64,000 nt of DNA from assembly GCA_964384035.1 (NCBI GenBank), contig CAYLIB010000001.1, positions 48,532 through 112,531 of the forward strand, given 5' to 3'. This document shows, piece by piece, positions 1 through 64,000 of the stretch. Numbering within the stretch: position 1 is the first letter of the stretch; every line of letters begins with the position of its first letter. The stretch is from an uncultured Candidatus Saccharibacteria bacterium. GTDB lineage: Bacteria; Patescibacteriota; Doudnabacteria; UBA920. The translations under genes were made by a program, and so were the position numbers. The notes below the pieces were generated by a model. It was not told the origin of the DNA, did not search any database, and saw only the letters and a list, made by a program, of their open reading frames with translations.

Positions 1-146
1 AAATCACTCAACCTATTTTTTTCTACTTCGAGGATATCTCGAGTCACACAAGAATAACCAAATCTAGAAAGCTCTGCAGCAATATTTCTTGCGATCATTT
101 TATGACCCAAACCTATAGAAGTATAAAGAATCAAAATTTTATTCAC
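1..146 (-). CDS. partial glycosyltransferase, UgtP/MurG-like GT28 N-terminus; the gene continues past the window edge
   Basis: Minus-strand translation VNKILILYTSIGLGHKMIARNIAAELSRFGY... matches the Gly-loop (G.GH) N-terminus of diacylglycerol glycosyltransferases. Start is GTG near 146 or ATG at 108. Confidence 0.4.
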   Translation of the reverse strand, partial: MNKILILYTSIGLGHKMIARNIAAELSRFGYSCVTRDILEVEKNRLSD

Positions 147-308
147 GAAAGGCCTCTCTTACAATCCGCTTTTAAATAATATTTTCGAGCGAAAAAGTTT
201 TAAAAAAATGTTAACGTAATCGTTATTACGGTAACATTTTTTTGAAATTTTAGCAGCCTATTAAATTAAAATTGTTGGAATGGGATTGTAAGAGAGACCT
301 ACAAGCTA

Positions 309-1277
309 TTATCTTAATTTCAGATACTCAAGCAATCCTTCTTGCAATCTCTTTTCGCCATTCCATACCACTATGTTGTAACCCGGAAGAAACTCAGACG
401 GATCTTCTTGTCTAAAAGATATTGAACGAACCTTAGGATCTAATGCTTCAGATATATGTCTGTCTGTCCCACCCCTAGTAGTTGAAAATTTATCTCCCCA
501 AACTTCTAACCTATCTGGGTTTGAAAGTTCTTCAGAAGACGTTCCTAAAATCTCAAGTTGCTTTTCATTCTCTAAAACAAATTTTACTGCTGTAGTTTTT
601 GAAACTCCTTCTACAGCAAAATCTACAGCAAACTCTCCTGCCAATCTCGGAGTCATCGGAACATCATATTCTTTCAAAAGTTGATCCGCTCTTTCTATGA
701 AAGGAATTCTAAAATCAAAAATTTCTTTATCAAGATTTAATTTTTCTGAAATAGTTTTTGACTGATCAGAAGACATGTCATATGAGTTCACAAACTCATA
801 CGTAATCTGAGGACCTCTATCTTGGTACATGACTGCAAATGGATCTCTTCCACTGTCCATTAAAAATTTAGTCACGTTGGTAGGAGGAAAAATTTTTAAC
901 TTGAATTCAGAAATTAATTTTGAAGATACGACTCTTAAATTTTTCTTTTGGACCTCAGAAAGTTTTTCTTCATACAAACTATAAAAAGGTCTTAAATTTA
1001 TTTTTCCATCTTTGTTGAATCCCCAAACTTCTGTACCACTACACGACCCTATTAAAATTTTATTTCTATAATTAGAATTTATTTTATCCGTTACTCTCCA
1101 AACTATATCTTTAACATCTTGTCCAGAAATTAAAAATAAAATTTTACCTTCATCTAAAATTTTTTCTAGCTCTCGAACCAATTCTTGATCTATAGGAGAA
1201 TATAGATCAGCGATAGTTTGATCTATATCAGAAATTATAAATTTAACATTTTTATTCCACTCAATTTTTTTTTGCAT
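309..1277 (-). CDS. HAD-superfamily hydrolase
   Basis: N-terminal 'FIISDIDQTIAD' fits HAD motif I (hhhhDxDxT). 'LFLISGQ' fits motif II. The 3' end overlaps the methyltransferase gene by 17 nt. Confidence 0.5.
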   Translation of the reverse strand: MQKKIEWNKNVKFIISDIDQTIADLYSPIDQELVRELEKILDEGKILFLISGQDVKDIVWRVTDKINSNYRNKILIGSCSGTEVWGFNKDGKINLRPFYSLYEEKLSEVQKKNLRVVSSKLISEFKLKIFPPTNVTKFLMDSGRDPFAVMYQDRGPQITYEFVNSYDMSSDQSKTISEKLNLDKEIFDFRIPFIERADQLLKEYDVPMTPRLAGEFAVDFAVEGVSKTTAVKFVLENEKQLEILGTSSEELSNPDRLEVWGDKFSTTRGGTDRHISEALDPKVRSISFRQEDPSEFLPGYNIVVWNGEKRLQEGLLEYLKLR

Positions 1278-2064
1278 AATTATTTTTTAAATTTTCAATT
1301 CTCAATCTAGAAACTTCTAAATAATTTTTATCGATATCGATACCTACAAATTTTCTATTCTCACTAAGAGCAACAACTCCCGTTGTCGAGCTTCCTGTAA
1401 ATGGATCCAAAATCAAATCTTCTTTTTTTGTACTCGATAAAATTATTCTTCTTAAAAGTTCTAAAGGTTTTTGTGTAGGATGATTTCCTAAAATTTTTTC
1501 TTCCATCTTCGGACTAGAAATTTGCCATACCGTATGCATCTGCTGATTTGGAATTTTTAAATTATCATCTGCATCCAAATAATTTTTCATAGTATCGTAT
1601 TCAAAAATATATTTTGAATTGCTATCTTTACCAGCCCATATTAAATTTTCATGGCTTGCTGTAAATGTGCGTTTAGTAAAATTTGGTGTAATCTTTTTTT
1701 TAAACCAAACTATATCATTTAAAATTTTAAATCCAGAAGCTTGCAGTGCGAAGCCAGACATATATATAGAGTGGAAAGTTCCACTTACCCAAAGTGTGGC
1801 ATTCGGTTTCATTATTCTTCTACATGCTCTTATCCAAGATAAATAAAATTCAAAGTCTTTCTTTACCCCCTTACTCTTATCCCACTCTCCCTTATCTACA
1901 CTTTTAATTGTTCCATTCACAAATGTTTTACCACCGTTGGAAAGAAAATATGGTGGGTCTGCAAATACCATATCTACTGTTTCAGGCTCGAAAGTTTCAA
2001 GCACCGAAACACAGTTTCCTAAATATAGTTTGTAGTCTTTTCCTTCAAAGAAAGATTGTTGCAT
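1261..2064 (-). CDS. beta-class DNA methyltransferase, probably N6-adenine; no cognate endonuclease recognisable
   Basis: Motif IV 'FADPPY' is near the N-terminus and motif I 'LDPFTGSSTTG' near the C-terminus. This IV-then-I order defines the beta class. Confidence 0.75.
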   Translation of the reverse strand: MQQSFFEGKDYKLYLGNCVSVLETFEPETVDMVFADPPYFLSNGGKTFVNGTIKSVDKGEWDKSKGVKKDFEFYLSWIRACRRIMKPNATLWVSGTFHSIYMSGFALQASGFKILNDIVWFKKKITPNFTKRTFTASHENLIWAGKDSNSKYIFEYDTMKNYLDADDNLKIPNQQMHTVWQISSPKMEEKILGNHPTQKPLELLRRIILSSTKKEDLILDPFTGSSTTGVVALSENRKFVGIDIDKNYLEVSRLRIENLKNNYAKKN

Positions 2065-2176
2065 ACAGAGTTTGTGCTTTATTTACTAGCGTTTCACTTG
2101 TTTCATTGCCTTCAGTTTAACAGTTTAACTAAGTGTTACACAAAATGAAACCGCCATATTTATGGCGGTTTCATTT

Positions 2177-2270
2177 TGGCGGAAGCGGTGGGATTCGAAC
2201 CCACGTGAAGGCTTTTGGCCCTCAAGCGCATTTCGAGTGCGCCCCGTTACGACCACTTCGGTACGCTTCC
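2177..2270 (-). tRNA. tRNA-Ser(CGA), type II with long variable arm
   Basis: Hand-folded on the minus strand. Acceptor GGAAGCG/CGCTTCC, anticodon loop CTCGAAA, T-arm GTGGGTTCGAATCCCAC, CCA encoded. Confidence 0.7.
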
Positions 2271-2293
2271 CCACAAACGCTTGCTTATTGTAT

Positions 2294-2938
2294 CTAGCCA
2301 GTGAAATTTTTGCAAAACGTTTTTCTATGAAAGTTTGTTAATCCTAATTTTAAGATTGCATCTATGTGTTTCTTAGTTCCATAACCTTTGTTTTCTTCCC
2401 AAAAATATCTCGGGAAACATTCTGAAAGTTTCTTCATTAAGTTATCTCTATATACCTTTGCAATAATCGAGGCACAAGCTATTTCAAAAACCTTAGAATC
2501 CCCTTTCACAACAGAACGTGCGTTATAGGAAATATTACCGGGTACAAATTTACCATCAAACAACACCAAGGTTTTATTAATTTCTATATCACCATCACTC
2601 AAAATACTTTTCGCACATTCATTCATACTCTCCAAAACAGCGTTGTGAATATTTATTTCATCTATCCTAGCAGGCGTTGTTTCTAAAATTATATATTTTG
2701 CAGCTGTATTTATAATTTCTTTTGAAAGAATTTCGCGTTTACACTCGCGCAATGCCTTACTGTCTTTAACTTCACTCTTCCACGACTCACGTGCAGCGGT
2801 GGTGTGATTCACGTTGAACACCACCGCTGCAACCACTAAGGGCCCAGCCAAACTCCCCCTTCCTACTTCATCCACCCCCACAACCCATTCCACCGACTCC
2901 GGAATCTCATACTTTAACAACCTATTTTTTTTATTCAT
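2294..2938 (-). CDS. rnhB: ribonuclease HII
   Basis: The 'GVDEVGRGSLAGPLVVAAVV' signature of RNase HII is near the N-terminus. Confidence 0.85.
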   Translation of the reverse strand: MNKKNRLLKYEIPESVEWVVGVDEVGRGSLAGPLVVAAVVFNVNHTTAARESWKSEVKDSKALRECKREILSKEIINTAAKYIILETTPARIDEINIHNAVLESMNECAKSILSDGDIEINKTLVLFDGKFVPGNISYNARSVVKGDSKVFEIACASIIAKVYRDNLMKKLSECFPRYFWEENKGYGTKKHIDAILKLGLTNFHRKTFCKNFTG

Positions 2939-2957
2939 GTAATTTATTCTTAATTTA

Positions 2958-3190
2958 GAGCTCCCAAATTACTTGTTCACCTTATCCGTAATAAAAAGGA
3001 TTCGAAGAGTCTTTTTATTACATAGAGAAAAGCAATTTGGAATAGAGGAAGATTTAATAGAGAGTGCAGTAGCCAGTTTTGCATAAGGCGTGATAGTAAC
3101 TGGCTTTGCCAGTAACAGATCATGTCAAACTGGTTACAAAGCTCGGAGACAAATCTAACGTGCGTAGGAGGACCTAATGAGGGTGAAAAA
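2958..3190 (+). repeat. R1 structured repeat, copy A (slightly degenerate)
   Basis: 'gagctcccaaattacttg', then a hairpin with a GAAGA loop, then 'aaagcaatttgga', then an AGTT/AACT hairpin. Same order as copies at 17641 and 25191. Confidence 0.6.
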
Positions 3191-3233
3191 ATTTCTTCCT
3201 CCGAACACCAATGAACAAATCTCCAAACAAAGA

Positions 3234-3671
3234 CTAATATCTCACCCGTAACCTTGGTGACAACCCTAAGCTCAAAAACCTAAAACAACTATCTTTCTCA
3301 AAAAACAAAACCTCCCCTACCATCTCCCCTTCCAACAAGAGCATCTTCTCATTCAAAACTTCCATTGAACCATTCAACAAAAATATTCCGTTCTTCTTCT
3401 TGGTTTTAATCTCAGAAAACCTATACCACAAAAAACTACTAGACTTCCTATTCTCAATCACAAAATTTACGAACTCTTGTTTTCCCAGTTTACTATATTC
3501 TGTTAATCCAACATTCCCAAATCCAACATCTAAAAAATCTGCAATTTCATCTGAGTTCCCAAAATTTAATGCATTAACAAATTTTTCTAACCATTTCCTC
3601 AAACTGAACCTTTCTTCGGTTGTTAAGGTATAGTCAAACGTGAACTTGAAATCTAAATTTATATCTTTCAT
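3234..3671 (-). CDS. hypothetical protein
   Basis: 145-aa ORF. No recognisable motif. Confidence 0.35.
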   Translation of the reverse strand: MKDINLDFKFTFDYTLTTEERFSLRKWLEKFVNALNFGNSDEIADFLDVGFGNVGLTEYSKLGKQEFVNFVIENRKSSSFLWYRFSEIKTKKKNGIFLLNGSMEVLNEKMLLLEGEMVGEVLFFEKDSCFRFLSLGLSPRLRVRY

Positions 3672-4754
3672 AGTATTAAATATTTAAACAAGTAGTTACA
3701 AACAACGATGACAAATTTAACCGACTTGAATTAGAATAGCCTTTATTCCAAAATTCTTCTATAGAAGAAAAAATGTTTAACATAAATTTTTAACCTTAAT
3801 CATTTAATACCCACCTACCCGTAAACCTACTAATAACATTAACGGGTTATTTGAGGACTTGAAGATCCCCCTACCCTTGCTACTCAAAATATAGCTCTCG
3901 TCTTCAAAAACGAAATTCTAATACAAGAAGTTTCTCACATAATCTATACTACTCAGTTCCTAAAAATAAGAAGACATGTGGAAATATTTTAAAAAAATCA
4001 GACTCTACTAGGATTAAAAATCCTTTTTTAAATTCCAGACCCCTTACAAATAATCTCTGTTTGTATTTCCAAATAACCGAGATCCTAAGATTGCTTTTCG
4101 AATATACTTATAGTTTCTGCACATCGAAAAAAAAGTACATCGGTAATAAGTCTGATAAACAAATCAACAAATCAAAATATAACAGGAAGTTCGTTTAGCT
4201 ACACAAACCAGCACTATGAACTTTAGTCAGCGAGATTCATCGGATAATCCCTAACCATCTTGAACAATATTGGGAAATAAACTTTTCAAAAGTAAACAAT
4301 CAAAGTGAAATAGATTTAAATCACAAATTGAGTTTCACCTATGATTCCACACCCGTACCAACTGAAATACCACATTTACACCCGAAAGAAATCTAAAAAA
4401 AACAAAAGTACCCCACCGATGTTAATTTGGCTTTAAATTTAGTTAACACAAGTGTTATTTTGGACCACGGATTCGCAAAAAACAAAAAGTAAACTCACAC
4501 TGCAAATGGTGTTCGGCGGAAAAAATCAGCAGAAGAAAGTACTAGGAATATTACTACCCTCATATTCTTTCTGTACTATGAAATACGGTTAAAATTTCTA
4601 AAAAACTTACCACCACCCAGGTCTCCCCTTCCTAAATCTGCGGCCTGCTTAAGGTCTCGATTTTAATCCTTATGAACATCACCAACCTGACAAAATGTAA
4701 TGTTATTTTAAAAAAAATGAATCCAAATAATGGATTCTAAAAAACAACATAAAA

Positions 4755-5099
4755 TTAGTCATCTACCAATGCCACAGGACTCCCTGAAATTTTTTCATTC
4801 AACTCACCTCTACTAATCTCAGTGACGGAAAAGCGAATAAGATTTGAATCAACTCCACTATTCTGAAATAGCAATAACTCATTACTAGTTATTTGAAACT
4901 GCATAACGCCATTAGTTATTGGAATTGAGATAAAAACTTTTTCACTGCCCCCCTGTCCTTTTACTAAGTAGCAGTCTAGATTATGAAAGTAAACATAAGA
5001 GTTACTCCCCTCTCGAGGGAAATACTTAAACAAAACCACAAGCCCCCAAATTACCAAAGTAATCAATAACACATTAACACTGACTAAGGTATACACCAT
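4755..5099 (-). CDS. hypothetical membrane-anchored protein
   Basis: 114-aa ORF with a hydrophobic N-terminal helix (LVSVNVLLITLVIWGLVVLF). Confidence 0.3.
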   Translation of the reverse strand: MVYTLVSVNVLLITLVIWGLVVLFKYFPREGSNSYVYFHNLDCYLVKGQGGSEKVFISIPITNGVMQFQITSNELLLFQNSGVDSNLIRFSVTEISRGELNEKISGSPVALVDD

Positions 5100-5410
5100 A
5101 CTAATTCCTCCTCTATCATGGATCCAAATTATAATCTAACCAAACAAAAACCTCTATTGTTAAAATAGAAGCTTTTACTTGGTCGAATCACTGGAATCTT
5201 TAATAAGCAAGATCAAAATCTACCCAATATCACTTAACTTCACTGAAATGAAACATCCTATTTCACAATATATAAACAACCACACCTTCTTCGAAACGCA
5301 CTTTATATTTCTCAATCTTTCTGAATTAGGTCACCCTTTTTTAACACTCTTGACTTCTAATGGGTGGGTGCTAAAGTTAAGTTTATTTTACCAACAAGAA
5401 GGAGCAAAAC

Positions 5411-5827
5411 ATGGAGCTATCAACCTTACAAAACCTTATTTCTGCACTTCCAGATACACTTTTAACCGAATTAGTTATCAGGCTACGTCTTGATTCAGAA
5501 ATTTCCCTGGGGAAATCATCAAATTCAGAAATTTCTGCTCATTTAGTAGCCCACTTAAATCGTAGAAATCAAATATCTTTACTAACCGAAGCAATTACCG
5601 GACTCGCCCCTGGACTATTCACATATTCTTCTGGTGAAGAGATTCTTAATAGAAGAAATTTTCTTGCGGGAGAGATCACAAAAAAATTAAACGCTACAAA
5701 AATTTCTAGCTTGGCAGAAACTTTCATTTTCAGAAAATATATACCTAGAAATACCAGTGGCAACCTCATCCCATATCTAGTCTGCCATTTAGCAATCGTC
5801 TTAGAAAAAGAACAAGAACTTTCGTAA
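5411..5827 (+). CDS. hypothetical protein
   Basis: 138-aa ORF with no motif. The overlapping 5179..5493 ORF is the alternative. Confidence 0.3.
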   Translation: MELSTLQNLISALPDTLLTELVIRLRLDSEISLGKSSNSEISAHLVAHLNRRNQISLLTEAITGLAPGLFTYSSGEEILNRRNFLAGEITKKLNATKISSLAETFIFRKYIPRNTSGNLIPYLVCHLAIVLEKEQELS

Positions 5828-5888
5828 TAGACAACTCTTCTTAAGAAGGGTATTTTTTATAACAAAAAATCCCCCTCAGGGGATTTTT

Positions 5889-5963
5889 TGGTGGACCTAT
5901 GGGGAGTCGAACCCCAAACTAATCCATGCCATGGATCCGTATTACCGCTATACTATAGGCCCA
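5889..5963 (-). tRNA. tRNA-Ala(GGC)
   Basis: Minus-strand fold with a G3:U70 pair in acceptor GGGCCTA/TAGGTCC. Anticodon loop ATGGCAT, CCA encoded. A terminator hairpin sits at 5867-5890. Confidence 0.75.
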
Positions 5964-6010
5964 AATAAATGAATTAAAAATATTCTACTGAATCATCTTA
6001 TATAGGTCAA

Positions 6011-6310
6011 CTACTTGCTGCTATTTATATTTGGAAGCCTAGTTTGTTCTGCTTGCTTAAGTAAACCATCAAATCGTTTCATTTGGTCTCTAAAAGCGGG
6101 AACCACACCTATCGCATTTAGCATCCACCCAAGTATCGCCAGAGCAAGAACCGCTCCTACTACCGAACCAAAACCACTAAGTGTTCCATGAAAAAAGCTT
6201 TTCCACCAACCTTGTTTAAGTACCTGTTGAGTCTCTACAATACTCTTATGAATCTCGTCTAATTTTTTATAAAAATCTTGTTCATTCATATTCAAATTGT
6301 AACACATCAA
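6011..6310 (-). CDS. hypothetical small membrane protein
   Basis: 99 aa with a hydrophobic segment GFGSVVGAVLALAILGWMLNAIGVV. Confidence 0.4.
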   Translation of the reverse strand: MMCYNLNMNEQDFYKKLDEIHKSIVETQQVLKQGWWKSFFHGTLSGFGSVVGAVLALAILGWMLNAIGVVPAFRDQMKRFDGLLKQAEQTRLPNINSSK

Positions 6311-6335
6311 AAATAGTTTCTTCTGTTCATACTTC

Positions 6336-6410
6336 TGGTCCCTTTGGAGGGAATCGAACCCCCATCTTATCCTTAGGACGGATCTGCTCTATCCATTGAG
6401 CTACAAAGGG
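6336..6410 (-). tRNA. tRNA-Arg(CCU)
   Basis: Minus-strand fold. Acceptor CCCTTTG/CAAAGGG is perfect. Anticodon loop GTCCTAA, T-arm GGGGGTTCGATTCCCTC, CCA encoded. Confidence 0.65.
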
Positions 6411-6474
6411 CACAGAAGTACGGAACAAAAAATAATATATTTATACTACAGAGAAACCTTATAAAAAACAAAGT

Positions 6475-7893
6475 ATGTTCCGAAAATTAAAAAACCCACC
6501 CCTGTTTAACAAGAATACATCTAATCAAGAAAATCAGTTTTCACATCTATATAAGGTAGTCACAGGACTAATCATAGTTCTTTATATAACATCAATCTTT
6601 TTTCCTATAAAGGTCAGTCTCAATACCTCTCAACAATTTATAACAGGTTATAAATCAGATTTTTTAATAATTTTCCTTTATTTAAGCGATATTTTATTAC
6701 TTTGTTTATTTTATTTTCTTGTATTACAAAAAAAATTACTCTCAAAAAAAATAGTATATTTATGGGGATTATTTATTTTTTCCTCTTTATTAAGCATTTT
6801 TTATAAGGGACTTAATAATCTCGCCATTCCTATATACTATCTTGCTCTAATATCTTCAGGTTTTGTTACATATGAAACTGTACGCATTATCTTTAATAAT
6901 ATTCAGCTTAAAAAAATATTCATTAGTACATTTCTAATTCTCTCAGTTACTCAGTCATTGTTAGTAATATATCAGTGGAATAAACAACAATCATTTGGAT
7001 TATTTCACGTGGGAGAATCAAATATATCACGTGAAACAGCAGGAGTTGCCAAAATCGACACTCCACGTGGAAAACTAATACGTCCTTACGGCACTTTTCC
7101 GCACCCAAATATCCTTTCTGTATTTTTATTAACTGCATGGTTTATAGGATTTACCCTACTAAAACCCAATAAACATTTGATATATCCTCATATTTACGGG
7201 ATATTAACTACATTTTGCTTACTTCTAACATTTAGCCGATCCACCATCATAATTTGGACCATAAGCCTAATAGCGTTACTCCTATATAACATAATTAAGA
7301 AGCTTCACAGGAAACATCTATACTATCTAATAACTAGTTTAGTGACTTTATGTCTATTCATTACTATAAATTCACAATATCTATTAAATAGATATAACAG
7401 TGCATATACAGATGGGTCTTTAAATCTTCGTAATGCCTACAACCTATTCGCATATAAGTTTATCCAAAATTCTCCTATTTTTGGCATAGGGCCGGGACAA
7501 ACAATGTTTCAAATGAAACAAAACAACTATCTCAGCTTAAAAACATACGAAATTCAACCAATTCACAACTTCCCCCTACTTATATGGACAGAATTCGGGA
7601 TTATACCCCTTCTCATAATTTTATTTATAGCATTCCTCACTATAATGAATCTTTGGAAATCTTTTTATACAGCATTAAAAGATGATGAGAATAAATCTGA
7701 ATTATTCTTTTTAATGGTCTATATTTTCTCAATTCTTGCATTATCCCTTACAGACCACTACTTCTACACTTCTAGACAAGGAATATTGATTTTTTGGGGT
7801 ACCATCGGAGTGTCTTATTCAATACTTCTAAAACTCAACAAAAAAGATGTTTCAGATGAAACATCAATTTACGAGCCCCCTAGTAATAATTGA
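6475..7893 (+). CDS. polytopic membrane protein, O-antigen ligase / Wzy_C-like
   Basis: At least 10 hydrophobic helices. The large loop carries 'RPYGTFPHPN', which resembles the R..G.F.NPN motif of the O-antigen ligase family. Confidence 0.55.
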   Translation: MFRKLKNPPLFNKNTSNQENQFSHLYKVVTGLIIVLYITSIFFPIKVSLNTSQQFITGYKSDFLIIFLYLSDILLLCLFYFLVLQKKLLSKKIVYLWGLFIFSSLLSIFYKGLNNLAIPIYYLALISSGFVTYETVRIIFNNIQLKKIFISTFLILSVTQSLLVIYQWNKQQSFGLFHVGESNISRETAGVAKIDTPRGKLIRPYGTFPHPNILSVFLLTAWFIGFTLLKPNKHLIYPHIYGILTTFCLLLTFSRSTIIIWTISLIALLLYNIIKKLHRKHLYYLITSLVTLCLFITINSQYLLNRYNSAYTDGSLNLRNAYNLFAYKFIQNSPIFGIGPGQTMFQMKQNNYLSLKTYEIQPIHNFPLLIWTEFGIIPLLIILFIAFLTIMNLWKSFYTALKDDENKSELFFLMVYIFSILALSLTDHYFYTSRQGILIFWGTIGVSYSILLKLNKKDVSDETSIYEPPSNN

Positions 7894-7936
7894 GTACAAA
7901 TTGAGGAAACTACATAAGCAAGAAGTTTATTATGGC

Positions 7937-8407
7937 TTATTTATGGTAATTTTTTCCCGCTATAATCATACACGCTCTATATAATTGCTCTTCTAGTAAA
8001 ATACGAGCAAAATTGTGGGTAAAAGTCATTTTACTTAAAGAAATCTGATAATTAGAAACTGCTCTCAGGCTAGAATGAATCCCAAGGGAACCACCTATTA
8101 CAAAAACTAACTCCTGCCCTAAATTTCCTACTCTTTCAATAAAATTAGCAAATCCCACTGAGTCTCTTTCTGTCCCCTTCTCTTCCAGCACAATCGTAAT
8201 TGATTCCTTATCAAGGTACTTTAAAATATTTGTCGCCTCTTTCTCTTTTACGCGCTCTAAATCTTCGTTTTCTTTATAGCCCACCTCTTGCAATTCTACT
8301 ATTCTAAGTTTCGCATATGGAGATAAACGTTTCATGTACAACAATTCCAACTCCTTAAACTCCTTTTCTTTAAATTTACCTAAACAAACGATCTTTATTT
8401 TAAACAT
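7937..8407 (-). CDS. rlmH: 23S rRNA (pseudouridine1915-N3)-methyltransferase RlmH (SPOUT)
   Basis: 156 aa. The C-terminus 'ISLSKMTFTHNFARILLEEQLYRACMIIAGKNYHK' aligns with the RlmH C-terminus. Confidence 0.85.
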   Translation of the reverse strand: MFKIKIVCLGKFKEKEFKELELLYMKRLSPYAKLRIVELQEVGYKENEDLERVKEKEATNILKYLDKESITIVLEEKGTERDSVGFANFIERVGNLGQELVFVIGGSLGIHSSLRAVSNYQISLSKMTFTHNFARILLEEQLYRACMIIAGKNYHK

Positions 8408-8527
8408 ATATATACTCTACCTTAGATAATACCCAGTGTGTATAGTACTACCGAAACTCATTACATGCACGCCTAACCAAACTAAATACTAAACAAAAAA
8501 CACCCCATTTGGGTGTTTTTCTTAAAA

Positions 8528-8758
8528 TTAAAGATGTATAAACTTATCTAAATACTTATGCAGAACGTTATGACTCAAGTCATAGTAGTATAAAGCAAGT
8601 AACAACCCTAAATACAAGACATTTAACATTAAAAGCCTCACTAAGTCTTGTTTAATAAATGCATATTCTGCAGCAAAATGCCCTGGAACCGCTGAATTCG
8701 GGACCATACCAGAATTCTCATTAATGCTTGCCTTATTATTCTTATGTTTTTTACTCAT
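8528..8758 (-). CDS. hypothetical small membrane protein
   Basis: 76-aa ORF with a C-terminal hydrophobic stretch. Confidence 0.3.
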   Translation of the reverse strand: MSKKHKNNKASINENSGMVPNSAVPGHFAAEYAFIKQDLVRLLMLNVLYLGLLLALYYYDLSHNVLHKYLDKFIHL

Positions 8759-8885
8759 AGTTTGTAATTTATAAAGAAATAATAAACAATTTCAACATTG
8801 TAGGCAAGCAAAAAGGTTGTTAATATTAATATGATTTAATCCAATTACGATAGTTTGCTTGCTTCATGTTAAACAGTGTAATTAA

Positions 8886-9410
8886 ATGATTAAATCATTT
8901 AAATCGTACTTAATAAAAATAAATATCTTGATAAACACGCTACAAATTGTCTTAACTATTTTTTGCATATTATCACTCTGCTTCTCTACATACTCTCTTA
9001 TATGGGTTATAAAACTCAAAAAACTTAGAAGAAAGTTATTAGAAAAAAGCCCCCCTTTATCATTAGAAGAGGCGCTAAATAGCTTAGAAACTCACTTAAC
9101 AGTCCTAGAAAGAAACCAACTTTCTACTCAAGAACAAATAGATATTGTCGAAAAAATCCTCCAAGGAGCTATCCAAAAAGTAGGAATTGTGAAATTCAAT
9201 TCACTTTCAAATGACGGTGGCAATTTCTCCTTCTCCGCTGCTCTATTAAACCATCATAATTCTGGAATAATCCTTTCGAGTTTATATGGACGAGAATTCA
9301 ATAGAATTTACATAAAATCCATACAAAATGGGCATAGTGAGATCCCCTTAACCGAGGAAGAAGAAAAAGCTCTAGCAGAAACACAAGTTAGGAAAAAAAT
9401 AATCAATTAA
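8886..9410 (+). CDS. membrane-anchored protein, DUF4446-like
   Basis: N-terminal TM helix. The segment 'GIVKFNSLSNDGGNFSFSAALLNHHNSGIILSSLYGREFNRIYIKSIQNG' resembles the DUF4446 family. The match is from memory and is tentative. Confidence 0.4.
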   Translation: MIKSFKSYLIKINILINTLQIVLTIFCILSLCFSTYSLIWVIKLKKLRRKLLEKSPPLSLEEALNSLETHLTVLERNQLSTQEQIDIVEKILQGAIQKVGIVKFNSLSNDGGNFSFSAALLNHHNSGIILSSLYGREFNRIYIKSIQNGHSEIPLTEEEEKALAETQVRKKIIN

Positions 9411-9431
9411 ACAATACTTTAAATAAATTTT

Positions 9432-9821
9432 ATGTCAAAAAACCCAGACTCAGAAAACCTAAGCGCAGAAACAGTTGTCGGACCTTCAGTTAAAATACAA
9501 GGTGATTTAAATAGTGAAGGAAATATAAAAATAGAAGGACAGGTAACAGGGAAAGTAAATACAACTCAAAGCGTATATGTAGGTCAAGCAGCCAAGATTC
9601 TCGCTGATGTATTTGCAGGAAATGCCATAATTGCTGGTGATATTCAAGGAAATATCAAAGTATCTGGTAATTTAATTCTCCAAGGAACAGCCAAAATTAA
9701 AGGTGACATTACTTGTTCCATACTAAGAGTCGAAGATGGCGCACTATTCACAGGCAAATGTAGCATGAACGGTGGGTCTCCCCGAGTAGCCAGTTCTTCA
9801 ATGGAAGCCGAATTAGAATAG
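9432..9821 (+). CDS. bactofilin (CcmA-like polymerising cytoskeletal protein)
   Basis: Repetitive beta-helix pattern 'IKIEGQVTGKVNTTQSVYVGQAAKILADVFAGNAIIAGDIQGNIKVSG' typical of the bactofilin DUF583 domain. Confidence 0.7.
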   Translation: MSKNPDSENLSAETVVGPSVKIQGDLNSEGNIKIEGQVTGKVNTTQSVYVGQAAKILADVFAGNAIIAGDIQGNIKVSGNLILQGTAKIKGDITCSILRVEDGALFTGKCSMNGGSPRVASSSMEAELE

Positions 9822-9988
9822 AACATTAAACTTCCTCAAGCCACGGATCGCAAATTTGGGGTCAGATTATTGCGCAAATAATATTTAAAACCCAGCTCTG
9901 CTGGTTTTAAAATCAGTAATTCAGCTGTATGCTTAATGCTTAAAAGTAACAACCAAACTTGTGATCCCGTTTTCTGAGCACAAAAATT

Positions 9989-10831
9989 TTGTATTATTAC
10001 ATATTAGACCCAACAAATATACCGTACGATAAATTCGAACGGTATCAAATCGAATTACAAGGTCTTGTAGCTGAGTTTAATGTTTCTGGTGAAACCTCGA
10101 GAGTTACCCCATTAAGGAGTATTTCCGACCTTGTCGATACCGCAAGCAGTCGTGGAGTAAAAACCATAATCGCCTGCGGTACCGACGATACCTTTAACCT
10201 AATGCTCGCAAGTTTAAAAGGACGAGATTTCGTACTGGGATTTGTTCCATTCGACGAAAACTCTTACCTTTCAAAAATACTTGGTTTAGGAAGTGTTTCT
10301 AATGCAATTAGAACAATAGCAGGTAGAAGAATCGAAAAATTAGATTTAGCCTACGTCGGATCTTCGTATTTCATAAGTTCCCTAGAAATGGGAACCCCAA
10401 CATCTGAGATAAAAAAAGCGGGTTTCTTCAGTAGTTTTAAAATCTTTGGAAATACCGGTGAAGAAATAACTCTTAGAATAGACGACAATTACACTTTAAA
10501 CACAGAAATTTTAAGTGCACTTGTTGTGAACACGCGCTCTACTTCTTCCAAAAACGCCAAACTTGCTAACCCAACAGACGGTTACCTAGATTTACTTATG
10601 ATTCCCAAACTAAAAACTACCGAAGCATTAAAAAACAAAAGCATAATTGGTGAAGGTTTATTGGAACAAATACCAAATTCCTCAGCAATAAGATGCAAAC
10701 AAGTAGAATGCCTCGAACCAAAAGGAATGCCTATCAGGCTAGCAGGAAAAGTAATAGCAAAATTCCCCTGTTTAATCCAAATTTCCCCTGAAAGCCTAAG
10801 AGTAATAGTAGGAAAAAACCGCACCTTTTAA
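9989..10831 (+). CDS. DAGK_cat-like lipid kinase family protein with a degenerate G-loop
   Basis: 'IIACGTDDTFNLMLASL' and 'LGFVPFDENSYLSKILGL' align with the GGDGT and lGiiPlGTgND motifs of the YegS/DgkA catalytic domain. The glycine loop is altered to CGTDDT. Confidence 0.4.
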   Translation: MYYYILDPTNIPYDKFERYQIELQGLVAEFNVSGETSRVTPLRSISDLVDTASSRGVKTIIACGTDDTFNLMLASLKGRDFVLGFVPFDENSYLSKILGLGSVSNAIRTIAGRRIEKLDLAYVGSSYFISSLEMGTPTSEIKKAGFFSSFKIFGNTGEEITLRIDDNYTLNTEILSALVVNTRSTSSKNAKLANPTDGYLDLLMIPKLKTTEALKNKSIIGEGLLEQIPNSSAIRCKQVECLEPKGMPIRLAGKVIAKFPCLIQISPESLRVIVGKNRTF

Positions 10832-10995
10832 CCCCATTGCTCGGGGTTTTTAGTTGCCAAAACACGCGCTTTTAGGTATATTTAGAAAGTTATAAATAAA
10901 TTCCCTCGAATTTACTCATCCTTCTTATATTGAATTTATGCGATTCAAAATATAGCTTTTTCTCGATCCGGGTCCCCCGAGCCGAAAAAAATCAA

Positions 10996-11083
10996 CGGAA
11001 AGGGTGAGTAATGAGAGAAGCCTTAAAGGAATCAGGGTCTCCCTGTCCCTACTTAAGTGGAAAACCATATTTTCCCTCTCATA
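10996..11083 (+). promoter_or_regulatory. conserved leader motif 'cggaaagggtgagtaatgagag' with hairpin (atgagaggg.../...ccctctcat) upstream of infB
   Basis: The same 22-nt motif and hairpin recur at 21590-21635. Here the hairpin is interrupted by a 45-nt insert. Confidence 0.45.
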
Positions 11084-11090
11084 CTATTTT

Positions 11091-13016
11091 ATGAATCTAT
11101 CTTCCCTTTCCGAACAACTAAATTTGTCTATTCAAGAACTTCGCGATAAAGCTAACGCAAAGGGATTTCGTATATCCCCAAGAGCAAACAAGATAGATAA
11201 CCACCTCGCTAAAGAAATAATAGAAGCTCTACAAGTCAAAAAAACTGTTGAAAATAATACACCAACCACTCCTACAAGTATTAATCTCCCACCTTTCATT
11301 AAAGTTAGAGAATTTGCAGAATTATTAAAAAAACCAGTAACTGAAGTTATTAAAGTACTTATCCAAAATGGGGTCATGGCCACCATTAATGAAGAAGTAG
11401 ACTATGAAACAGCAGCAATCGTTGCTCAAGATCTCGGTTTTGAAGTCTCTACCCAGGTAAATAACGAGGAAGAAACATACGGACTAGGTTTCCTACAACA
11501 GGTAATTACCTCCGAAGCAGCAGAAAATTTACAACCCAGATCTCCTATTGTTGCGGTTATGGGTCACGTAGACCACGGCAAAACCACACTATTAGACGCT
11601 ATTCGTAGAACCAAAGTAGCTGAGGGTGAATCAGGTGGTATTACTCAGCATATTGGGGCTTATCAAGTTAAACATAACGGGAAAAATGTTACCTTCTTAG
11701 ATACTCCTGGACACGAAGCTTTTTCAGAAATGAGAGCTAGGGGTGCAAATGTTACTGACATCATTATTCTAGTTGTAGCCGCTGACGATGGCGTAAGACC
11801 ACAGACAGTTGAAGTCATTAACAGAGCAAAATTTACCAATACACCTATCATTGTTGCTATAAACAAGATAGATAAAGAAAATGCTAATCCAATGAGAGCC
11901 AAGCAAGAATTGGCTGAATACGGAATTTTAACCGAAGAATGGGGAGGTAAAACTATTGCTGTAGAAATTTCCGCCAAACAAAACAAGGGCATAGATGATT
12001 TACTCGAAATGGTCTTACTAACGGCGGAAATAGAAAATCTTAAAGCCAATCCAGAAGGTAAAACAGTAGGTACTGTAATTGAATCTGATACCGAACTTGG
12101 CTTAGGAGCCGTAGCTACACTAATAGTCCAAAACGGAACCCTAAAAATCGGTGATATCTGTGTAGCTGGTAAAGCTTACGGAAAAATAAAAAGCATGGAG
12201 AGCGATTCTGGTAAAAAGCTAAAATTAGCACCCCCTAGCTCCCCTGTTAGAGTTTCCGGTCTTTCCACTACAGCAGAAGCAGGTGATGTACTTCAAACAG
12301 TTGAAACAATTGAAAAAGCCAAGCAAATTGCTGAAAGTGTAGCCAAAAGACAAAGAAGCCATACCTTAAAAGGAAAGCATAGTTTACAAGGTGACCTACA
12401 GAATAAAAGCCTCAACTTAATTATAAAAACCGACGTTGCGGGTAGCCTTGAAGCTATCAAACAATCTTTGGCCAAATTAAAGAATGACGAAGTAAAAATT
12501 GAAATTTTAAACAGCGGTGTTGGCGAAGTAAATGAATCCGATGTCCTGTTAGCAGAACCTTCCAAAGCCACGATTATCGCTTTCAGAGCCAAAACAAACC
12601 CTAAAGCCATAAACCTAGCCAAACAAAAAAAGGTTATAATCGATTCGTACGACGTTATTTACGAATTAATCGAAAACATCACCTCTGCCGTCGTTAAAAT
12701 GTTCACTCCTGAATATGAAAAAGTAAGTTTTGGTAAGGGTGAAATACTAGCTATCTTTAGAACAGAAAAATCCGAAATGATTATCGGTGGTAAAGTCACC
12801 GAAGGCGAACTTAGAAAGAATAAACGTATTGCCATTGAAAGAGCTGGAGTTCAAATTGGAACCGCCGAGATCCTAGAACTCCAACAAAGCAAAATAGCTA
12901 CTAAAGAAGTCACTAAAGGAAATGAGTTTGGAATGAAACTCAAAACCAATATCAAACTTCAATCAGGCGATATTTTAGAAAGCTTTGAAGAAAACCTAAA
13001 ACAAAAGAGTCTTTAA
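11091..13016 (+). CDS. infB: translation initiation factor IF-2
   Basis: G-domain motifs GHVDHGKTTLLD, DTPGHEAF and NKID are present. The ORF opens at 11004 inside the leader motif. The likely true start is ATG 11091 (MNLSSLSEQLN...). Confidence 0.9.
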   Translation: MNLSSLSEQLNLSIQELRDKANAKGFRISPRANKIDNHLAKEIIEALQVKKTVENNTPTTPTSINLPPFIKVREFAELLKKPVTEVIKVLIQNGVMATINEEVDYETAAIVAQDLGFEVSTQVNNEEETYGLGFLQQVITSEAAENLQPRSPIVAVMGHVDHGKTTLLDAIRRTKVAEGESGGITQHIGAYQVKHNGKNVTFLDTPGHEAFSEMRARGANVTDIIILVVAADDGVRPQTVEVINRAKFTNTPIIVAINKIDKENANPMRAKQELAEYGILTEEWGGKTIAVEISAKQNKGIDDLLEMVLLTAEIENLKANPEGKTVGTVIESDTELGLGAVATLIVQNGTLKIGDICVAGKAYGKIKSMESDSGKKLKLAPPSSPVRVSGLSTTAEAGDVLQTVETIEKAKQIAESVAKRQRSHTLKGKHSLQGDLQNKSLNLIIKTDVAGSLEAIKQSLAKLKNDEVKIEILNSGVGEVNESDVLLAEPSKATIIAFRAKTNPKAINLAKQKKVIIDSYDVIYELIENITSAVVKMFTPEYEKVSFGKGEILAIFRTEKSEMIIGGKVTEGELRKNKRIAIERAGVQIGTAEILELQQSKIATKEVTKGNEFGMKLKTNIKLQSGDILESFEENLKQKSL

Positions 13017-13040
13017 AAACCCCTATCCGGGGGTTTTTTG
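13015..13040 (+). terminator. rho-independent terminator after infB
   Basis: aaaaacccctatccgggggtttttt. Confidence 0.6.
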
Positions 13041-13106
13041 TTCTGTTTGCTACAATAAAACTACACTTGATAATAAAATCTAAACCTCGTATACTATCCA
13101 TTCTCT

Positions 13107-13460
13107 ATGAAAAAAGACCTTAAAAAACCAAGTTTTCGCATAAATAAAGTTGAAGCCTTAGCTCAACAAATCATTGGCGTTTCCATACGTCCTTTTCTTG
13201 AAAATCTCCCCGGTTTTACCACAGTAAGCAAAGTTCAGGTAAGCAAAGATATGAAATGGGCCAAAGTCTACATATCAATTGTTGGGGGTGATGATAAAAA
13301 AATCTTTGATGCTCTAAATAGAAATATTTATGACATACAGGGCGAATTAAATAATCAATTAGCAGTAAAAATCGTACCCAGAATTAGCTTTCACCTAGAT
13401 GAATCTCCTAGATATGCTCAACATATAGAAGAAATAATAAAGGAGATACACAAAGATTAA
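13107..13460 (+). CDS. rbfA: ribosome-binding factor A
   Basis: 117 aa placed directly after infB, the conserved position. 'VSKVQVSKDMKWAKVYISI' matches the RbfA core. Confidence 0.7.
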   Translation: MKKDLKKPSFRINKVEALAQQIIGVSIRPFLENLPGFTTVSKVQVSKDMKWAKVYISIVGGDDKKIFDALNRNIYDIQGELNNQLAVKIVPRISFHLDESPRYAQHIEEIIKEIHKD

Positions 13461-13462
13461 AT

Positions 13463-14509
13463 ATGGAATCCATTTTTAACCTAACAAAAGAAACTCTTGA
13501 AAATTCTTCTAAGATACTCCTTACTACTCACGAACGAACAGATGGAGACGATCTTGGTACTGTTTTGGCTATTTATGCGCATCTTTCTATTTTCAAGAAC
13601 AAAGATATTAGAATCGTAATTAAAGGCGGAGTTCCTGAACAACTCAAATATCTACCTAATTCAGACAAAGTAACGGAAAAACTAGACCCTAGTTTTATTC
13701 CAGACGTGATATTGTATTCAGGCTGCTCAAAAAAAGACCGTTGTAACTTAACAGAAATCACATCTCTAATTGCGCCTGTAATAAATTTTGACCACCATCC
13801 AGACAACACTAATTTTGGCGATATTAATGTTGTCGATAGTAAAAAATCTTCCGTAGCAGAATTAACTTACGATTTTTTTAATAATTCTAACTGGAAAATA
13901 ACTTCCGAAACCGCAACCTGCCTTCTAACAGGTATATTTACGGACACTGGTTCATTTATGCACAGTAACACCAAACAAGCCAGTCTACTCGCTGCCGCTG
14001 ACTTAATGAAAAAAGGAGCATCGTTAACTAAGATTGCTAAATATACATATAAAGGCAAAAGCCCAAACACCCTAAAAGCTTGGGGCAAAGCCCTGGAAAA
14101 CACCTATTACGATGCAAACAGGAAGATAATCTATTCGGTAATGACAACTAAGGACTTAACGGACTTAAAAGACCTACCACTATCCTCTTTTGAAGGTTTC
14201 GTAGAAACCCTAAATAAAGTACCAGAAGCCAAAGTAGCCATGTTTCTAAAACAAGACGGGGATACCATTAAAGGAAGCTTAAGAAGCGACCCTCACAAAG
14301 GCATAGACGTGCAAAAAATAGCAAAAATCCTAGGTGGAGGAGGTCACGTATGGGCATCCGGCTTCTCCATAGTAGGCCAACTACAAAAAAACGAACTAGG
14401 CAAATGGGTAGTAACCCCAACTATGCCAGAAGTTACGGAAAACATAACTTCAGTTAAAAACTACCTGAAAGAAGAAGCCTCCCTTCCCTTCCCCAAAAAA
14501 CAAGCCTAA
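13463..14509 (+). CDS. nrnA: DHH/DHHA1 phosphoesterase, NrnA-like nanoRNase/pAp phosphatase
   Basis: 'HERTDGDDLGT', the DHH motif 'NFDHHPDN' and the DHHA1 'LGGGGH' are present. It follows rbfA, which is the usual position. Confidence 0.8.
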   Translation: MESIFNLTKETLENSSKILLTTHERTDGDDLGTVLAIYAHLSIFKNKDIRIVIKGGVPEQLKYLPNSDKVTEKLDPSFIPDVILYSGCSKKDRCNLTEITSLIAPVINFDHHPDNTNFGDINVVDSKKSSVAELTYDFFNNSNWKITSETATCLLTGIFTDTGSFMHSNTKQASLLAAADLMKKGASLTKIAKYTYKGKSPNTLKAWGKALENTYYDANRKIIYSVMTTKDLTDLKDLPLSSFEGFVETLNKVPEAKVAMFLKQDGDTIKGSLRSDPHKGIDVQKIAKILGGGGHVWASGFSIVGQLQKNELGKWVVTPTMPEVTENITSVKNYLKEEASLPFPKKQA

Positions 14510-14580
14510 ATACTCAAACAATCGTTCTTAAATAGAACGATTTTTGTTATAATTCAAGAAAATAATAGCTAAATAAATGA

Positions 14581-15066
14581 ATGAAAAGAGAATATTTTAT
14601 AAACCCACAAACAGAAAGAAAACTTATCCAAGCAGAGGAAAGAGGAGAAAAAAATGAACAAAGAGCATTTGATCTAGCTTTAAATCTAACCAACATACTA
14701 AAAGAAAAATATCCACAAATAGTCCTTTTTGCTTACTGCACAAGATCAGAAACTTACTCCAGAAAAGATAGAAAAGGAGAAGATATAAGAATACGTATAG
14801 AATCGGTAGCAGGGGGTAATACAAAAGAACATGGATACATTGTGTATGACGTAAAAAGTTCTGATTATGGAGCAAATCTCAAAAATACTGCTGATGCGAA
14901 ATTCAGTTCATACGTAAATGCAAAAAGGAAGGCTGGAAATATTAAAAATGCTAGATTATCAAAAACCCTGGTAGTTAACGAAAATAGAACTGATTATGAA
15001 ATCCAGGAACAAATACTAAAGGACCTAAAAGAAGTAAACTTATTACCAGATTCCATAGATCTATAG
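14581..15066 (+). CDS. hypothetical protein
   Basis: 161-aa ORF followed by a terminator hairpin at 15088-15116. Confidence 0.4.
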   Translation: MKREYFINPQTERKLIQAEERGEKNEQRAFDLALNLTNILKEKYPQIVLFAYCTRSETYSRKDRKGEDIRIRIESVAGGNTKEHGYIVYDVKSSDYGANLKNTADAKFSSYVNAKRKAGNIKNARLSKTLVVNENRTDYEIQEQILKDLKEVNLLPDSIDL

Positions 15067-15115
15067 GAAATCCACTTTTCCCAAAAGAAAACACCCAATT
15101 ATGGGTGTTTTCTTT

Positions 15116-15189
15116 TGGAGCGGCTAACGGGAATCGAACCCGTGTCCCTTCCTTGGCAAGGAAGAGTTCTACCATTGAACCATAGCCGC
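15116..15189 (-). tRNA. tRNA-Gly(GCC)
   Basis: Minus-strand fold. Acceptor GCGGCTA/TAGCCGC, anticodon loop TTGCCAA, T-arm ACGGGTTCGATTCCCGT, CCA encoded. Confidence 0.8.
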
Positions 15190-15216
15190 ACAATCTAAAA
15201 CTTATTTTACTACATC

Positions 15217-15353
15217 ATTCACGAGCGAAGCAATGTGAATGCGCCAACCAAAAGTAGCTCGCTACTTTTGAAAGGGACAACAAGGTAAACGAAGTGTAGT
15301 CTTTATGGAGCGAAAGCGTAATAAAGACGTAACGCAGTGAGCCTTGGTTGGCC
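15217..15353 (+). repeat. R2 tRNA-cluster spacer repeat, unit 1
   Basis: ATTCAC-gagcgaagcaat-GTGAAT hairpin, then a second hairpin (caaaagtagc/gctacttttg), then the core 'gaaagggacaacaagg..aacgaagtgtagtctttatggagcgaaagcgtaataaagacgtaacg.agtgagccttggttggcc'. Confidence 0.7.
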
Positions 15354-15358
15354 TGTGG

Positions 15359-15433
15359 TGGTGCCTCGGCTCAGAATCGAACTGAGTACGCAAGCCTCTT
15401 CAGGGCTTCGCTCTACCAATGAGCTACCGAGGC
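15359..15433 (-). tRNA. tRNA-Phe(GAA)
   Basis: Acceptor GCCTCGG/CCGAGGC, anticodon loop CTGAAGA, CCA encoded. Confidence 0.8.
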
Positions 15434-15473
15434 GCTTCTATATTCACGAGCGCAGCAATGTGAACCATTTATC

Positions 15474-15549
15474 TGGTGGACGCTACAGGACTCGAACCTG
15501 TGACATCTTCGGTGTAAACGAAGCGCTCTACCAACTGAGCTAAGCGTCC
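15474..15549 (-). tRNA. tRNA-Val(UAC)
   Basis: Acceptor GGACGCT/AGCGTCC, anticodon loop TTTACAC, CCA encoded. A truncated R2 hairpin at 15442-15472 sits just 3' of it. Confidence 0.8.
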
Positions 15550-15575
15550 ATACATATATTATAACTGAGACTATG

Positions 15576-15716
15576 ATTCACGAGCGCAGCAATGTGAATG
15601 TTTTTTGGGTCCCCGGCCACTCGTGGCTGGGGAGAGGGACAACAAGGTGAACGTAGTGTAAGGTTTATGAAGCGTAAGCGCAATAAAGACGTAACGTAGT
15701 GAAGAAAACTAGACCT
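15576..15716 (+). repeat. R2 spacer repeat, unit 2 (divergent)
   Basis: Same ATTCAC...GTGAAT hairpin. The second hairpin is replaced by ccccggccactcgtggctgggg. The core 'gagagggacaacaaggtgaacgtagtgta...aataaagacgtaacgtagtga' is retained. Confidence 0.65.
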
Positions 15717-15718
15717 TT

Positions 15719-15855
15719 ATTCACGAGCGAAGCAATGTGAATGCGCTAACCAAATGTAACTGGTTACATTTGAAAGGGACAACAAGGAGAACGAAGTGTA
15801 GTCTTTATGGAGCGAAAGCGTAATAAAGACGTAACGTAGTGAGCCTTGATTGGCC
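15719..15855 (+). repeat. R2 spacer repeat, unit 3
   Basis: About 90% identical to unit 1. Its second hairpin (caaatgtaac/gttacatttg) has compensatory changes relative to unit 1. Confidence 0.7.
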
Positions 15856-15857
15856 CG

Positions 15858-15942
15858 TGGTGCCCGAGGAGGGACTCGAACCCTCAAGCCTTACGGCATA
15901 CGCACCTCAAGCGTACGCGTATACCAATTCCGCCACCCGGGC
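15858..15942 (-). tRNA. tRNA-Leu(GAG), type II
   Basis: Acceptor GCCCGGG/CTCGGGC, anticodon loop TTGAGGT, long variable arm, CCA encoded. Confidence 0.75.
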
Positions 15943-16249
15943 ATAGATACCTTTTACTAAATGAGGAAAAACTAAACGCTTCGTTATTTTAACAAAGTCA
16001 TAAAAAAAAATCTAGCTTATTTACGCACATTGATCTTCCGCTGTTTTCAGAGGAAAAAAATAAAAATCCCCTTATTTAAGAGCTAAAACGGTAAAACAGG
16101 CTTGTTTTTGACCCTAAAATCTGCTATACTAGACATAGAACGTGCTAAATGGCACGCTCTTTTAATTCCCGAATTTGGATACAGAAACATATATCTGGAT
16201 ACAAATTCCTAACATTAACCCAAAAGGGATATAGGATTACTATCATAAA

Positions 16250-16900
16250 ATGAAAGCAAACCCTACAATTTCTTCTGCAGTTACAAAACTCCAAGCAATT
16301 GGACTTATGGTAACGACCTTAGTTTGGGCCTACCCAACTGACGCCCTGGCTTCAAGCCTCCAGCAAGAAATGCTTACAAAAGCTCTCGTTTTCGATGTAA
16401 AACAAAAAGAAGAACTTACCTCCCTTTATGGTTATACCGTTGGTACTAGCCCTAAAGAAAAACTTGCTCAAAGCGTAAAAGAATATCTCGCTAAAAGAAA
16501 TTCCCCTCTCGCTGACTGTGATAACATCATAGAACAAAACAACTGGAAAAAAATTCTTTCACTTGCCAATGCAGAAAGCGGATTAGGAAAACGTACTATC
16601 CCGGGAACCCATAATTATTGGGGAGTCATGGCAGGTAGCACTTTAAAAGTGATGGCTGATAACAAATGTGACGCTATCGCAAACATGAACGAATTCTTAG
16701 CTAACTTTCCTCGTAGAAGTGAAATAAAGTACCAAGATATGCCTATAGAACGTATGAACGGTTTATACAAACAACCTTACGCCTTACATTGGACTATAAA
16801 TAACAAAGTTATTATCAACGACTTAACTAAACTTGAAAAAGACGCTTACGGACCACTACTTACAGACATAGAACCCGAGGTAATATTAGCTAGAAAATAA
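16250..16900 (+). CDS. hypothetical secreted protein
   Basis: Signal-peptide-like N-terminus (LQAIGLMVTTLVWAYPTDALASS). Terminator hairpin at 16913-16942. Confidence 0.4.
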   Translation: MKANPTISSAVTKLQAIGLMVTTLVWAYPTDALASSLQQEMLTKALVFDVKQKEELTSLYGYTVGTSPKEKLAQSVKEYLAKRNSPLADCDNIIEQNNWKKILSLANAESGLGKRTIPGTHNYWGVMAGSTLKVMADNKCDAIANMNEFLANFPRRSEIKYQDMPIERMNGLYKQPYALHWTINNKVIINDLTKLEKDAYGPLLTDIEPEVILARK

Positions 16901-16966
16901 TAGAAATATTAAATCTCCCCCAATCTTTTGGGGGAGATTTTTAAATAAAAAACCGACATAGCAATT

Positions 16967-17290
16967 TCAAAGTCTTATGTCGGCAATAATGTCTGCAAGA
17001 GACGTAATTAATACAATTCGACTCTTCATTTTTCTAGCTTGTCTTATCTCCTCCATCTGCAACTGAGGATCATAGACCAAAAGAAAAATACGCTTCGTAG
17101 CGCTCGCGAAAAGTTGCTCCAATCCTTGAAAACTAGTTAGAACTACATGGCTGGGACCTCGTTCTACTACTTCCTTAACAGACTGGGTGAATGATGTCTC
17201 AAAACCCATAGCACGAATGGTATCAAGAAGCGGATTTGCTTCATCAACTCGCGCTACACTTCCGTTGGTGAAACAGAGTGTATTGGTCAC
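16967..17290 (-). CDS. hypothetical protein
   Basis: 107-aa ORF with no motif. Confidence 0.3.
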   Translation of the reverse strand: MTNTLCFTNGSVARVDEANPLLDTIRAMGFETSFTQSVKEVVERGPSHVVLTSFQGLEQLFASATKRIFLLVYDPQLQMEEIRQARKMKSRIVLITSLADIIADIRL

Positions 17291-17441
17291 TTAATTTCCT
17301 CCCGAAAAATTATGTTAAAGACTATAATAATAGATAACTAACGAATACTAATAAAATTATTTCTATATGTAAAGTGGAAAACCCCCACCGTTGATTTTTA
17401 CCCAAACTTAAAGTAAAATTGAGTAACGAAATCTCCCCTAA

Positions 17442-17545
17442 GTCGACTCATAAGAGTCGCATCCCCTAGCAGCAACTGCTGCGAGACAGGGGAGGCTCCA
17501 TAAGGGCTTTGCCCGTTGGAGGGGACGACGCTAGTCCCTATAGTA
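17442..17545 (+). repeat. 5' module of three hairpins immediately upstream of tRNA-Cys; homologous to 25062-25143
   Basis: gcagcaactgctgc, gggctttgccc and gggacgacgctagtccc correspond to gcggcaaagccgc, ggctctgcc and ggggcgacgcaagcccc at 25062-25143. The changes are compensatory. Both copies end '...cttagta(g)'. Confidence 0.6.
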
Positions 17546-17620
17546 GGTGCGTTGGCGAAGTGGTAACGCTGCGGTCTGCAAAACCGCCATGCGTGGGTTC
17601 GAATCCCACACGCACCTCCA
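17546..17620 (+). tRNA. tRNA-Cys(GCA)
   Basis: Acceptor GGTGCGT/ACGCACC, anticodon loop CTGCAAA, discriminator U73, CCA encoded. Confidence 0.8.
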
Positions 17621-17640
17621 TGAGACCCCTGAGATTCTCA

Positions 17641-17805
17641 GGGCTCCCAAATTACTTGCTTACCTATGAGTTTGTTTGAAAAAACCCGAAGAGGGATTTT
17701 TCAAAAAACAAAGAAAGAAGCAATTTGGGACAAGGAGAACTTGACGGAGAGTGCAGCTGTTAGTTCTGCACCGAACTGACAGCGGAGCTCGTAGACAAGT
17801 TGGAC
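17641..17805 (+). repeat. R1 structured repeat, copy B, between tRNA-Cys and tRNA-Leu
   Basis: 'gggctcccaaattacttg', a GAAGA-loop hairpin (gaaaaaaccc/gggatttttc), 'aaagaagcaatttggga' pairing back to the 5' end, 'ggagagtgcag', an AGTT/AACT hairpin, then 'cggagctcg...ggac'. Confidence 0.65.
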
Positions 17806-17807
17806 GC

Positions 17808-17894
17808 GCCCAGGTGGCGGAACTGGTATACGCTACGGACTTAAAATCCGTCGCCCGCAAGGGATTGAGGGTTCGATTCCCTCCCTGGGCACCA
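17808..17894 (+). tRNA. tRNA-Leu(UAA), type II
   Basis: Acceptor GCCCAGG/CCTGGGC, anticodon loop CTTAAAA, long variable arm, T-arm GAGGGTTCGATTCCCTC, CCA encoded. Confidence 0.8.
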
Positions 17895-18283
17895 CTAAAA
17901 ACACGTTGATAAAGTTAGCGTGTTTTTTAGTTAGTACATTTTCAAAACAAGGGAATCGAACCTTCGCGTTAGCGAAAACTTTAGGGAGTGAACCCATGCT
18001 CTGCTGGGTGAACACATCTGGGCTGGTTCACCAGATCCAGATTTAATAGCCAACCCTCCCTGGGCACCACAAAAAACATGCTAATTAAGTTAGCGTGTTT
18101 TTTTGTTTAAATAAGAATAGGCAAATTGGGGAATCGAACCTGAGCGAAGCGAAATCTTTAGGGAGTTTGAATCCAGCTTTGCTGGTTCAAACGTTCGGCG
18201 CAAGCCTGCGAAGTCGCCGATATATAGCCATCCCTCCCTGGGCACCACAAAAAACACGTTCTATATATGAACGTGTTTTTTAG
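17895..18283 (+). repeat. tandem array of two extra copies of the tRNA-Leu 3' end, each followed by a terminator hairpin and a ~160-nt paralogous spacer
   Basis: 'ccctccctgggcacca' occurs at 17879-17894 inside the tRNA and again at 18054-18069 and 18232-18247. Terminator hairpins at 17897-17927, 18071-18105 and 18249-18281 differ in their loops. The spacers begin 'gggaatcgaacc', an inverted T-arm. Confidence 0.65.
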
Positions 18284-18527
18284 TAATATGATGTACCCGG
18301 AGAAAACCTTAATTACATCATCATAAAACAGGTGAAAAATGGTTTAACCGGCGGAACCCAAAACGCGCGTCTTGAATTCCATATAAAACCTTCTTCCCGA
18401 ATACAAGGTGGAAGTTGGGACCATGGTAAGTCAGGCAAAGGGACAACCCAGCCAATCGATTAGCAGACAACCCAAACAAGGTCGTTTTTTATTTGGCAAC
18501 AACTGCATATACGTTTAAACTAAACTT

Positions 18528-19562
18528 ATGCAAAACAAGTTAAAAATAGCCATTCTTTACGGTGGCAAATCCGCAGAACATGAAGTCTCAATTAGATCAG
18601 CCGAAAGCATAATTTCTGCTCTCGATAAAGAAAAATATGAAATTGTTAAAATTTTCATTTCCCCTAAGGGTAAATGGCAACTAGAAAACAGCTCAAAAAA
18701 CATCCTTCTAGCCCCAGAATCGAATGGCGAACTAACAATAAACGGAGAAATCTCATCAGATAAAATCGATGTAGTGTTTCCAGTTCTACATGGCCCATTC
18801 GGTGAAGACGGCACTGTTCAAGGGCTCCTTAAGCTAGCCGGAATACCTTTTGTAGGACCAAGTGTTCTAGGTTCGAGTATAGGTATGGACAAAGATGTTA
18901 CCAAAAGATTACTTAGAGAAGCTGGAATTCCTATACCAAACTTCATAACAACCACACACTCTAAATTACCTAGTTATGCTATAGCCAAAGAAACACTTGG
19001 TAATATCATATTTATAAAACCAGCTAACCTAGGTTCTTCTGTGGGTGTTCATAAAATAACCAACGAACAAGAGTACCAATCTGCAACGTTAGATGCTTTC
19101 TCCTACGACACAAAAATATTACTTGAAGAATTCATAGAAGGCAGAGAAATTGAATGCTCTGTTTTAGGAAACGAAGATCCCATAACTTCCCTACCTGGTG
19201 AAATTATCCCGACTCACGACTTTTATTCATACGAGTCAAAATACACCGATCAAAATGGAGCTAAGTATGAAATTCCTGCCAATTTAGACGAACTTATGAC
19301 TAAAAAAATTCAGGATTTAAGTATAAAAACCTTTAAAACACTCTGTTGTGAAGGAATGTCACGAGTAGATTTCTTTTTAAAAGCCAATGGAGAAATATTT
19401 GTTAACGAGATTAACACCATTCCAGGTTTCACCTCTATTAGTATGTACCCAAAAATGTGGGAAGCTAGCGGTCTACCATATAGCAAACTACTAGATAAAC
19501 TTATAGATCTTGCGATAAAAAGACACCAAGTGGAACAAAAGCTCCTAACAAATAGAGCATAA
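18528..19562 (+). CDS. ddl: D-alanine--D-alanine ligase
   Basis: 'KIAILYGGKSAEHEVSIRSAESII' N-terminus and an ATP-grasp core. Confidence 0.85.
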   Translation: MQNKLKIAILYGGKSAEHEVSIRSAESIISALDKEKYEIVKIFISPKGKWQLENSSKNILLAPESNGELTINGEISSDKIDVVFPVLHGPFGEDGTVQGLLKLAGIPFVGPSVLGSSIGMDKDVTKRLLREAGIPIPNFITTTHSKLPSYAIAKETLGNIIFIKPANLGSSVGVHKITNEQEYQSATLDAFSYDTKILLEEFIEGREIECSVLGNEDPITSLPGEIIPTHDFYSYESKYTDQNGAKYEIPANLDELMTKKIQDLSIKTFKTLCCEGMSRVDFFLKANGEIFVNEINTIPGFTSISMYPKMWEASGLPYSKLLDKLIDLAIKRHQVEQKLLTNRA

Positions 19563-19564
19563 TT

Positions 19565-19591
19565 AAAACCCCCGAATTTCTCGGGGGTTTT
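19565..19591. terminator. bidirectional terminator between ddl and rpsA
   Basis: aaaacccccgaatttctcgggggtttt. Confidence 0.6.
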
Positions 19592-19601
19592 AAATACTTT
19601 A

Positions 19602-20741
19602 CTACTTTGTCTTCTCTTCTGTATTTTCCTTTGCTGGAGCATCACTAGTTTTAAGTGTAAGCCCTAGCCTATGCTCTCCTGGTTCTATAGAAATAATCTT
19701 GAATACTTTCTCATCTCCGATAGCAACAACATCTTCTGCCTGCTTAACTGGATCATTAGATAATTCCATTAAATGAGCCAAGCCCTGTATATCTTTATCC
19801 AGCTCTACAAATACTCCAAATGGCATTATCTTTGTGATTTTTCCACTGACTTCCTGTCCTACCTGATATTTTTTAACAGCTTCTAACCAAGGATCAGTCT
19901 TGAGTTGCTTGATAGACAAAGAAACTCTACCTTTGTCTATAGCTATAATCTTACATTCAACTTCTTGCCCAACTCTTATAATATCTTTTGGGTTTTCTAT
20001 TCTCTGCCAAGCAAGCTCAGAAATATGCACCAAACCTTCAAGTTCACCAAATTTTACAAAAACACCGAAGTCTACTACACCTGTTACTGTACCTTTTACT
20101 ACCTGGCCTATTTTCAACTTACCCAACTTATCTTCCATTTCTTTTTCATATACCGCACGCTCAGAAACGATAAGCTTTTCTTCTTCAGAATCAGCAGTAA
20201 TTATCTGTACAGTGAAAATTTGTCCTACATAAGAATTTAAAGCAGATAGAATCTTATTCTTGTCACCCTCTTCTACTCTAGGATAATGCTCTAAAGAAAG
20301 CTGGGAAACTGGCAAGAAACCCGTTACACCGTTAATTTCTACCATTAAACCACCTTTATTCGCAGCCAATATCTTAGTGTGAACAACTTCTTTACTATCC
20401 AACTTATCTTTAAGTGTTTGCCATACTCTTTCCTGACCAGCCACACGAAGACTTAGCTCTACATTACCATCCTTATTCTCTGCTTCTACAACGGAAGCGG
20501 TAATAGTATCTCCTACTTTAAGAGAATTTAAGGTAGCCTCATCATCATATAGTTCTCTACCTCTTACTACACCAAGACCCAAACCTTCTATATCAATATA
20601 AACTTCGTTTTTACCAACAGAAAGTAGAGTACCTTCTACCATATCACCAGGCTTTATAACCCGGATCTCAACACCACTTGCCAACAAATCACTCATTGTT
20701 TGAGCTTTTTGGGCATTTGAATTTACTTGTTCGTCTGACAT
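19602..20741 (-). CDS. rpsA: 30S ribosomal protein S1 (four S1 domains)
   Basis: Repeated S1-domain pattern (GDMVEGTLLSVGKNEVYIDI..., GQVVKGTVTGVVDFGVFVKF...). Confidence 0.8.
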   Translation of the reverse strand: MSDEQVNSNAQKAQTMSDLLASGVEIRVIKPGDMVEGTLLSVGKNEVYIDIEGLGLGVVRGRELYDDEATLNSLKVGDTITASVVEAENKDGNVELSLRVAGQERVWQTLKDKLDSKEVVHTKILAANKGGLMVEINGVTGFLPVSQLSLEHYPRVEEGDKNKILSALNSYVGQIFTVQIITADSEEEKLIVSERAVYEKEMEDKLGKLKIGQVVKGTVTGVVDFGVFVKFGELEGLVHISELAWQRIENPKDIIRVGQEVECKIIAIDKGRVSLSIKQLKTDPWLEAVKKYQVGQEVSGKITKIMPFGVFVELDKDIQGLAHLMELSNDPVKQAEDVVAIGDEKVFKIISIEPGEHRLGLTLKTSDAPAKENTEEKTK

Positions 20742-21049
20742 ATATATTAAAAAACACCTGCGAGCAGATGTTTAACAAAAAGAATTAAATTCCTAAAAAA
20801 GGTTATTAAATTCTAATAATTAAACAGTGCTTTGCCCGAAATGGGCAACTTATTCGGGATTAATAATTAATTTAGATAAAAGCACTGAACCAAATAAGCC
20901 TCCCCATTATACGCAAAAGGATTAGCTCTGTCACCTTGACAGAAATACTAAGAATTAGTATAATTTTATTTATTTCTTATATACCGATATAAAAATATTA
21001 TTCCTAAATATTTTTTTAATTGGAGTAAAAAAACTAACCTGGAGGAACA

Positions 21050-21421
21050 ATGGTTAAACTTATAATAAACGTAAAAATAGAAGGAAATGACCCAAACACA
21101 ACATTAAATTCATGGGAAGGTTTTATTGAACTACCTGTCCCCGATGGTAGCAGCCCCCAAGACCCCCAGACATTTGGCAGAATGACTGCAGATGCTTTAT
21201 GTATGTTAGGTGGCTGGAAATTAGTGGATACTGAACGCCCTCAAAACAGGATCATAGCGATCGCTCAACTTATGCATCTTTTGGGTAAACTTGCCAATTC
21301 ATTTAGAAATGCATTCGAAACCCGCTCAAACGAATCCCTCGAAGGCATAGACACTATCGTAATCGGATTCCCAAAAGATGGAATTGGCATCGCTCAAACC
21401 CATGAAATCAGAATGAGATGA
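21050..21421 (+). CDS. hypothetical protein
   Basis: 123-aa ORF. Terminator hairpin at 21430-21458. Confidence 0.35.
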   Translation: MVKLIINVKIEGNDPNTTLNSWEGFIELPVPDGSSPQDPQTFGRMTADALCMLGGWKLVDTERPQNRIIAIAQLMHLLGKLANSFRNAFETRSNESLEGIDTIVIGFPKDGIGIAQTHEIRMR

Positions 21422-21557
21422 ACTCAAACATACCGTAAAAGTGACGGTATTTTTTATTGCCTAATCCCCCATAAAAAAGTACAATACATAGGTACTTTTA
21501 ATAATTTATTAGCGGTTTTTTCTTCTCTTTTTGCCTTCCAAAGATGTAGCATTTCTA

Positions 21558-21635
21558 GGATCCGGCTTTGCCGGGCATAGAAATAACAGCGGAAAGGGTG
21601 AGTAATGAGAGGGAAAACCATGTTTTCCCTCTCAT
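21558..21635 (+). promoter_or_regulatory. upstream motif 'ggatccggctttgccgg', then leader motif 'cggaaagggtgagtaatgagag' with a perfect 13-bp hairpin ending at the start codon
   Basis: atgagagggaaaa-ccatg-ttttccctctcat abuts ATG 21636. The 22-nt motif is shared with the infB leader. 'tccggctttgccgg' also occurs at 31373-31386. Confidence 0.45.
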
Positions 21636-22262
21636 ATGCATTTACAATTTTTCGGACTTTCAAGTTTCAAATTTACAACAAAAGAAGCAGTGGTGGTTAC
21701 CGACCCCTTCGATAAATCGTCGGGCCTCACCCCACCAAGGGGAGGGGCTGACATAGTTATTCTCGCCGAAAAAGAAAACCCCCTCTATTCAGAAATAAAA
21801 GGAATAACCGGCGAACCATTCCAAGCTTTCGACCCGGGAGAATACGACGTAAAAGGTGTAACCATAACAGGTATTCCTCTGAAACAAGAAAAAGGTTATG
21901 TAACAGTATTCCTAATAGAAAGCGAAGACATTAGAATTCTAAACCTAACCCACATTAAAGAATTCTCAATGAAACAGGACGAACTGGAAGATTTAGGAGA
22001 CATAGACATACTTATCTTACCAGTTGGTGGTCACTCAGTAATGGACGCAAGTACAGCTGCAAAAGTAGTAAACCAAGTAGAACCAGCACTTATCATCCCT
22101 AGTCATTACAGTATGGAAGGATTAAAAACAGAGACAGATAAGCTAGAAAAATTTATTAAAGAAATGGGTGGTAAGTCAGAAGAGACAGATAAGATAATCG
22201 TTAAAAAGAAAGACCTAAACCCAGAAATCTCTAAAGTTATGGTTCTTACCCCAATGAGGTAG
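21636..22262 (+). CDS. MBL-fold metal-dependent hydrolase-like protein (UPF0173-like)
   Basis: 'VVVTDPFDKSSG...ADIVILAEK' and 'LILPVGGHSVMD' resemble the beta-lactamase-fold hydrolase family. Weak assignment. Confidence 0.45.
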   Translation: MHLQFFGLSSFKFTTKEAVVVTDPFDKSSGLTPPRGGADIVILAEKENPLYSEIKGITGEPFQAFDPGEYDVKGVTITGIPLKQEKGYVTVFLIESEDIRILNLTHIKEFSMKQDELEDLGDIDILILPVGGHSVMDASTAAKVVNQVEPALIIPSHYSMEGLKTETDKLEKFIKEMGGKSEETDKIIVKKKDLNPEISKVMVLTPMR

Positions 22263-22359
22263 TTTATAAAGTAAAAAGTTCATCAAGCTCATAAAGCAAT
22301 TTCCAGCAGAACATACCTAACAAACTTTACGAACCTTACGAACTTTAAATTCTTCAAAT

Positions 22360-22584
22360 ATGTCTCTAAAAGATATTCAAAATAAAAGTCCTGAAGAAAA
22401 AAAAAGACTGATAGCAATAATATTACTCATAACATCACTATTCCTTGTAGGTCTCTGGATAGTAACTTCAAAACTCAAACACACACTAAACAAAGACGAT
22501 ACCATAATAGAAACCTTCAAAACCGGAATCCAGGACACTAAAACTAATTTTAAAAACCCTAACGCCCCAGATCCTTCAAAATAA
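22360..22584 (+). CDS. hypothetical small membrane protein
   Basis: 74 aa with one TM helix ([18 protein letters not shown]). Confidence 0.3.
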
Positions 22585-22592
22585 TTTCAAAA

Positions 22593-25061
22593 ATGGCAAA
22601 CAAAGAAATCGAAAAAACCGACGAATTTAATATCGGTACAGTCAAACCAAGAGATATTCAAACAGAAATGCAAGAATCCTACTTGGACTATGCAATGAGT
22701 GTTATCGTTAACCGCGCTCTTCCAGACATTAGAGATGGTCTAAAACCAGTACATAGACGTATATTTTATGCCATGCACGAATTAGGACTTAGACATAACG
22801 CTAAATTCCGTAAATCAGCCGCTGTTGTTGGTGAAGTGCTCGGTAAATACCACCCTCACGGTGACCAAGCAGTATACCAATCCATGGTCCACATGGCCCA
22901 AGACTTCGCTATGCGATATCCTCTCATAGACGGCCAAGGAAACTTTGGCTCTATGGATGGCGACGAAGCCGCTGCCATGCGTTACACGGAAGCCAGAATG
23001 GATTCACTCGCAGAAGAACTTCTTACAGATCTAGACAAAGAAACCGTTGAATGGCGAGATAACTACGACGCAACAAGGAAAGAGCCTTCTGTGCTCCCAG
23101 CAAAGCTTCCAAACCTTTTACTAAATGGAACTCTTGGCATCGCCGTTGGTATGGCCACAGACATACCCCCACATAACATAAGCGAAGTTATAGACGGCAT
23201 CACAATGCTTATAGAAGACCCAGAGGTAACCGTTGAAGATCTCACTACAGTAGTTAAAGGTCCAGATTTTCCTACCGGAGGTACAATCTACGATATCGCA
23301 AGCATAAGAAACGCATACGCTACAGGAAAAGGAAGCATAGTAATGCGAGGTAAAACCGAAATTGTAGAAACCAAAAGTGGCATGTTCCAAATTATCATCA
23401 ACGAAATTCCTTATCGTGTGAACAAAGCCACAATGCTCGAGAGAATTGCCGACCTGGTTCGTGACAAAAAAATTGAAGGTATAAAAGATGTACGTGATGA
23501 ATCCGACAAAGACGGCGTTAGGGTCGTAATCGACTTAAAAAAAGAAAGTTTACCAAACAAAATACTCAATCAGTTATTCTCTTACACCCAGCTCCAAGAA
23601 ACCTTTCACATGAACATGCTGGCGCTTATAGACGGACTAGAACCAAGGGTTCTAAACCTCAAAAGCATTCTGGAAGAATACATAAAACACAGACAAGTAG
23701 TTGTAAGAAGAAGAACGGAGTTCGATCTCAAAAAAGCAAAAGAACGAGCACACATTTTAGAGGGTTTAACTATTGCGCTAGACCACATAGACGAAGTCAT
23801 AAACACCATAAGAAAGAGCGCAACAAAAGAAGAGGCCCACGCTAACTTAATGAAAAAGTTTAAGTTAAGCACTCTTCAAGCTCAAGCTATCCTAGATATG
23901 AGACTGCAAACACTCGCAGGTCTCGAAAGAAAGAAAATAGACGATGAGTTAAAAGAGAAAAGAAAACTTATCGCAGAACTCGAAGATATACTTAGCAAAC
24001 CAAAGCGTATTCTCGCTATTATAAAAACCGAAATTGCTGAACTCAAAGAAAAATATGGCGACGAGAGACGTACTCAAATAGTTAAGTCCCCTGTTGGCAC
24101 ATTCTCTGTAGAAGACCTTATTCCAGAAAACGAAAGTCTAATATCTTTCACTAAGAGTGGGTACATAAAACGTCTAGCTCCAGAAACCTACAAAGCCCAA
24201 GTTAGAGGAGGCAAAGGTGTCATAGGTACCGGACTAAAAGACGAAGACGTTGTTGAGAAGTTAATTTCCGCAAATACCCACGACGAAATCCTCTTCTTCA
24301 CCAACAAAGGGAGAGTATTCCTAACTAAAGTTTATGAACTACCAGAAGGAAGCAGAACTAGTAAAGGACAAGCTCTGGTTAACTTCCTAGAAATGGGTAC
24401 AGGCGAAACCGCTACAGCAATTCTGACCTTAAGCAAAAACGACTCAGTAAAATTCCTCGTAATGGCCACTAAGGGCGGGGTTATAAAAAAGGTTGCAAGA
24501 GAAGAATTCGCTAAAGTTAGAAGATCTGGACTTATCGCCATAAATCTAAAAGACGGAGATGAATTAAAATGGGTAGAAGGCAGCAGTGGAACAGACGAGA
24601 TTATCCTAGTATCAGAAAACGGAATGGCAATTCGTTTCAACGAGAAAGACGTAAGAGCAATGGGTAGGGTATCCACCGGCGTAGGAGGTATGAGACTTAA
24701 AAAAGGTGACTGCTTAATTTCAATGGATGTTATTGCCAAAACAGCAGACCAAAAAAATCTTGAAGTTTTGGTAATTACAGAAAAAGGTCTCGGCAAAAAG
24801 AGTCCAATCTCCGACTACAAGACCCAAAAAAGAGCCGGCGGTGGAGTAAAGACCCTAAAAATTACTCCAAAGACAGGTAAAGCCGTTGCAATGAATATCG
24901 TTAACAACAAAGATGAAAACGACCTCGTAATCATTTCCAAGCAAGGCCAAACCCTAAGAACACCCCTAAACTCCATCTCCACCCTAGGCCGAGCCACCCA
25001 AGGCGTAAGAGTAATGAGATTAGACGATGGAGACTCAGTGGCTAGCGTAACGGTCATTTAA
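22593..25061 (+). CDS. gyrA: DNA gyrase subunit A
   Basis: Sequence motifs '[11 protein letters not shown]', '[11 protein letters not shown]' and 'DGQGNFGS' plus a C-terminal beta-pinwheel. 822 aa. gyrB is not adjacent. Confidence 0.95.
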
Positions 25062-25191
25062 TAGCGGCAAAGCCGCGAGAAGGGAGGCTCGAATCTGGCT
25101 CTGCCAGTTCGAGGGGCGACGCAAGCCCCCTTAGTAGCAAGTCATGAGATTAGACGATGGCGATAGCGTAGCAAGCGTTACTGTCATTTAG
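25062..25191 (+). repeat. 5' module (homolog of 17442-17545) followed by a second, synonymously recoded copy of the last 15 gyrA codons
   Basis: 25144-25191 'atgagattagacgatggcgatagcgtagcaagcgttactgtcatttag' encodes [15 protein letters not shown]. This is identical in peptide to gyrA 25014-25061. Nine of the 16 codons (including the stop) are synonymously changed. Confidence 0.7.
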
Positions 25192-25380
25192 GGGTCCTAA
25201 ATTACTTGCTTACATATTAGTTTTAGAACAAAGCGCGAAGAGCGCTTTTTTCTAAAACATAGAAAGAAGCAATTTGGGAAGAGGAGAACTTTATGGAGAC
25301 TGCAGTAATTAGTTTTATATCAAACTAATTACGGAGGTCGAAATAAAGTGGGACGAGTAAGTGTGACTGTTATCTAAAAC
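25191..25380 (+). repeat. R1 structured repeat, copy C
   Basis: 'ggggtcctaaattacttg', a GAAG-loop hairpin (agcgc/gcgct), 'aaagaagcaatttggga', 'ggagactgcag', an AGTTT/AAACT hairpin (gtaattagttt/aaactaattac), then 'cggaggtcg...ggac'. Confidence 0.65.
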
Positions 25381-25414
25381 CCTAACCTTAATTAAATATA
25401 AAAATAAGCGACTC

Positions 25415-25783
25415 CTAAACGGGGTCGCTTTCGTTTTTTACCAGTTCAAGAATTCTCCTCTCAATTGTTATAAGATTAACGTTTAAAGGAAAACAAAATT
25501 GAGGAATTTCGGGATATTTCATTTGAGATTCACGCCAACTCTTAAGTGATATAGTAACACCAAAAGATTTCTCATGCTTATCGGTCCAAATCGTAAAATC
25601 TTTACCCTCACCATCGGCAACCGAATGGGGCCTGTGTCTCTTGTATTTGGTTATATACCCTTTCACCTTAAGTTCTTCTAATAATTTCTCGACCTTAGAC
25701 TCCAAATCTCTACCGAATTCGGAATATCTTTTAGATTTTCTTTCACGATAAGCCTGAAAATCTCGTTTATTCTTCCAACCCAT
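25415..25783 (-). CDS. hypothetical protein
   Basis: 122-aa basic ORF. Confidence 0.35.
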   Translation of the reverse strand: MGWKNKRDFQAYRERKSKRYSEFGRDLESKVEKLLEELKVKGYITKYKRHRPHSVADGEGKDFTIWTDKHEKSFGVTISLKSWRESQMKYPEIPQFCFPLNVNLITIERRILELVKNESDPV

Positions 25784-25910
25784 ATTCCCTCCTTTACCCC
25801 CCTATTTTAGATAAAATAACCCCACTTATCCACTCTTTGCAAAAACATTTAGCCTTTGCTATCTTTGCTTTTGGTACAATCCATATATTGTCCAAAAAAG
25901 GAGACGACAA

Positions 25911-26813
25911 ATGAAAAAGAAGGAAAGACTAAGCACATTAAGTTGGACTGAAGGTCAGAGGCTTTTACTCGAATGTGGTATTAATCCTCATCTGTTGAAT
26001 CCTGACTTTCTTTTGCGCTACCGTATACAAACGGAAGAATCAGATAGCATCTATGACGCCAAAACAACAATTGAAGTCGCCAAAGAGTTCAATACATATC
26101 TGAAAATTAATGGTTTTTCCACCCTAGACGAGACCGAAACAAAAGAACTCTATGTGGGCCTTTTGCTTTCCGATATCGGCAAAACCGGTCCGGAGTTTCA
26201 TGATGGAATGAAAGATGGAGAAAAAGTTATGCAAATAAGGGATTATTTAAAAGTTTATTCCATCAAAAATATTCCAAACTACGATTCGCTTTCGCTACAG
26301 GATTGCATTAGATCTTACTTTACTGATCCCGAAGAACTAATCTCTAGATTCACTGCATATGGCGAAGACCCAAACGAAACCATGAGATTCTTTACAAACC
26401 AACACGCACACCGAAGCTATAAAATTGCGTGCAATAGCGGAATTCCGGAAGATACTATTCCAGCCATAGCCTTACACCATATATTTGAGGATCAAAACCC
26501 AGGAGATCTAGTAGCTGAAGATGGCCATTTTACACGAAGCTGCGGTTGTAACACTGAATTTCACCGACCCGAGCTTCTGGTTGTAATATTGGATAAGCTA
26601 AACGCTGTTCAAACCAGACTAACCCCTGGTGAGAAAGCCCCAAGCTGGCAAGAAGCCGCTCTCTTAGTTGAGTTTCAAATGGAAGAAAGAATCGAAAAAC
26701 TAACTCACCCTGAACTCAAAAAACTTCTAAAATCCATGTGGTACGAGGTCACACAAACACTTCATAGAATCGCGGCCTTCAAATCTCCCAGAGCCTTCAG
26801 TACGAAAGCATAA
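25911..26813 (+). CDS. hypothetical protein, HD-domain-like with a degenerate metal-binding motif
   Basis: 'YVGLLLSDIGKTG' resembles the HD motif 'LLHDIGK' with His replaced by Ser. Downstream 'HAHRSY' and 'IALHHIFED' follow. Confidence 0.4.
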   Translation: MKKKERLSTLSWTEGQRLLLECGINPHLLNPDFLLRYRIQTEESDSIYDAKTTIEVAKEFNTYLKINGFSTLDETETKELYVGLLLSDIGKTGPEFHDGMKDGEKVMQIRDYLKVYSIKNIPNYDSLSLQDCIRSYFTDPEELISRFTAYGEDPNETMRFFTNQHAHRSYKIACNSGIPEDTIPAIALHHIFEDQNPGDLVAEDGHFTRSCGCNTEFHRPELLVVILDKLNAVQTRLTPGEKAPSWQEAALLVEFQMEERIEKLTHPELKKLLKSMWYEVTQTLHRIAAFKSPRAFSTKA

Positions 26814-26916
26814 AAACCGAGCAACAAAGTTGCTCATTTTATTTACCTTCTTGACTTTTATTCAAAAATTCAGTAAAATGCACGATTCGACTTAAAATAA
26901 TTTCTTTGGGGGGAAC

Positions 26917-28248
26917 ATGACAGGAACAAATCTGAACTCGCTTCTCAGCGAGTTTAAAAGACTAGCAGGAAACAACTTCCAACTTTTTACAAACCGATAT
27001 TTCCAAGCGAGGTCGGGAGGAGAATTCGTTCTCCCTTACGAAGCCATTCTTGAACACTTTGGCCTGAACCCCAAACTAGTTTCTGGCCAAACCTACATAA
27101 TCATATGCGATGCTTTCCGTGACTTAGACGACGAGAAGACTATCATTCTCATGAAAGCACTAATTGAATGCGAAGCCGAGCTCGCTGTCGTGGTCACAAA
27201 TCTAAACAGCGCGCTCGACCGGGCGTGCGGAGTTAAAGGATTACTAAGACTACTGGATCTGGGTTTTGTACCAGTAGGAGTAGGTACTGACGGCTCCAAC
27301 GAAGCGGTACCTTTCCATTTCGAAAGGACAGTACCTTTTGCAGTGCCCGCATACCAAGTAAACCCAGACGGTCAAGGCCTAATAATTAACACACTCACTT
27401 CCGCTAAGCCAAAAAGTGTAAGTGTATTACTAATCTCCTCACTTCGTGATATGGACATCATATTAGAAGAAAACAACTCCCTCTGCCGCGATCGGATAAA
27501 CCGAATTACCTTAATGGCGGGGGTAAAAATCGCAAATGGTAAACCAGAGTTGCTAAATGGCTTACTTCAAGCAGACATAAAGACTAACGGCGTAGGTGGT
27601 GCATCAAACTGCAATTTTGATACAGCTGCTAGCACAAGACTGTATCGGAACGCTCAAAAGCTCGAAATTCCTACTACAACTCTCACAAGAGTAACCGCGG
27701 GTGAAGTTAAGTTACCGTTTAGTATCTTCGATATTTGGGCTACTACAGGCCACCCAGCCGCCTCACGCCTCAAAGACGGTCAATCCCTTAGTTTCAATAA
27801 CTTACGCCTGGCTTGCCTTGAAGGCGAAGGCGGATCGCACCGAGTAGCCCTTGAACTCGCACTAGACCGAGACATAAACTGGTTCATCTATAAGGCATTT
27901 TTCAGAAACGCTCCAAAAGAAATACAGGAGCAAATTCTGAACCTGCCGTTACATGAATCTGTCTGGCCCATAGCCGCCGACTACGGCGAGCTTATGCCCT
28001 ACGACCCACTGGCACTACTCGCAAGCATAGAAGGCAACTCGCTGTTTAACTATCACTCCACAGTGGTAGGCGGAGCTGTTCACAAGGTGGTAGGTATAGA
28101 CGCCCAAAACACCGGCGCCCTAGACCCACTTTCCTTAAGAATGCTTCTGTTCATAGCCACAACAGAAGTACTCATAAGAACATCCAACCACGCCAAACGG
28201 GAGTTCCTGACCATCAAACGCGAACGCCTAGAAGCAAAAACTACCTAA
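26917..28248 (+). CDS. hypothetical protein (443 aa) with anomalously high GC
   Basis: Uninterrupted ORF. Sampled 60-nt blocks run 58-62% GC against about 35-40% in flanking genes. 'ICDAFRDLDDEKT' weakly resembles an aspartate-cluster motif of nucleoside hydrolases. Confidence 0.45.
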   Translation: MTGTNLNSLLSEFKRLAGNNFQLFTNRYFQARSGGEFVLPYEAILEHFGLNPKLVSGQTYIIICDAFRDLDDEKTIILMKALIECEAELAVVVTNLNSALDRACGVKGLLRLLDLGFVPVGVGTDGSNEAVPFHFERTVPFAVPAYQVNPDGQGLIINTLTSAKPKSVSVLLISSLRDMDIILEENNSLCRDRINRITLMAGVKIANGKPELLNGLLQADIKTNGVGGASNCNFDTAASTRLYRNAQKLEIPTTTLTRVTAGEVKLPFSIFDIWATTGHPAASRLKDGQSLSFNNLRLACLEGEGGSHRVALELALDRDINWFIYKAFFRNAPKEIQEQILNLPLHESVWPIAADYGELMPYDPLALLASIEGNSLFNYHSTVVGGAVHKVVGIDAQNTGALDPLSLRMLLFIATTEVLIRTSNHAKREFLTIKRERLEAKTT

Positions 28249-28309
28249 CTCCAAGACCCGAAGCGGTCTTTTTTATTTCAAAAAGACACCTTTTTGGGTG
28301 TCTTTTTAT

Positions 28310-28445
28310 ATTCACGAACCAAGCAATGTGAATCTATAACGGGGCCCCCGGGCACTCGTGACTGGGGAGAGGGACAACACGGGGCCACCAAATAACTCGA
28401 CCACACATTGTTTAAAAAAGATTCGAAGAGTCTTTTTTAACATAG
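28310..28445 (+). repeat. partial R2 unit (ATTCAC...GTGAAT hairpin + 'ggggagagggacaaca') followed by a degenerate R1 5' part with GAAGA-loop hairpin
   Basis: 'attcacgaaccaagcaatgtgaat...ccccgggcactcgtgactggggagagggacaacac', then 'ccaccaaataactcg...aaaaaagattcgaagagtctttttt'. Two terminator hairpins lie at 28254-28311. Confidence 0.5.
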
Positions 28446-28588
28446 CGGTGAGATATTTGGTATCAGGTTAATCCCTCACCGGATTCACTCAGGGGAGGGT
28501 GCTAATCTCGGGAAAAGCGGGAGCAAGGCGAACATGAGTTTGGACGGGATTACTTCCCGTACAGACTCGCGTGAACCTTGCTCACGCT

Positions 28589-28665
28589 TGGTGGGCGCAC
28601 TAGGACTCGAACCTAGGACCCTCGAGGTATAAGCTCGATGCTCTAACCAACTGAGCTATGCGCCC
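28589..28665 (-). tRNA. tRNA-Ile(UAU)
   Basis: Acceptor GGGCGCA/TGCGCCC, D-arm AGCTCAGTTGGTTAGAGC, anticodon stem TCGAG/CTCGA with loop CTTATAC, CCA encoded. Confidence 0.6.
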
Positions 28666-28875
28666 AAAATACTAACCTACCAATTATAGGAAAGTTCCAG
28701 CATCTTGAAAAGACCTCCGATAAACATATTCAAAGAATAATAAAGTTATCCCCTGTTGTGCATAAACTGTGCACAACTACCCATTTTTCTGTGGGTAGAA
28801 CAAGGATGAAACATGTAAAACCCAAAATTCCCTTTTTCTATCAACTCCTCTATTCTTTATCTGGATGTTTTTACG

Positions 28876-28934
28876 GATTGCAGATTTGGAAATAGATCAT
28901 TGCTATAAGTAGCATCGCCCAAATATGCGATCCC
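28876..28934 (+). repeat. R3 element copy 1 (short) with 'gattgcagattt' and 'aaatatgcgatccc' termini
   Basis: It ends 21 nt before the purF-like start. An AAGGAGG RBS follows. Confidence 0.5.
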
Positions 28935-28955
28935 GTTTTCAAAAGGAGGAGATTT

Positions 28956-30227
28956 ATGGCAGGAATCTTTGGAATATTTAACCATAACGAAGCAAGTAAC
29001 TTTGCATACCTTGGATGTTATGCCATGCAACAACGTGGTACCAAACAATCAGGTATTGTAAGTTCCGATGAAAACAAACTTTACTCTTTTCATAGTCAGG
29101 GCCTCATAAAAAAATCAGTAAGCGAAGAAACAATCAGACGATTAAAAGGTAAACACGCAATTGCCCAGATAGATCACAAAAGTGGATTAGCACTTCCTTA
29201 CAAATTCAAACACGCCAGCGTAGGAGAAATTGCAGTATGTTTAGACTCGAACCAAAATCAACCTGTTTCATTGTTTAGTCTCTTAGGTAACAACGAACTT
29301 GAAAGTCTCATTCTTAGCAGTCTTCAATATCTAGACTTTAGCTCCGAAGAAACGCTTAGAATGAGTTTGAATGGTGTAAACAAAACGTTCATCGCACTTA
29401 ATAAGAACAAAATGCTAGTTTCGAGAGATCCTTGGGGAAATAGACCTCTAATTTTAGGAAAACTAGGCAAATCCATCTTGGTTAGCACTGAGTCAATATC
29501 CTTCGACCTGCTAGGGGCAGAAATAATACGAGAAGTAGAACCAGGAGAAGTAATTCTTATTACTGACACCTCATTTATCTCTCTTCTAAAAAGGCCTTCC
29601 GAGAACCTTCTTAAGTGCTCTTTTGAACACGTTTATTTCTCAAGACCCGACTCCATTATTTTTGACCAGAGCGTAAACAAAAGCCGTCACAAATGGGGAA
29701 AAATACTAGCAAAGGAACACCCTGTCGAAAAGGATTGTATCACATTAGGAGTACCTGACTCTGGGGTACCAGTAGCAGTAGGATTCTCCCAAGGATCAAA
29801 CACAAACTACTTAAATGGAATAATTCGCAACCGATACGTAGGAAAAATGGAAAGCAATGCTACGTTAAGCCCAAGTAGAGTCCGTACGAAGTTCAACGTA
29901 GACAGATCGTTAATTGAGGGACAAAAAGTTGCTTTACTAGACGATTCATTACTTGGAGGAGAAGTGGCTAGACTTCTAGTTCAGATGCTAAAAGACGCTG
30001 GAGCAATTGAAGTCCACGTTAGGATAGCGTGTCCACCCATTCTTTCCACTTGCCAATTTGGACAAGGCATCTCCAATCAAGGTGTTCTTATCGCCAAGAC
30101 CCATTCATTCGGAGAGATACTCAAACACCTCAAAGCAGATTCACTAGGATTCCTAAGTATGGAAAGTTTTCTCTCTGTGTTTCACTCCAAACAAAATTTT
30201 TGTACCGAATGTATGCGTCGAAGCTAG
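28956..30227 (+). CDS. amidophosphoribosyltransferase (PurF)-like protein with the N-terminal nucleophile Cys replaced by Ala
   Basis: 'MAGIFGIF...LGCYAMQQRGTKQSGIV' aligns with the PurF 'MCGIVGI...HRGQDAAGI' N-terminus. 'EHVYFSRPDS' and the PRTase motif 'VALLDDSLLGGEV' are present, as is a C-terminal CxxC. Confidence 0.7.
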   Translation: MAGIFGIFNHNEASNFAYLGCYAMQQRGTKQSGIVSSDENKLYSFHSQGLIKKSVSEETIRRLKGKHAIAQIDHKSGLALPYKFKHASVGEIAVCLDSNQNQPVSLFSLLGNNELESLILSSLQYLDFSSEETLRMSLNGVNKTFIALNKNKMLVSRDPWGNRPLILGKLGKSILVSTESISFDLLGAEIIREVEPGEVILITDTSFISLLKRPSENLLKCSFEHVYFSRPDSIIFDQSVNKSRHKWGKILAKEHPVEKDCITLGVPDSGVPVAVGFSQGSNTNYLNGIIRNRYVGKMESNATLSPSRVRTKFNVDRSLIEGQKVALLDDSLLGGEVARLLVQMLKDAGAIEVHVRIACPPILSTCQFGQGISNQGVLIAKTHSFGEILKHLKADSLGFLSMESFLSVFHSKQNFCTECMRRS

Positions 30228-30268
30228 ACTTCGATCTTTTTTTATGGAAAAATACATACACGCACTAA

Positions 30269-30580
30269 TTGAGTCGAAAAAATTCGACAAAGAAAAAAAA
30301 TATGGAAGAAGAAGATATAAAAAATATATTCGAAGACAAATATGCAGATTTGCTTGAAATGGGTTATGAGGAATGGTTAGAAAAATCTCCAAAAACCGAA
30401 GATCAAGCATATGCCAGATGCATCGCAATAGATCGTGAGTTAAACAAAACCTACGACGAGTGGTTCGATTCAAAAGGCGACAAGCGGGAAGAGCTAGGAG
30501 AACACCGCGCCAAACTAAAAGCCGAGTACGATCTCATAGAAGAAATATTCAAACTCGAAGCCAACGACCGCAGTTGGTAA
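30269..30580 (+). CDS. hypothetical acidic protein
   Basis: 103-aa ORF. Terminator at 30584-30616. Confidence 0.35.
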   Translation: MSRKNSTKKKNMEEEDIKNIFEDKYADLLEMGYEEWLEKSPKTEDQAYARCIAIDRELNKTYDEWFDSKGDKREELGEHRAKLKAEYDLIEEIFKLEANDRSW

Positions 30581-30650
30581 TAAAAAAGACTAACTTAGTT
30601 AGTCTTTTTTATTACTTTTACCTTTTAGTAATTTCTGCTAGCATTGCCCT

Positions 30651-31319
30651 ATGTTAACAATAGTCCCAACGCCTCTAGGCAACTTAAAAGACATTACCTT
30701 CCGCGGAGTAGAAGCTCTAACAGACGCAGGTTTTATTATTGCAGAAAACCCAAGCTACTCCAGAAGACTACTCGACCACTACAAAATTCCAAAAAAAGAA
30801 TTAGTTCAATTTGCAGACCATAACGAACTGAGAATTTTAGATAGTCTAATAGAAAAACTAAAAACCCAATCTGCATGCTTAATTACCGACGCTGGCACCC
30901 CTGGTATTTCTGACCCCGGCTTCAGACTCGTAAAATCTTGCATAGAAAATAAAATAGAAGTATTAGCTCTGCCTGGTGCAAACGCAGCTATAACAGCACT
31001 TTCTGCTAGCGGACTACCAACCGACAAATTCATTTTTTTTGGCTTCTTAGGTAAAACCGAACCAAAAGTTGTAAAGGCGATCCAAGAGGCAAAAACTACC
31101 GAATCTACAGCATGTTTTTACGAATCTCCTGAACGCATTACAAAAACTGTTAGCTTTATAGCAAAAAACTTTCCAGCGGCAAATGTGGTAGTCGTAAGAG
31201 AAATATCAAAAATTCACGAAGAATACATAAGAGGCACAGCCGAAGAAGTTGAAAAAAACCTAAAAGTCCGCCAAACTATCAAAGGCGAAATAACAGTACT
31301 AGTATCATTTAAAAATTAA
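30651..31319 (+). CDS. rsmI: 16S rRNA (cytidine1402-2'-O)-methyltransferase RsmI (tetrapyrrole-methylase fold)
   Basis: 'LTIVPTPLGNLKDITFRGVEALTDAGFIIAENPSYSRRLLDHY' matches the RsmI N-terminus. Confidence 0.75.
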   Translation: MLTIVPTPLGNLKDITFRGVEALTDAGFIIAENPSYSRRLLDHYKIPKKELVQFADHNELRILDSLIEKLKTQSACLITDAGTPGISDPGFRLVKSCIENKIEVLALPGANAAITALSASGLPTDKFIFFGFLGKTEPKVVKAIQEAKTTESTACFYESPERITKTVSFIAKNFPAANVVVVREISKIHEEYIRGTAEEVEKNLKVRQTIKGEITVLVSFKN

Positions 31320-31332
31320 TCAATTTAAAACC

Positions 31333-31451
31333 GATTGCAGATTTTAGTTAATATTAGAATCGTAATTTTAGAATCCGGCTTTGCCGGTTATAAAATTAGC
31401 TATTGACTGAGAGCGTCAATGCAACTAGTAGAAGCCAAAATATGCGATCCC
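31333..31451 (+). repeat. R3 element copy 2
   Basis: 'gattgcagatttt...caaaatatgcgatccc'. The interior contains 'gaatccggctttgccgg' and a ttgac/gtcaa hairpin. It ends 6 nt before the yebC start. Confidence 0.5.
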
Positions 31452-31457
31452 TTAACC

Positions 31458-32177
31458 ACAATGAGCGGACACAGCAAATGGGCACAAATAAAAAGAAGTA
31501 AAGGAGCAAAAGACGCTAAGCGTGGCTTTCTCTTTTCTAAACTAAGTAAGAAAATCACACTCGCAGCCAAAGCCGGCAACTCCTCAGACCCCAATCTAAA
31601 CTTCCAACTCAGAACCGAAATAGAAAATGCCAAGGCAGAAGGTATGCCAAACGAAAACATAGAACGCGCGGCAAAAAAACCTTTCGGCAAAGACGCAGTA
31701 CAACTAACAGAGGTTGTCTACGAGGCCTATGGCCCATTCGGCACAGCATTCATAATAGAATGTGCTACCGACAACACAAACCGTGCAGTAGGAAATGTTA
31801 AAAAAATTCTAGGTAAACACGAAGGTAATCTAGGTAGCGTTGGTTCAGTCTCCTGGCAATTCACCACAAAAGGCCAAATCCTTATAGAAAAAGACCCCAG
31901 ACTAGATGAATACGAACTAGATGCCATAGAAGCCGGCGCAACAGACACAGAACTCAGCACAGAGGGCTTAATAGTCTATACACAACCAGATGAACTCCAC
32001 CGAATAAAAACTATTCTCACAGACAAAGGTGCTAAAGTAGTAAACAGCGAAATAGTAAAGGAGAGCACTCAACCAGTAGAGCTAACAGACACCCAAAAAC
32101 CCAAAGTCGAAGCACTATTCAATGAACTAGAAGACGACGAAGAAGTCGTAAACGTATACACCAACGCATTACTCTAA
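31458..32177 (+). CDS. yebC: YebC/PmpR-family transcriptional regulatory protein
   Basis: 'MSGHSKWAQIKRSKGAKDAKRG' is the canonical YebC N-terminus. The ORF-track start at 31419 lies inside the R3 element and is rejected. Confidence 0.85.
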   Translation, partial: TMSGHSKWAQIKRSKGAKDAKRGFLFSKLSKKITLAAKAGNSSDPNLNFQLRTEIENAKAEGMPNENIERAAKKPFGKDAVQLTEVVYEAYGPFGTAFIIECATDNTNRAVGNVKKILGKHEGNLGSVGSVSWQFTTKGQILIEKDPRLDEYELDAIEAGATDTELSTEGLIVYTQPDELHRIKTILTDKGAKVVNSEIVKESTQPVELTDTQKPKVEALFNELEDDEEVVNVYTNALL

Positions 32178-32204
32178 AAAAAAACGCCCAAGGCGTTTTT
32201 TTTG
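32176..32204 (+). terminator. rho-independent terminator after yebC
   Basis: aaaaaaaaacgcccaaggcgtttttttt. Confidence 0.6.
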
Positions 32205-32282
32205 TCTTAATCGTCATTCTCTATTCGTCATTCTTCATTCGTTATGCTTTATTCTTAATTCGTTATTCGCTATTCTTCATTC

Positions 32283-32747
32283 ATGATTATATTAGGACTG
32301 GATCCAGGTACTGCCACAACAGGTTTTGCCATAATCCAAAGAGAAAAAAACTTTCCTCTGAAAATTCTGGAACTTGGAGTTATTTCCACTAGTCCCAAAA
32401 AAACCGATGCTGAAAGACTCTGTGAATTGGCGGAAGATATTGAAGCCCTTCTACTAAAATATAAACCGGACAAAGTAGGAATAGAAAAGCTATATTTTGA
32501 AACCAACCAAAAAACCGCCATGACAGTAAGCCAAGCCCGTGGTGTCTTGCTTTACTTGCTTACAAAATACAAAATACCAACTCTCGAACTCACTCCACTT
32601 CAAGTAAAAAGTCGCACTACCGGTTTCGGCAAAGCAGACAAAAAACAAATGCAAACAGCTGTTAAATTACTATTTAAACTAAAAACAATCCCCAAACCCG
32701 ACGACGCCGCCGACGCCCTAGCTATCGCTTTTTGTGTAAGTTTGTAA
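32283..32747 (+). CDS. ruvC: crossover junction endodeoxyribonuclease RuvC
   Basis: 'MIILGLDPGTATTGFAIIQ' N-terminus and 'DAADALAIAF' near the C-terminus. Confidence 0.85.
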   Translation: MIILGLDPGTATTGFAIIQREKNFPLKILELGVISTSPKKTDAERLCELAEDIEALLLKYKPDKVGIEKLYFETNQKTAMTVSQARGVLLYLLTKYKIPTLELTPLQVKSRTTGFGKADKKQMQTAVKLLFKLKTIPKPDDAADALAIAFCVSL

Positions 32748-32806
32748 ATGCTTGCTCCTCAAATAAATCTTTGATAATATTTGCTTAATATTATTAATAC
32801 AAATAA

Positions 32807-32971
32807 ATGTCCGACGATACAATGAACGACGACAGCGGAATGGGTGCTATGGACGAAAGCAACACCGGTGGAACCCCTATGATGGGTGTTGACGACGAAG
32901 CTCCAACTACCGAAGGTGGCGACGAAACCGCCACAGAAGACGAAGGTGCTGGTGCCCACATGGAAGCATAA
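32807..32971 (+). CDS. possible small acidic protein (54 aa, MSDDTMNDDSGMGAMDESNTGG...)
   Basis: Open frame with GC-rich codons (gac/ggt/gcc) in an AT-rich intergenic region. A strong bidirectional terminator follows. No recognisable RBS. Below the ORF-track cutoff. Confidence 0.25.
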   Translation: MSDDTMNDDSGMGAMDESNTGGTPMMGVDDEAPTTEGGDETATEDEGAGAHMEA

Positions 32972-33008
32972 AAAAAGGAAATCCCAATATCGGGATTTCC
33001 TTTTTTAT
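32972..33008. terminator. bidirectional terminator between the small ORF and tyrS
   Basis: aaaaaaggaaatcccaatatcgggatttcctttttt. Confidence 0.6.
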
Positions 33009-34183
33009 TTACCTTGTATATTCACAAACTTTCTTTTCCCTACTTGCAGTAACAAACTTTTACCCTTTTCTATAACAATATTCTTTTCGTTAAATAATTT
33101 ACCATCTATTTTTACACCATTTTGTGAAATTAATCTCCTAGCCTCAGAATTACTCTCGGCCATACCTAGCTCAACCATAAGTTTAAGAGTCTCATAACTA
33201 TCTGATTTCAAAGTTTTACTTGGAATATCTGTTGGTACTTGTTTCTCACTAAATTGCGCTATAAAGCCATTTCTTGCCTGCACAGCTTTCTCTTTCCCAT
33301 GGTATAAGGTAGTTATCGCTTCTGCGAGTTCTAATTTTGAATCTCTTGGATTAGCTGCTTTCATAATTTCTGCAATTTTAGTAACAGGAATTCTTGTAGC
33401 TAATAGAAAATATCTTTCTATTAAATCATCCCGAAGACTCATAACCTTACCAAACATATCACTAGGAACATCCGTGATATTTATTGTATTCCCCCAAGAA
33501 GACGACATCTTTCTACCATCTAACCCCTCCATTAACTCAGACATTAAGATATCCTGCGGCTCCTGTTTATAGAGTGGTTGTAATACTCTTCCAGCTAGTA
33601 AATTAAATCTCTGATCAGTACCCCCAAGCTCTACATCTGCCTTTATGGCAACAGAATCGTAACCTTGCATTAGTGGGTAAAGGAGTTCCCTAAGTGACAC
33701 CCTTTTTCCTGCCTTCATCCTTTTTGCTATATTTTCTCTTGCCTCAAATTCATGTAAAGAAAATTCATTTGCTAATTTTCCAATTTCCGCAAACCCCAAT
33801 TTTTTTAACCATTTAGAATTAAAGTGTGTTTCTGTTTTGTCCTTATCAAGAATTGTAAACGCTTGTTTGAAATAAGTTTTTAAATTTTCTTTAATTACTT
33901 CCTCGGAAAGCATAGGCCTCTCAGCATCTTTATCAGAAGTATCACCAATAATCCCAGTAAAGTCACCGACTATAAATACCACCTGATGCCCCAAATCCTG
34001 AAATTCTCGAAGTTTCCATAAAGCAACTGCTCTACCTATATGAATCGAAGGACTAGTAGGGTCTATACCCAATTTAACTCGCAACTTTTTACCACCCTTC
34101 AGTCGTGCTAATAAATGCGGCCTGTCTATAACTTCACTAACCCCTCGGGTCAATAATTGTTCAATTTTATCGTTTTTATTCAT
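33005..34183 (-). CDS. tyrS: tyrosine--tRNA ligase with C-terminal S4 domain
   Basis: 'LGIDPTSPSIHIGRAVALWKLREFQDLGHQVVFIVGDFTGIIGD' (HIGH region) and KMSSS 'KMSSSWGN' are present. S4-like 'RRLISQNGVKIDGK'. Confidence 0.9.
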   Translation of the reverse strand: MNKNDKIEQLLTRGVSEVIDRPHLLARLKGGKKLRVKLGIDPTSPSIHIGRAVALWKLREFQDLGHQVVFIVGDFTGIIGDTSDKDAERPMLSEEVIKENLKTYFKQAFTILDKDKTETHFNSKWLKKLGFAEIGKLANEFSLHEFEARENIAKRMKAGKRVSLRELLYPLMQGYDSVAIKADVELGGTDQRFNLLAGRVLQPLYKQEPQDILMSELMEGLDGRKMSSSWGNTINITDVPSDMFGKVMSLRDDLIERYFLLATRIPVTKIAEIMKAANPRDSKLELAEAITTLYHGKEKAVQARNGFIAQFSEKQVPTDIPSKTLKSDSYETLKLMVELGMAESNSEARRLISQNGVKIDGKLFNEKNIVIEKGKSLLLQVGKRKFVNIQGK

Positions 34184-34262
34184 AAATTTAGTTTAGATAG
34201 TACATTCAAACTAACATTTATTATAATAGGTTGCCAAACAAAAAAATCGAGACCCGCTCGAT

Positions 34263-34640
34263 TCACTTCTTACAAACCAACTCCAGACCGTTCTCCTTTG
34301 CATAACACCTCAACCACACTAGGGTTTCTTCTATCTCAGAAGAATAAAAGAAACCACTAACTCTCCATTGATTACTCCCCTTTAGAACTAGCTTTATCTC
34401 GAGCCACCTATTTTCAAGTTGATAAAATATGATGCTTCCACGAGACATTCCAAAATTACTAATAGATACGGCGGCCCCCGGATAACCATGAGACTGCAAG
34501 TCTAAAGTTTTGCTAAAATTCTGACAAACCTGAATAGACACCAAAGCCGGTATTAGAGCCCTTAAAACAAGCAGAAACTTCGGCCCGCATTCTCTAGCGA
34601 ATTCAAAAAGATCAACTGAGTTATTACCAAAAAATGGCAT
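34263..34640 (-). CDS. hypothetical protein
   Basis: 125-aa ORF. Confidence 0.3.
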   Translation of the reverse strand: MPFFGNNSVDLFEFARECGPKFLLVLRALIPALVSIQVCQNFSKTLDLQSHGYPGAAVSISNFGMSRGSIIFYQLENRWLEIKLVLKGSNQWRVSGFFYSSEIEETLVWLRCYAKENGLELVCKK

Positions 34641-34740
34641 ATCTTCCCTCCCTATTTTTACAAACTCTACCCAAAACCGATTACTTTAAATAAATATTTC
34701 CTACCTGTCAAACATCTCTATACATTGATATAATCCTTAT

Positions 34741-37578
34741 ATGAAAATAATAAGCGTAAACAAAGATTCTAAATCATTTGAGTCTAAACCCAAAAAAAAG
34801 TCGAACAAAATTAATTACCGAAAACTAATCCTATGGTCATTTAGATTAGCGGCTTTTGGTTTTCTTTGTTTATCTATTCTCTTCGTCTACTTTTGGTTCA
34901 CACTGCCAACCCCAGAAGAACTTATGAATCGTAAGGTACCAGAGTCTACAAAAATTTTCGACCGAAACGGTAACACACTATACGAAGTTCATGGTGAATA
35001 CAAAAGAACACTTGTCGAAACGAAAGATATAAGCAAAGACTTGCTCCATGCCACCGTAGCGATTGAAGACAAAGATTTCTATAAGCATGGTGGAGTATCT
35101 CCCTGGGCAATATTCAGAACCATTATCCAAGATATTTATAAAAGACGCTCAGCGGGTGGAAGCACTATAACTCAGCAGTTCGTAAAAAATGCCGTACTAA
35201 CCAGAGATAAAACCGCTATCAGAAAGCTAAAAGAAATTTTCCTCGCTGTCCAAATAGATGCCAAGTACTCTAAAGAAGACATTTTAAAATTTTATCTAAA
35301 CGAAATCCCTTACGGAAGAAACGCCTATGGCATAGAAGCAGGATCTCAGGCTTATTTCTCTAAATCAGCCAAAGACCTTACCCTGGCAGAAAGCGCATAT
35401 CTCGCCGCTCTACCCCAAGCACCTAGCTATTACAGCCCATCCGGCCCCAACAGAAAAGCTTTAGACTCAAGATTTAAAACTGTACTGAAAGTAATGCGTG
35501 AACAAAATTACATAACCGAAGAACAAGAGAAAGCTGCACTAACTGAAAACGTAGTATTCCAAGCATCAAAAACAGCACTGATAGCTCCTCACTTTGTCCT
35601 TTATGTGCAAGACTACTTGGCTCAGAAGTATGGTGAAAAAACCCTAGAAGAAGGCGGCCTTAAAGTATATACAACACTAGACTCAGAACTCCAAAAACAG
35701 GCAGAAATAATAGTAAAAGAAGGTGTTGCTAAAAACTCAACTAAATACGGAGCAGGAAACGCAGGACTCGTCGCTATAGACCCAAAAACAGGACAAATAC
35801 TGGCCATGGTTGGAAGTAAAGACTACTTCGGAAAATCAGAACCTGAAGGCTGTACACCAGGAAAAAATTGCCAATTTGAACCAAACGTAAACGTTACCCT
35901 TGCCAATAGACAACCAGGAAGCTCATTTAAACCATATGTATATCTGACTGCATTCAAAAAAGAATCTGGATATTCTCCCGCTACAATGCTAATGGACGTA
36001 ACTACGAACTTTGGGACCTTTAATGGAAAACCCTACATACCAAACAATTATAGTTTTCAAAATTACGGACCGGTTTCTATGAGAGCCGCCCTTGCGGGAT
36101 CGCTCAACATCCCTGCTGTAAAAACTCTTTCACTTGTAGGTGTCGATAATGCTACTCAAACCGCCAGAAGCCTGGGAATTACCACCCCACTTGAAAACTG
36201 TGGACTCTCACTAGTACTAGGTGGTTGCGAAGTAAAATTACTTGATCACACCGCAAGTATGGCTACCATAGCTAACGGTGGAAAGAAAAATGAGAAAACA
36301 GCAATTCTAAAAATAGAAGACAAAACCGGAAAAATAGTCGAAGAGTGGAAGCAAGACGAAAAAGAAGTCATAGACCCAAAAGCAGTTTACCAGCTCACCT
36401 CTATAATGACCGACAACAATGCTAGAAGTTATATTTTTGGAAGCAACTCCCCACTTAATTTCGGCGACCGCTCTGTTGCTTGTAAAACCGGTACTACCAA
36501 CAACTGGCACGACGGTTGGACTATGTGTTTCACTCCTAGTCTGGCAGTTGGCGTATGGTCCGGTAACAACGACGGAAAGTTATTAAAAAAAGGGGCAGAC
36601 GGTGTGTACGTAGCAGCCCCTATCGTAAATGGATTTTTAAAAGCAGCACTCAAGGACAAACCCAAAGAGGAGTTTAAAAGACCTGACGGCATGGTGGATG
36701 TAGTAGTAGACGTAGTCTCAGGGAAACTTCCAACGCAATTTACCGAGAACACTAAAAGCGAAATTTTCGCTGATTACAACCAACCAAAAGAATACGACGA
36801 CATTCATGTAGGAATTAAAATAGATACCACAACCGGAGAACCAGCTACGGAGCTCACACCCCCAGACAGAGTCAGCATAAAAACATACACAGCATTCCAT
36901 AGTGAACGTAGAAACAATCCTAATTGGGAAGACCCAGTAGTTAAATGGGCAATAGAAAAGGGATACGTTTACCCACCCGGAAGCGGTGTAATAATACCAC
37001 CCGACGGAACAAACCCAGAAACCACAGGAGCGTTCGACATAAACGTGCTCTCTCCAACAGACGACGCAGCTATTATGCAACTCCCCTATAAACTTCAAAT
37101 AGAGACACCTCCAGGAGTTAATGTATCTCGAATGGACATCTCTATAGACGGCACCTTAGTCCAAAGCGTCACCGGAGGAGTTAAAGAAGTAGATATAAAT
37201 AAAAAATTAACAGATGGGCGACACACTTTGGTAGTAAAAGTAGTAGACTCCAACGGTAAAACCGGCAACAGCAGCGTAAATATATATTACTCACTTAACA
37301 ACCCTCTATTTATCAGTAACCCCAAGGATGGAGATACCCTAGACCTCCCTACTAGTATTTACGCCCTAAGCGAACAAAACCTTGGCCAAGTAGTCTTCTA
37401 CTACCAAGTAGGAAACGGTGCACAAAAAATACTAGGCACCACAGACCCAATAGACAACTCTGGTTCCTACCGCTACGAACTCAAAATAACCGACATCCCA
37501 GTAAAAGGCACAGTAAAAATCCAAGCCAAATCCCTCGGCGGATCCAGCAGCAACAAAATCACTATTACAGTTCCCTAA
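34741..37578 (+). CDS. bifunctional class A penicillin-binding protein (GT51 glycosyltransferase + transpeptidase) with C-terminal Ig-like extension
   Basis: GT51 motifs 'ATVAIEDKDFYKHGG' and 'GGSTITQQ'. Transpeptidase motifs 'SSFKP' (SxxK), 'SLN' and 'KTGTT'. N-terminal TM anchor. Confidence 0.85.
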   Translation: MKIISVNKDSKSFESKPKKKSNKINYRKLILWSFRLAAFGFLCLSILFVYFWFTLPTPEELMNRKVPESTKIFDRNGNTLYEVHGEYKRTLVETKDISKDLLHATVAIEDKDFYKHGGVSPWAIFRTIIQDIYKRRSAGGSTITQQFVKNAVLTRDKTAIRKLKEIFLAVQIDAKYSKEDILKFYLNEIPYGRNAYGIEAGSQAYFSKSAKDLTLAESAYLAALPQAPSYYSPSGPNRKALDSRFKTVLKVMREQNYITEEQEKAALTENVVFQASKTALIAPHFVLYVQDYLAQKYGEKTLEEGGLKVYTTLDSELQKQAEIIVKEGVAKNSTKYGAGNAGLVAIDPKTGQILAMVGSKDYFGKSEPEGCTPGKNCQFEPNVNVTLANRQPGSSFKPYVYLTAFKKESGYSPATMLMDVTTNFGTFNGKPYIPNNYSFQNYGPVSMRAALAGSLNIPAVKTLSLVGVDNATQTARSLGITTPLENCGLSLVLGGCEVKLLDHTASMATIANGGKKNEKTAILKIEDKTGKIVEEWKQDEKEVIDPKAVYQLTSIMTDNNARSYIFGSNSPLNFGDRSVACKTGTTNNWHDGWTMCFTPSLAVGVWSGNNDGKLLKKGADGVYVAAPIVNGFLKAALKDKPKEEFKRPDGMVDVVVDVVSGKLPTQFTENTKSEIFADYNQPKEYDDIHVGIKIDTTTGEPATELTPPDRVSIKTYTAFHSERRNNPNWEDPVVKWAIEKGYVYPPGSGVIIPPDGTNPETTGAFDINVLSPTDDAAIMQLPYKLQIETPPGVNVSRMDISIDGTLVQSVTGGVKEVDINKKLTDGRHTLVVKVVDSNGKTGNSSVNIYYSLNNPLFISNPKDGDTLDLPTSIYALSEQNLGQVVFYYQVGNGAQKILGTTDPIDNSGSYRYELKITDIPVKGTVKIQAKSLGGSSSNKITITVP

Positions 37579-37681
37579 TACATAAAAGACGAAGCAATTG
37601 CTTCGTCTTTTTTTACTATTTATAAATTATTATTGACAAATAAAGAAAAGAGTAGTATAATAATGAATTCACTCTAAACCT

Positions 37682-37954
37682 TTGCCACTACAGGAGGGCA
37701 ACATCATGTCATTTGAAAATATTGGCTTCTATGCTTTCATGATATGCCTCGTTGGAGCACTTATATCCAGCTTACGAGGTTCACGGATTGCAACTGGGAT
37801 CTTCTCTATCCTCGCAGGCATAATTTCCGCGATTTCTACCTGGGTACAATTTTATTATCCGGGTGGAGACGGTGAATTCGCAGCCATTTGCTCGATTTTA
37901 GCAGTCATTTTTCTACTAGCTGGCATTGGTCAGATAGTAAATAAAGGGGATTAA
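37682..37954 (+). CDS. hypothetical small membrane protein
   Basis: Two hydrophobic helices. Confidence 0.35.
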   Translation: MPLQEGNIMSFENIGFYAFMICLVGALISSLRGSRIATGIFSILAGIISAISTWVQFYYPGGDGEFAAICSILAVIFLLAGIGQIVNKGD

Positions 37955-37983
37955 TAACTACCATATTTTATCTATGGTATTTT

Positions 37984-38469
37984 TTATTTGAACAAATTCT
38001 CTAAATCTGTGGTGTTATTAATCTCAGTTGTTTTAATTAGTCTCACAAATAATTTCTCCGACAACTGTAAGAGCTCTTCTTCTATTTCTTTCGGAAGCAT
38101 ATAAGGCGAAGCCCAAATACTCGTCTGCCATTTCTTAAACCCCAGTGCCAGGAGTCTACTACGAAGGTGATCTCTCACTTTTCGTTTCTTCTCCGGAATA
38201 TCAAATATTATAAGCTTCCAAACCCCATCCCTCACCGGATTCTGCTGAAGCGCCAAAACCGCCCCGTCCTCATTCAACACAACAACCTTAGCTTTATTTA
38301 CTTTCTTAATATCTAAATACCCCTGAAGCTTTAACCTGTACAAAGAGTCATAAACTTCCTTCTTAGGGAGCTTAGAAAACTCTTCATAAAAAGACTCTAT
38401 ACTAGTCTCCCCAGACCTGTGTAAATATTCAATTATCTTCCTAGCCAAACCATTATGCGTTCTCGACAT
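37984..38469 (-). CDS. PaaX-family-like winged-helix transcriptional regulator (short form)
   Basis: The C-terminal domain 'DGVWKLIIFDIPEKKRKVRDHLRSRLLALGFKKWQTSIWASP' matches the PaaX_C signature (W.L..FD.PE..R..R..LR..L...GF..LQ.S.W). Confidence 0.5.
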   Translation of the reverse strand: MSRTHNGLARKIIEYLHRSGETSIESFYEEFSKLPKKEVYDSLYRLKLQGYLDIKKVNKAKVVVLNEDGAVLALQQNPVRDGVWKLIIFDIPEKKRKVRDHLRSRLLALGFKKWQTSIWASPYMLPKEIEEELLQLSEKLFVRLIKTTEINNTTDLENLFK

Positions 38470-38527
38470 GTTATTACACTAATAAAAATATTGTCTAATT
38501 GCAATAAAAAAATCCGCTGAAGATTAT

Positions 38528-39511
38528 TCAGCGGCCCAATTTAGGCTCCCACAGCTCTACTTGGATATCATCTAAGGAATAAAGTTGGGTCTTTATTGAT
38601 CTCAACGACAAAGCCAACTTTGCTGTGTTTGGTTCTTTTCCTGCAGATTCAACCAGAAAGCTCTCCACAACCCCTAAGACCTGTGCCTGTATCTCGTCTC
38701 TGTAAAAACCAGGTAGCTCATTCAAGCGACCACTTCTCAGAGCCGTCTGATTCAACTTCTTACCATACCTGATCTTGAGCCATTTCTTTCCGAATACATC
38801 CTCTCGTTCATACTCCTCGGTGCTCTTGTCATACCAGGTAATTTTGTTGGAAAAAGAAGGAGGAGAGACCCAAAAATTCTCATTTGAATCAATTACTCTG
38901 ACCAACGCACCGTTACTTGTTTCTACTCCCACCTTATTTAGAGGCGCAGGAGATCTGTAAAAAATCACAGTCAACGGCACTACCAAACAAAAGACCGAGA
39001 CAATGATACGCACATAACTATGAATCAAATTCCCCATTCCCTTTGTAACAGTCAGTGCGATCAATAAAGTAAGCACACAAAAGTTCATCACACAGAAAGC
39101 TACAGTTCCCACATTCATACCTGTATAAGTATCGAACCAAAAAAGCGAAATCAGGCCTGAGAAAAAGGTTACAGCCCACAATATAATGCTAAACACAGGA
39201 AGCCATTCCTTAAATCCCTGTCCTTTTTCTGCAGCGACCTCCCATACTTTCATCAAATACGCGGCCTTATTTGCCCTTGCATCACCGAGACCACCCAATT
39301 CACCCAGAACAAGAGCCAGTTCTTTTTCAGATTCCAGGAGGTACTGACGCAAAGATTCATCTTCAGTTTCTTCTGCCAATATCCTAAGTCGCCCAGAGGC
39401 ATCTTCCTGTCTAAAACGTTCCAGCGTTTCACTAGAAACGCTAGAACATAGCCTGCTCACTTCTTTACCAAATTCACGCTTAAGAACGCTGTTTTTCATA
39501 ATCACCTCCAT
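38528..39511 (-). CDS. hypothetical membrane protein
   Basis: 327 aa with 3-4 central TM helices. Confidence 0.4.
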   Translation of the reverse strand: MEVIMKNSVLKREFGKEVSRLCSSVSSETLERFRQEDASGRLRILAEETEDESLRQYLLESEKELALVLGELGGLGDARANKAAYLMKVWEVAAEKGQGFKEWLPVFSIILWAVTFFSGLISLFWFDTYTGMNVGTVAFCVMNFCVLTLLIALTVTKGMGNLIHSYVRIIVSVFCLVVPLTVIFYRSPAPLNKVGVETSNGALVRVIDSNENFWVSPPSFSNKITWYDKSTEEYEREDVFGKKWLKIRYGKKLNQTALRSGRLNELPGFYRDEIQAQVLGVVESFLVESAGKEPNTAKLALSLRSIKTQLYSLDDIQVELWEPKLGR

Positions 39512-39637
39512 TTGATAGATTTAAGTCGCAGAAAACTTATAATTATACAACATAAATAAATTTTAGTCAAGATTTATTTAATAAATAAAAATACTCCTTT
39601 CTCTACAAAAGGAGTATAAAACCCAACTAAACAGGAC

Positions 39638-40114
39638 TTATTGTAATTTCTTTAGCGTTATAACCACCTTTCGGTATGGCTCTTCACCCTCGGAAGTACT
39701 CTCTATTTCCGTAAAATGTTCCTGGACAAAGGAATGTACGAGCCTTCTTTCATATGAAGACATAGGCTCCATATGTACCGGGTGCCCACTTGCCTTAACT
39801 TTCTCTATCGCATTCTTAGCAGCTTCCTTCAAATACCACTCACGCTTCTTTCTATAGTCATCAATATCTACCGTAAACTTTACTGGTTCTTCTACTTTCA
39901 GCTGCTTCCGAGCCATTGCCTGCACCACAAACTGCAAAGCATGCAAATTCGCCCCACCCTTACCAATAAGCAAATAAGAATCCTCACTAGTAATGTTAAA
40001 CACCAATCCTCTGTCGAGAGTTTCCTCCGCACCCACTTGTGCCACCACTCCCATTTGCCTTAATACCCCCTCGAGTATTTCCTGAATTTGTTGCGATATT
40101 TCAATCTGAACCAT
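39638..40114 (-). CDS. jag: Jag/KhpB-like RNA-binding protein (KH + R3H)
   Basis: R3H motif 'MEPMSSYERRLVHSFVQEHFTEIESTSEGEEPYRKVVI'. It lies downstream of yidC in the conserved rnpA-yidD-yidC-jag order. Confidence 0.7.
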   Translation of the reverse strand: MVQIEISQQIQEILEGVLRQMGVVAQVGAEETLDRGLVFNITSEDSYLLIGKGGANLHALQFVVQAMARKQLKVEEPVKFTVDIDDYRKKREWYLKEAAKNAIEKVKASGHPVHMEPMSSYERRLVHSFVQEHFTEIESTSEGEEPYRKVVITLKKLQ

Positions 40115-40214
40115 ATTTGTAATCTAAATAGTACCCTATATAATACTCCAATTTAACCATAAAGAAAAACCTCGGTTTTTAGCCGAGGTTTCAAATAACT
40201 TTCAGTCAGAGCTC

Positions 40215-40334
40215 GATTGCAGATTTTGAGCGGATTTTCGTCGATTTTCGAGAAGTGAACGGAGGCGTCCGCGAGGGGACGGTGGAGTGAGCCTCGCAGA
40301 AAATCGGCGAAAAGCCACCAAAATATGCGATCCC
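40215..40334 (+). repeat. R3 element copy 3 between yidC and jag
   Basis: 'gattgcagattttg...ccaaaatatgcgatccc'. Arms gagcggattttcgtcgattttcgag / ctcgcagaaaatcggcgaaaagc. Central 'ggcgtccgcgaggggacggtggagt'. Confidence 0.55.
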
Positions 40335-40350
40335 ACGTTACTTAGAACCA

Positions 40351-41043
40351 TTACTTAGAGTTGTTCCTCCGAACGACAAACCACTGTTGTGCAATAGCAA
40401 ATAATGTATTTACCATCCAGTACAAAGGAAGCCCTGCGGGTAACTTCCAAGCAAAAACAATAGTAATTATTGGGAAGAAGTACAGTGCCTGCAAATTCAT
40501 CGCCTTCGTTGTCGGGTCCTGAGTATCTGTCTTCGGCATCATCATCTTAGTTTGTAAGTACTGAAGCAAACCCGCGACAATAGCAAAGACCAAACTAGGA
40601 TGGGATAAATCTACTGTGTGTAAGAATTTAGGATCTATGACACCAGGATTAAATACACTCACATACAATCCGGCCAAATTACCCTTAAGTGCCTTTGCCA
40701 AAACTTGATATAAAGCGATAAGAACAGGAAGCTGAATTAACATTGGCAAGCAGGAAGAAAGAGGGTTCACATTCTGATCTTTATACAATTCCATCATTGC
40801 TTTTGATTGCGCTTCCTTATCATTCTTATATTTCTCTCTTATTTCATTCAGTTTGGGCTGAAGTGCATTCATCGCCTTTTGATTAACAAGCGACTTATGC
40901 ATAAGAGGAGCCATTAAAAATCTAATAGCTAAAGTAACTAAAATAATGGCTATACCTACATCATGCCCAGGTACAGTGTTATACAACCAGACTAAAAGAT
41001 TCAATATCGGGTTATAAATTAAAATTGTATATAAATGTAACAT
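40351..41043 (-). CDS. yidC: membrane protein insertase YidC (short form)
   Basis: 'QKAMNALQPKLNEIREKYKNDKEAQSKAMMELYKDQNVNPLSSCLPMLIQLPVLIALY' is the conserved YidC/Oxa1 core. Confidence 0.85.
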   Translation of the reverse strand: MLHLYTILIYNPILNLLVWLYNTVPGHDVGIAIILVTLAIRFLMAPLMHKSLVNQKAMNALQPKLNEIREKYKNDKEAQSKAMMELYKDQNVNPLSSCLPMLIQLPVLIALYQVLAKALKGNLAGLYVSVFNPGVIDPKFLHTVDLSHPSLVFAIVAGLLQYLQTKMMMPKTDTQDPTTKAMNLQALYFFPIITIVFAWKLPAGLPLYWMVNTLFAIAQQWFVVRRNNSK

Positions 41044-41068
41044 TTATTAAATATTTACTAATTAATTC

Positions 41069-41302
41069 TTAAACTACAGGATCTACTTCTGGTTTTGCAA
41101 AAGGATTACACTTAATAATTCGTTTCACCGACATTAGCATACCTATCACAAAACCCTTCTTCACCACAGCTTGTTTAGCATATTCACTACAAGAAGGGTA
41201 AAATCTACAAAAACCATAAGGATATCTGGCTCTAAAGATACCATGATCCGGCGACAGCGTCTTCTGATATATATTTATTAATAAAATAATAATCGTCTTC
41301 AT
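41069..41302 (-). CDS. yidD: membrane protein insertion efficiency factor YidD
   Basis: 'YQKTLSPDHG...CRFYPSCSEYAKQAV...KRIIKCNPF'. Confidence 0.8.
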   Translation of the reverse strand: MKTIIILLINIYQKTLSPDHGIFRARYPYGFCRFYPSCSEYAKQAVVKKGFVIGMLMSVKRIIKCNPFAKPEVDPVV

Positions 41303-41333
41303 TCTCTATTCGTTATTCTTCATTCACCACTCT

Positions 41334-41672
41334 TCACTTTATTAACTTTACAAACTTTAAAAACTTTATAAACTCACTAGCTATAGCTTTGTCATATATC
41401 TCCATTGCTTTTGGTTTTACTGTAAAAATATAGTCACCATACGCAAATCTCTCCAAATTATCCCTTATAACTACCCTGACTATCCTTTTCATTCTGTTTC
41501 TCACAACAGCCTTCTTGGATACCTTGGTAGAGACAACGACTGTAAATCTTTTAGCTGAACTTTCTGTTTTTTTAAATTTAGCCATAAAAAAAGGACTAAA
41601 AAAAGCCCGCCCCCTAGCAAAGGTAGCTTGAACTTCCCTTGTTTTTTGGAGACGATGCTTTTCAGGTAGCAT
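41334..41672 (-). CDS. rnpA: ribonuclease P protein component
   Basis: 'LPEKHRLQKTREVQATFARGR' N-terminus plus the conserved position after rpmH. Confidence 0.8.
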   Translation of the reverse strand: MLPEKHRLQKTREVQATFARGRAFFSPFFMAKFKKTESSAKRFTVVVSTKVSKKAVVRNRMKRIVRVVIRDNLERFAYGDYIFTVKPKAMEIYDKAIASEFIKFLKFVKLIK

Positions 41673-41700
41673 AATTCAAAAATATCCTATTTTTTAAAGA

Positions 41701-41838
41701 CTAAGCGAGAGCTAATCTCTTTCTTCCTTTAGCGCGTCTTCTTGCGAGGACATTTCTTCCACCGGGAGTCTGCATTCTTGCAATAAAACCGTGGACCCTC
41801 TTGCGCCTTCTAACTTTCGGTTGGTAAGTACGTTTCAT
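41701..41838 (-). CDS. rpmH: 50S ribosomal protein L34
   Basis: Minus-strand translation [45 protein letters not shown]. Below the ORF-track cutoff. Confidence 0.85.
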
Positions 41839-41860
41839 GATTCAAAATTAATACTGGCTT

Positions 41861-41889
41861 ATTCTACATAATTCCGCCCCACTTGTCAA
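41861..41889 (-). promoter_or_regulatory. sigma70-type promoter for rpmH (TTGACA-17-TAGAAT)
   Basis: Minus strand 'ttgacaagtggggcggaattatgtagaat' is about 20 nt upstream of the rpmH ATG. Confidence 0.5.
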
Positions 41890-41937
41890 AACCCTATAGT
41901 ACAAGATCCCACAAAACTAAAAACCTAAAAAACCACT

Positions 41938-42060
41938 CATTGCAGATTTTGGTTCAGTTTGTGCGATTTTTGTATTTTTTTTATGCAGGCGTCCGTAACG
42001 GGACGGTGGAGTAAAAAAAAATACAAAAATCGTGCAAAATGGAGCAAAATATGCAATGCC
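41938..42060 (+). repeat. R3 element copy 4
   Basis: 'cattgcagattttg...gcaaaatatgcaatgcc'. Arms tgtgcgatttttgtattttttttatgc / gtaaaaaaaaatacaaaaatcgtgca. Central 'ggcgtccgtaacgggacggtggagt'. The arms show compensatory change relative to copy 3. Confidence 0.55.
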
Positions 42061-42105
42061 TTACTTTAATAGTAGAGCAAAGCATAGTGTTATACTTTAA
42101 TTACT

Positions 42106-42486
42106 ATGTCACCTAAATCCTCTATATTAATAACATCTTTTTTTGCACTTTTAGCCTTCGCCACTATAGAGAATCAGATCCTAGCTTTTGTAGGGGAAAA
42201 CACTCCAAACACCCCAGAAGTAGCCGGTGCTAGTATTGGTGCAATTGTTGAACCTACCCCCTTAAACACCGGTTGGGAGGAACTCAGAAAAGAACAAGAA
42301 AAGCTAAAAACTGAAAAAGAAAAAATAGAAGCTAGTAAAAGTTCTTTTACCAACTTCTTTGAACCCACAGAACGAAGTATTCGCTATCTATATATATTCC
42401 TATTCGTCTTCTTCTGCCTAGTTGTTATCAATCTCTTGCTCGACTTATACATCCTAAAATCCCAAAAGCGCAAAACTCATGCGTAA
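42106..42486 (+). CDS. hypothetical secreted/membrane protein with coiled-coil and C-terminal TM
   Basis: Signal peptide, 'ELRKEQEKLKTEKEKIEASK', C-terminal helix YLYIFLFVFFCLVVINLLL. Confidence 0.4.
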   Translation: MSPKSSILITSFFALLAFATIENQILAFVGENTPNTPEVAGASIGAIVEPTPLNTGWEELRKEQEKLKTEKEKIEASKSSFTNFFEPTERSIRYLYIFLFVFFCLVVINLLLDLYILKSQKRKTHA

Positions 42487-44014
42487 ATTTACAAATACTC
42501 TATTAGCCTTATTGTTAGTTCTAAGTAATTTATTTTTTCAACCAACTTTCACAACCCACAGCGCCACTCTTTCTCAGACCAGAGACACACTAATCGATCC
42601 GCGTCCCTCACAAGCGGTTGATCATTCTATAAACTTTACTACTGTAAACCTTATTCCTGTTTCAGGAAAAATAACACTTGAGTGGAAAGCCGGCAGCTTC
42701 AACATCCCCGGTACTCTAAGTTACCAGGATATAGATTTCAAAATAAACGGCACTGACCAATCCCTTGGTGCAACTCCAGGTACCGGTTTAGGATCAAATA
42801 TAGGAGTAAATATAATAAGCGGTACTAGCGGAAACATTACTTTCACCCTTAATGATACCAACAATATAGCTGGTGGAAGCACAATAACAATTCTTATAGG
42901 AAAAAATACCAATTACCAAACCACAGGCACAGAACAAATTACCAACCCCGTTGTAAATGGCTCATACACATACACTATTACTACAAAAAATGCTGTCAGC
43001 ACAACGATAGATTCACAAACGGGCGCAGTAAGTATTAACCCTACAGTTTCTGTAACAGGTAAAGTAGTACTCGGAATAGTTGCGACCCCAGACATTACAC
43101 CAAACGGAGGATCATTTGTAGATTATGTAGATGTAAATATTACCGATACCACCCCAGGAAGTACAATATATTTCACAACCGACGGTTCTACACCCACTAC
43201 TTCCAGTAATCTATATACCACACCCTTTACTCTATATTCCAACACAACAGTTAAAGCCTTCGCTACAGCACCTAGCTACGACGACAGTAGTGTCGCGACA
43301 GCAGTATTTAGTGTGACCCCTAGTGTACCCCCTGTAATCGGTTACGGACCAGAAAACCCAACACCGATTATTCACACCAACCAAAACGGGTTAGCTAATA
43401 TAAACCAAAAAGCAGTGGATATTATCCACACTTGCCCTAACAGTGTAGAAGTAATCCTCAAAATTCCTAGCAACTTTTACCCAGACCCACTTTCATTAAA
43501 CTTCTACTGTCTCCCCTGGAACACTTTACCCGAAACAGTTAGAAAGGCCGGTTCACTTAGCACACCGCCTGTTGCTGACACCGTAATTCTCATCACCGCC
43601 GAAGACAACAAAGGAAAAATCGTAGAATATTTACAAAATCCATTGACATTAAATATTACTTATACATCGGGTCATATTCAAAGCTTCATTTCAAACTCTC
43701 TTTATCTCAAAACCTATTTTTCAAATGAAAAAAATTGGTCAGATATCTCAGGTTTCTCCTCAAATCAAGAAAAAACTTTCTATACCGCGCAAATTAAACA
43801 CCTAAGCTACTTCGGAGTCTTTGGTCAAACACAAAAATTAGACTGCAAAACAGTAAAAGCAGATTTAAATTGTGACGGGAGAGTAAATTTAGTCGATCTA
43901 AGCATACTGCTTTACAATTGGGATATACCAAAGAATATAAAAGCAGATTTAAATAACGATACACGAGTAAATTTAGTAGATTTCAGTATTTTACTCTTCT
44001 ATTGGACAAACTGA
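42479..44014 (+). CDS. secreted protein with chitobiase/Fn3-like beta domain and C-terminal type-I dockerin (two Ca-binding repeats)
   Basis: Signal peptide. 'GGSFVDYVDVNITDTTPGSTIYFTTDGSTPTTSSNLYTTPF' is CHB_HEX_C-like. The dockerin repeats are 'DLNCDGRVNLVDLSILLYNW' and 'DLNNDTRVNLVDFSILLFYW'. Confidence 0.6.
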   Translation: MRKFTNTLLALLLVLSNLFFQPTFTTHSATLSQTRDTLIDPRPSQAVDHSINFTTVNLIPVSGKITLEWKAGSFNIPGTLSYQDIDFKINGTDQSLGATPGTGLGSNIGVNIISGTSGNITFTLNDTNNIAGGSTITILIGKNTNYQTTGTEQITNPVVNGSYTYTITTKNAVSTTIDSQTGAVSINPTVSVTGKVVLGIVATPDITPNGGSFVDYVDVNITDTTPGSTIYFTTDGSTPTTSSNLYTTPFTLYSNTTVKAFATAPSYDDSSVATAVFSVTPSVPPVIGYGPENPTPIIHTNQNGLANINQKAVDIIHTCPNSVEVILKIPSNFYPDPLSLNFYCLPWNTLPETVRKAGSLSTPPVADTVILITAEDNKGKIVEYLQNPLTLNITYTSGHIQSFISNSLYLKTYFSNEKNWSDISGFSSNQEKTFYTAQIKHLSYFGVFGQTQKLDCKTVKADLNCDGRVNLVDLSILLYNWDIPKNIKADLNNDTRVNLVDFSILLFYWTN

Positions 44015-44024
44015 TACAAAACAA

Positions 44025-44972
44025 ATGAAAAGCTCAATTATAAAAATATTCACTATTAGTTTCCTTTTAGGTTGTTATTTATTCATTGCAAAAGGGGCAC
44101 AAGCTGCGATCCTTCAATACGAAATTCCTAAAAACACCGTACGAGTAGGTGACTCGGTTACTATGAAAATAATACTTAATACAGAAGGTGAAAGTATAAA
44201 TACAGGATCAATAACGTCAATTATTCCAGAGAGTTTAGTTATACAAAATATATCCACAGCAAAATCCATCTTCAAATATTGGGTAAACAATCCAGACCAT
44301 CCATCCTCAAACATTATCAGTTTTACTGGTGGCTTACCCAACCCAGGATTCAACGGTACAAACGGTATAATAGGAGAAATCACTTTAAAACCCACCAAAG
44401 CTGGTAAATTCTCACTATATGCAGAGAGAGGTTCGCAAATCCTAGTAAACGACGGCTTTGGTACAAGTGCAAATGTGCAAATTCTCCAAAATACCCTGCT
44501 AGTTCTCGACCCTGGTAAAAACTACTCCCCCTTACCTTCAACCAAAGCAATAGACAACACCCCTCCTCACGACCTTATGCTAATTATTGGGAATAGCCAA
44601 TCAGAATTTGACGGTAAATATTTTGCTAGCTTCCGAGCAGAAGATGATGAATCAGGAATAGACCATTACGAAATAAGCGAAAAAATTAAAAACCAGAATT
44701 TAACTAACAAGGACCCCAACCCAAATGACAAGTCGCTAATATGGCGCACCGCAACAAGCCCATATATATTGGAAAACCAGGATAACAACACCTATGTTTT
44801 CCTAAAAGCCATAGATAAAGCAGGTAATACTTCTATTGTTTGGAAAATGCATGAAATTAAAAAAACCCCAAAGTTACCTTGGTTAATAATAATTATTCTT
44901 CTTGCACTCTTATTCATCACATATAAAGTAGGTCCTATATGGGTAAATAAAAAACTTAAAAAAAATTCATAA
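44025..44972 (+). CDS. membrane-anchored protein with a cohesin-like beta-sandwich domain (tentative)
   Basis: Signal peptide, a beta-rich N-domain (…GIIGEITLKPTKAGKFSLYAE…) and a C-terminal TM with basic tail (LPWLIIIILLALLFITYK…KKLKKNS). It is adjacent to the dockerin gene. Confidence 0.35.
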   Translation: MKSSIIKIFTISFLLGCYLFIAKGAQAAILQYEIPKNTVRVGDSVTMKIILNTEGESINTGSITSIIPESLVIQNISTAKSIFKYWVNNPDHPSSNIISFTGGLPNPGFNGTNGIIGEITLKPTKAGKFSLYAERGSQILVNDGFGTSANVQILQNTLLVLDPGKNYSPLPSTKAIDNTPPHDLMLIIGNSQSEFDGKYFASFRAEDDESGIDHYEISEKIKNQNLTNKDPNPNDKSLIWRTATSPYILENQDNNTYVFLKAIDKAGNTSIVWKMHEIKKTPKLPWLIIIILLALLFITYKVGPIWVNKKLKKNS

Positions 44973-45031
44973 ATAGTAAATAATGTGTTATAATTTTTTA
45001 AGAATTTCCTTACAATAGAAATAAAAATAAT

Positions 45032-46156
45032 ATGTTTCAAAAGTTAAAAAGCAAACAAATAATTAAAGTTTCCAAAATTGTTGTAGCAGCACTTGTCCTT
45101 GGTATATTTGGTCTCCAACCCGCACCCGTAAACGCTGCTTCACTAACAACTGTAAAAGATACCCTTACCAGAATCGAACAAGCCCAAACCGCAGACCATA
45201 CAATAACATTTACACTCCCAGGTGGAGCCTCAAGCTTCGTAGCTGGCGATAAAATGTCCATTGACTTCCCAGCAAACTTCGTAACCTCAACGGGCTGGGC
45301 AACCTCAGATTTCACCTTTAACGACGGTACTTCAAGAACCATAACCACAGTAGGCACCAACTCTACTCCTACCTGTACGGCTGGTACTAATAATGTTTCT
45401 GTAGAAATTACAACAGCAAGCGACCTATTTGTAATTACCGCCTGTTCTACCTTCACAGCAAACTCATCAGCCAACATTACATTCACCATTCAAGGTACTG
45501 GCGCTAACGGAACCCTCACGAACCCTTCTTCTCCTGAGACTTCCGTAGTGGCAATAGTAGGTGATGATAAAGGAAACGGGTTCGGTTCAGACGACGACAC
45601 CGCTTCCCTAGCTATCCCAATCATCGCAGACGATACAGTTACAATTACAGCTACCGTGGACCCAACTATTACCTTCTCAATATCAGATACAGCTATTTCA
45701 TTTGGAACCCTGTCTTCGGGAGCTGCGCGGTACGCTACTGGAGACGGAACCAGTACATCTACTGACCCCTCTGGTGGTGCTCACAACCTACAAATCTCTA
45801 CCAATGCCACCAGCGGTTACATCGTTACTTACAAAGGTGCAACACTAACCAGCGGAGCTAACACTATCGATGTTCCAGGTACATTCATAAACAACGACGC
45901 CAACGGTACTCCAGGACAAGAAGAATTCGCTCTTTCTGTAAACAGACAAACCGGTACCGGTACGGTTGCCGCCAACTACCAATACACCGACCCAGACTGG
46001 GACTTCGACGCCAACACTACCACTACCATTTACACCCAAACCGCAGCAACCAACACTGAAACTCTAGAAATTCACTACCTCGCTAATATAGCTGGCGCTA
46101 CTCAAGCTGGCACCTACACCACAGACGTTACTTACATAGCTACTGGAACGTTCTAA
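45032..46156 (+). CDS. secreted beta-rich surface protein, paralog 1
   Basis: Signal peptide with AxA site (PVNA/AS). T/S/G/N-rich. C-terminus '...GTYTTDVTYIATGTF'. The last 565 nt are identical to 47946-48510. Confidence 0.55.
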   Translation: MFQKLKSKQIIKVSKIVVAALVLGIFGLQPAPVNAASLTTVKDTLTRIEQAQTADHTITFTLPGGASSFVAGDKMSIDFPANFVTSTGWATSDFTFNDGTSRTITTVGTNSTPTCTAGTNNVSVEITTASDLFVITACSTFTANSSANITFTIQGTGANGTLTNPSSPETSVVAIVGDDKGNGFGSDDDTASLAIPIIADDTVTITATVDPTITFSISDTAISFGTLSSGAARYATGDGTSTSTDPSGGAHNLQISTNATSGYIVTYKGATLTSGANTIDVPGTFINNDANGTPGQEEFALSVNRQTGTGTVAANYQYTDPDWDFDANTTTTIYTQTAATNTETLEIHYLANIAGATQAGTYTTDVTYIATGTF

Positions 46157-46164
46157 ATACATTC

Positions 46165-46190
46165 AAAACCGCCCATAAGGGCGGTTTTAT
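46165..46190 (+). terminator. rho-independent terminator
   Basis: aaaaccgcccataagggcggttttatt. Confidence 0.55.
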
Positions 46191-46233
46191 TATTCCTCAT
46201 GTTATAATTCCCTTAGAATATTTTACTTAACCA

Positions 46234-47295
46234 ATGCCTAGCTCTAAATTCTTCGTTATTCGTATATTCTCTCTATTCGTTATTCTCTATTCGTTACTCT
46301 TCATTCCACGCGAAGCTAGCGCCCTTACCATATCTCCTCCCAGATTAGAGACCTCGGCAGACCCAGGTCAAACAATAGAACAAGAAGTAAAAATCATCAA
46401 TGAAGAAAGATCCTCACGAACACTCTATATTGTTCCTCAAAACTTTGAAGCCAAAGACGAAAGCGGAGAACCAAATTACGTCGAAGGCACAGAAAACCTA
46501 GCCGGTTGGATAAAAGTAGCAAAATCAGTAAATCTCGGACCAGGTGAAGAAAAATTTGTAAAATTTTCTATTTCGGTTCCACCCACTGCTGAACCTGGTG
46601 GATATTTTACAGCTCTATTCTTCCAAAGTGAACCCCCTAGCTTTGAACAAGGTGCTGGTATTGGTATAGGTAGCCAGTTAGGAAGTTTAATTCTTTTAAA
46701 AGTTAATGGTGCTATAGGAGAGCAAGCGGGTATACTCGAATTTGCTACTAAAAACAAAGATCGCACTTTCTTAAATCTACCTATAGAATTCTACTACCGT
46801 TTCCAAAACACAGGAGACACGTGGGTTAAACCTTTAGGTGAAGTCTTTATAACAAACACATTCGGAAAAAGAGTAAAACTCCTTACAGCGAACAGGCAAA
46901 AAGGAAATGTGCTACCCAAAAGCATTCGCAAATTCGAAACTGCATGGTTAAATAGCGGTGGAAATATAAAGGAAGACCCAAAAGGTGAAATTGAATACCC
47001 AAAACTAGAAGATTTCTGGGCAAATGTAAAATATCAATATAGCAATTTCGCTTTCGGACTCTACACTGCCAAACTCCATTTAGCTTACGGCACAAATCCT
47101 GTGCAGGTAGGAGAAACAACTTTCAAATTTATCGTATTTCCTTGGCAGCTCACATTAGTAAGTACCATTCTCGCCATAATTATCTTAATTATTCTGAGAA
47201 TACTTATTAAAAAATACAATCAAAGTATTATTAGAAAAGCCCAAAATCAAATTCAAAGTAAAGACAACCCTACTTCCAAACGAGGTAAAAAATAA
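46234..47295 (+). CDS. CscA/DUF916-DUF3324-like cell-surface protein with C-terminal TM anchor
   Basis: Signal peptide, 'ALTISPPRLETSADPGQTIEQEVKIIN', C-terminal TM with K/R tail (WQLTLVSTILAIIILIILRILIKKYN). Confidence 0.45.
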   Translation: MPSSKFFVIRIFSLFVILYSLLFIPREASALTISPPRLETSADPGQTIEQEVKIINEERSSRTLYIVPQNFEAKDESGEPNYVEGTENLAGWIKVAKSVNLGPGEEKFVKFSISVPPTAEPGGYFTALFFQSEPPSFEQGAGIGIGSQLGSLILLKVNGAIGEQAGILEFATKNKDRTFLNLPIEFYYRFQNTGDTWVKPLGEVFITNTFGKRVKLLTANRQKGNVLPKSIRKFETAWLNSGGNIKEDPKGEIEYPKLEDFWANVKYQYSNFAFGLYTAKLHLAYGTNPVQVGETTFKFIVFPWQLTLVSTILAIIILIILRILIKKYNQSIIRKAQNQIQSKDNPTSKRGKK

Positions 47296-47390
47296 AATAT
47301 AAAAAACACCAAATAGTTCTTTGGTGTTTTTTAAAAATTAAAAAATAATTTTATGTTATACTTTTTCTATAAAACAACTTTATAAATTCC

Positions 47391-48509
47391 ATGTTAAAGC
47401 TTCTAAACAAAAATCAAAAAATAACAAAGTTAGTTATCACTGCATTAATCCTCAGCGTGTTTGGTCTCCAACCTTCACCCGTAAACGCTGCTTCACTAAC
47501 AACTGTAAAAGACACCCTTACCAGAATCGAACAAGCCCAAACCGCAGACCATACAGTACAATGGACATTACCCGGCGGCGCATCTAGTTTCGTTGCTGGA
47601 GATAAGGCAAGAGTAGATTTCCCGGCAAACTTTGTTACTAGTACAGAATCGGGTTGGGTAGCCGGAGACTTCACGTACAACGATGGTACCTCAAGAACTA
47701 TTGTAGCAGTGGGAGCATCACCGTCATGTTCTGCAGGTGCCAACAATATTACTGTCCAAATAGACTCTGCTAATGACCAATTTATTATCACAGCCTGCGC
47801 TTCCTTTACCGCTAACTCCTCAGCTAATGTTTCATTTACTATAGACGGAACCACAACAGACGGAACCCTTACAAATCCTTCTTCCCCAGAAACATCCGTG
47901 GTAGCTATCGTCGGTGACGATCAGGGCGACGGCTTCGGAAGCAATGACGACACCGCTTCCCTAGCTATCCCAATCATCGCAGACGATACAGTTACAATTA
48001 CAGCTACCGTGGACCCAACTATTACCTTCTCAATATCAGATACAGCTATTTCATTTGGAACCCTGTCTTCGGGAGCTGCGCGGTACGCTACTGGAGACGG
48101 AACCAGTACATCTACTGACCCCTCTGGTGGTGCTCACAACCTACAAATCTCTACCAATGCCACCAGCGGTTACATCGTTACTTACAAAGGTGCAACACTA
48201 ACCAGCGGAGCTAACACTATCGATGTTCCAGGTACATTCATAAACAACGACGCCAACGGTACTCCAGGACAAGAAGAATTCGCTCTTTCTGTAAACAGAC
48301 AAACCGGTACCGGTACGGTTGCCGCCAACTACCAATACACCGACCCAGACTGGGACTTCGACGCCAACACTACCACTACCATTTACACCCAAACCGCAGC
48401 AACCAACACTGAAACTCTAGAAATTCACTACCTCGCTAATATAGCTGGCGCTACTCAAGCTGGCACCTACACCACAGACGTTACTTACATAGCTACTGGA
48501 ACGTTCTAA
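47391..48509 (+). CDS. secreted beta-rich surface protein, paralog 2
   Basis: N-terminal half is about 60% identical to paralog 1. The C-terminal 188 aa are identical. Confidence 0.55.
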   Translation: MLKLLNKNQKITKLVITALILSVFGLQPSPVNAASLTTVKDTLTRIEQAQTADHTVQWTLPGGASSFVAGDKARVDFPANFVTSTESGWVAGDFTYNDGTSRTIVAVGASPSCSAGANNITVQIDSANDQFIITACASFTANSSANVSFTIDGTTTDGTLTNPSSPETSVVAIVGDDQGDGFGSNDDTASLAIPIIADDTVTITATVDPTITFSISDTAISFGTLSSGAARYATGDGTSTSTDPSGGAHNLQISTNATSGYIVTYKGATLTSGANTIDVPGTFINNDANGTPGQEEFALSVNRQTGTGTVAANYQYTDPDWDFDANTTTTIYTQTAATNTETLEIHYLANIAGATQAGTYTTDVTYIATGTF

Positions 48510-48578
48510 AAAAACTAAAAGAGCTTTTGCTTAATGCAAAAGCTCTTTTGTTTTATTTCTACGTGTTAAAATAATCTT

Positions 48579-49676
48579 ATGCGTAACAAAATTTTATCTT
48601 CTATCTACTTATTCATCTTTATTTTTTCCTCCTTTTTTGGAGTAGCCAACGCACAAACACTGAATTCTACCAACTACAACCTAGAAAACTCGTCGTTTAA
48701 TTTCGGTGGCGAAGAAAGCAGCTCAACAAACTATAAATCGCAAGACTCAGTAGGTGACGCAAACGATTCAGGCTCAAGCTCTACGAATTACAAAGTCTTT
48801 CCTGGTACAATACAGCCCGTATATCCAGGTGTACCGGGTATACCAACCTTAACCAATACAGGTGGCACACTTTATAACTCCCTCGACTTTGTGGTCACAG
48901 AAGGCCCCGGAAACGCAAGCGACGTACTGTATGCAATAGCAATCTCGGACGACAACTTCACTACAACCTATTTTATTCAAACAGATGACACATTAGGAGC
49001 TAGCGCAGTTTGGCAAACTTATACCAACTGGGGAAGCGGAACTGGTGAAAGAGTTACGGGTCTTAAAAGCAACACCACTTACAAAATAAAAGTAAAAGCC
49101 CGCTTCGAAGCCGATACAGAAACCCCTTATTCTGTTGAAGCCAGTGCCGCTACAGCCAATCCTTCAATCTCAGTTAGCTTTGCTGGAATATCCAGCAGCA
49201 CCAGCGTAGAAGGCCAAACAACAACTATCACATCTACCGCAACAACTGTCCCCTTTGGCACTCTTATTGTAAGCACCCCCGCCGTAGGTGCTCAGAGAAT
49301 AACAGTTAGCACAAACGCCGTTAACGGATACACAACAACTATCCAACAAAACCAAGACCTGACCCAAGCTCAAAGCAAAACCATAGACGGCGTATCCGGC
49401 ACCAACGCCTCCCCCTCCAGTTTTCCCGGAAGTGTTTCTCGTGGAGCGTTTGGTTACCACACTAGCGACACTACTCTATGCACTGGCACTACTGGAAGGT
49501 TTACTGCTGACGACACTTACGCAAAAATAACCACCACAGCGCTAGAAATTGCCTGTAACACAGGAACAGCCTCAAGCGAACAAACTGACATAGTATACAA
49601 ACTTCTAATTGGACCCCTACAAGAAAACGGCGCCTACACAAACGACGTAACATTCATAACCACTGGCACCTTTTAA
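48579..49676 (+). CDS. secreted beta-rich surface protein, related family (C-terminus '...GAYTNDVTFITTGTF')
   Basis: Signal peptide, T/S-rich, shares the C-terminal TGTF motif with the paralogs. Confidence 0.5.
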   Translation: MRNKILSSIYLFIFIFSSFFGVANAQTLNSTNYNLENSSFNFGGEESSSTNYKSQDSVGDANDSGSSSTNYKVFPGTIQPVYPGVPGIPTLTNTGGTLYNSLDFVVTEGPGNASDVLYAIAISDDNFTTTYFIQTDDTLGASAVWQTYTNWGSGTGERVTGLKSNTTYKIKVKARFEADTETPYSVEASAATANPSISVSFAGISSSTSVEGQTTTITSTATTVPFGTLIVSTPAVGAQRITVSTNAVNGYTTTIQQNQDLTQAQSKTIDGVSGTNASPSSFPGSVSRGAFGYHTSDTTLCTGTTGRFTADDTYAKITTTALEIACNTGTASSEQTDIVYKLLIGPLQENGAYTNDVTFITTGTF

Positions 49677-49741
49677 AAAAATAACGCAATAAAAATCTCG
49701 GCACACCGAGATTTTTATTTTCATCATGTTAAAATGAATTC

Positions 49742-50776
49742 ATGCGCATCTCTAAATTCTCCATTAGTCATTCGTTACCTGTCCTCCGTAGCTTCAGCGT
49801 AGGAGGATTCGTCATTCTTTATTCTCTATTCGTCATTCTCTATTCACCATTCCCTAAAACTACTTTCGCCCAGTCAACATTGCCGACCGAAAAACCCTAC
49901 CTAAGCCAAAACGCCCTCTCCATAGCACCGTTTATAATCGAAGAGAGCATGGAAAAAGGACAAACAATAGAAAAAGAAATAGAAATTAGCAATATAGGAG
50001 ACGTCCCACTACCCCTAAGTCTCAGTATCAACGACTTCATTCCAGTAGATAAAGAAGGCCATGTCCGCTTTCTTTCCGAGGAAGAAAAAAAAGATGACAG
50101 ATTTTCTCTCTCTCACTGGATCACAATCACGGAACAACCTGAATTCAACATCAAAGCACTAAGCAAAACAAAAGTAAAATTCAAAATTACCGCCCCCGTC
50201 TCGGCTGAACCAGGAACTCATTATGGTGGTTTATTATTTGGCTACGAACCAACAGTCCAAAATATTCCTGGAACGAAAGTAAAGCAGAAACTCGGCGCAC
50301 TTGTGATCATTACACTAGGCAAAGCTAAAGAGCAGGGAGAAATAAGCGGGTTTTTAGTAAACCAAGACTGGAAATCTAAAAGTATATTGGAATTCTCAAC
50401 AATATTTAAAAATACAGGGAGAAGTAGAGTAATTCCTAAAGGAGAAATAGAAATAAGAAATTGGTACGGAAAAATTATCTCAAGTAGCCACATAAACGTC
50501 GACGGTTCGATTGTACTTCCAGAAACCGAACGAAACTTCGTTACTAAATTGGAAAAACCCTTTTTATTAGGCTATTATACAGCAGAGAGTTTTGTACAAT
50601 TTGGTAATCCTAAACAAGAAAAAAGGGTAAAAATGAGCTTCTGGGTACTACCAGTAAAACCCATAATTTCTGTCTTAGCTTTTATTTCACTATTCACCCT
50701 AAGTCTATATTTTGGCCTCAAACGTTACAATCGCTGGCTAATAAAAAAAGTCGGCTTAGAAACTAAAAACCAATAA
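49742..50776 (+). CDS. CscA/DUF916-like cell-surface protein with C-terminal TM anchor
   Basis: 'LSIAPFIIEESMEKGQTIEKEIEISNIGDVPL' plus a C-terminal TM and basic tail. Confidence 0.45.
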   Translation: MRISKFSISHSLPVLRSFSVGGFVILYSLFVILYSPFPKTTFAQSTLPTEKPYLSQNALSIAPFIIEESMEKGQTIEKEIEISNIGDVPLPLSLSINDFIPVDKEGHVRFLSEEEKKDDRFSLSHWITITEQPEFNIKALSKTKVKFKITAPVSAEPGTHYGGLLFGYEPTVQNIPGTKVKQKLGALVIITLGKAKEQGEISGFLVNQDWKSKSILEFSTIFKNTGRSRVIPKGEIEIRNWYGKIISSSHINVDGSIVLPETERNFVTKLEKPFLLGYYTAESFVQFGNPKQEKRVKMSFWVLPVKPIISVLAFISLFTLSLYFGLKRYNRWLIKKVGLETKNQ

Positions 50777-51891
50777 TGTCTTTAAAATTTAAACCCAAGT
50801 TTTTCCGCATATTTCTAGTTTCCCTACTTGTTACTATTCACTTGTTACTTTTTACTAGCAACACTAAAGCGTTGACCGTCTCCCCCGTTCGCTTAGAGCT
50901 TAGCGGAGACGCAGGAGATACCGTATTCGGAAACTTCAAACTCTTCAACGAAAAGGATGAAAATTTAAAATATTTCATTGTTTTCCGAACCTTCTCTGCA
51001 AAAGACGAGACTGGGGAACCCAATTTCCCGGATACCCAAGATGAATTCATATCATGGGTAAATGTCTCTCCGGAAGTAACCGTACCAGCAAAAGACTATA
51101 AAGAACTTACATTCAAAGTAAATATCCCCAAAAATGCAGATCCGGGTGCTCACTTTGCTGCGATATTCGCTTCCACAGTTCCCCCAAAAGATGGCGAAAA
51201 TTCATCAAACCTAAAAATAACAGGCGAAGTTGGTACTTTAATTCTTTTCCGAGTAAACGGTGATTTCAAAGATGGCGCGGACATATTAGAATTTAATACC
51301 AAAGATAAAAAAAACAGCTTTACAGAATTACCAGTTTGGTTCTACTACCGCTTCCAAAACAGTGGTAATAACTACATAAAACCCCTTGGCGACATAATTA
51401 TAAAAAATTTCTTCGGGGGAACAAGCAAAGTAATTCCAGCCAACCGAGATAAAGGCAACATCTTACCACAAAGCGTTAGACGATTTGAAGCAGCATGGTG
51501 GGAAGGAAGTGGTGCAAAAAACCAAAGCCCAGATTTTAAAGGTTATAGTGAACCACAAACATTCTTAGAGCATGTTTCTCACCAATGGAACAACTTTGCC
51601 TTCGGAAAATACACCGCAACCCTCAACCTAGCATATGACAAGTCTACAGACAAAGCCGCCACAGCAACAATAAGCTTCTGGTTAATTCCTTGGCATCTAT
51701 TATCAGTTATAGCAGCAGTAGGTACAGTATTCTTTGGCGGAATTATTTTCATAGCTATCGTCATTGCCGTATTCTTTATGAAAATTCAAGACAAAAAGCC
51801 CAAGAAAAAGAAGAAAACTACAAAACCAACAAGAAAAAAGGCTATTCCAGTCGCAGAAAACGAAGACTCAAAACAAGATGAACAGAATTAA
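50776..51891 (+). CDS. CscA/DUF916-like cell-surface protein with C-terminal TM anchor and poly-Lys tail
   Basis: 'ALTVSPVRLELSGDAGDTVFGNFKLFN', 'GTLILFRVNG', 'WFYYRFQNSGNNYIKPLG' (shared with the 46234 protein), TM + KKPKKKKK tail. Confidence 0.45.
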   Translation: MSLKFKPKFFRIFLVSLLVTIHLLLFTSNTKALTVSPVRLELSGDAGDTVFGNFKLFNEKDENLKYFIVFRTFSAKDETGEPNFPDTQDEFISWVNVSPEVTVPAKDYKELTFKVNIPKNADPGAHFAAIFASTVPPKDGENSSNLKITGEVGTLILFRVNGDFKDGADILEFNTKDKKNSFTELPVWFYYRFQNSGNNYIKPLGDIIIKNFFGGTSKVIPANRDKGNILPQSVRRFEAAWWEGSGAKNQSPDFKGYSEPQTFLEHVSHQWNNFAFGKYTATLNLAYDKSTDKAATATISFWLIPWHLLSVIAAVGTVFFGGIIFIAIVIAVFFMKIQDKKPKKKKKTTKPTRKKAIPVAENEDSKQDEQN

Positions 51892-52184
51892 CAATAAAAC
51901 CCCTTAATTAAGGGGTTTTATTATAAACAAAATCATTTATCCTATATTTGACTTTTAACAAAATCTATGCTATTATACTTTTAGTTGAATTTGTTAAGTT
52001 AAGTTATCTTAAGTTAACAAAAGCCACTAAAGTCGAAACAAAAAATAAAAATTAAATAATCTGTTTTAAATAAGCCGCTTTTGTTCCAAAATTAGAACAA
52101 AGTCTAAGGCTCAAGCCGATTTATCGCAAAGATAAAACCTTTTTTGCGAAAATTGTCTTATTTAAGACAAGAAACAAAAATAAA

Positions 52185-52376
52185 ATGACAAGTTTGCCAA
52201 GCAGACTCATCACTTTGAAGCAAGCATGCGAACTTCTAGGCGTCCACCCAAATACCCTACGTAATTGGGAAAAGGAAGGGAAAATTGCCAGCATCCGCAT
52301 CGGCACCCGCGGCGATCGTCGTTACACCGAAGACACCTTGCTCAGGGTTATGAATAACCAACCAGTTACAGCTTAA
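52185..52376 (+). CDS. small HTH DNA-binding protein of the excisionase/MerR-like (HTH_17) type
   Basis: 'ITLKQACELLGVHPNTLRNWEKEGKIASIRIGTRGDRRYTEDTL'. A perfect palindrome ttgtcttatttaagacaag at 52154-52172 lies just upstream. Confidence 0.5.
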   Translation: MTSLPSRLITLKQACELLGVHPNTLRNWEKEGKIASIRIGTRGDRRYTEDTLLRVMNNQPVTA

Positions 52377-52466
52377 TACTAGCTGTGAGTTTTTTAGTGT
52401 CCAAAAATCAGTTCAAACAAAAAGAAAAACCCCTTAGACTTGTTATCCATTAATTTTTCTAGAATG

Positions 52467-52568
52467 TTTCATAAATTTTCGAGAGAAAACTTTATAAAAA
52501 CCGGAAGCGATATAGGCAAAATATCGGTGAGGATTTTTATAAAGTTTGCAGCCGAAAATTTATGAAAG
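52467..52568 (+). promoter_or_regulatory. long inverted repeat (~31-nt arms) in the 5' leader of the giant gene
   Basis: 'tttcataaattttcgagagaaaactttataaaaa' and 'tttttataaagtttgcagccgaaaatttatgaaag' flank a 33-nt loop. Confidence 0.45.
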
Positions 52569-52607
52569 AGTCGGAAAAAGTAATGAATAGCGAGTCTAAC
52601 CAAACAA

Positions 52608-55600
52608 ATGGGAGAAAATAAAATTAAACAACTTTTGACTTCAGTCCAAAAGCCTGGAAGCCTCGTGCTACTGGCCGTACTTTTGTTTGGTTCTATTTTC
52701 CCCCAAAGCTTCGCTCTCCCTGTAAAAACTGCCGAAGCTGCAACTGGTGTCCCACTTCAAATAAACTTCCAAGGAAGATTAACTCTTGCAACAGGTGCTG
52801 TTGGTACAAACGTTGCTAATGGTACCTACGCCATGCGTTTCAAACTCTATGACGCACTCACTTCCGGAACCCTACTCTGGACAGAAACCTACGACCAAGC
52901 ACCAGTAGACCCATGTCAAAAAGTTCAAGTTACTGCCGGAGTATTTAACGTAAAACTCGGATCTTGTGCAACTTTAAGCGGAGTAGATTTCACAAGCGAC
53001 AGCCTATACCTATCGGTAGACTTCGCACCAACCGGTACTAGCTACGACGGTGAAATGTCCCCAAGAAAGCGTTTAGTTTCCGCTCCTTACGCAATAAACG
53101 CAAATAACTTAGCGGGAAACGGTAAAATAGACCTCACCAACACAGCAACCACCACAACTCCGTTCAAACTAACTGCAAATACTCTCACCACAGGAAGCGG
53201 ACTTACTCTGACCACAACCACCAATTCCGCAGCAAACACCGCTTGGACAGGTGCTACGCTTACCTTTAACAACGCACAAGCTTCTACTGCTGTATCGAGC
53301 GGTTCTATTGCTGGTCTAGACATTCAGTTCAACCAAAATACTGCCATCGCTGGTAACACCGAAACCGCTGCAAGAATAAACGTAAAACAAAATGACTCTT
53401 CTTCCACAGACGCAACTGTAGCTTCTCTCTTAGACCTCGCCAACAACGACACCGCTACAGGAAACCAAATAACAGTTTCAGATGCATTGAAAATTACAGG
53501 GAGCAATGTTACCAACGGCATTAACCTTTCAGGAACCTTTGCAAGCAATCTTATTACCTCAACAAACTTCACAGTAGCTCAGAGTGGGCAAATAACATCA
53601 GCTAACTTAGGTGGAAGCGGAACCCAGTGTTTGCAAGCTAGCAACACCGGTGTAATTTCTGGTACTGGCGGCGCTTGCGGCGGTACCACCACCCTCCAAT
53701 CAGCCTACGGTAACGACGTGGACGGAAGCGACACCACCATCTCCCTTACCACAGCCGACGATTCAGTAATAATAACTAACCCATCTTCTTCTGGAACTGA
53801 CTCAACTTTCGTGCTCAAAGTCGACCAAGCCGCAAGTGGCGCAGTCGATTCACTTATTGTAAACAACGCAGGCACCGGAACCCTTGCCACCTTAGACGCT
53901 TCTAACGCTTCTGGTAACGGTGTTTCCATAGATGTTCAAAGCTCTTCATCTTCCCAATATGCCCTAAAAGTAACCAGCAACAACGGCTCCACCAATGGCC
54001 TATACGTTAGAGCCGATGGAAACGTAGGTATAGGAACCACCAGTCCAACTCAAAAATTATATGTTGCTGGTGATGCATTAATAGGTAACACAGGTACCGG
54101 AAAATTATACTTCGACGATACAAATGGTTGGATTGCCAGAACCGCCGCTGGTAACACACTCCAATTCTCACCAAGTGGAAATGCTACTTCAATGTCCCTT
54201 ACTTCAAGCAGATTACACGTTGGATCCGACCCCGCCACAACTGGTTATACCGCAAACTTTTTCGTCATAGGTGCCAACGCTGGTTCTGGTGGTGCACAGC
54301 AGACCATCTGGTTTGGAGCATCTGCCAGGGGTGGAAATACAGGTAGTGGACACAACACCGTGCTAAGCGGTGGCGCGGGGTCTACTGCCACAACCGGTTC
54401 AATTGGTGGGAATGTTAATATTTACGGCGGCAACGCAAATGGAACAGGCGACAATAATGGTGGATCAATCTATTTAGACGGTGGCACAGCAACAGGCACA
54501 GGAACCGCTGGTAATATTTTACTAGCATCAACTACCGGTAAAGTCGGAATTGGAACATCTTCTCCATCTGCACTCCTTCATGTACAGAAAGACAATATCG
54601 GTAGCACTTCCACAGACGGTGAAGCATTGGTAAACAGTACCGCAGCAGGAGTCGGAGCACAACAATTCTCACCACGACTTCGCTTCACTGGCCAAGGCTG
54701 GAAAACAAACGCTACCGCCGCAAGCCAAACAGTCGACTGGGCTATAGAAAACCAGCCAGTTCAAGGAGCTGCCAACCCTTCAACAAATTTATCTTTTAAC
54801 TACCAAATAAACGGTGGAGGATATTCAAACATCCTAACCTTAACTTCCGGAGGGGTAATTGGTACCGACGCTGTTTCAACTGCGAATGCAAGTTTCGGTG
54901 TTATAAATTCTAGTGCCCTCAGAACCGGTATGAAAATTTCGAGCGATGATATCTATTTTACCCAAAACAGTTCCGACAAACTTCGCTTGTTAAACGGAAT
55001 TGGTATAAGAACACGTTCTGACAACTATTTTGGATGGAGCTCAGGAGCAGACGTCTCTTCAGCAACCGACTTATTCCTAAGAAGGAATGCTGCAGCAAAT
55101 CTCGCTCTGGGAGCAGTAGATGCTGCATCACCAGTGGCACAAACCATCTCTGTTCAAAACGTCTCTACAGGCACAAGCGACACCGCAGGGGCAGCATTAA
55201 GTATTGCCGGCTCTCAAGGGACTGGTACCGGTGTTGGTGGTTCCATCCTCTTCAAAACGGCACCAGCTGGATCCACAGGTTCTTCTCAAAACGCCCTAAC
55301 AACAGCCATGACAATATTAGGCAGTGGGAAAATCGGAATAGGTACCACCACTCCGTCAGACCTATTGGATGTAAATGGCGCAATTAACTCTACTGCACTA
55401 ACCATCAGCCAAACTTCTCCCTCCTCAACCAACAGATACATAATAGGTAACAGTAACGGTTTTGCACTACGAAGCAACATTAGCTACGGATGGGGCTCTG
55501 GATCGGGAGATGCTGGTGGCTCAAAAGACACCGGTATCTCTCGTGGAGCTGCAAACACCGTCTACATTGGAAACGGTACTGGTGGGGACTCAAGTGGTAC

Positions 55601-58600
55601 TTTAGTTGCAACAAATATAGGAATTGGATCCACTTCTCCTGGTTCCAACCTAGATATCGACAGAGCAGACGCATCTTCTATAACAGCAGAACAAATTCTC
55701 TTCAGAAGCAACAACACTGCACAAACCCTAACAGATGGAACAACAATAACAAATTGGAGAAACAATCAGTTCCTAGCTCCTACCATAAATGGCGTGGCTG
55801 GGGGAGGCACTGAAACAGTTACCAATGCTGCTACGTTATATGTAGATAACGCTCCCGCAGGTAGCAACATTACAATTACTAACCCATATGCTCTCTGGGT
55901 AGATGAAGGCGCAGCAAGATTCGACCGTGAATCTATTGGCACCACCTCAACTGATGGCATAATTCTACAAAACAGCACCGCAGCAGGCGCAGGTGCACAA
56001 CAATACTCCCCAAGAATCCGCCTTACCGGCCAAGGTTGGAAAACAGATGCTACGGCCGCAAGCCAAACCGTAGACTGGATAATGGAAGCTCGCCCAGTTC
56101 AAGGCGCAGCAAATCCTACTGTAAACTTAGCAATCCTCGCCCAAGTTAATGGTGGTGGTTATACAAGCGCAATTGCCCCAGGTCAAATACTTGCACCAGG
56201 AGGAGCCTCCACTTCTCAAGCCGCACCTCAATATTCAGCAATAAACAACTCAGCCTATGGACTTAAGATAGGAGGAGGAAACGCCGGTAACGCAGTTGCA
56301 CTCGTTGGTAATAACACTTCTTACTTAAATATCGATGCAAATGTAAACGCCATTGGTATAAAATCAAACGCCACACTACGATGGGGTGCAGAAAACTTTG
56401 GCACTACCCAAGTATCCCTCTCTTCTCCCTCGAATGACAACCTATTGCTTAGAGACTCAAGTGTTACTGGTCCAGGTAACTTTATCATCGGTTCAACCTC
56501 AACTTTACCAGGCACCTCTGGAAAAGGTGTGTTAGTGGTTGGATTAGGCACTGTACCAACATCCTCACCAGCCGATATCTTCCAAATATATGCAGCAGAC
56601 TACGCTGCCGGGGATACTCGTGCTTTCTTAAGAACAGAATCCGGTACTGCACAAATAATAGGAAACAACTCTATTGGAACTGCGCCTTCAACAGGCACAG
56701 ATACCGCTGGAACAAACTTCAGTCTTTTCGGTGGCCAAGGAACAGGTACTGGAATAGGTGGTAATGTAGTTCTACAAGCAGCTTACCCAAGCACCACTGG
56801 CTCTACTGCAAATTCACTCACAGATGTATTCACAATACTCGCTTCCAACAAAGCAACATCTGGCACTCAAAACTTAGTTTCTATAACTCCGACTGTAAAC
56901 CAATCCTCCACTGCTGCATACAATGCTCTATTAGTAAACGTAACCGAAACAGCAACGGGTAGTGGTGCAAAAAACCTTCTTAAATTACAAGTTGGTGGCA
57001 CAGATAAATTTAACGTAAGTAACTCCGGCGTAATCACTTCTAGCTCACTCGCAGGTGGTGGAACTTTATGTTTACAAACCGATAACAATGGTGTCATATC
57101 TCCCGCTGCATCTGCCTGTGGATCAGCCTCAACCACCCTCCAATCAGCCTATGGGAACGACGTAGATGGCTCAGACGCAACCATTTCTCTTACCACAGCA
57201 GACGACTCCATAATAGTAACCAACCCATCTTCCTCTGGCACAGACTCTACCTTCACTTTCAAAATCAACCAAGCAGCTTCTGGTGCTGTAGACGCTCTCA
57301 TCATAGACAATGCAGGAACTGGCACACTTGGCACCTTTGACGCCTCAAACGCCTCTGGCAATGGTATATCTATAGACGTACAAAGCTCCTCTGCCTCTCA
57401 ATATGGTTTAAGAGTAACGGCAAACAATGGTGCTACCAATGCACTATGGGTAGGCGGCGATGGCAGGGTTGGTATTGGTGATGTAAATCCAGCAAGTCTC
57501 TTCACCGTAGGATCTGGAGATTTGTTCCAAATAAATACCACAGGTCAAATAGGTTCCCAGCAAGCCCCACTCTCTGACTATCTTTTCGCACTTGCAGGTA
57601 CCACAGGCAACGACAACAGCAGAATCATAGATATAACTCAGGAAAATGATGAAGTAGAAGATTCAACTGTAATTAATATAGTCAACACAGCCAATGCAGG
57701 CACAATTGCCTCTGGTGCTACAAGAAATATTAAAAATATTTACACCTCACTTACGCCAACTATAACTTTTAGCACTACTGGCGTACAGGCTTCTGCCAAT
57801 ATTTACGGAGCTGACAACAATGTTTCTTTAGCAAATGTAAGCATACCCAATGTTCCCACGTCGAGAAGCAGGACAGTCAACTCTTATGGTAGTAGCTCAA
57901 CGGTAAGTGCAGGTATTACACTTAACGACACCAATGGTGGTTCGACGATTACCCTTAATACATATGGTACATACGGAGCCGTGACCGCAAGTCCCACTTT
58001 AACAGCATTGTCTACATCCACAAACGCTACCTATGCCGCAGGTTATTTTAATAACACTTTAAGCTCAGCGGGAAATGCCTTTTTTAATCCTGGAGCCTTT
58101 GGCATTATAGCTATAACAAATGGAAATTTAACCACCACTGGCGGTACTTCTCATACGGGTGGATATTTTGATGTTGGTGGTACAGCAGTAAACAATTACG
58201 GTATTCAAATTAACAGTGTAACAGCAGCTACAAACAACTACGGATTATATATGGATAGTATTGCCTCTGCTGCTTCTAACTATGCCATATACTCAAACGC
58301 TGCCGCTCAAAGCTATTTTGCAGGGAATATAGGTATCGGTACCACCGTCCCAGATTCTCAATTACACATTGGTGCTACCACAGGCTCTCTAACTACTAGT
58401 ACATCTATAAATATAAGCAAAATAAACTTCGCATCTGCCTCTACCATTGCAGGTTCCGGTGCTCAAATCTATGGACAGTTCATAGATATGTCCAACATTA
58501 CCGGTGCTGCCGATACCGCCGTAGTAGCCAGCGCAAAATATCTCCTTCCTAGTCAAACAAACTCTACTATCAATGCGTACAATTACGTAGGCGCAACAGT

Positions 58601-61600
58601 CAGTGGCGGAACATTAACCATGAACAACGCCAGTGGTGCACTCAATTACACAGGCTTCCAAAACACCAGTCCAGCAATTGTTGGTACGAACGGTAGTGTC
58701 ATTGCAAACGGATTCAAAACCACCAATGGCACAGTTACAACTACCGGCACTCAGGCTGGTCTAGATATCACCACCAGCACCATTACAACAGCTGGAAATC
58801 AATATGGTGTTAATGTAAACGCTGTAGGTATTGGAGCTGGTACTCTTAATGCTCTAAAAATTTCTAACATCACCGCAGGTGCAGGTACTGAAAACGCTAT
58901 TCAAATCGGTACAGGTTGGGACAAGCAAATAAATGGTAATGGTTGGAATGTGGATGGAAGTGGTAACCTAACCGTAACCTCATGTACCGGTTGTGGTGGT
59001 GGTTCAGGCTCACTAGACAGCATTACTGCGGCAACAGCGGACGACACCAACAACGACAATACCAACAAGCAAATCGCTTGGGATTGGTCTACACCAACCA
59101 CACAAACTGCATTTAAATTACAAAACACAGGAACAGGGCTTACCTCTGGCTCCATCTTCAATGTATCTTCCGCAACAACCAGCACTGTCGCAACCAACGG
59201 TATTGTTTCTTTGAATGCTTCTGGTAACTACACATCTACTTCAAATGTTGGATTACTTCAAGTCGCAGCAAACGCCACTACAGCTGGAACCGTAGCAAAG
59301 TTCAGCGGTACTGCACTTACTACTGGTACTGGAGTATTCATGCAAGGTGGTACAGCCATGACCACAGGTTCAGTACTACAATTAGCAAGTACAACCTACA
59401 ACCACGGCAACGCCACAGAAACCGGTAACCTTCTAAATATAGCTTTCACCGACGCAACCAATGGTACTGCTACCAGCACAACCAACGGTATAAACATTAC
59501 CCCAACAATAAACGTTACTACTGGTGCAAGTGGAGCTAAAACAATAAACGGCATAAAAATAAGTGCACCAACCCTAACAGCATGTACCGGCGGTTCAACT
59601 TGTACCTATGCAGGATTAAATGTAGATACTTCCGGCACACTTGCAAACACAACAATCTATTCAGCCTTATTTAGTGGTGGCAATGTGGGTATTGGCACTA
59701 CAGCCCCAACCCAAATACTCCACGTACAAAATGGCTCAGAGTTTATTAATCTTACAAGCTCCTTTACTCCAACCACTCTCGCAGGTGGGTTCGACACAAG
59801 TGGACAAAACATAAACACTGTCTTCGTTGCTGGAAAATACGCCTTCATTGGTCAATCCACCAACGCCGGCACCTGTTCCGGCACTACAGTTACCGGTTGT
59901 GAATTTAGCATTTGGGACATCCACAACCCAAACAACCCACTCGCAGTAAGCGGAGTAAACATTGCAAGTACGGTTAAGACAATATATGTTTCTGGCAAGT
60001 ACGCTGTCATTGGTCGTATAGCAGATGCTGGTACCTGTACCACCAGCACCATTACCGGTTGCGAACTTATGATCTACGACATAACCAACCCAAACAGCCC
60101 AAGCCTTCTCTCTGTAGATGGTGGCTTTAACCAAGACATTAACTCCCTGTTCATTCAAGGCAAACTTCTCTTCGTCGCCTCCAACACCGACAACTCCACT
60201 GGTACAGAACTTAAAATTTACGACCTCTCTAACCCAACTACCCTTGCAGTTATCGGTAGCATAAACACAGCAGACGCTACATCTGGTGAAGGTGCAATAA
60301 AATCTGTTTACGTTCAAGGTCGTTATATGTACTTAGGTCTTTCCTCCACAACTGGTACCGGTTGTACCTCTGGCGATGCTACTAGTTGTGACTTCAGAAT
60401 CTACGACATTAACGACCCATTTAACCCAACCTTCAAAGGTGGTACAAACCCTGGCACAGACGTAAACGCAGTTTCAGCAAACGGCAAATATGCTTACGCA
60501 GGTTTCGCTTCTGTCTCTGGAAACGACTTCCAAATCTATAACATCGCCGACCCAACCGCTCCAACAGCGACAGCAGGAAGCGATCTTTCTACCGGTGTCT
60601 TAACACTTCAAATTCAAGGAAAATACGCTTACATTGGTAAAACTTCAGCAAGCGGTAACGACTTCCAAATACTAGACATAACCGACCCAACCGCAACCCC
60701 AGTAAACGCCGGCGGTAGCGACATAACCTTCGACGTAAAATCTGTGTTCATCTCCGGAAAGTACGCATACATTGGTATTGCAAACACAGCAGACACCGCA
60801 AAAGAATTAAGAGTTCTAGATATTGCCGGAGTAGACACCCCAACCATAACAACCGGAAACGCTGGTATAGGTAACCTTCAAGTAACCGACAACGCACGCA
60901 TAGACAGCGACCTCCACGTTGCCGGTAGCATAAACGTTGGTCTTGGCGGTATCCAAAGCAGTGGCCCAATCTCCATAGAAAACACCCTCCAAGGCAACAG
61001 TAGTGGTAACGGCGTAGCTGGTATCTACGGTAACTACACCTTCAACAACACAACCAGTTCAGTCTTCCAATACGGCAACCGTTTCATTTCCAACATAACC
61101 GCAGTAGAAGACAGCAACGTAGACTCTACATACATTGGCCAACTCATCCGTATAGTAGACACCGACTGTGATACAGGTGCTACTACCCTAGACTGTGACA
61201 ACACAGTAAGAGGTCTCGAAGTCCAAAGTTGGACCGGCAACAACACCGCAGGTACCAACACCGCTATTGCCGGTTTCGGTAAAACCTTCGGTCTCCAGGG
61301 TACAACAGACGCCCTAGCCGGTGGTGTAAGCCAACCAGCCGCAGTCTTCGCAGATCTAGATAACGGTTCCGCGGCCACAGTAGGTAACGCTATCCGCGCC
61401 TATACCGACAACGCAACAAGCGCAGACTTAGTAAGCTTCTACCAAGAAACCACAGCATACACAGGAACTGGTTTACTTATGAACTTCGGTAACAATTCTG
61501 GTTCCTACTCGGGTAACTTCATTGACTTACAAAAAGCAGGCTCCAGCAAGTGGAAAATAAATTATGATGGTACAAAAATTACTCAGACCATCTCGCCAAC

Positions 61601-63047
61601 CGGTAGCATCATCGACTTCGCTTCAGCCACCAACGGCAATACTTTCATCTGGAAAGTCCCACAAAAAGCCACTACTGGTACCTGTGCCACCGCAACCGCA
61701 GAAGGTATGATCTTCCAAAATACTGGTGGTACCCAAGTCGGTCATATCTGTATCGACGGTCCTACTTCTGGTACCCCTAACAAGCTCCGCTTCTACGCAG
61801 AACAGTTCAATGCAACTTCTACTGACTTAGCAGAAAATTATAGCGATGTAGCGGGTAAACTAACCCCTGGTGATGTCGTTTCCTTCGACTTAAACCAAGA
61901 CAAAGCAATAGTCCAAGCAAACGCAGAAAATTCCGAAAACCTAGCTGGTATTATTTCTACCGCCCCTGGCCTCTTGCTCACAGACGCAAGCGAAGACGGT
62001 ACCCCAAGTGAACTCGTAAATCCAAAACCTCTCGCAATTTCCGGACGTGTTCCAGTTAAAGTTACAGACGAAAACGGAATAGTTAAAAAAGGTGACTACC
62101 TCACTCTTTCTCTTACAAAACCAGGCTTCGCAATGAAAGCTACTAAAGCAGGTACCGTACTCGGCCAAGCCATTAGCGATAGCAAAGACGGTTACGCAAC
62201 TGTATTCGTAAACCTAACCACTTGGAACGGCAAAAAGAGCGGTCTTCCTAAACAAAAGAGCCTCACAGGGGAAGTTAAAATCCCAACCGACTTACTAAAG
62301 GAGCTGTCAGAAGATAACTCAGATTACCTATCCGAAATATTCACCGACAGAGTCGTTGCAAGAGATGTAGTCTCCGACACTATTTCTACCAACACCCTCT
62401 CTGTTGCTTCACTGAAATTCATAGAAAAAGACGGTCTCTCACTCGACAACGCATTCATTATGAAGGGCGGACTCAAAGTCGACTCTATTACTTCTATTAC
62501 CGATCTAATCAAAATAAATTCCGATGTCGAATTCATTGGTACCCCATTCTTCAACAAAGACACTGCAGGTTTTGCGCGTATCATCGCTGGTACAAAAGAA
62601 ATTCGCGTTGAATTTGAAAAAGAATACTTAGTTAAGCCAATTGTTACTGCCAACCTAAGCTTCGAAAGAGACGAAAACACAAGAGAAGACGACCAGATCA
62701 AAAACGAGGAACTAGACGTCCAAGCTGCATTTAGTGGAGTACAATTTGTAATCATCAATAAAAACACCAGAGGCTTTACAATTTTACTCAACAAGAAAGC
62801 CCCTCGTGATCTTAGTTTTAGCTGGATAGCTCTCGCCGTTAAGGACGCCACAACCTATGTAAGCAAAGATCTCACAGCAGAAGAAAAAGCTCAAGAACAA
62901 GCACTCGAACAAACCCAAGATAAGCAAACAGTTAATACAAACGAGGACATCCAAACAGATACCACCCAAATAACTAATGAAAATCCAGATCAAAACGAAA
63001 AAACAAAGGTCGAAACTAAGGAGGAATCAGAAACAACAAAACAATAA
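52608..63047 (+). CDS. giant secreted surface protein (3479 aa) with duplicated modules, phage-tail-fibre-like 'VGIGT' repeats and an LVIVD-repeat beta-propeller region
   Basis: Signal peptide. More than 7 'xVGIGTxxPxxxLxV' motifs. Two about 500-aa modules are internally duplicated (…LQSAYGNDVDGSD.TISLTTADDS…). About 8 LVIVD-type blades (KYAYIGxxxxxGNDFQIxDIxDP). K/E-rich C-terminal tail. Confidence 0.8.
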   Translation: MGENKIKQLLTSVQKPGSLVLLAVLLFGSIFPQSFALPVKTAEAATGVPLQINFQGRLTLATGAVGTNVANGTYAMRFKLYDALTSGTLLWTETYDQAPVDPCQKVQVTAGVFNVKLGSCATLSGVDFTSDSLYLSVDFAPTGTSYDGEMSPRKRLVSAPYAINANNLAGNGKIDLTNTATTTTPFKLTANTLTTGSGLTLTTTTNSAANTAWTGATLTFNNAQASTAVSSGSIAGLDIQFNQNTAIAGNTETAARINVKQNDSSSTDATVASLLDLANNDTATGNQITVSDALKITGSNVTNGINLSGTFASNLITSTNFTVAQSGQITSANLGGSGTQCLQASNTGVISGTGGACGGTTTLQSAYGNDVDGSDTTISLTTADDSVIITNPSSSGTDSTFVLKVDQAASGAVDSLIVNNAGTGTLATLDASNASGNGVSIDVQSSSSSQYALKVTSNNGSTNGLYVRADGNVGIGTTSPTQKLYVAGDALIGNTGTGKLYFDDTNGWIARTAAGNTLQFSPSGNATSMSLTSSRLHVGSDPATTGYTANFFVIGANAGSGGAQQTIWFGASARGGNTGSGHNTVLSGGAGSTATTGSIGGNVNIYGGNANGTGDNNGGSIYLDGGTATGTGTAGNILLASTTGKVGIGTSSPSALLHVQKDNIGSTSTDGEALVNSTAAGVGAQQFSPRLRFTGQGWKTNATAASQTVDWAIENQPVQGAANPSTNLSFNYQINGGGYSNILTLTSGGVIGTDAVSTANASFGVINSSALRTGMKISSDDIYFTQNSSDKLRLLNGIGIRTRSDNYFGWSSGADVSSATDLFLRRNAAANLALGAVDAASPVAQTISVQNVSTGTSDTAGAALSIAGSQGTGTGVGGSILFKTAPAGSTGSSQNALTTAMTILGSGKIGIGTTTPSDLLDVNGAINSTALTISQTSPSSTNRYIIGNSNGFALRSNISYGWGSGSGDAGGSKDTGISRGAANTVYIGNGTGGDSSGTLVATNIGIGSTSPGSNLDIDRADASSITAEQILFRSNNTAQTLTDGTTITNWRNNQFLAPTINGVAGGGTETVTNAATLYVDNAPAGSNITITNPYALWVDEGAARFDRESIGTTSTDGIILQNSTAAGAGAQQYSPRIRLTGQGWKTDATAASQTVDWIMEARPVQGAANPTVNLAILAQVNGGGYTSAIAPGQILAPGGASTSQAAPQYSAINNSAYGLKIGGGNAGNAVALVGNNTSYLNIDANVNAIGIKSNATLRWGAENFGTTQVSLSSPSNDNLLLRDSSVTGPGNFIIGSTSTLPGTSGKGVLVVGLGTVPTSSPADIFQIYAADYAAGDTRAFLRTESGTAQIIGNNSIGTAPSTGTDTAGTNFSLFGGQGTGTGIGGNVVLQAAYPSTTGSTANSLTDVFTILASNKATSGTQNLVSITPTVNQSSTAAYNALLVNVTETATGSGAKNLLKLQVGGTDKFNVSNSGVITSSSLAGGGTLCLQTDNNGVISPAASACGSASTTLQSAYGNDVDGSDATISLTTADDSIIVTNPSSSGTDSTFTFKINQAASGAVDALIIDNAGTGTLGTFDASNASGNGISIDVQSSSASQYGLRVTANNGATNALWVGGDGRVGIGDVNPASLFTVGSGDLFQINTTGQIGSQQAPLSDYLFALAGTTGNDNSRIIDITQENDEVEDSTVINIVNTANAGTIASGATRNIKNIYTSLTPTITFSTTGVQASANIYGADNNVSLANVSIPNVPTSRSRTVNSYGSSSTVSAGITLNDTNGGSTITLNTYGTYGAVTASPTLTALSTSTNATYAAGYFNNTLSSAGNAFFNPGAFGIIAITNGNLTTTGGTSHTGGYFDVGGTAVNNYGIQINSVTAATNNYGLYMDSIASAASNYAIYSNAAAQSYFAGNIGIGTTVPDSQLHIGATTGSLTTSTSINISKINFASASTIAGSGAQIYGQFIDMSNITGAADTAVVASAKYLLPSQTNSTINAYNYVGATVSGGTLTMNNASGALNYTGFQNTSPAIVGTNGSVIANGFKTTNGTVTTTGTQAGLDITTSTITTAGNQYGVNVNAVGIGAGTLNALKISNITAGAGTENAIQIGTGWDKQINGNGWNVDGSGNLTVTSCTGCGGGSGSLDSITAATADDTNNDNTNKQIAWDWSTPTTQTAFKLQNTGTGLTSGSIFNVSSATTSTVATNGIVSLNASGNYTSTSNVGLLQVAANATTAGTVAKFSGTALTTGTGVFMQGGTAMTTGSVLQLASTTYNHGNATETGNLLNIAFTDATNGTATSTTNGINITPTINVTTGASGAKTINGIKISAPTLTACTGGSTCTYAGLNVDTSGTLANTTIYSALFSGGNVGIGTTAPTQILHVQNGSEFINLTSSFTPTTLAGGFDTSGQNINTVFVAGKYAFIGQSTNAGTCSGTTVTGCEFSIWDIHNPNNPLAVSGVNIASTVKTIYVSGKYAVIGRIADAGTCTTSTITGCELMIYDITNPNSPSLLSVDGGFNQDINSLFIQGKLLFVASNTDNSTGTELKIYDLSNPTTLAVIGSINTADATSGEGAIKSVYVQGRYMYLGLSSTTGTGCTSGDATSCDFRIYDINDPFNPTFKGGTNPGTDVNAVSANGKYAYAGFASVSGNDFQIYNIADPTAPTATAGSDLSTGVLTLQIQGKYAYIGKTSASGNDFQILDITDPTATPVNAGGSDITFDVKSVFISGKYAYIGIANTADTAKELRVLDIAGVDTPTITTGNAGIGNLQVTDNARIDSDLHVAGSINVGLGGIQSSGPISIENTLQGNSSGNGVAGIYGNYTFNNTTSSVFQYGNRFISNITAVEDSNVDSTYIGQLIRIVDTDCDTGATTLDCDNTVRGLEVQSWTGNNTAGTNTAIAGFGKTFGLQGTTDALAGGVSQPAAVFADLDNGSAATVGNAIRAYTDNATSADLVSFYQETTAYTGTGLLMNFGNNSGSYSGNFIDLQKAGSSKWKINYDGTKITQTISPTGSIIDFASATNGNTFIWKVPQKATTGTCATATAEGMIFQNTGGTQVGHICIDGPTSGTPNKLRFYAEQFNATSTDLAENYSDVAGKLTPGDVVSFDLNQDKAIVQANAENSENLAGIISTAPGLLLTDASEDGTPSELVNPKPLAISGRVPVKVTDENGIVKKGDYLTLSLTKPGFAMKATKAGTVLGQAISDSKDGYATVFVNLTTWNGKKSGLPKQKSLTGEVKIPTDLLKELSEDNSDYLSEIFTDRVVARDVVSDTISTNTLSVASLKFIEKDGLSLDNAFIMKGGLKVDSITSITDLIKINSDVEFIGTPFFNKDTAGFARIIAGTKEIRVEFEKEYLVKPIVTANLSFERDENTREDDQIKNEELDVQAAFSGVQFVIINKNTRGFTILLNKKAPRDLSFSWIALAVKDATTYVSKDLTAEEKAQEQALEQTQDKQTVNTNEDIQTDTTQITNENPDQNEKTKVETKEESETTKQ

Positions 63048-63063
63048 TAAAAGTAAAAAATAA

Positions 63064-63321
63064 ATGGATACAAACAAATTGAACATATTTCTAGCAGAGA
63101 TAAACGCTAATCTAGCAGCAAGTATAATGGTCCTTGCATTATCCACCGCAGTAATGGCAATTGGCCAGGAATCCATAGCCTATTCCCATTCTGCAGACCA
63201 AGAATACCAAGCATCCATAGCAAATATGAAAATTACTCGTTCTCATGCACATGTAGCAGGTATCTACACCGAAAACCCAATTTTCCCTATAAGCGGCATG
63301 CCTTCCTATCTCGCAAAATAA
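63064..63321 (+). CDS. hypothetical small protein
   Basis: 85 aa. Terminator at 63325-63350. Confidence 0.3.
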   Translation: MDTNKLNIFLAEINANLAASIMVLALSTAVMAIGQESIAYSHSADQEYQASIANMKITRSHAHVAGIYTENPIFPISGMPSYLAK

Positions 63322-63449
63322 AAAAATAACCCCTAGCGGGTTGTTTTTTTATCTTTACATAGAATCACGGAAGATATACAAAGTATATAGTCACCCTATA
63401 ATCGTCGGTCGATACGAAAATCTTTATTAATTCTAAAATTCATTACACT

Positions 63450-64000
63450 ATGACAAATAAATTACTTAAATACTCTAAATTTTTGGCCGCTGGACTCATA
63501 GCAGCTCTAGTATTTACTCTAAATTTCGCAAATTTCAACAATAACCTAAAAACACCGATCGCATCTGCCGCCGCAGTCGACTATTACCTACAAATAGACG
63601 GCATAGACGGCGAAAGCACAGATGCCCAACACAGAAATCAAATAGAAATCCTCAGTTTTTCATGGGGACAAAGTAACCCAGGTATAACCAACCAAGCTTA
63701 TGGTGCAGGATTTGGCGGTTCCGGCAAAGCAAATTTCCAAGATATCAGCTTCACATCAAGCGCCAGCAAAGCCAGTCCAAAACTAATGCTCGCCGCAGCA
63801 ACTGGCCAACACATAAAAAGCGCCAAACTTTTTGTAAGAAAAGCAGGCGAAAGACAACAAGATTTCTATAAGATCGAACTTCAAGATGTGTTAGTTAGTT
63901 CTTACCAAGCATCTGGCCAGGGAGGTAGCATCCCAACCGACAGCTTCTCCCTAAACTTCACCAAAATCCAGTTCGAATACTCGCCACAAGGCGCAGACGG
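63450..64000 (+). CDS. Hcp (T6SS tube protein)-like protein with N-terminal signal peptide; 3' end beyond window
   Basis: After 'FLAAGLIAALVFTLNFANF...ASAAA' the sequence 'YLQIDGIDGESTDAQHRNQIEILSFSWGQS...GKANFQDISFTSSASKASPKLMLAAATGQHIKSAKLFVRKAGERQQDFYKIELQDVLVSSYQ...LNFTKIQFEYSPQGADG' aligns along its length with Hcp1 (FIKIGDVKGESKDKTHAEEIDVLAWSWG...LTIRKAGGENQVEYLIITLKEVLVSS...NFAQVQVDYQPQKADG). Confidence 0.7.
   Translation, partial: MTNKLLKYSKFLAAGLIAALVFTLNFANFNNNLKTPIASAAAVDYYLQIDGIDGESTDAQHRNQIEILSFSWGQSNPGITNQAYGAGFGGSGKANFQDISFTSSASKASPKLMLAAATGQHIKSAKLFVRKAGERQQDFYKIELQDVLVSSYQASGQGGSIPTDSFSLNFTKIQFEYSPQGAD

What the first reader, a model, noticed from the sequence alone, without database searches (positions are those of the whole stretch)
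17879..18283. Triplicated tRNA-Leu(UAA) 3' end, each copy followed by its own terminator and a paralogous ~160-nt spacer
The 16-nt 3' end of tRNA-Leu, 'ccctccctgggcacca', recurs twice downstream. Every copy is followed by a strong hairpin and T-tract whose loops differ but whose stems are conserved (aaacacg…cgtgttt). The two intervening spacers are about 60% identical to each other. Both begin with 'gggaatcgaacc', the reverse complement of the tRNA T-arm. Tandem tRNA 3'-end repeats are the classic scars of serial integration and excision at a tRNA attB. Alternatively this is an array of tRNA-fragment decoys.
Basis: partly seen in the sequence, partly recalled or inferred. Interest (0 to 1): 0.6.

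Follow-up and report, generated by a model that had tools for sequence, protein, structure and literature searches.

The report
tRNA-linked repeat array after tRNA-Leu
Two paralogous ~175-nt non-coding units sit behind a tRNA-Leu gene of an uncultured Patescibacteria bacterium; each ends in a copy of the tRNA's last 16 bases plus a terminator, which is the same design as the long-known but functionally unexplained "tRNA-linked repeats" of E. coli and shows none of the expected marks of phage or island integration scars.

Summary
tRNA-Leu(UAA) lies at 17808-17894. Its last 16 nt recur exactly at 18054-18069 and 18232-18247, and each copy is followed by a strong A-tract/hairpin/T-tract terminator. 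The two ~160-nt spacers are paralogous, with 63% identical interiors. Each carries GGGAATCGAACC, the exact reverse complement of the tRNA T-arm.

The integration-scar reading is not supported:
- No integrase or mobile-element genes lie nearby.
- The units have no phage or plasmid match.
- The copies lack a T-loop core.
- Sister contigs differ only by whole units. A strain with 99% identical Ddl has one unit.
- A relative with 91% identical Ddl has one X2-like unit whose 3' end matches its own, different, tRNA 3' end.

The architecture matches E. coli tRNA-linked repeats (TLR/RtT; 178-bp tyrT units; rrnB T1-rrB-T2). It fails the Rfam RtT model, so it is an analogue by design and not a sequence relative.

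I found the same design downstream of Leu, Phe and Gly tRNAs: in Saccharibacteria, Oligoflexus and Pseudomonadota-labelled genome assemblies, and in many unclassified metagenome contigs. It has an inverted copy of the cognate tRNA 3' region, structured hairpins, then a direct 3' copy. The inverted part tracks the cognate T-arm.

The most likely mechanism, which is inferred, is transcription by terminator read-through, tRNA-type 3' processing, and copy-number change by unequal recombination. Function is unknown.

The parts
17546..17620 (+). tRNA-Cys(GCA), first gene of the Cys-Leu tRNA operon
   Evidence: ARAGORN; Rfam tRNA, 67 bits.
17808..17894 (+). tRNA-Leu(UAA) with encoded CCA. The T-arm is GAGGGTTCGATTCCCTC at 17867-17883. 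The 3' end CCCTCCCTGGGCACCA is at 17879-17894.
   Evidence: ARAGORN; Rfam tRNA, 60 bits.
17897..17928 (+). Terminator T0 (AAAAACACGTT...AGCGTGTTTTTT), bidirectional in form
   Evidence: Inverted repeats; fold -13.4 kcal/mol, z -5.3.
17950..17965 (+). Unit X1 anti-T box AGGGAATCGAACCTTC. It is the reverse complement of tRNA T-arm 17867-17882; the single mismatch is G:T, which would be a G-U pair in sense RNA.
   Evidence: Inverted repeat I4, 16 nt, 94% complementary; 13-nt exact match against a shuffle maximum of 8.
17963..18042 (+). X1 interior. Hairpin 1 is 17963-17976 (TTCGC GTTA GCGAA). TTTAGGGAG at 17980-17988 can pair with CTCCCTGGG at the 3' end. Hairpin 2 is 17992-18009 and hairpin 3 is 18016-18042.
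   Evidence: Fold of X1: -39.7 kcal/mol, z -2.25; pair counts on alignment A2.
18054..18069 (+). X1 direct copy of the tRNA-Leu 3' end (16 nt, including ACCA)
   Evidence: Exact match.
18071..18103 (+). Terminator T1
   Evidence: Fold -14.9 kcal/mol, z -6.1.
18128..18140 (+). Unit X2 anti-T box GGGGAATCGAACC
   Evidence: 12-nt exact reverse complement of the T-arm.
18141..18220 (+). X2 interior. GCGAAGC mini-hairpin at 18144-18150. TTTAGGGAG at 18157-18165. Hairpin 2 at 18166-18191. Hairpin 3 at 18195-18220.
   Evidence: Folds. Three compensatory base-pair changes in hairpin 2 against the L218 orthologue. GCGAAGC motif count.
18231..18247 (+). X2 direct copy of the tRNA-Leu 3' end (17 nt)
18249..18281 (+). 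Terminator T2 (perfect 13-bp stem), last of the array
   Evidence: Inverted repeat I6; fold -15.3 kcal/mol, z -6.1.
18294..18470 (+). 3' remnant of a small ORF. It is intact in relative L218 and absent in sister L217. It marks deletion activity at the array's edge and is not part of the units.
   Evidence: Comparison.
18528..19562 (+). ddl (D-Ala-D-Ala ligase), the first gene downstream in the same orientation
   Evidence: Pfam families; homologues named Patescibacteria Ddl.

Best explanation
This is an array of two tRNA-linked repeat (TLR) units, X1 and X2, embedded at the 3' end of a tRNA-Cys/tRNA-Leu(UAA) operon of a Patescibacteria (CPR) bacterium. It is an analogue of the E. coli TLR/RtT repeats (the 178-bp tyrT units, and rrA/B/F between rrn T1 and T2).

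Each unit consists of:
- a terminator hairpin;
- a short linker;
- an inverted copy of the tRNA's T-arm;
- two or three hairpins;
- a direct copy of the tRNA's last 16-17 nt, including ACCA.

Shown here:
- the anatomy;
- paralogy of the units;
- conserved hairpins with compensatory changes;
- whole-unit copy-number differences between close relatives;
- a relative's unit whose 3' copy matches that relative's own, different, tRNA 3' end;
- absence of mobile-element signatures;
- the same design behind other tRNAs in other phyla.

Inferred:
- The units are transcribed on the tRNA strand when RNA polymerase reads through the preceding terminator.
- The tRNA-identical 3' end lets the tRNA 3'-processing machinery trim each unit to a defined ...ACCA end, releasing small RNAs of roughly 120-175 nt, as reported for the E. 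coli units.
- The array grows and shrinks by unequal recombination or slippage between the ~61-nt '3' end + terminator' repeats. That process would also keep the copies identical to the tRNA.
- As a side effect the array gives three successive terminators between a strong tRNA promoter and ddl.

The cellular role of the released RNA is unknown. The same is true of most E. coli TLRs.
For: Anatomy.

E. coli comparison:
- The tyrT/tyrV units are 175-178 nt. They end in 19 nt of tRNA-Tyr and carry GAACCTTCGA/GGGGAAGG, the reverse complement of the tRNA-Tyr 3' region.
- The Rfam RtT consensus has an outer helix made from the 3' copy and its upstream complement, with a 9-nt 3' tail.
- PMC8144298 gives the TLR hallmark (18-19 bp of the upstream tRNA/rRNA 3' end). 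It counts 22 TLRs at 10 loci. It describes rrA/B/F lying between dual terminators, being transcribed by read-through of T1, and being processed.
- RtT RNAs have been detected in Pasteurellaceae (PMC4986893).

Sister genomes:
- L217 (Ddl 99% identical) has the tRNA end, T, X1, T, then ddl, so one unit only.
- L218 (Ddl 91% identical) has one X2-like unit ending in CCCTCCTCGGGCACCA, identical to its own tRNA 3' end. Hairpin 2 is kept through three compensatory pairs.

No mobile element.

Same design elsewhere:
- 23 tRNA-plus-unit loci in metagenomes.
- L023 and L029, behind tRNA-Phe.
- Saccharibacteria L007 and L056, behind tRNA-Gly, with 13-18-nt inverted copies and at least 2 units in L056.

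The inverted segment tracks the cognate T-arm. The mean longest match is 9.6 nt for cognate pairs against 6.2 nt for non-cognate pairs, and 0 of 2000 permutations reach the observed sum. It sits about 55-60 nt after the CCA in most units.

Sense-strand RNA hints: GCGAAGC/GCGAAAGC mini-hairpins occur 8 times on the sense strand, 0 times on the antisense strand, with 0.41 expected. The mismatches in the window's anti-T boxes are G:T, i.e. G-U on the sense strand.
Against: - There are no expression data, so transcription, read-through and processing are all inferred.
- All three terminators are strong, so read-through could be rare.
- No promoter-like site lies inside the array.
- Fold stability of the isolated units is weak (X1 z -2.25; X2 z -0.10).
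- The candidate closing helix TTTAGGGAG/CTCCCTGGG is lost in the L218 orthologue, where it reads TTTAGAAAG.
- The anti-T box of L218 has two mismatches to its own tRNA. At short evolutionary range, therefore, the inverted copy does not track the tRNA as the 3' copy does.
- The covariation rests on only three effectively distinct sequences.
- The units fail Rfam RtT. Kinship with E. coli TLRs is by architecture only and could be convergent.
- The metagenome loci include related contigs, so the permutation test overstates independence.
Confidence: 0.65

Rival explanations
1. The array is functionally just DNA. It would be a stack of fail-safe terminators, or neutral debris, produced by slippage and unequal crossing-over between '3' end + terminator' modules and by palindrome extension or correction around the terminator hairpin. 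Under this reading the inverted T-arm copy and the direct 3' copy are by-products of template switching and gene conversion, and no released RNA has a role.
For: - Three strong terminators sit between a tRNA promoter and ddl.
- Whole-unit gain and loss occurs between close relatives, and the L217 deletion junction lies in T-runs.
- The inverted copy lies roughly mirror-symmetric to the tRNA 3' region. The palindrome centre is about 19-26 nt after the CCA in most families and is often occupied by a terminator.
- The fold z-scores of isolated units are weak.
- The putative closing helix is lost in L218.
Against: - Hairpin 2 is kept by three compensatory changes between X2 and the L218 unit, although a DNA palindrome would also show this.
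- GNRA-type mini-hairpins are strand-specific across unit families: 8 sense against 0 antisense.
- The E. coli and Pasteurellaceae counterparts are detectably expressed, and rrA/B/F bind Hfq and CsrA.
- Unit length and layout are conserved across phyla.
Confidence: 0.2
2. X1 and X2 would be the decayed remains of two related integrative elements (phage, satellite or island) that inserted serially into the 3' end of tRNA-Leu, each bringing its own copy of the tRNA 3' end.
For: - Direct repeats of a tRNA 3' end are the classical signature of integrase-mediated insertion.
- A 16-17-nt identity block is within the range of 3'-end-type attachment cores.
- One fetched locus, L042, shows the classical picture, with a copy 1117 nt downstream.
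Against: - The units are only ~160 nt and have no phage or plasmid similarity.
- No integrase or element genes lie nearby.
- The viral-contig hits to the array pattern are coding repeats.
- All three copies are followed by homologous terminators, which serial insertion does not predict.
- The two 'elements' have the same length and layout as each other and as units in other phyla and in E. coli.
- The relatives found hold neither an empty site nor a resident element.
- The inverted T-arm copy is unexplained.
Confidence: 0.05
3. X1 and X2 are degenerate tandem duplicates of the tRNA-Leu gene, that is pseudogenes, of which only the 3' end has stayed recognisable.
For: - Tandem tRNA genes with ~170-190-nt periods are common. 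About 40 of the 120 metagenome hits are plain tandem tRNA-Leu genes.
- Some TLR-like units elsewhere keep a whole direct T-arm (L151, L208, L162).
Against: - There is no tRNA-model or ARAGORN signal in X1 or X2 on either strand, even at E up to 10.
- The interior does not align to the tRNA.
- The T-arm copy is inverted, not direct.
- The units are about twice the tRNA's length.
- The interior hairpins are conserved between X2 and its orthologue.
Confidence: 0.07
4. The functional transcripts come from the minus strand. They would be RNAs starting with UGGUGCCCAGGGAGGG, a perfect 16-nt antisense to the tRNA-Leu 3' end, ending near a sense T-arm copy, and bounded by the same bidirectional terminators.
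For: The terminators are symmetric, with an A-tract and a T-tract. Some units elsewhere start with a full TGGTGCCCAGG on the sense strand, which shows that tRNA-3'-end complementarity is a recurrent theme (L169).
Against: - No promoter-like site on the minus strand lies within or just downstream of the array; the two minus-strand sites found (17373-17345 and 18680-18651) lie upstream of it or inside ddl.
- The minus-strand folds are no better than shuffles (z -0.57 and 0.16).
- GNRA-type mini-hairpins and G:T mismatches favour the sense strand.
- The E. coli TLR RNAs are sense.
Confidence: 0.03

Closest known systems
E. coli tRNA-linked repeats (TLRs), in particular the 178-bp tyrT/tyrV repeats that encode rtT RNA (rttR; Rfam RtT RF00391)
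   Same: - They lie directly 3' of a tRNA gene on the same strand.
- Units of 175-178 nt occur in tandem.
- Each unit ends in an exact copy of the tRNA's 3' end, including CCA (19 nt in E. coli, 16-17 nt here).
- Each unit carries an upstream reverse complement of the same tRNA's 3' region.
- The interior has short GC-rich hairpins, including GCGAAGC.
- The function is unknown.

   Different: - There is no detectable sequence or covariance-model similarity: no RtT hit at E up to 10.
- In E. coli the inverted copy reaches into the acceptor strand and forms the 8-9-bp outer helix of RtT. Here only the T-arm part is kept, giving a 4-6-bp AGGG(A)/(T)CCCT helix, and a second candidate partner, TTTAGGGAG, exists.
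- Here every unit has its own intrinsic terminator, which the tyrT units lack.
- The host is a CPR bacterium, not a gammaproteobacterium.
E. coli rrA/rrB/rrF, the TLR members that lie between the dual terminators T1 and T2 of rrnA/B/D (PMC8144298)
   Same: The unit is sandwiched between two intrinsic terminators. [quoted passage not shown]
   Different: The upstream gene there is 5S rRNA, not a tRNA. Hfq and CsrA binding and GGA motifs were shown there and nothing comparable was tested here. CsrA and Hfq may not even exist in this lineage; I did not check.
tRNA 3' external transcribed spacer RNAs such as 3'ETS-leuZ of the E. coli glyW-cysT-leuZ operon
   Same: A functional or potentially functional RNA derived from the trailer of a Cys-Leu(UAA) tRNA operon. 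The gene order here, tRNA-Cys then tRNA-Leu(UAA), is the same (mentioned in PMC8144298).
   Different: As far as I know, 3'ETS-leuZ is a single short trailer acting as an sRNA sponge. It has no tRNA 3'-end copy and no tandem units. No target complementarity was examined here.
attL/attR direct repeats left by integrases that target tRNA genes
   Same: Direct repetition of the tRNA 3' end downstream of the gene.
   Different: There is no element, no integrase and no T-loop core. The spacing is a constant ~175 nt, the terminators are homologous, and there is an inverted T-arm copy.

Membership tests
tRNA-linked repeats (TLR) as defined for E. coli (PMC8144298, citing Egan & Landy 1978 and Rudd 1999) | Located in a tRNA or rRNA operon, immediately downstream of the stable-RNA gene, on the same strand | tested here: met
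   The units start 1 nt after tRNA-Leu(UAA) and lie on the + strand.
tRNA-linked repeats (TLR) as defined for E. coli (PMC8144298, citing Egan & Landy 1978 and Rudd 1999) | The 3' end of each unit is identical to the 3' end (18-19 bp) of the gene immediately upstream | tested here: met
   16 nt (X1) and 17 nt (X2) are identical, including ACCA. This is slightly shorter than in E. coli. In relative L218 the unit's 3' copy matches that relative's own, different, tRNA 3' end.
tRNA-linked repeats (TLR) as defined for E. coli (PMC8144298, citing Egan & Landy 1978 and Rudd 1999) | One to five units per locus, with a unit of about 170-180 bp | tested here: met
   There are two units of 175 and 178 nt. 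The E. coli tyrT units measured here are 175-178 nt.
tRNA-linked repeats (TLR) as defined for E. coli (PMC8144298, citing Egan & Landy 1978 and Rudd 1999) | Transcribed with the operon and processed to discrete RNAs | not testable with these tools
   No expression data are available. The only support is indirect strand-specific sequence evidence.
Rfam RtT (RF00391) | Covariance-model score at or above the gathering threshold (45 bits) | tested here: not met
   There is no RtT hit in 17300-18600 even at E up to 10, nor in the whole window at the gathering threshold. The E. coli controls score 133-137 bits.
Rfam RtT (RF00391) | An outer helix formed by the tRNA-3'-end copy and an upstream complement, leaving a ~9-nt single-stranded ...CCA tail (consensus structure) | tested here: inconclusive
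   Two candidates exist. The first is anti-T AGGG(A) with (T)CCCT, 4-6 bp, kept in all four sequences (helix 1, 90% of cells paired). The second is TTTAGGGAG with CTCCCTGGG, which appears in the X1 MFE but is lost in L218.
Integrase attachment-site scars / degraded integrative element at a tRNA gene | Integrase or other element genes, or their remnants, between or beside the repeats | tested here: not met
   ORF list. Pfam finds only DHH/DHHA1 and Lactamase_B domains in two neighbours; the other ORFs scanned, including the one inside the array, have no hit and no integrase domain. Ddl and S1 are identified.
Integrase attachment-site scars / degraded integrative element at a tRNA gene | Spacer sequence related to phages, plasmids or other mobile elements | tested here: not met
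   blastn with 11-nt words finds no match in 50,697 phage or 72,556 plasmid records. The viral-contig pattern hits are coding repeats.
Integrase attachment-site scars / degraded integrative element at a tRNA gene | Relatives show an empty site or a resident element | tested here: not met
   The two relatives whose contigs cover the site, L217 and L218, each have one ~175-nt unit. Neither shows an empty site or a resident element.
tRNA gene or pseudogene | A cloverleaf detectable by ARAGORN or the Rfam tRNA model | tested here: not met
   No call falls inside 17895-18283 on either strand.
T-box leader (considered because of the complementarity to a tRNA 3' end and the terminators upstream of ddl) | A match to the Rfam T-box model, with the leader in the correct orientation upstream of the regulated gene | tested here: not met
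   No T-box hit at E up to 10 on either strand. The sense strand carries the tRNA's own 3' sequence, not its complement.

The most novel reading that the evidence does not exclude
tRNA-linked repeats are not an enterobacterial curiosity. They would be a widespread class, including in CPR bacteria, of 'mirror modules', each carrying both an inverted and a direct copy of the 3' region of its own tRNA, with both copies co-evolving with that tRNA.

In a read-through transcript the two copies can re-pair with the tRNA body. For this window the predicted minimum-energy fold of tRNA-Leu + T0 + X1 has the anti-T box paired with the tRNA T-arm (16 bp) and the tRNA's 5' acceptor strand paired with X1's distal 3' copy. 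That would make the unit a cis-acting switch or quality-control device that decides the fate of tRNA transcripts which fail to terminate. Alternatively it could generate a tRNA-like minihelix RNA with a role of its own.
Probability: 0.15. Interest if true: 0.7.

Novelty: new member of a known kind. Interest (0 to 1): 0.4.

Why it matters
TLRs were first described in 1978. E. coli K-12 has 22 of them, and most have no known function. The literature I could reach places them only in Enterobacterales and Pasteurellaceae.

This window shows the same design in a Patescibacteria genome with a very small gene set, where non-functional DNA is usually scarce. The by-product survey shows it behind different tRNAs in three or four phyla. 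It also points to a second shared feature that the TLR description in PMC8144298, the one source I could read, does not mention: an inverted copy of the cognate T-arm at a roughly constant distance.

That gives comparative leverage on an old question, namely what TLRs are for and how they stay identical to their tRNA. It also warns annotators that short tandem copies of a tRNA 3' end are not by themselves evidence of past integration.

Tried and rejected
- Rfam, at the gathering threshold and at E up to 10 on both strands: only the two tRNAs, with no RtT, T-box, tmRNA or other family.
- Rfam RtT on 20 TLR-like loci: it hits only the E. coli controls. I therefore cannot claim that L121/L135/L214 belong to RtT, despite the shared motif GGATGAGAACC...GGTTCGAC that I saw by eye.
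- The promoter scan found no site inside the array. The terminator scan found none at all, for algorithmic reasons.
- Phage and plasmid blastn: nothing.
- The viral-contig scan with the array pattern returned only collagen-like and other coding repeats.
- About 40 of the 120 metagenome hits were ordinary tandem tRNA-Leu genes, and many 'no tRNA' hits were protein-coding repeats. Both groups were discarded.
- The Ddl-based route to relatives worked only for close ones. The 75% relative's contig has only 70 nt upstream of ddl, and the 70% relative has no tRNA next to ddl.
- The ungapped 'mirror' score around the terminator centre is only modestly above shuffles, and indels blur it.
- The excess of G:T over A:C mismatches flanking the anti-T seeds (22 against 9) comes partly from related loci, and most flanking positions are simply unpaired, so I treat it as weak.
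- The Bosl & Kersten 1991 paper could not be read.
- I considered and rejected a T-box leader, a permuted or split tRNA on the minus strand, and a coding role for the 62-aa ORF at 18095-18283. That ORF has no Pfam hit, and the units differ by indels.
Full report

Yes. ARAGORN and Rfam place tRNA-Cys(GCA) at 17546-17620 and tRNA-Leu(UAA) at 17808-17894, both on the + strand and both with encoded CCA. The last 16 nt of tRNA-Leu, CCCTCCCTGGGCACCA, recur exactly at 18054-18069 and 18232-18247. A 16-mer search allowing two mismatches expects 0.01 hits in the window. The repeat finder reports a 61-nt family (3' end plus hairpin) with spacings of 175 and 178 nt.

Each copy is followed by an A-tract, a hairpin and a T-tract:
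- T0, 17897-17928, -13.4 kcal/mol.
- T1, 18071-18103, -14.9 kcal/mol.
- T2, 18249-18281, -15.3 kcal/mol.

No shuffle folds as well as any of them. The simple terminator scan missed them because the A/U tracts are absorbed into the stems or the loop is too long.

The two units are 67% identical overall: 83% in the terminator, 63% in the interior and 100% in the 3' copy. GGGAATCGAACC at 17951-17962 and 18129-18140 is the exact reverse complement of T-arm bases 17870-17881. It lies 56-60 nt after the preceding CCA, not at the very start of the spacer.

The array is not an assembly artefact. The units differ from each other. The locus is identical in an independent JGI contig. X1 recurs with one substitution in a contig from another sample, and an X2 orthologue is in a third.

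**2. Host and surroundings**

The downstream gene is ddl. Its homologues carrying a taxon name are mostly annotated as Patescibacteria or CPR lineages (Paceibacterota, Saccharimonadales, Berkelbacteria, Uhrbacteria). The window has 39.5% G+C.

Pfam finds only DHH/DHHA1 and Lactamase_B domains in two neighbouring ORFs; the others scanned, including the 62-aa ORF inside the array, have no hit. Ddl and ribosomal protein S1 are identified from the precomputed families. No ORF has an integrase, transposase or other mobile-element domain.

Of the ten tRNA genes in the window, only tRNA-Leu(UAA) carries such units.

**3. Relatives**

Using Ddl homologues as handles, I fetched contigs of close relatives.

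- **L217** (Ddl 99% identical) reads: tRNA 3' end, T0, X1 (one substitution), 3' copy, terminator, ddl. X2 and the ~200 nt that follow it in the window are absent, and the junction lies in runs of T.
- **L218** (Ddl 91% identical) reads: tRNA 3' end, terminator, a single unit, terminator, an intact small ORF, ddl.
  - Its unit is the orthologue of X2, with about 82% identity.
  - The tRNA fragment in L218 ends ...GGTTCGAGTCCCTCCTCGGGCACCA. This differs from the window's tRNA-Leu(UAA). The unit ends in the same CCCTCCTCGGGCACCA, so its direct copy matches the tRNA next to it.
  - Hairpin 2 of the unit is kept through three double (compensatory) changes: TTTGAA/TTCAAA becomes CTTAAG/CTTAAG.
- On the four-sequence alignment, 80% of cells are paired, five pairs change on both sides, and the covariation score is 0.196 against at most 0.089 for slid controls. 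Only three sequences are effectively distinct, so this is modest support.
- Not everything is conserved. In L218, TTTAGGGAG has become TTTAGAAAG, and the anti-T box (GGGAATCAAACC) has two mismatches to its own tRNA.
- The relative with 75% identical Ddl has only 70 nt upstream of ddl, and the 70% relative has no tRNA next to ddl.

In short, relatives differ by whole units, and none of those whose contigs cover the site shows an empty site or a resident element.

**4. Test of the integration-scar idea**

- The 406-nt array has no blastn match (11-nt words) in 50,697 phage or 72,556 plasmid records.
- The array pattern finds only coding repeats in IMG/VR.
- The repeated block starts at the 3' strand of the T-stem. 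It therefore lacks the T-loop and the 5' T-stem that a T-loop-type attachment core would need.
- All three copies are followed by homologous terminators. Serial insertion of foreign elements does not predict this.
- The two 'elements' have the same size and layout.

A genuine scar-like case does exist among the fetched loci for comparison: L042 has a copy 1117 nt downstream.

**5. What it resembles**

E. coli has 'tRNA-linked repeats' (TLRs). PMC8144298 describes 22 sequences at ten loci in tRNA or rRNA operons, whose last 18-19 bp are identical to the 3' end of the gene immediately upstream. They were first seen as the 178-bp repeat behind tyrT and mostly have no known function. Three of them (rrA/B/F) lie between the dual terminators of rrn operons. 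These are transcribed by read-through of T1, processed, and bind Hfq and CsrA. RtT-family RNAs are also expressed in Pasteurellaceae (PMC4986893).

I fetched the tyrT/tyrV region and read it.
- The units are 175-178 nt and end in TCCTTCCCCCACCACCA.
- They contain GGGGAAGG...GAACCTTCGA, which is the reverse complement of the tRNA-Tyr 3' region with only the T-loop centre replaced.
- The Rfam RtT consensus pairs GGGGAAGG-A with T-CCTTCCCC as the outer helix and leaves a 9-nt ...CCACCA tail.

The window's units share these features:
- the position behind a tRNA gene;
- the orientation;
- the unit length;
- the exact 3' copy;
- an inverted copy of the tRNA 3' region;
- short GC-rich hairpins, including GCGAAGC;
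- the terminator-unit-terminator layout of rrnB.

They do not match the RtT covariance model at all. I therefore file them as TLRs by architecture, not as members of Rfam RtT.

**6. The same design elsewhere**

*Genome scan.* A scan of one genome per species for the tRNA's 25-nt 3' end gave 93 loci from many phyla.
- Only L023 (labelled Pseudomonadota) and L029 (Oligoflexus) had a nearby second copy. In both it follows a tRNA-Phe. It starts with GGGAATCGAAC about 24 nt after the CCA and ends in 22 nt of the tRNA.
- I then examined all 151 tRNAs called in those loci, which is unbiased with respect to the search pattern. This gave three TLR-like cases. Two were in Saccharibacteria (L007, L056), behind tRNA-Gly(GCC), and L056 has at least two units.
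- In both Saccharibacteria loci a terminator is followed by an inverted copy of the tRNA's 3' region, hairpins, a 3' copy of at least 14 nt, and another terminator. The inverted copy has a 13-nt (L007) or 16-nt (L056) exact match, and in L056 I read 18 nt of complementarity by eye.
- Their predicted folds close with a long helix between the inverted and direct copies.

- After removing tandem tRNA genes and coding repeats, 23 were a tRNA (Leu-CAG, Leu-GAG, Leu-UAA or Phe) followed by a non-tRNA unit. More arrays were recognisable by eye, such as L130 and L194 with two units each.
- In 20 of 27 tRNA/unit pairs, including E. coli and the window, the unit holds an exact reverse complement of at least 10 nt of the tRNA's 3'-terminal 32 nt, in nearly all cases of the T-arm. 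In shuffles the mean is 5-6 nt and the maximum 7-10 nt. The match usually starts 55-60 nt after the CCA.
- The inverted segment follows the T-arm sequence of its own tRNA. A TTCAAGT loop is paired with ACTTGAA, TTCGATT with AATCGAA, and the stem bases follow as well. Cognate matches average 9.6 nt against 6.2 nt for non-cognate ones, and none of 2000 permutations reaches the observed sum. Several loci are related to one another, so the test overstates independence. At least seven interior-unrelated unit families contribute, judged by eye.
- GCGAAGC/GCGAAAGC mini-hairpins occur eight times on the sense strand of 24 units and never on the antisense strand, with 0.41 expected. This hints that the sense RNA is what matters.
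- None of the 20 units I tested is recognised by Rfam RtT.

**7. How it most likely works**

*Shown:* the anatomy, the paralogy, the hairpin conservation, the whole-unit copy-number change, the L218 unit's 3' copy matching its own tRNA, and the lack of mobile-element marks.

*Inferred:*
- The units are transcribed from the tRNA promoter when polymerase reads through T0 and T1. No internal promoter-like site was found.
- The tRNA-identical 3' end is trimmed by the same enzymes that mature the tRNA, giving RNAs that end in ...ACCA.
- Unequal recombination or slippage between the 61-nt '3' end + terminator' repeats adds and removes units, and keeps the copies identical to the tRNA.
- Three successive terminators also insulate ddl, 281 nt downstream on the same strand, from tRNA transcription.

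*Closing helix.* The closing helix of the window's units is uncertain. AGGG(A)/(T)CCCT is present in all four sequences but is only 4-6 bp. TTTAGGGAG/CTCCCTGGG is stronger and appears in the X1 minimum-energy fold, but it is lost in L218.

*A speculative extension.* The predicted fold of the read-through transcript (tRNA + T0 + X1) pairs the anti-T box with the tRNA's T-arm over 16 bp. It also pairs the tRNA's 5' acceptor strand with X1's distal 3' copy (z -4.2 and -5.8). The unit could therefore act in cis on tRNA transcripts that fail to terminate. Co-transcriptional folding of the cloverleaf may well prevent this, and nothing here tests it.

*The purely DNA-level alternative.* Fail-safe terminators plus palindrome extension around the terminator hairpin remain a serious rival. 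The inverted copy is roughly mirror-symmetric to the tRNA 3' region, about a centre 19-26 nt after the CCA.

**8. Verdict**

This is a genuine, non-artefactual array of tRNA-linked repeats in a CPR bacterium. It is a new member of a known but poorly understood kind, not an integration scar.

The individual finding is of moderate interest. The broader pattern it led to is the part worth following up: TLR-like modules with cognate inverted and direct copies of the tRNA 3' region in several phyla, none of those tested recognised by Rfam's RtT model.

Noticed in passing
window 15116-15942, minus strand: The Leu(GAG)-Val-Phe-Gly tRNA operon contains its own repeated spacer module. Positions 15719-15862 and 15217-15360 are 92% identical, and a partial third copy lies at about 15577-15718. 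A hairpin, TTCACATTGCTKCGCTCGTGAA, occurs four times (15740-15719, 15598-15577, 15464-15443, 15239-15218). Three of the four copies lie 21-27 nt upstream of a tRNA gene (Val, Phe, Gly); the fourth (15740-15719) precedes another spacer module. These modules carry no copy of a tRNA 3' end.
   Followed up: partly
window 17645-17730: The 187-nt spacer between tRNA-Cys and tRNA-Leu can form a long hairpin (arms 17645-17657 and 17718-17730). It encloses a terminator-like hairpin at 17672-17708 (TTGTTTGAAAAAACCC/GGGATTTTTCAAAAAA).
   Followed up: no
window 18294-18470; L218 490-777; L217 230-250: The stretch between T2 and ddl is the 3' remnant of a small ORF of unknown function. The ORF is intact in the relative with 91% identical Ddl and entirely deleted, together with X2, in the strain with 99% identical Ddl. 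The edge of the array is therefore a deletion hotspot.
   Followed up: partly
L007 616-825; L056 (reverse strand) about 6877-7090 and onward: Saccharibacteria genomes carry TLR-like units behind tRNA-Gly(GCC). They have an inverted copy of the tRNA 3' region (13-nt exact match in L007, 16-nt in L056, about 18 nt complementary by eye in L056), a long predicted closing helix, and flanking terminators. L056 has at least two units in tandem.
   Followed up: partly
L023 5639-5827; L029 (reverse strand) about 1262-1451: tRNA-Phe(GAA) in an Oligoflexus MAG and a Pseudomonadota-labelled MAG is followed by a ~190-nt unit that starts GGGAATCGAACG and ends in 22 nt of the tRNA. L023 also shows the degenerate start of a second unit (GGGAAACGAACGCGGAC).
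   Followed up: partly
L105, L119, L158, L192, L194 (one family); L125, L142, L130, L155, L107 (another family): There are at least two multi-member families of TLR-like units in metagenomes, behind tRNA-Leu(CAG) and behind tRNA-Leu(UAA). In both, the anti-T segment pairs with an immediately following direct copy of the T-arm 5' half (for example GAACC...GGTTC), as in E. coli RtT. The four members tested (L105, L125, L142 at the gathering threshold; L105 and L125 also at E up to 1) are not recognised by Rfam RtT.
   Followed up: partly
window 18141-18155 and L099 unit: A 15-nt identity, TGAGCGAAGCGAAAT, is shared by window unit X2 and an otherwise unrelated unit behind a tRNA-Leu(GAG) with a different T-loop. 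E. coli units have the similar GAGCGAAAGCGAGA. This may be a shared GNRA-type mini-hairpin motif, or a trace of common ancestry of TLR families.
   Followed up: partly
L042 (reverse strand) about 1100-2360: A betaproteobacterial MAG shows the classical integration-type picture: a second copy of the tRNA-Leu 3' end 1117 nt downstream, preceded by a degenerate T-arm. It is useful as a contrast to the ~175-nt units.
   Followed up: no
L002, L217, L218 (Logan contigs): Three independent short-read assemblies break inside or at the edge of the array. L217 and L218 both start at TGAGGGTTCG in the tRNA T-arm, and L002 starts at window position 18201. Short-read MAGs will therefore systematically under-report such arrays.
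   Followed up: no

What the first reader, a model, noticed from the sequence alone, without database searches (positions are those of the whole stretch)
25014..25380. gyrA 3' terminus duplicated 83 nt downstream with synonymous recoding, sandwiched between repeat modules
gyrA ends ...ATGAGATTAGACGATGGAGACTCAGTGGCTAGCGTAACGGTCATTTAA at 25014-25061. At 25144-25191 the sequence ATGAGATTAGACGATGGCGATAGCGTAGCAAGCGTTACTGTCATTTAG encodes the same 15 residues, [15 protein letters not shown]. Nine codons, including the stop, differ synonymously. Both copies therefore evolved under coding constraint. This is the footprint expected when an element inserts into a gene's 3' end while carrying its own replacement 3' end from another lineage. 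tRNA-integrating elements and some protein-gene-integrating islands leave this footprint. The structured 5' module (25062-25143) lies between the copies and R1 copy C follows. The homologous pair of modules flanks tRNA-Cys at 17.5 kb. Together this suggests a mobile or formerly mobile element family that targets gene 3' ends.
Basis: partly seen in the sequence, partly recalled or inferred. Interest (0 to 1): 0.75.

Follow-up and report, generated by a model that had tools for sequence, protein, structure and literature searches.

The report
Tiny repeat elements duplicating gene ends
The duplicated, synonymously recoded end of gyrA is real: two tiny structured repeat elements sit in the gyrA 3' UTR, each bracketed by copies of the gene's end, and one belongs to an apparently undescribed element family found in several bacterial phyla and in phage contigs.

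Summary
Observation confirmed and extended. gyrA (22593-25061) ends in a 48-nt tail (25014-25061). The tail recurs at 25144-25191 with 10 nt differences in 8 codons, all synonymous. A third partial copy (VSVTVI*, 25357-25377) follows. Between the copies lie two structured modules, M5 (25062-25143) and R1 (25192-25356). Four independent assemblies carry the arrangement; three related genera have empty sites.

M5 belongs to a conserved three-hairpin element family of about 95-110 nt. It has strong covariation, no Rfam match and no paper hit. Hosts include Nitrospirota, Desulfobacterota, Patescibacteria and two IMG/VR contigs. Copies are flanked by direct target duplications of 19-70 nt. At gene ends this duplicates the tail, and differences are again almost all synonymous (40 vs 2 codons pooled).

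The likely cause is that the copies are different alleles joined by homologous recombination that stops at the element. In L128 versus empty-site L151, identity jumps from about 89% to 99.7% exactly at the element. The displaced L084 tail is the functional allele of empty-site relatives.

No integrase lies near gyrA, and none recurs beside the modules. The primary insertion mechanism is unknown.

The parts
22593..25061 (+). gyrA (822 aa); closest relatives are Candidatus Doudnabacteria
25014..25061 (+). tail copy 1: the last 15 codons plus TAA of the functional gyrA
25062..25143 (+). M5_gyrA: a diverged member of the widespread three-hairpin element family. The covariance-model hit spans 25035-25144 at 62.9 bits.
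25144..25191 (+). tail copy 2 (displaced): same 15 residues plus TAG; 10 synonymous nt differences, with the first 17 nt identical to copy 1
25192..25356 (+). R1_gyrA: two-hairpin structured element (fold z = -7.0) found only in this lineage
25357..25377 (+). tail copy 3 (displaced): VSVTVI* (ASVTVI* in strain L004/L147), contiguous with the native downstream sequence
25406..25430 (+). intrinsic-terminator-like hairpin. Everything from copy 1 to copy 3 therefore lies in the gyrA 3' UTR. No sigma-70-like promoter is predicted in 24900-25500.
17440..17545 (+). M5_Cys: a family member in the 5' leader of tRNA-Cys (69.6 bits), abutting the mature 5' end of the tRNA
17546..17620 (+). tRNA-Cys(GCA), lying between M5_Cys and R1_Cys
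17641..17807 (+). R1_Cys, abutting tRNA-Leu(TAA). In strain L147 the homologous R1 is followed by a 67-nt partial tRNA-Cys copy.
17879..18284 (+). tRNA-Leu(TAA) 3' end (17 nt, at 17879, 18054 and 18232) plus terminator, present three times. The copies are separated by units U1 (about 17932-18053) and U2 (18112-18222). U2 is a diverged M5-family member (E = 5e-5 and 1e-4).
2956..3164 (+). R1_3kb: a third R1 copy (86.6 bits) carrying an extra inserted hairpin; no flanking duplication detected

Best explanation
The gyrA 3' UTR holds two small, non-autonomous, structured repeat elements, M5 and R1. Each is bracketed by a direct duplication of the gene's 3' end. The upstream copy keeps gyrA intact, and the displaced copies accumulate downstream in the order copy 1 - M5 - copy 2 - R1 - copy 3 - native terminator.

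M5 is a diverged member of a conserved three-hairpin element family of about 95-110 nt. The family is interspersed in intergenic DNA, and occasionally lies in frame inside ORFs. It occurs in Nitrospirota, Desulfobacterota, Patescibacteria and some phage contigs. R1 is a second element restricted to this lineage as far as tested.

Shown:
- family membership and RNA-type structure with covariation;
- flanking target duplications of 19-70 nt at many unrelated loci;
- empty sites in relatives;
- presence/absence and copy-number polymorphism among close strains;
- almost exclusively synonymous (or, for the L147 tRNA-Cys T-stem, structure-preserving) differences between duplicated copies.

Inferred: the synonymous-only differences arise because the copies are different alleles of the same gene end. 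Each allele evolved as a functional end in its own lineage. Homologous recombination between diverged relatives then brought them together, with a tract that necessarily ends where homology ends, at the element junction. At gyrA the break would lie after nt 17 of the tail.

Unknown: the enzyme and mechanism of primary insertion. The element has a variable 5' extent, a constant 3' end, no terminal inverted repeats and no recurrent gene in cis.
For: Structure and family:
- An M5-only covariance model finds U2 at E = 5e-5.
- In the 69-sequence alignment 89.9% of cells are paired. There are 130 double-sided changes against 39 in shuffles (0 of 500 shuffles reach the observed value). The covariation score is 0.249 against at most 0.044 for slid controls.
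- There is no Rfam match and no paper holds the consensus string.

Hosts.

Target duplications and tail copies. Pooled over the tail copies there are 45 nt differences, 37 at codon position 3, giving 40 synonymous against 2 non-synonymous codon differences.

Empty sites at gyrA in L005, L144 and L145.

Allele mixing:
- L128 versus empty-site L151 shows 85-93% identity over the 600 nt to the left of the element and 99-100% over the 2.2 kb to the right. Displaced copy 2 matches the L151 allele with 1 difference.
- The middle tail of L084 (KGMEKGCKA) is close to the functional allele of empty-site L153/L154 (same residues, 3 nt differences). L155 encodes the same protein and is occupied, with a displaced tail of a third allele.
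- In strain L147, R1 is followed by a 67-nt partial tRNA-Cys with a compensatory T-stem change. L147 has one U unit where the window has two.
- gyrA shows mosaic divergence between the two strains.
Against: - No empty or differently recombined gyrA allele was found within this species. All four assemblies carry identical copies 1 and 2, so allele mixing at gyrA itself is inferred by analogy.
- The last 31 nt of copies 1 and 2 differ by 32%. That is as much as between genera, a divergence at which RecA-type recombination is inefficient.
- Three displaced copies start exactly at an ATG preceded by GTC. Many modules end in a TATAAT-like box. In-situ translation of displaced tails is therefore not excluded.
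- The primary insertion mechanism, and the reason the duplication ends within a few nt of the stop codon in all six coding cases, are unexplained.
- Orientation relative to neighbouring genes is only weakly biased.
Confidence: 0.62

Rival explanations
1. Integrase-type integrative element. A site-specific recombinase integrates a small element whose attP contains a gyrA 3' end from a former host. The identical 17 nt would be the crossover core.
For: - The identical 17-nt block followed by saturated synonymous divergence looks like attL/attR.
- tRNA 3'-end repeats next to related units resemble tandem tRNA-targeting islands.
Against: - No integrase or recombinase family was found in the ten neighbouring ORFs tested, and none recurs near 120 family loci.
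- The element is only 82 nt.
- The same family occupies dozens of unrelated targets with 19-70 nt duplications and no common core.
- In L128 the diverged tract covers at least 600 nt of the flanking gene.
Confidence: 0.08
2. The displaced tails are kept by selection in place. The module provides a promoter or re-initiation site and the displaced tail is translated as a mini-ORF, for example to preserve translational coupling with the next gene. Purifying selection in situ then gives synonymous-only change.
For: - Copy 2 starts with ATG at gyrA, L128 and L106, and many modules end in a TATAAT-like box 5-12 nt before an ATG.
- In L128 copy 2 keeps the ATGA overlap with trpA.
- By outgroup comparison, both L128 copies changed only at third positions.
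Against: - No promoter is predicted in the gyrA 3' UTR.
- The L084 copies have no start codon.
- Coupling does not require conserving the amino-acid sequence.
- The same allele-like pattern appears in a partial tRNA-Cys, where translation is irrelevant.
- The displaced tails in L084 and L155 match or resemble functional alleles of other lineages, amino-acid changes included.
- The flank-identity jump in L128 explains the differences without selection.
Confidence: 0.12
3. M5 and R1 are ordinary cis-acting RNA elements (3' UTR stabilisers, processing sites or terminators) rather than mobile DNA. The tail copies would come from local tandem duplication or slippage.
For: - Covariation includes G-U pairs, and R1 folds far better than shuffles (z = -6 to -7).
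- The elements lie in transcribed leaders and UTRs.
- Tandem arrays exist (L115, L038, L054).
Against: - Near-identical sequence occurs across phyla and in phage ORFs.
- Presence/absence is polymorphic among strains encoding an identical protein.
- Many hits lie at contig ends, which suggests a multi-copy repeat.
- Simple tandem duplication gives X-M-X-M, not X-M5-X-R1-X.
- Function and mobility are not mutually exclusive.
Confidence: 0.1
4. Assembly or binning artefact that joins gyrA ends from two strains.
For: The window is a metagenome-derived CPR genome, and the differences look like strain variants.
Against: Identical junctions occur in four independent assemblies from different projects, including a roughly 90%-identical strain. 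The same architecture recurs at other loci and in other phyla.
Confidence: 0.01

Closest known systems
REP/BIME (REPIN) elements and other small non-autonomous bacterial repeats (ERIC, Correia, BOX, RUP)
   Same: Short (about 100 nt), hairpin-forming and multi-copy, with no coding capacity. Mostly intergenic, just downstream of stop codons or upstream of starts, and transcribed with neighbouring genes.
   Different: - It has three distinct hairpins with an almost invariant primary sequence across phyla.
- No GTAG-type REP head or terminal inverted repeats were detected.
- It is flanked by long, variable duplications (19-70 nt) instead of none or 2-10 bp.
- No RAYT or transposase partner was identified.
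(The properties of the known families are from my own knowledge.)
Rickettsia palindromic elements (RPE)
   Same: Some copies sit in frame and free of stop codons inside protein-coding genes: atpG in L064, a phage protease-capsid linker in L011, and a sigma-like ORF in L019. The family also occurs next to RNA genes.
   Different: It is unrelated in sequence and occurs in several phyla. RPEs are not known to duplicate gene ends (my own knowledge).
Prophage e14 / phage 21 integration into icd, and tRNA-targeting islands that carry a replacement gene 3' end
   Same: The gene's 3' end is present twice. The functional copy and the displaced copy differ by synonymous changes because they come from different lineages.
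   Different: Those are kilobase-sized elements with an integrase and a fixed att core (my own knowledge). Here the element is 82-165 nt, has no integrase nearby, and targets many unrelated sites. The lineage difference extends through the flanking gene.
Homology-facilitated illegitimate recombination, and flank co-conversion in homing
   Same: One side of the event is ordinary homologous recombination in the flanking gene. The other junction lies at the end of homology. Flanks on the two sides of the insertion have different ancestry.
   Different: These are known as laboratory or intron-homing phenomena (my own knowledge). They have not been described as the routine fate of a repeat-element family, and they do not explain the primary insertion.

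Membership tests
Site-specific integrative element (tyrosine/serine integrase, attL/attR) | Integrase or recombinase gene within or next to the element | tested here: not met
   Pfam scan of 10 neighbouring ORFs found no recombinase. No recurrent neighbour family was found in 120 loci.
Site-specific integrative element (tyrosine/serine integrase, attL/attR) | A fixed core sequence shared by all insertion sites | tested here: not met
   The targets are unrelated (gyrA, trpB, dapB, hslU, porB-like, tRNA flanks, gene starts). Duplications range from 19 to 70 nt.
Site-specific integrative element (tyrosine/serine integrase, attL/attR) | Direct repeats of the target gene's 3' end flanking the element | tested here: met
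Classical MITE | Terminal inverted repeats | tested here: not met
   End-to-end complementarity was no better than in mismatched controls (mean 4.4 vs 4.5 nt). The control is weak if the ends are conserved across copies.
Classical MITE | Short target-site duplication of fixed length | tested here: not met
   The duplications are long and variable: 19, 24, 30, 36, 39, 45, 48 and 70 nt.
Classical MITE | Multi-copy, non-coding, size below about 300 nt | tested here: met
REP/REPIN with RAYT | A 20-40 nt imperfect palindrome with a conserved tetranucleotide head, and a RAYT gene in the genome | not tested
   The three-hairpin architecture differs by inspection. Whole genomes were not available to look for RAYT.
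Diversity-generating retroelement (TR/VR pair) | Differences between the copies confined to adenines of the template; reverse transcriptase nearby | tested here: not met
   The differences are C/A, T/C, AGC/TCA, A/G, A/T, T/A, T/G and G/A at third codon positions. No RT was found among the neighbours.
Any Rfam 15 family (ribozymes, riboswitches, leaders, sRNAs) | Covariance-model match | tested here: not met
   Nothing reached gathering score in the window or in 14 family loci. With E up to 10 on the two window loci, the only hits in the gyrA region fall on R1 or the terminator and are well below threshold; nothing falls on M5.
Self-splicing or processed intron | Removal at the RNA level, so that frame and stop codons inside the element do not matter | tested here: inconclusive
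   All three intra-ORF copies are in frame and free of stop codons, which argues for translation rather than splicing. No RNA data are available.

The most novel reading that the evidence does not exclude
The M5 family would be a new kind of mobile DNA. It would be a protein-less structured module of about 100 nt that spreads within and between phyla, and through phages, by hitch-hiking on homologous recombination. Each copy is bracketed by a captured piece of its target (a gene tail, a tRNA end or a terminator). That piece serves as the homology arm for entering the same gene in a new lineage, so arrays of displaced tails become a record of past donors. Primary insertion would use an unknown mechanism that produces long, variable duplications. 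Its variable 5' extent and constant 3' end resemble target-primed retroposition, which is not known for such elements in bacteria.
Probability: 0.3. Interest if true: 0.85.

Novelty: new variant of a known kind. Interest (0 to 1): 0.7.

Why it matters
If confirmed, this is a widespread and highly conserved element family shared by Nitrospirota, Desulfobacterota, CPR bacteria and phage contigs. I found no match for it in Rfam, in GenBank phage or plasmid collections, or in the paper library.

Its insertions preserve essential genes by duplicating their ends. They mark recombination breakpoints between diverged lineages. The resulting arrays of displaced, still coding-like gene ends are a readable record of gene flow in uncultivated bacteria.

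It also gives a general, testable explanation for recoded gene-end duplications, which could otherwise be mistaken for integrase footprints, assembly errors or engineered DNA.

The near-invariant three-hairpin core implies a conserved partner (a protein, or the RNA's own activity) that is still to be found.

Tried and rejected
- **Rfam:** gathering and permissive scans of the window loci and of 14 family loci found nothing.
- **DGR template/variable repeat:** rejected because the substitution pattern is not adenine-specific.
- **Intron or bypass element:** unlikely, because intra-ORF copies are in frame and stop-free, and copy 1 already ends gyrA normally.
- **tmRNA-like or tRNA-like reading of M5:** ARAGORN and Rfam gave no support.
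- **R1 pattern scan of GTDB species representatives:** only the species' own genome and chance hits.
- **R1 pattern in IMG/VR:** chance hits only.
- **R1 covariance model over 100 sources (window plus 99 loci):** only the window and strain L147.
- **A loose hairpin descriptor for M5:** not specific, with counts similar to shuffles.
- **Neighbour-gene clustering around 120 loci:** the clusters were dominated by translations of the module itself; no recurrent enzyme emerged.
- **Terminal inverted repeats:** no signal.
- **Orientation relative to flanking ORFs:** only a weak bias, and ORF calling is noisy in GC-rich contigs.
- **Promoter scan of the gyrA 3' UTR:** none found.
- **GenBank phage and PLSDB plasmid collections:** no match to the consensus.
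- **Literature:** searches by consensus string and by keywords found nothing relevant.
- **Flanking duplications for R1_3kb and M5_Cys:** none above background.
- **Constraint on copy 2 from the window versus L004 comparison:** inconclusive. There were 0 differences in 48 nt, but local divergence is only about 2.5%.
Full report
**1. The observation**

gyrA occupies 22593-25061 on the + strand and encodes 822 aa. Its closest relatives are Candidatus Doudnabacteria and other Patescibacteria.

- The last 48 nt (25014-25061) encode [15 protein letters not shown].
- The same peptide plus a stop is encoded again at 25144-25191, after an 82-nt spacer.
- The copies differ at 10 nt in 8 codons, stop included, and every difference is synonymous. 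One is the three-base serine switch TCA/AGC.
- In 5000 simulations of 10 random substitutions, none gave zero amino-acid changes.
- The differences are not evenly spread. The first 17 nt are identical and the last 31 nt differ by 32%. That is as much as either copy differs from the gyrA tails of other genera.
- A third, shorter copy lies at 25357-25377. It reads VSVTVI* in the window and ASVTVI* in a second strain, and is again recoded only at third positions.
- The whole arrangement recurs in four independent assemblies. One of them is a strain only about 90-93% identical in DNA, so it is not an assembly chimera.
- Three related genera (L005, L144, L145) end gyrA with a stop and no module or second tail copy follows it; L005 and L145 show a terminator-like hairpin soon after the stop. 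These are empty sites.

**2. What lies between the copies**

*Layout.* The order is copy 1 | M5 (25062-25143) | copy 2 | R1 (25192-25356) | copy 3 | native terminator (25406-25430). No sigma-70-like promoter is predicted in this stretch, so it is all gyrA 3' UTR.

*The tRNA-Cys locus.* The same two modules flank tRNA-Cys. M5_Cys (17440-17545) abuts the tRNA's 5' end. R1_Cys (17641-17807) lies between tRNA-Cys and tRNA-Leu.

*R1.*
- It folds into two long hairpins, far better than shuffled sequence (z = -6.2 and -7.0).
- The copies show compensatory changes.
- R1 has a third copy at 2956-3164 and a weak fourth at 28380-28548.
- A covariance model finds it only in the window and in the sister strain.

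*The tRNA-Leu locus.*
- Downstream of tRNA-Leu(TAA), the last 17 nt of the tRNA plus a terminator occur three times (at 17879, 18054 and 18232).
- They are separated by two units of about 120 nt.
- A model built only from M5 finds unit U2 at E = 5e-5, and the family model finds it at E = 1e-4.
- The M5 kind of module is therefore followed by a repeat of the upstream gene's end in three of its four copies in this window.

**3. M5 is one copy of a large family**

- A pattern taken from the two window copies found two true homologues in IMG/VR. One lies in frame in the linker of a phage protease-capsid fusion (L011). The other lies near the 5' end of a sigma-like ORF (L019).
- The consensus is about 95-110 nt: a variable hairpin 1 (often with tandem G.A), then GAGGGGGAGG, then a two-tier hairpin CUCCA..GGCUUUGCC..UGGAG, then GGGGCGACGCGAGCCCC, then UAUAAUAG.
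- On 69 sequences, 89.9% of cells pair. There are 130 double-sided changes against 39 in shuffles (0 of 500 shuffles reach this). The covariation score is 0.249 against at most 0.044 when the partners are slid.
- No Rfam family matches. No paper in the library holds the consensus string. GenBank phage and plasmid collections have no match.
- Host names attached to adjacent proteins place copies in Nitrospirota/Nitrospiria, Smithella, Syntrophorhabdales and other 'Deltaproteobacteria' MAGs. The Doudnabacteria window adds a further phylum. Locus GC content ranges from 0.40 to 0.68.
- Most copies sit 10-40 nt upstream of the start codons of assorted housekeeping genes. Many hits lie at contig ends and some form tandem arrays. 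Both fit a multi-copy interspersed repeat.
- The 3' boundary is constant and the 5' extent varies.
- No protein family recurs beside the copies. No terminal inverted repeats were detected.

**4. Target duplications are a family property**

- Direct repeats flank the module at many unrelated loci: 70 nt after a tRNA including its terminator (L067), 39 nt (L082), 36 nt (L092), 30 nt (L028) and 19 nt around a downstream start codon (L045).
- In at least six loci the repeat is the C-terminal tail of the upstream ORF. These are gyrA, trpB (L128), dapB (L106), hslU (L028), a porB-like gene (L084, three tails and two modules), and L082/L092.
- In the six coding cases I examined, the upstream copy ends within a few nt of the stop codon.
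- Pooled over these loci, the copies differ at 45 nt, 37 of them at codon position 3. That gives 40 synonymous against 2 non-synonymous codon differences.
- The gyrA pattern is therefore the rule for this family and not a peculiarity of one locus.
- A few copies instead lie in frame and free of stops inside ORFs, with no duplication seen by eye (atpG in L064, and L011, L019).

**5. Why the differences are synonymous**

Neutral decay of the displaced copy is excluded by the numbers above. Two loci show what happened.

*L128 (Nitrospiria).*
- trpB and trpA normally overlap by ATGA. That overlap is intact in the empty-site relatives L148-L152.
- L128 has 134 extra nt, made of the module plus a second tail.
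- Against L151, identity is 85-93% over the 600 nt to the left of the element, mostly third-position differences. It is 99-100% over the 2.2 kb to the right.
- Displaced copy 2, together with the four bases before it, is the L151 allele with one difference. Copy 1 is another allele.

*L084 (Syntrophorhabdales).*
- Relatives encoding a 98%-identical protein have a 38-nt empty spacer (L153, L154).
- L155 encodes the same protein as L153 and L154 (P0176) and is occupied.
- The middle tail of L084 carries the one apparently non-synonymous change (KGMEKGCKA). It encodes the same residues as the functional allele of L153, with 3 nt differences.
- The displaced tail of L155 is a third allele with amino-acid changes.

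*The sister strain of the window (L147).*
- R1 is followed by a 67-nt partial tRNA-Cys.
- Its T-stem differs by a compensatory pair (GTGGG/CCCAC against GCGGG/CCCGC). Its acceptor strand does not match the resident tRNA.
- This is a different functional allele and not a decayed copy.
- That strain has one U unit where the window has two.

*Inference.* The copies are alleles that evolved as working gene ends in different lineages. Homologous recombination joined them, with a tract that ends where homology ends, at the element junction. For gyrA this is an analogy. No differently recombined gyrA allele was found, although gyrA is visibly mosaic between the two strains.

**6. What remains unknown**

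- The primary insertion mechanism is unknown.
- Long, variable duplications, a constant 3' end and a variable 5' extent recall target-primed retroposition. One-sided (homology-facilitated) recombination could also create the duplication at transfer. Neither was tested.
- The stop-codon-adjacent boundary is unexplained.
- The ATG start of three displaced copies and the TATAAT-like 3' end keep in-situ expression on the table as a minority view.

**7. Verdict**

There are mobile repeat families at gene 3' ends, with tails from other lineages. This is not an integrase/att island.
- As far as these searches reach, the family is undescribed. I classify it as a new variant of the small non-autonomous repeat-element kind.

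Noticed in passing
window 17871-18284: The 3' end of tRNA-Leu(TAA) (17 nt) plus a terminator is present three times, separated by two structured units of about 120 nt (U1, U2). Each terminator copy keeps a good hairpin but with different stem and loop sequences. Strain L147 has only one unit, and its repeats match its own tRNA-Leu allele.
   Followed up: partly
window 15116-15942 (minus strand): The tRNA operon Leu(GAG)-Val-Phe-Gly has structured spacers of about 140 nt repeated at 92% identity (15217-15360 and 15719-15862). A 71-nt sub-repeat is present three times.
   Followed up: no
window 15217, 15442, 15576, 15719, 28310: The small hairpin ATTCACGAGCG[A/C]AGCAATGTGAAT occurs five times, always beside tRNA genes.
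   Followed up: no
window 28380-28548: A weak fourth R1-like copy (23.9 bits, E = 0.002) shares the apical AAAAAGATTCGAAGAGTCTTTTT hairpin with R1_3kb. It lies between an ORF end and tRNA-Ile.
   Followed up: partly
window 10947-11017 and 21541-21611; also 31368-31393 and 9885-9910: A conserved 5'-UTR-like 71-nt repeat contains a CCGGCUUUGCCGG hairpin and is followed by GGAAAGGGTGAGTAATGAGAG at two gene starts. The same GGCUYUGCC hairpin is the core of M5 hairpin 2 and occurs alone at other sites.
   Followed up: no
window 32195-32293, 41290-41357, 46257-46317, 49793-49856: Short arrays of a 14-nt period repeat (ATTCGTCATTCTCT-like) occur at four intergenic places.
   Followed up: no
window 45032-51891 and 52608-63047: A run of six ORFs of about 344-374 aa, at least some paralogous (repeats of 75-80% identity), is followed by a giant 3479-aa ORF with internal repeats.
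   Followed up: no
L064 4351-4463; L011 1100-1210 (minus); L019 982-1091 (minus): M5-family modules are inserted in frame, without stops, inside protein-coding genes. The genes are ATP synthase gamma in a low-GC contig (whose module is nearly identical to the window's), a phage prohead protease-capsid fusion, and a sigma-like ORF.
   Followed up: partly
L147 4467-4533: The sister strain carries a partial tRNA-Cys (positions 9 to CCA) after R1, with a compensatory T-stem change, followed by its own terminator and a 161-aa ORF. In the window that ORF lies elsewhere (14581-15066), so the locus has been rearranged between strains.
   Followed up: partly
protein P0120: A Patescibacteria gyrA homologue of 1265 aa carries intein-associated domains (PF14528, PF14890).
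   Followed up: no
L115 4889-5399; L038 5307-5696; L054 3662-3966: There are tandem arrays of the M5-family module: five copies with a 100-nt period in L115, and three copies each in L038 and L054.
   Followed up: no

Follow-up and report, generated by a model that had tools for sequence, protein, structure and literature searches.

A probable lineage-specific accessory islet at the gyrA-tRNA-Ile(UAU) junction of a Doudnabacteria-like Patescibacteria genome

A 3.5-kb islet of three genes is placed between gyrA and tRNA-Ile(UAU) in the 64-kb window (the whole stretch of DNA analysed, 64,000 nucleotides). The islet is real and fairly ordinary as accessory islets go; its GC content is much below that claimed in the initial annotation, and R1 repeats are not its bounds. 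We favour, with a probability of about 0.6, a lineage-specific accessory islet located in a recombination hotspot, the normally short gyrA-tRNA-Ile(UAU) junction of Doudnabacteria-like Patescibacteria. The gyrA-3' duplication, R1-C at the left edge, the three ORFs, a partial R2 on the right and tRNA-Ile(UAU) had been described earlier and are confirmed here. The features are as follows.

22593-25061, plus strand: gyrA, ORF of 822 aa
25010-25061, plus strand: gyrA tail1, the copy in use, last 51 nt of gyrA
25062-25139, plus strand: R1-C, 79-nt structured repeat with three hairpins, between tail1 and tail2
25140-25191, plus strand: gyrA tail2, displaced copy
25191-25357, plus strand: X, 167-nt structured repeat, a long stem around a terminator-like hairpin, then a second stem-loop
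25351-25377, plus strand: gyrA tail3, short third copy (GRVSVTVI*), overlapping the 3' end of X
25406-25430: terminator-like hairpin of ORF1
25415-25783, minus strand: ORF1, 122 aa, small stand-alone protein of PD-(D/E)xK (restriction-endonuclease-like) fold
25832-25804: promoter-like site of ORF1
25911-26813, plus strand: ORF2, 300 aa, predicted all-helical orphan
26819-26835: terminator-like hairpin of ORF2
26851-26879, plus strand: promoter-like site of ORF3, TTGACT-17-TAAAAT, a consensus match only, downstream of the ORF2 hairpin
26917-28248, plus strand: ORF3, 443 aa, XopQ/HopQ1-type, nucleoside-hydrolase fold
28253-28270, plus strand: intrinsic terminator-like hairpin 3' of ORF3
28310-28444, plus strand: repeat debris, partial 'R3' and partial X hairpin
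28515-28588, minus strand: long hairpin with a U-run after it, immediately 3' of tRNA-Ile
28589-28665, minus strand: tRNA-Ile(UAU), native gene, right edge of the islet and neighbour of gyrA across the clade
28956-30227, plus strand: PurF-like phosphoribosyltransferase (TIGR01134, 249 bits; cutoff 350)

In ~40 relatives, whose gyrA orthologues are 70-79% identical, the genes follow the order S1-MBL-gyrA-[variable]-(p103)-rsmI-yebC-ruvC; the orthologue in L001 matches Pfam DNA_topoisoIV and DNA_gyraseA_C. Of 37 Doudnabacteria-like relatives, 34 have tRNA-Ile(UAU) downstream of gyrA at a distance of 13-2185 nt (at most 100 nt in 12 of them), and the gap of 3,527 nt in the window is the largest seen. 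ORFs in the gap, where there are any, vary between relatives. Inspection of their translations by eye revealed a recurrent ORF of ~196-214 aa with a HAD-like N-terminal motif, as well as NTase-like, large ATPase-like and membrane proteins. The PurF-like gene makes up another variable segment, on the stretch from tRNA-Ile to the conserved p103-rsmI-yebC-ruvC block; among the relatives it was found in L009 only (30% identity).

ORF1-3 occur only in the window and in one sister lineage and are absent at all equivalent loci in the ~40 relatives. A word-based search returned two alleles only for ORF2 and one 98% identical cluster only for ORF3; beyond their own alleles, nothing closer than ~36% identity was found in billions of proteins. 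The contig of the closest outgroup (L091) breaks off within gyrA and so gives no date for the gain of the islet. What supports horizontally acquired cargo, as first proposed, is synteny and phyletic pattern rather than composition.

ORF3 had been credited with 58-62% GC; the measured value is 46.9%, with 22 consecutive 60-nt blocks at 35-57% (mean 47%) and a peak of 51% in 200-nt windows. GC of the whole window is 39.5%. ORF2, thought to be GC-intermediate, has 40.8%, on par with gyrA (41.7%), and ORF1 has 36.6%. ORF3 ranks highest of 48 ORFs for GC and GC3 (GC3 0.455), about 2 SD above the means over ORFs (GC 0.384 +/- 0.041, GC3 0.332 +/- 0.061), and its tetranucleotide profile correlates with that of the window at 0.525, compared to 0.763 +/- 0.147. 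The anomaly of ORF3 is real but modest; the size claimed for it is not seen, and the composition of ORF1 and ORF2 is ordinary. Positions 45-63 kb of the window are more atypical in composition than ORF3. Composition is a weak sign of foreign origin here.

From 23101 to 28200 (mid-gyrA to the end of ORF3, 5 kb) the window is 96-99% identical to sister L006, whereas elsewhere identity is 83-92%, which points to recent recombinational exchange. In ORF3 and mid-gyrA, pS per 50-codon block is mostly 0-0.08; gene-wide pS is 0.37-0.51 (dS 0.52-0.87) in MBL, purF-like and rsmI. The ORF2 core (67-79% identity) is the exception in the tract and is a far older allele (dS ~2).

At the left edge the gyrA tail is present thrice, in the order tail1-R1-tail2-X-tail3. 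Tail1 (25010-25060) and tail2 (25140-25190) are 80% identical and share an identical 17-nt block. Their 10 nucleotide differences, including a switch of serine TCA to AGC, are all synonymous, and the 15-residue peptide is the same in both. In none of 200,000 simulations with 10 random substitutions was the peptide kept (P<5e-6). As tail2 differs from tail1 synonymously only, its source was another functional allele. An independent tail case in L064 has 7 synonymous differences (P=4e-5), and a scan of 1,346 ORFs detected diverged tail copies of this kind at gyrA only. Tail3 (25351-25377) had been overlooked in the first reading; in the sister lineage the same place reads GRASVTVI*. The tail copies do not flank ORF1-3 and enclose only R1 and X.

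X is probably the element first called 'R2'. Further copies lie at 17641-17807 (after tRNA-Cys), at 2958-3086 and, in L006, at 4289-4454; the consensus fold has 55 pairs, with compensatory changes in 15. Serial 3'-end copies are also seen at tRNA genes: tRNA-Leu(UAA) has three, with two homologous inserts of ~115 nt, and tRNA-Cys of L006 has a 67-nt partial copy with compensatory changes, adjoining an HNH endonuclease gene. These copies could instead mean a dedicated insertion mechanism.

At the right edge, the partial 'R3' element (28310-28390) resembles 15576-15648. The partial X/'R2' hairpin (28413-28437) is 96% identical to 2992-3016, and over a wider span (~28411-28444) it resembles 2990-3022. 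The repeat debris is not alike in the window and the sister lineage. Folding of 28441-28588 gave z-scores of -5.3 (plus strand) and -5.8 (minus strand), and the hairpin at 28515-28588 is likely the terminator of tRNA-Ile. This hairpin is no copy of R1, to which it has no similarity. No copy of R1 was found at the right edge by nhmmer, where an 'R1-D' had been placed; when the two R1 copies were aligned locally to 28249-28588, on both strands, the best scores were 15-18 against a shuffle mean of ~15.

Two of the three ORFs, all of which had been called unannotatable, could be assigned. Among the fold matches of ORF1 are homing endonucleases, namely I-Bth0305I and I-Ssp6803I. Its family is sparse and is found in unrelated contexts, adjoining conserved genes. 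The catalytic triad is ambiguous (an invariant D62, but S79-x-K/R/Q as the third motif), and any nuclease activity is putative. For ORF2, searches returned only the protein itself and one 81% identical allele. It is a real gene under purifying selection, with two anciently diverged alleles (dN/dS 0.06; dS ~2, saturated). No family or structure match was obtained, and the AlphaFold2 pLDDT is 42. Its description as HD-like with His replaced by Ser was a motif-level impression (S87-D88-I-G-K), unsupported by Pfam, by PDB sequence and profile searches or by hhalign.

How the islet arrived can be weighed against these scars. The islet, carrying ORF1, ORF2 and ORF3 as separately transcribed genes, would pass from one related lineage to another through DNA uptake and homologous recombination. 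The conserved flank gyrA would serve as the anchor, the opposite junction being at times illegitimate or displaced. Every one-sided event of this kind would deposit a gyrA 3' end, from the recipient or the donor, and so build up the tail series; R1 and X are short structured intergenic repeats of the genome caught between the tails, and not the vehicle. Homology-facilitated illegitimate recombination of this type occurs during natural transformation of Acinetobacter and pneumococcus; to our knowledge it has never been demonstrated in Patescibacteria, and for this locus it is read from sequence scars alone. With gyrA as the anchor and a displaced second junction, it would place a new tail ahead of the old one, with allelic, synonymous differences, and would also give a high-identity tract starting within the anchor gene. 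The earlier proposal, in which R1 copies bound the islet and an R1-defined mobile element brought the cargo, is largely refuted and has very little credibility left. R1 is a real repeat: R1-C at the left edge resembles 17466-17545, upstream of tRNA-Cys (nhmmer E=2e-4; Smith-Waterman score 55), and in the stems the two copies differ by changes on both sides (alignment A4), although the z-scores of their folds are only -1.65 and -2.24. But nothing R1-like is present at the right edge, and R1-C, enclosed by tail1 and tail2, is an insert in the tail series rather than a cargo boundary. R1 lacks terminal inverted repeats and a transposase, and no copy was found by nhmmer in any other relative.

Serial site-specific integration of small non-autonomous, CIME-like elements at the 3' ends of gyrA, tRNA-Cys and tRNA-Leu, by an integrase acting in trans, would also yield such a series by tandem accretion, each att site mimicking the target 3' end. 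Diverged direct repeats of the target 3' end do flank short inserts at these three loci, as in CIMEs, the 17-nt block could be a core site, and, like tRNA-adjacent genomic islands, the islet has a tRNA gene as neighbour of its strain-variable cargo. We nevertheless regard it as unlikely: no integrase or transposase was detected when the ORFs of the 64-kb window were scanned against Pfam, no partial tRNA-Ile copy was found, the inserts are only 66-170 nt, and X occurs at two targets (gyrA and tRNA-Cys), unlike what one att-specific integrase would produce. The repeated 3' end is that of gyrA and flanks two tiny structured repeats, not the cargo. Alternatively, ORF1 could be a free-standing homing endonuclease whose cleavage target is the gyrA 3' end in relatives that lack the islet, with ORF2 and ORF3 hitch-hiking; repair from an islet-bearing donor would copy the cassette and a cleavage-resistant, synonymously recoded gyrA tail. 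Free-standing homing endonuclease cassettes are known to give rise to hybrid genes whose original 3' end is displaced, as at the mitochondrial atp6 of Allomyces, and intronless homing occurs in T-even phages. The replacement 3' end with the original displaced downstream, the small nuclease-fold gene adjoining, its sparse family beside conserved genes, the synonymous-only tails, the near-identical tract from gyrA to ORF3 (resembling a co-conversion tract) and the HNH gene by the partial copy of tRNA-Cys in L006 fit such homing. It is still doubtful: ORF1 is outside the recognised homing endonuclease families, has X between it and the tails, is read in the opposite orientation and is known from sequence alone. 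Differential loss of three genes ancestral at the site is improbable. A XopQ-like paralogue in a related genome and the split of the ORF2 alleles, which predates the divergence of the two genomes, are in its favour, but many independent losses would be needed, since in 34 relatives gyrA and tRNA-Ile are still neighbours but the three genes are missing. ORF2 and ORF3 are wholly absent from the sampled relatives, and the recent-exchange tract favours mobility.

ORF3 matches the NCBIfam XopQ model (E=4.3e-19; 68.5 bits, far under the equivalog cutoff of 500), and XopQ structures (4p5f, 4kl0, 7jlu; 1e-14 to 4e-13) are the only solved structures matched by its sequence, with no canonical nucleoside hydrolase matched in PDB. 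It shares the nucleoside-hydrolase fold with the XopQ/HopQ1/RipB type III effectors and with plant and algal HopQ1-like proteins, and likewise has the variant motif DXXXDXDD (D65, D69, D71, D72), the conserved Asn (N231), D235 and the Tyr-Asp ribose/metal ligands (Y362-D363). Identity to XopQ/HopQ1 is ~25-30% over the domain. Unlike the effectors, whose hosts are plant pathogens, ORF3 belongs to a Patescibacteria bacterium and has a 57-aa N-terminus of another kind, with no hydrophobic signal peptide by eye. Relatives number 491 among 1.84 billion representatives, the nearest being 32-36% identical, uncharacterised and including diatom and dinoflagellate proteins; the catalytic columns are conserved across them (alignment A1).

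A plain nucleoside hydrolase serving nucleotide salvage in an auxotrophic symbiont, together with the adjoining PurF-like gene and possibly ORF2 as a nucleotidase, is a rather doubtful reading of ORF3. Its fold would suit this role, and Patescibacteria are in general salvage-dependent. Canonical inosine-uridine nucleoside hydrolases (PF01156; RihA/B/C, IU-NH) have the same superfamily fold, but they carry DXDXXXDD, and ORF3 has no match to Pfam IU_nuc_hydro (PF01156) even at E<=1, while its relatives themselves do match. Homologues of ORF3 adjoin NUDIX, NrtR, ADP-ribosylglycohydrolase, NAPRTase, NadE and NAD kinase genes; genes of purine/pyrimidine salvage are not among these NAD/ADPR neighbours. 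In the HopQ1/XopQ family, DXXXDXDD is the signature motif (PMC3608555). No activity of HopQ1 and XopQ was seen on standard nucleosides (PMC3608555; bioRxiv 10.64898/2026.06.15.732069), and XopQ cleaves 2'cADPR to ADPR (bioRxiv 10.64898/2026.06.15.732069). By homology to the nucleoside-hydrolase family, ORF3 is predicted to be Ca2+-dependent. Homology and the gene neighbourhoods of its relatives suggest that the substrate is most likely an NAD/ADP-ribose-derived riboside; 2'cADPR or a related ADPR/pyridine riboside would be a candidate, ordinary nucleosides being less likely. The nearest single-domain relative, P0004 (34-36% identity), is encoded in another Doudnabacteria-like genome, ~4 kb away on the opposite side of gyrA, and is GC-rich too. 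With P0004 near gyrA and GC-rich, the ORF3 family may thus be an old accessory of this clade and not a recent import.

The features of the interval between gyrA and the tRNA-Ile(UAU) gene are listed below; tail1, tail2 and tail3 are copies of the gyrA 3' end, and R1, X and R3 are short structured intergenic repeats.

22593–25061, plus strand: gyrA, left neighbour of the islet
25010–25061: tail1, the copy in use
Between tail1 and tail2: R1, 79 nt, three hairpins
25140–25191: tail2
Between tail2 and tail3: X, 167 nt, 55 consensus pairs, of which 15 show compensatory changes
25351–25377: tail3, a short copy
gyrA to ORF1: non-coding stretch of 354 nt
25415–25783, minus strand: ORF1, 122 aa
25911–26813: ORF2, 300 aa
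26917–28248: ORF3, 443 aa
ORF3 to tRNA-Ile(UAU): non-coding stretch of 340 nt
28310–28390: partial copy of R3, the third repeat family, similar to 15576–15648, located after the ORF3 terminator
About 28411–28444: partial X hairpin
28515–28588: long hairpin with a U-run, abutting the tRNA-Ile 3' end
28589–28665, minus strand: tRNA-Ile(UAU)

Promoter-like and terminator-like consensus sites suggest that ORF1, ORF2 and ORF3 are separate transcription units. Occupancy of the interval was compared across 80 loci retrieved by a GyrA-based scan. The order S1-MBL-gyrA-[variable]-(p103)-rsmI-yebC-ruvC, in which MBL is a metallo-beta-lactamase-fold gene, was retained in about 40 genomes whose GyrA is 70–79% identical, and ORF1, ORF2 and ORF3 were not encoded within 10 kb at any of these gyrA loci. 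Many of the gyrA relatives carry the label Doudnabacteria; GCA_964434195.1, a metagenome-assembled genome (MAG) close to that of the window, is recorded as 'Saccharibacteria'. Isoleucine tRNAs with the anticodon UAU are uncommon in bacteria. This tRNA gene was located 13–2185 nt 3' of gyrA in 34 of the 37 relatives scanned (within 100 nt in 12) and lies beside gyrA across the clade (L007–L059) in either orientation; it is a native neighbour of gyrA.

The ORFs occupying the gap, typed by eye from translations alone, vary by relative. An ORF of about 196–214 aa with a HAD-like N-terminal motif recurs in many of them, and small NTase-like, large ATPase-like, membrane and other proteins were also seen. 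In one relative (L009) the order gyrA-tRNA-Ile-purF-like-p103-rsmI is the arrangement of the window minus ORF1–3. As the gap contents differ between relatives, the gyrA/tRNA-Ile junction is a variable hotspot. The 3.5-kb filling found in the window is confined to it and one sister lineage. The interval is a lineage-specific accessory islet at a hotspot and in other respects an ordinary genomic island. To the right of tRNA-Ile, the purF-like gene forms a second variable segment. Its product in the window (28956–30227) begins with MAGIFGI and scores 249 bits, where the TIGR01134 cutoff is 350. Amidophosphoribosyltransferases use an N-terminal nucleophile Cys; Ala replaces this residue here, and the protein may be, judging from its sequence, a glutaminase-dead phosphoribosyltransferase.

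The region had been singled out for a GC content of 58–62% in ORF3. Such values were absent: the GC of ORF3 is 46.9%, its 60-nt blocks span 35–57% and none of its 200-nt windows exceeds 51%. An anomaly of modest size did survive in the GC and tetranucleotide profiles. ORF3 has the highest GC among the 48 ORFs of the window (window GC 39.5%), with a GC3 of 0.455 against 0.332 ± 0.061 for the ORFs (about +2 SD) and a tetranucleotide correlation with the window of 0.525 against an average of 0.763 ± 0.147. ORF1 (36.6% GC) and ORF2 (40.8%) are unremarkable. The region of surface proteins at 45–63 kb deviates more in composition than ORF3. Since the GC bump is modest and the larger deviation lies elsewhere, the island label is not justified by composition alone. 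That most atypical part (45032–63047) includes three paralogous ORFs of about 370 aa with GC2 above 0.5 and one ORF of 3,479 aa, for which the only Pfam matches are neighbouring WxL-interacting and dockerin-type surface domains. A contaminated MAG or chimeric assembly is an unlikely source of the GC bump, as ORF1–ORF3, with part of X before them, were found on five records assembled independently from other samples (L001–L005). The complete gyrA-to-ORF3 arrangement, including all three tails, was seen again in L001 and in the sister lineage (L006).

At the left boundary, tail2 matches tail1 in all 15 encoded residues and the stop despite 10 nucleotide differences, among them a TCA to AGC serine switch. 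The peptide was kept in 0 of 200,000 simulations of 10 random substitutions. The differences being synonymous only, tail2 diverged inside a functional gyrA of another lineage and is not a decaying local duplicate. An independent gyrA-tail duplicate was found in a Moranbacteria-like genome (L064, 11580–11711), where a second copy of the final 10 codons and stop lies 99 nt downstream; the 7 nucleotides that set it apart are synonymous without exception (P=4e-5). Among 1,346 scanned ORFs, no gene other than gyrA had a synonymous-only tail duplicate. The tail duplicate of L018 is a perfect 590-nt tandem repeat, artefact-like and unrelated to the diverged gyrA tails.

Both repeats between the tails recur in the window, R1 upstream of tRNA-Cys and X after tRNA-Cys and at 2958–3086; neither was found in other relatives. 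Rfam gave no match to R1, X or R3, whether gathering thresholds or relaxed E-values were applied. A pattern scan of metagenomes for the X core gave three unrelated matches, which are probably due to chance. The R3 family comprises structured repeats of about 140 nt at 15217–15862, interleaved with four minus-strand tRNA genes and opening with the hairpin ATTCACGAGCG.AGCAATGTGAAT.

The islet had also been proposed to be bounded on both sides by R1 and possibly delivered by an R1-associated element. Only the left copy is present; for R1, neither nhmmer nor Smith-Waterman comparison with shuffled sequences gave anything above chance at the right boundary, and an R1-bounded element is not supported. 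The right-boundary stretch is not alike in the window and the sister genome, and the hairpin at 28515–28588 is best read as the tRNA-Ile terminator.

Comparison with the sister lineage gave evidence of recent exchange. Flanking sequences of the window and L006 are 83–92% identical, whereas identity is 96–99% between about 23101 (within gyrA) and about 28200 (the end of ORF3). Across mid-gyrA and most of ORF3, pS is mostly 0–0.08 per 50-codon block; for MBL, purF-like and rsmI the gene-wide pS is 0.37–0.51 and dS 0.52–0.87. Inside this tract, the ORF2 core (25951–26700) is only 67–79% identical to the L006 allele, with a saturated dS of about 2 and a dN/dS of 0.06. On these values, ORF2 is a true gene that evolves under purifying selection, and the two alleles predate the split of the two genomes. 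Going by this pattern of divergence, one ORF2 allele must derive by recombination from a third lineage outside the sample, and the islet evidently moves and recombines among related lineages.

Serial 3'-end copies were also seen elsewhere. At tRNA-Leu(UAA) (17871–18284), the last 17 nt and the terminator hairpin occur in three serial copies separated by two homologous inserts of about 115 nt, the terminator stems carrying compensatory changes; the pattern is the same as that of the gyrA tails. In the sister genome (L006, 4197–5186), tRNA-Cys is followed by X, a partial tRNA-Cys of 67 nt whose stem changes are compensatory, a terminator, an HNH endonuclease gene (161 aa) and tRNA-Leu, whereas the corresponding part of the window (17546–17894) is without the partial tRNA-Cys and the HNH gene.

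How the islet arrived was considered in the light of these junctions. In the favoured reading, relatives would exchange islet DNA through homologous recombination with gyrA as the anchor; an occasional displaced junction would strand an allelic gyrA tail, and the intergenic repeats R1 and X would be bystanders. An integrase-mediated genomic island, in contrast, has an integrase and is flanked by repeats of the target 3' end, and the islet is without both: the gyrA-tail copies enclose just R1 and X and not the whole island, and no integrase, transposase or recombinase was found in ORF1–3 or the other scanned ORFs of the window, nor a partial tRNA-Ile copy that could be an att site within the islet. 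An integrase encoded elsewhere might instead accrete tiny att-bearing elements, a live alternative that the tandem homologous inserts at tRNA-Leu favour. Also live is a spread of the islet by homing with ORF1 as the driver. Homing is favoured by the HNH gene adjoining the partial tRNA-Cys copy in L006; a search for target-gene duplicates near ORF1 homologues on other contigs found none.

ORF1 has the restriction-endonuclease-like alpha-beta-beta-beta-alpha-beta core fold of the PD-(D/E)xK superfamily. As to a possible catalytic D...(D/E)xK signature, D57 and D62 are invariant, and the third motif, S79-L-K/R/Q81, may be a variant of the Cfr10I type, which it resembles; a BFVD fold search gave nuclease-fold matches that were weak only. 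ORF2 is an orphan. Its initial annotation as HD-like rests on an S-D-I-G-K string and failed every profile test: no HD match was obtained in Pfam with the whole protein, two sub-fragments or the second allele, nor in PDB by phmmer or profile search, and hhalign against an HD_4 protein gave a probability of 0.2%. The catalytic His-Asp doublet is lacking, the sole candidate in both alleles being S87-D88. A likeness to ADP-ribosylglycohydrolases through a D-x6-E-F motif was likewise rejected (hhalign probability 0.1%), and the AlphaFold2 model of ORF2 (pLDDT 42) is too poor as a search query. PHROGs and PADLOC gave no phage or defence-system assignment for ORF1, ORF2 or ORF3.

ORF3 matched the NCBIfam model of XopQ (NF041355, E=4.3e-19), residues 61–384 aligning to profile positions 57–367 of 402. 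The score of 68.5 bits against an equivalog cutoff of 500 makes ORF3 a distant member of the family and not a XopQ orthologue. The XopQ chains 4p5f, 4kl0 and 7jlu were the only solved structures matched in PDB (1e-14 to 4e-13). The motif D65-AFR-D69-L-D71-D72 pairs with D-PNK-D-P-DD of XopQ, and of 46 family members at least 90% keep its DXXXDXDD columns. This motif, in place of DXDXXXDD, sets HopQ1/XopQ apart from true nucleoside hydrolases (PMC3608555). N231 and D235 of the NxxxD segment and D363, putative ribose or metal ligands, are invariant or nearly so in the family alignment (A1), and Y362-D363, the Tyr-Asp pair towards the C-terminus, aligns to 'YDPL' of XopQ. ORF3 thus shares with XopQ/HopQ1 homology across the hydrolase-like domain, the DXXXDXDD motif and the Asn and Tyr-Asp ligands. 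It does not belong to the canonical IU-nucleoside hydrolases, which have DXDXXXDD: Pfam PF01156 (IU_nuc_hydro) gave no match to ORF3 even at E<=1.

An exhaustive search of 1.84 billion representatives retrieved 491 relatives of ORF3, the best of them 32–36% identical and some of them multi-domain proteins or proteins of diatoms and dinoflagellates. Among single-domain relatives the nearest is P0004 (34% identical), which is also the sister of ORF3 by neighbour-joining. It is encoded on another Doudnabacteria-like contig (L091, 666–1895), in the S1–MBL interval just before gyrA, by a gene of 51% GC with flanks of 42–44%. From its position near gyrA and its GC content, XopQ-like genes seem to be recurrent GC-rich accessories around gyrA in the clade. 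In unrelated bacteria (L090, L095, L097), ORF3 homologues adjoin NUDIX, NrtR or a cluster of NAD genes comprising ADP-ribosylglycohydrolase, NAPRTase, NadE (NAD synthase) and NAD kinase. Earlier work had found no activity of HopQ1/XopQ on ordinary nucleosides (PMC3608555). XopQ converts the TIR immune signal 2'cADPR to ADPR and can turn off type VI Thoeris (2026 preprint, bioRxiv 10.64898/2026.06.15.732069). On the basis of homology, motif, homologue neighbourhoods and the XopQ literature, ORF3 is predicted to hydrolyse an NAD/ADPR-derived riboside. That it would act on 2'cADPR itself is supported only indirectly, by the NAD/ADPR genes around its homologues. Little credence is given to a far-reaching scenario in which an episymbiont's XopQ-type enzyme would destroy TIR-derived 2'cADPR-like signals, disarming Thoeris-type immunity of the host or tuning its own, while ORF1 homing at the gyrA 3' end would spread the islet and leave the recoded tails as scars.

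Other features were recorded in the window. Intergenic arrays of ATTCNNN with a 7-nt period occur at four sites (32195–32293, 41290–41357, 46257–46317 and 49793–49856). A 71-nt sequence lies before infB (10947–11017) and before the MBL-fold gene (21541–21611), the two copies being 75% identical and ending in ...GGAAAGGGTGAGTAATGAGAG. On the minus strand at 309–2064, an N6/N4 DNA methylase (1261–2064) overlaps an unassigned 322-aa ORF (309–1277), and the two may be a restriction-modification pair.

In the serial, synonymous-only gyrA tails, exchange between functional alleles has left an unusually clean scar. To our knowledge, no member of the Patescibacteria group in question has been cultured, and the mobile elements that can be recognised in it are very few; the tails and the 5-kb near-identical tract attest directly to homologous gene flow and to cargo turnover at a hotspot. 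With ORF3, the XopQ/HopQ1 hydrolase family now takes in Patescibacteria. The protein is a concrete candidate for deciding between two possibilities, that ultra-small symbionts manipulate signals derived from NAD or that they simply salvage its metabolites.
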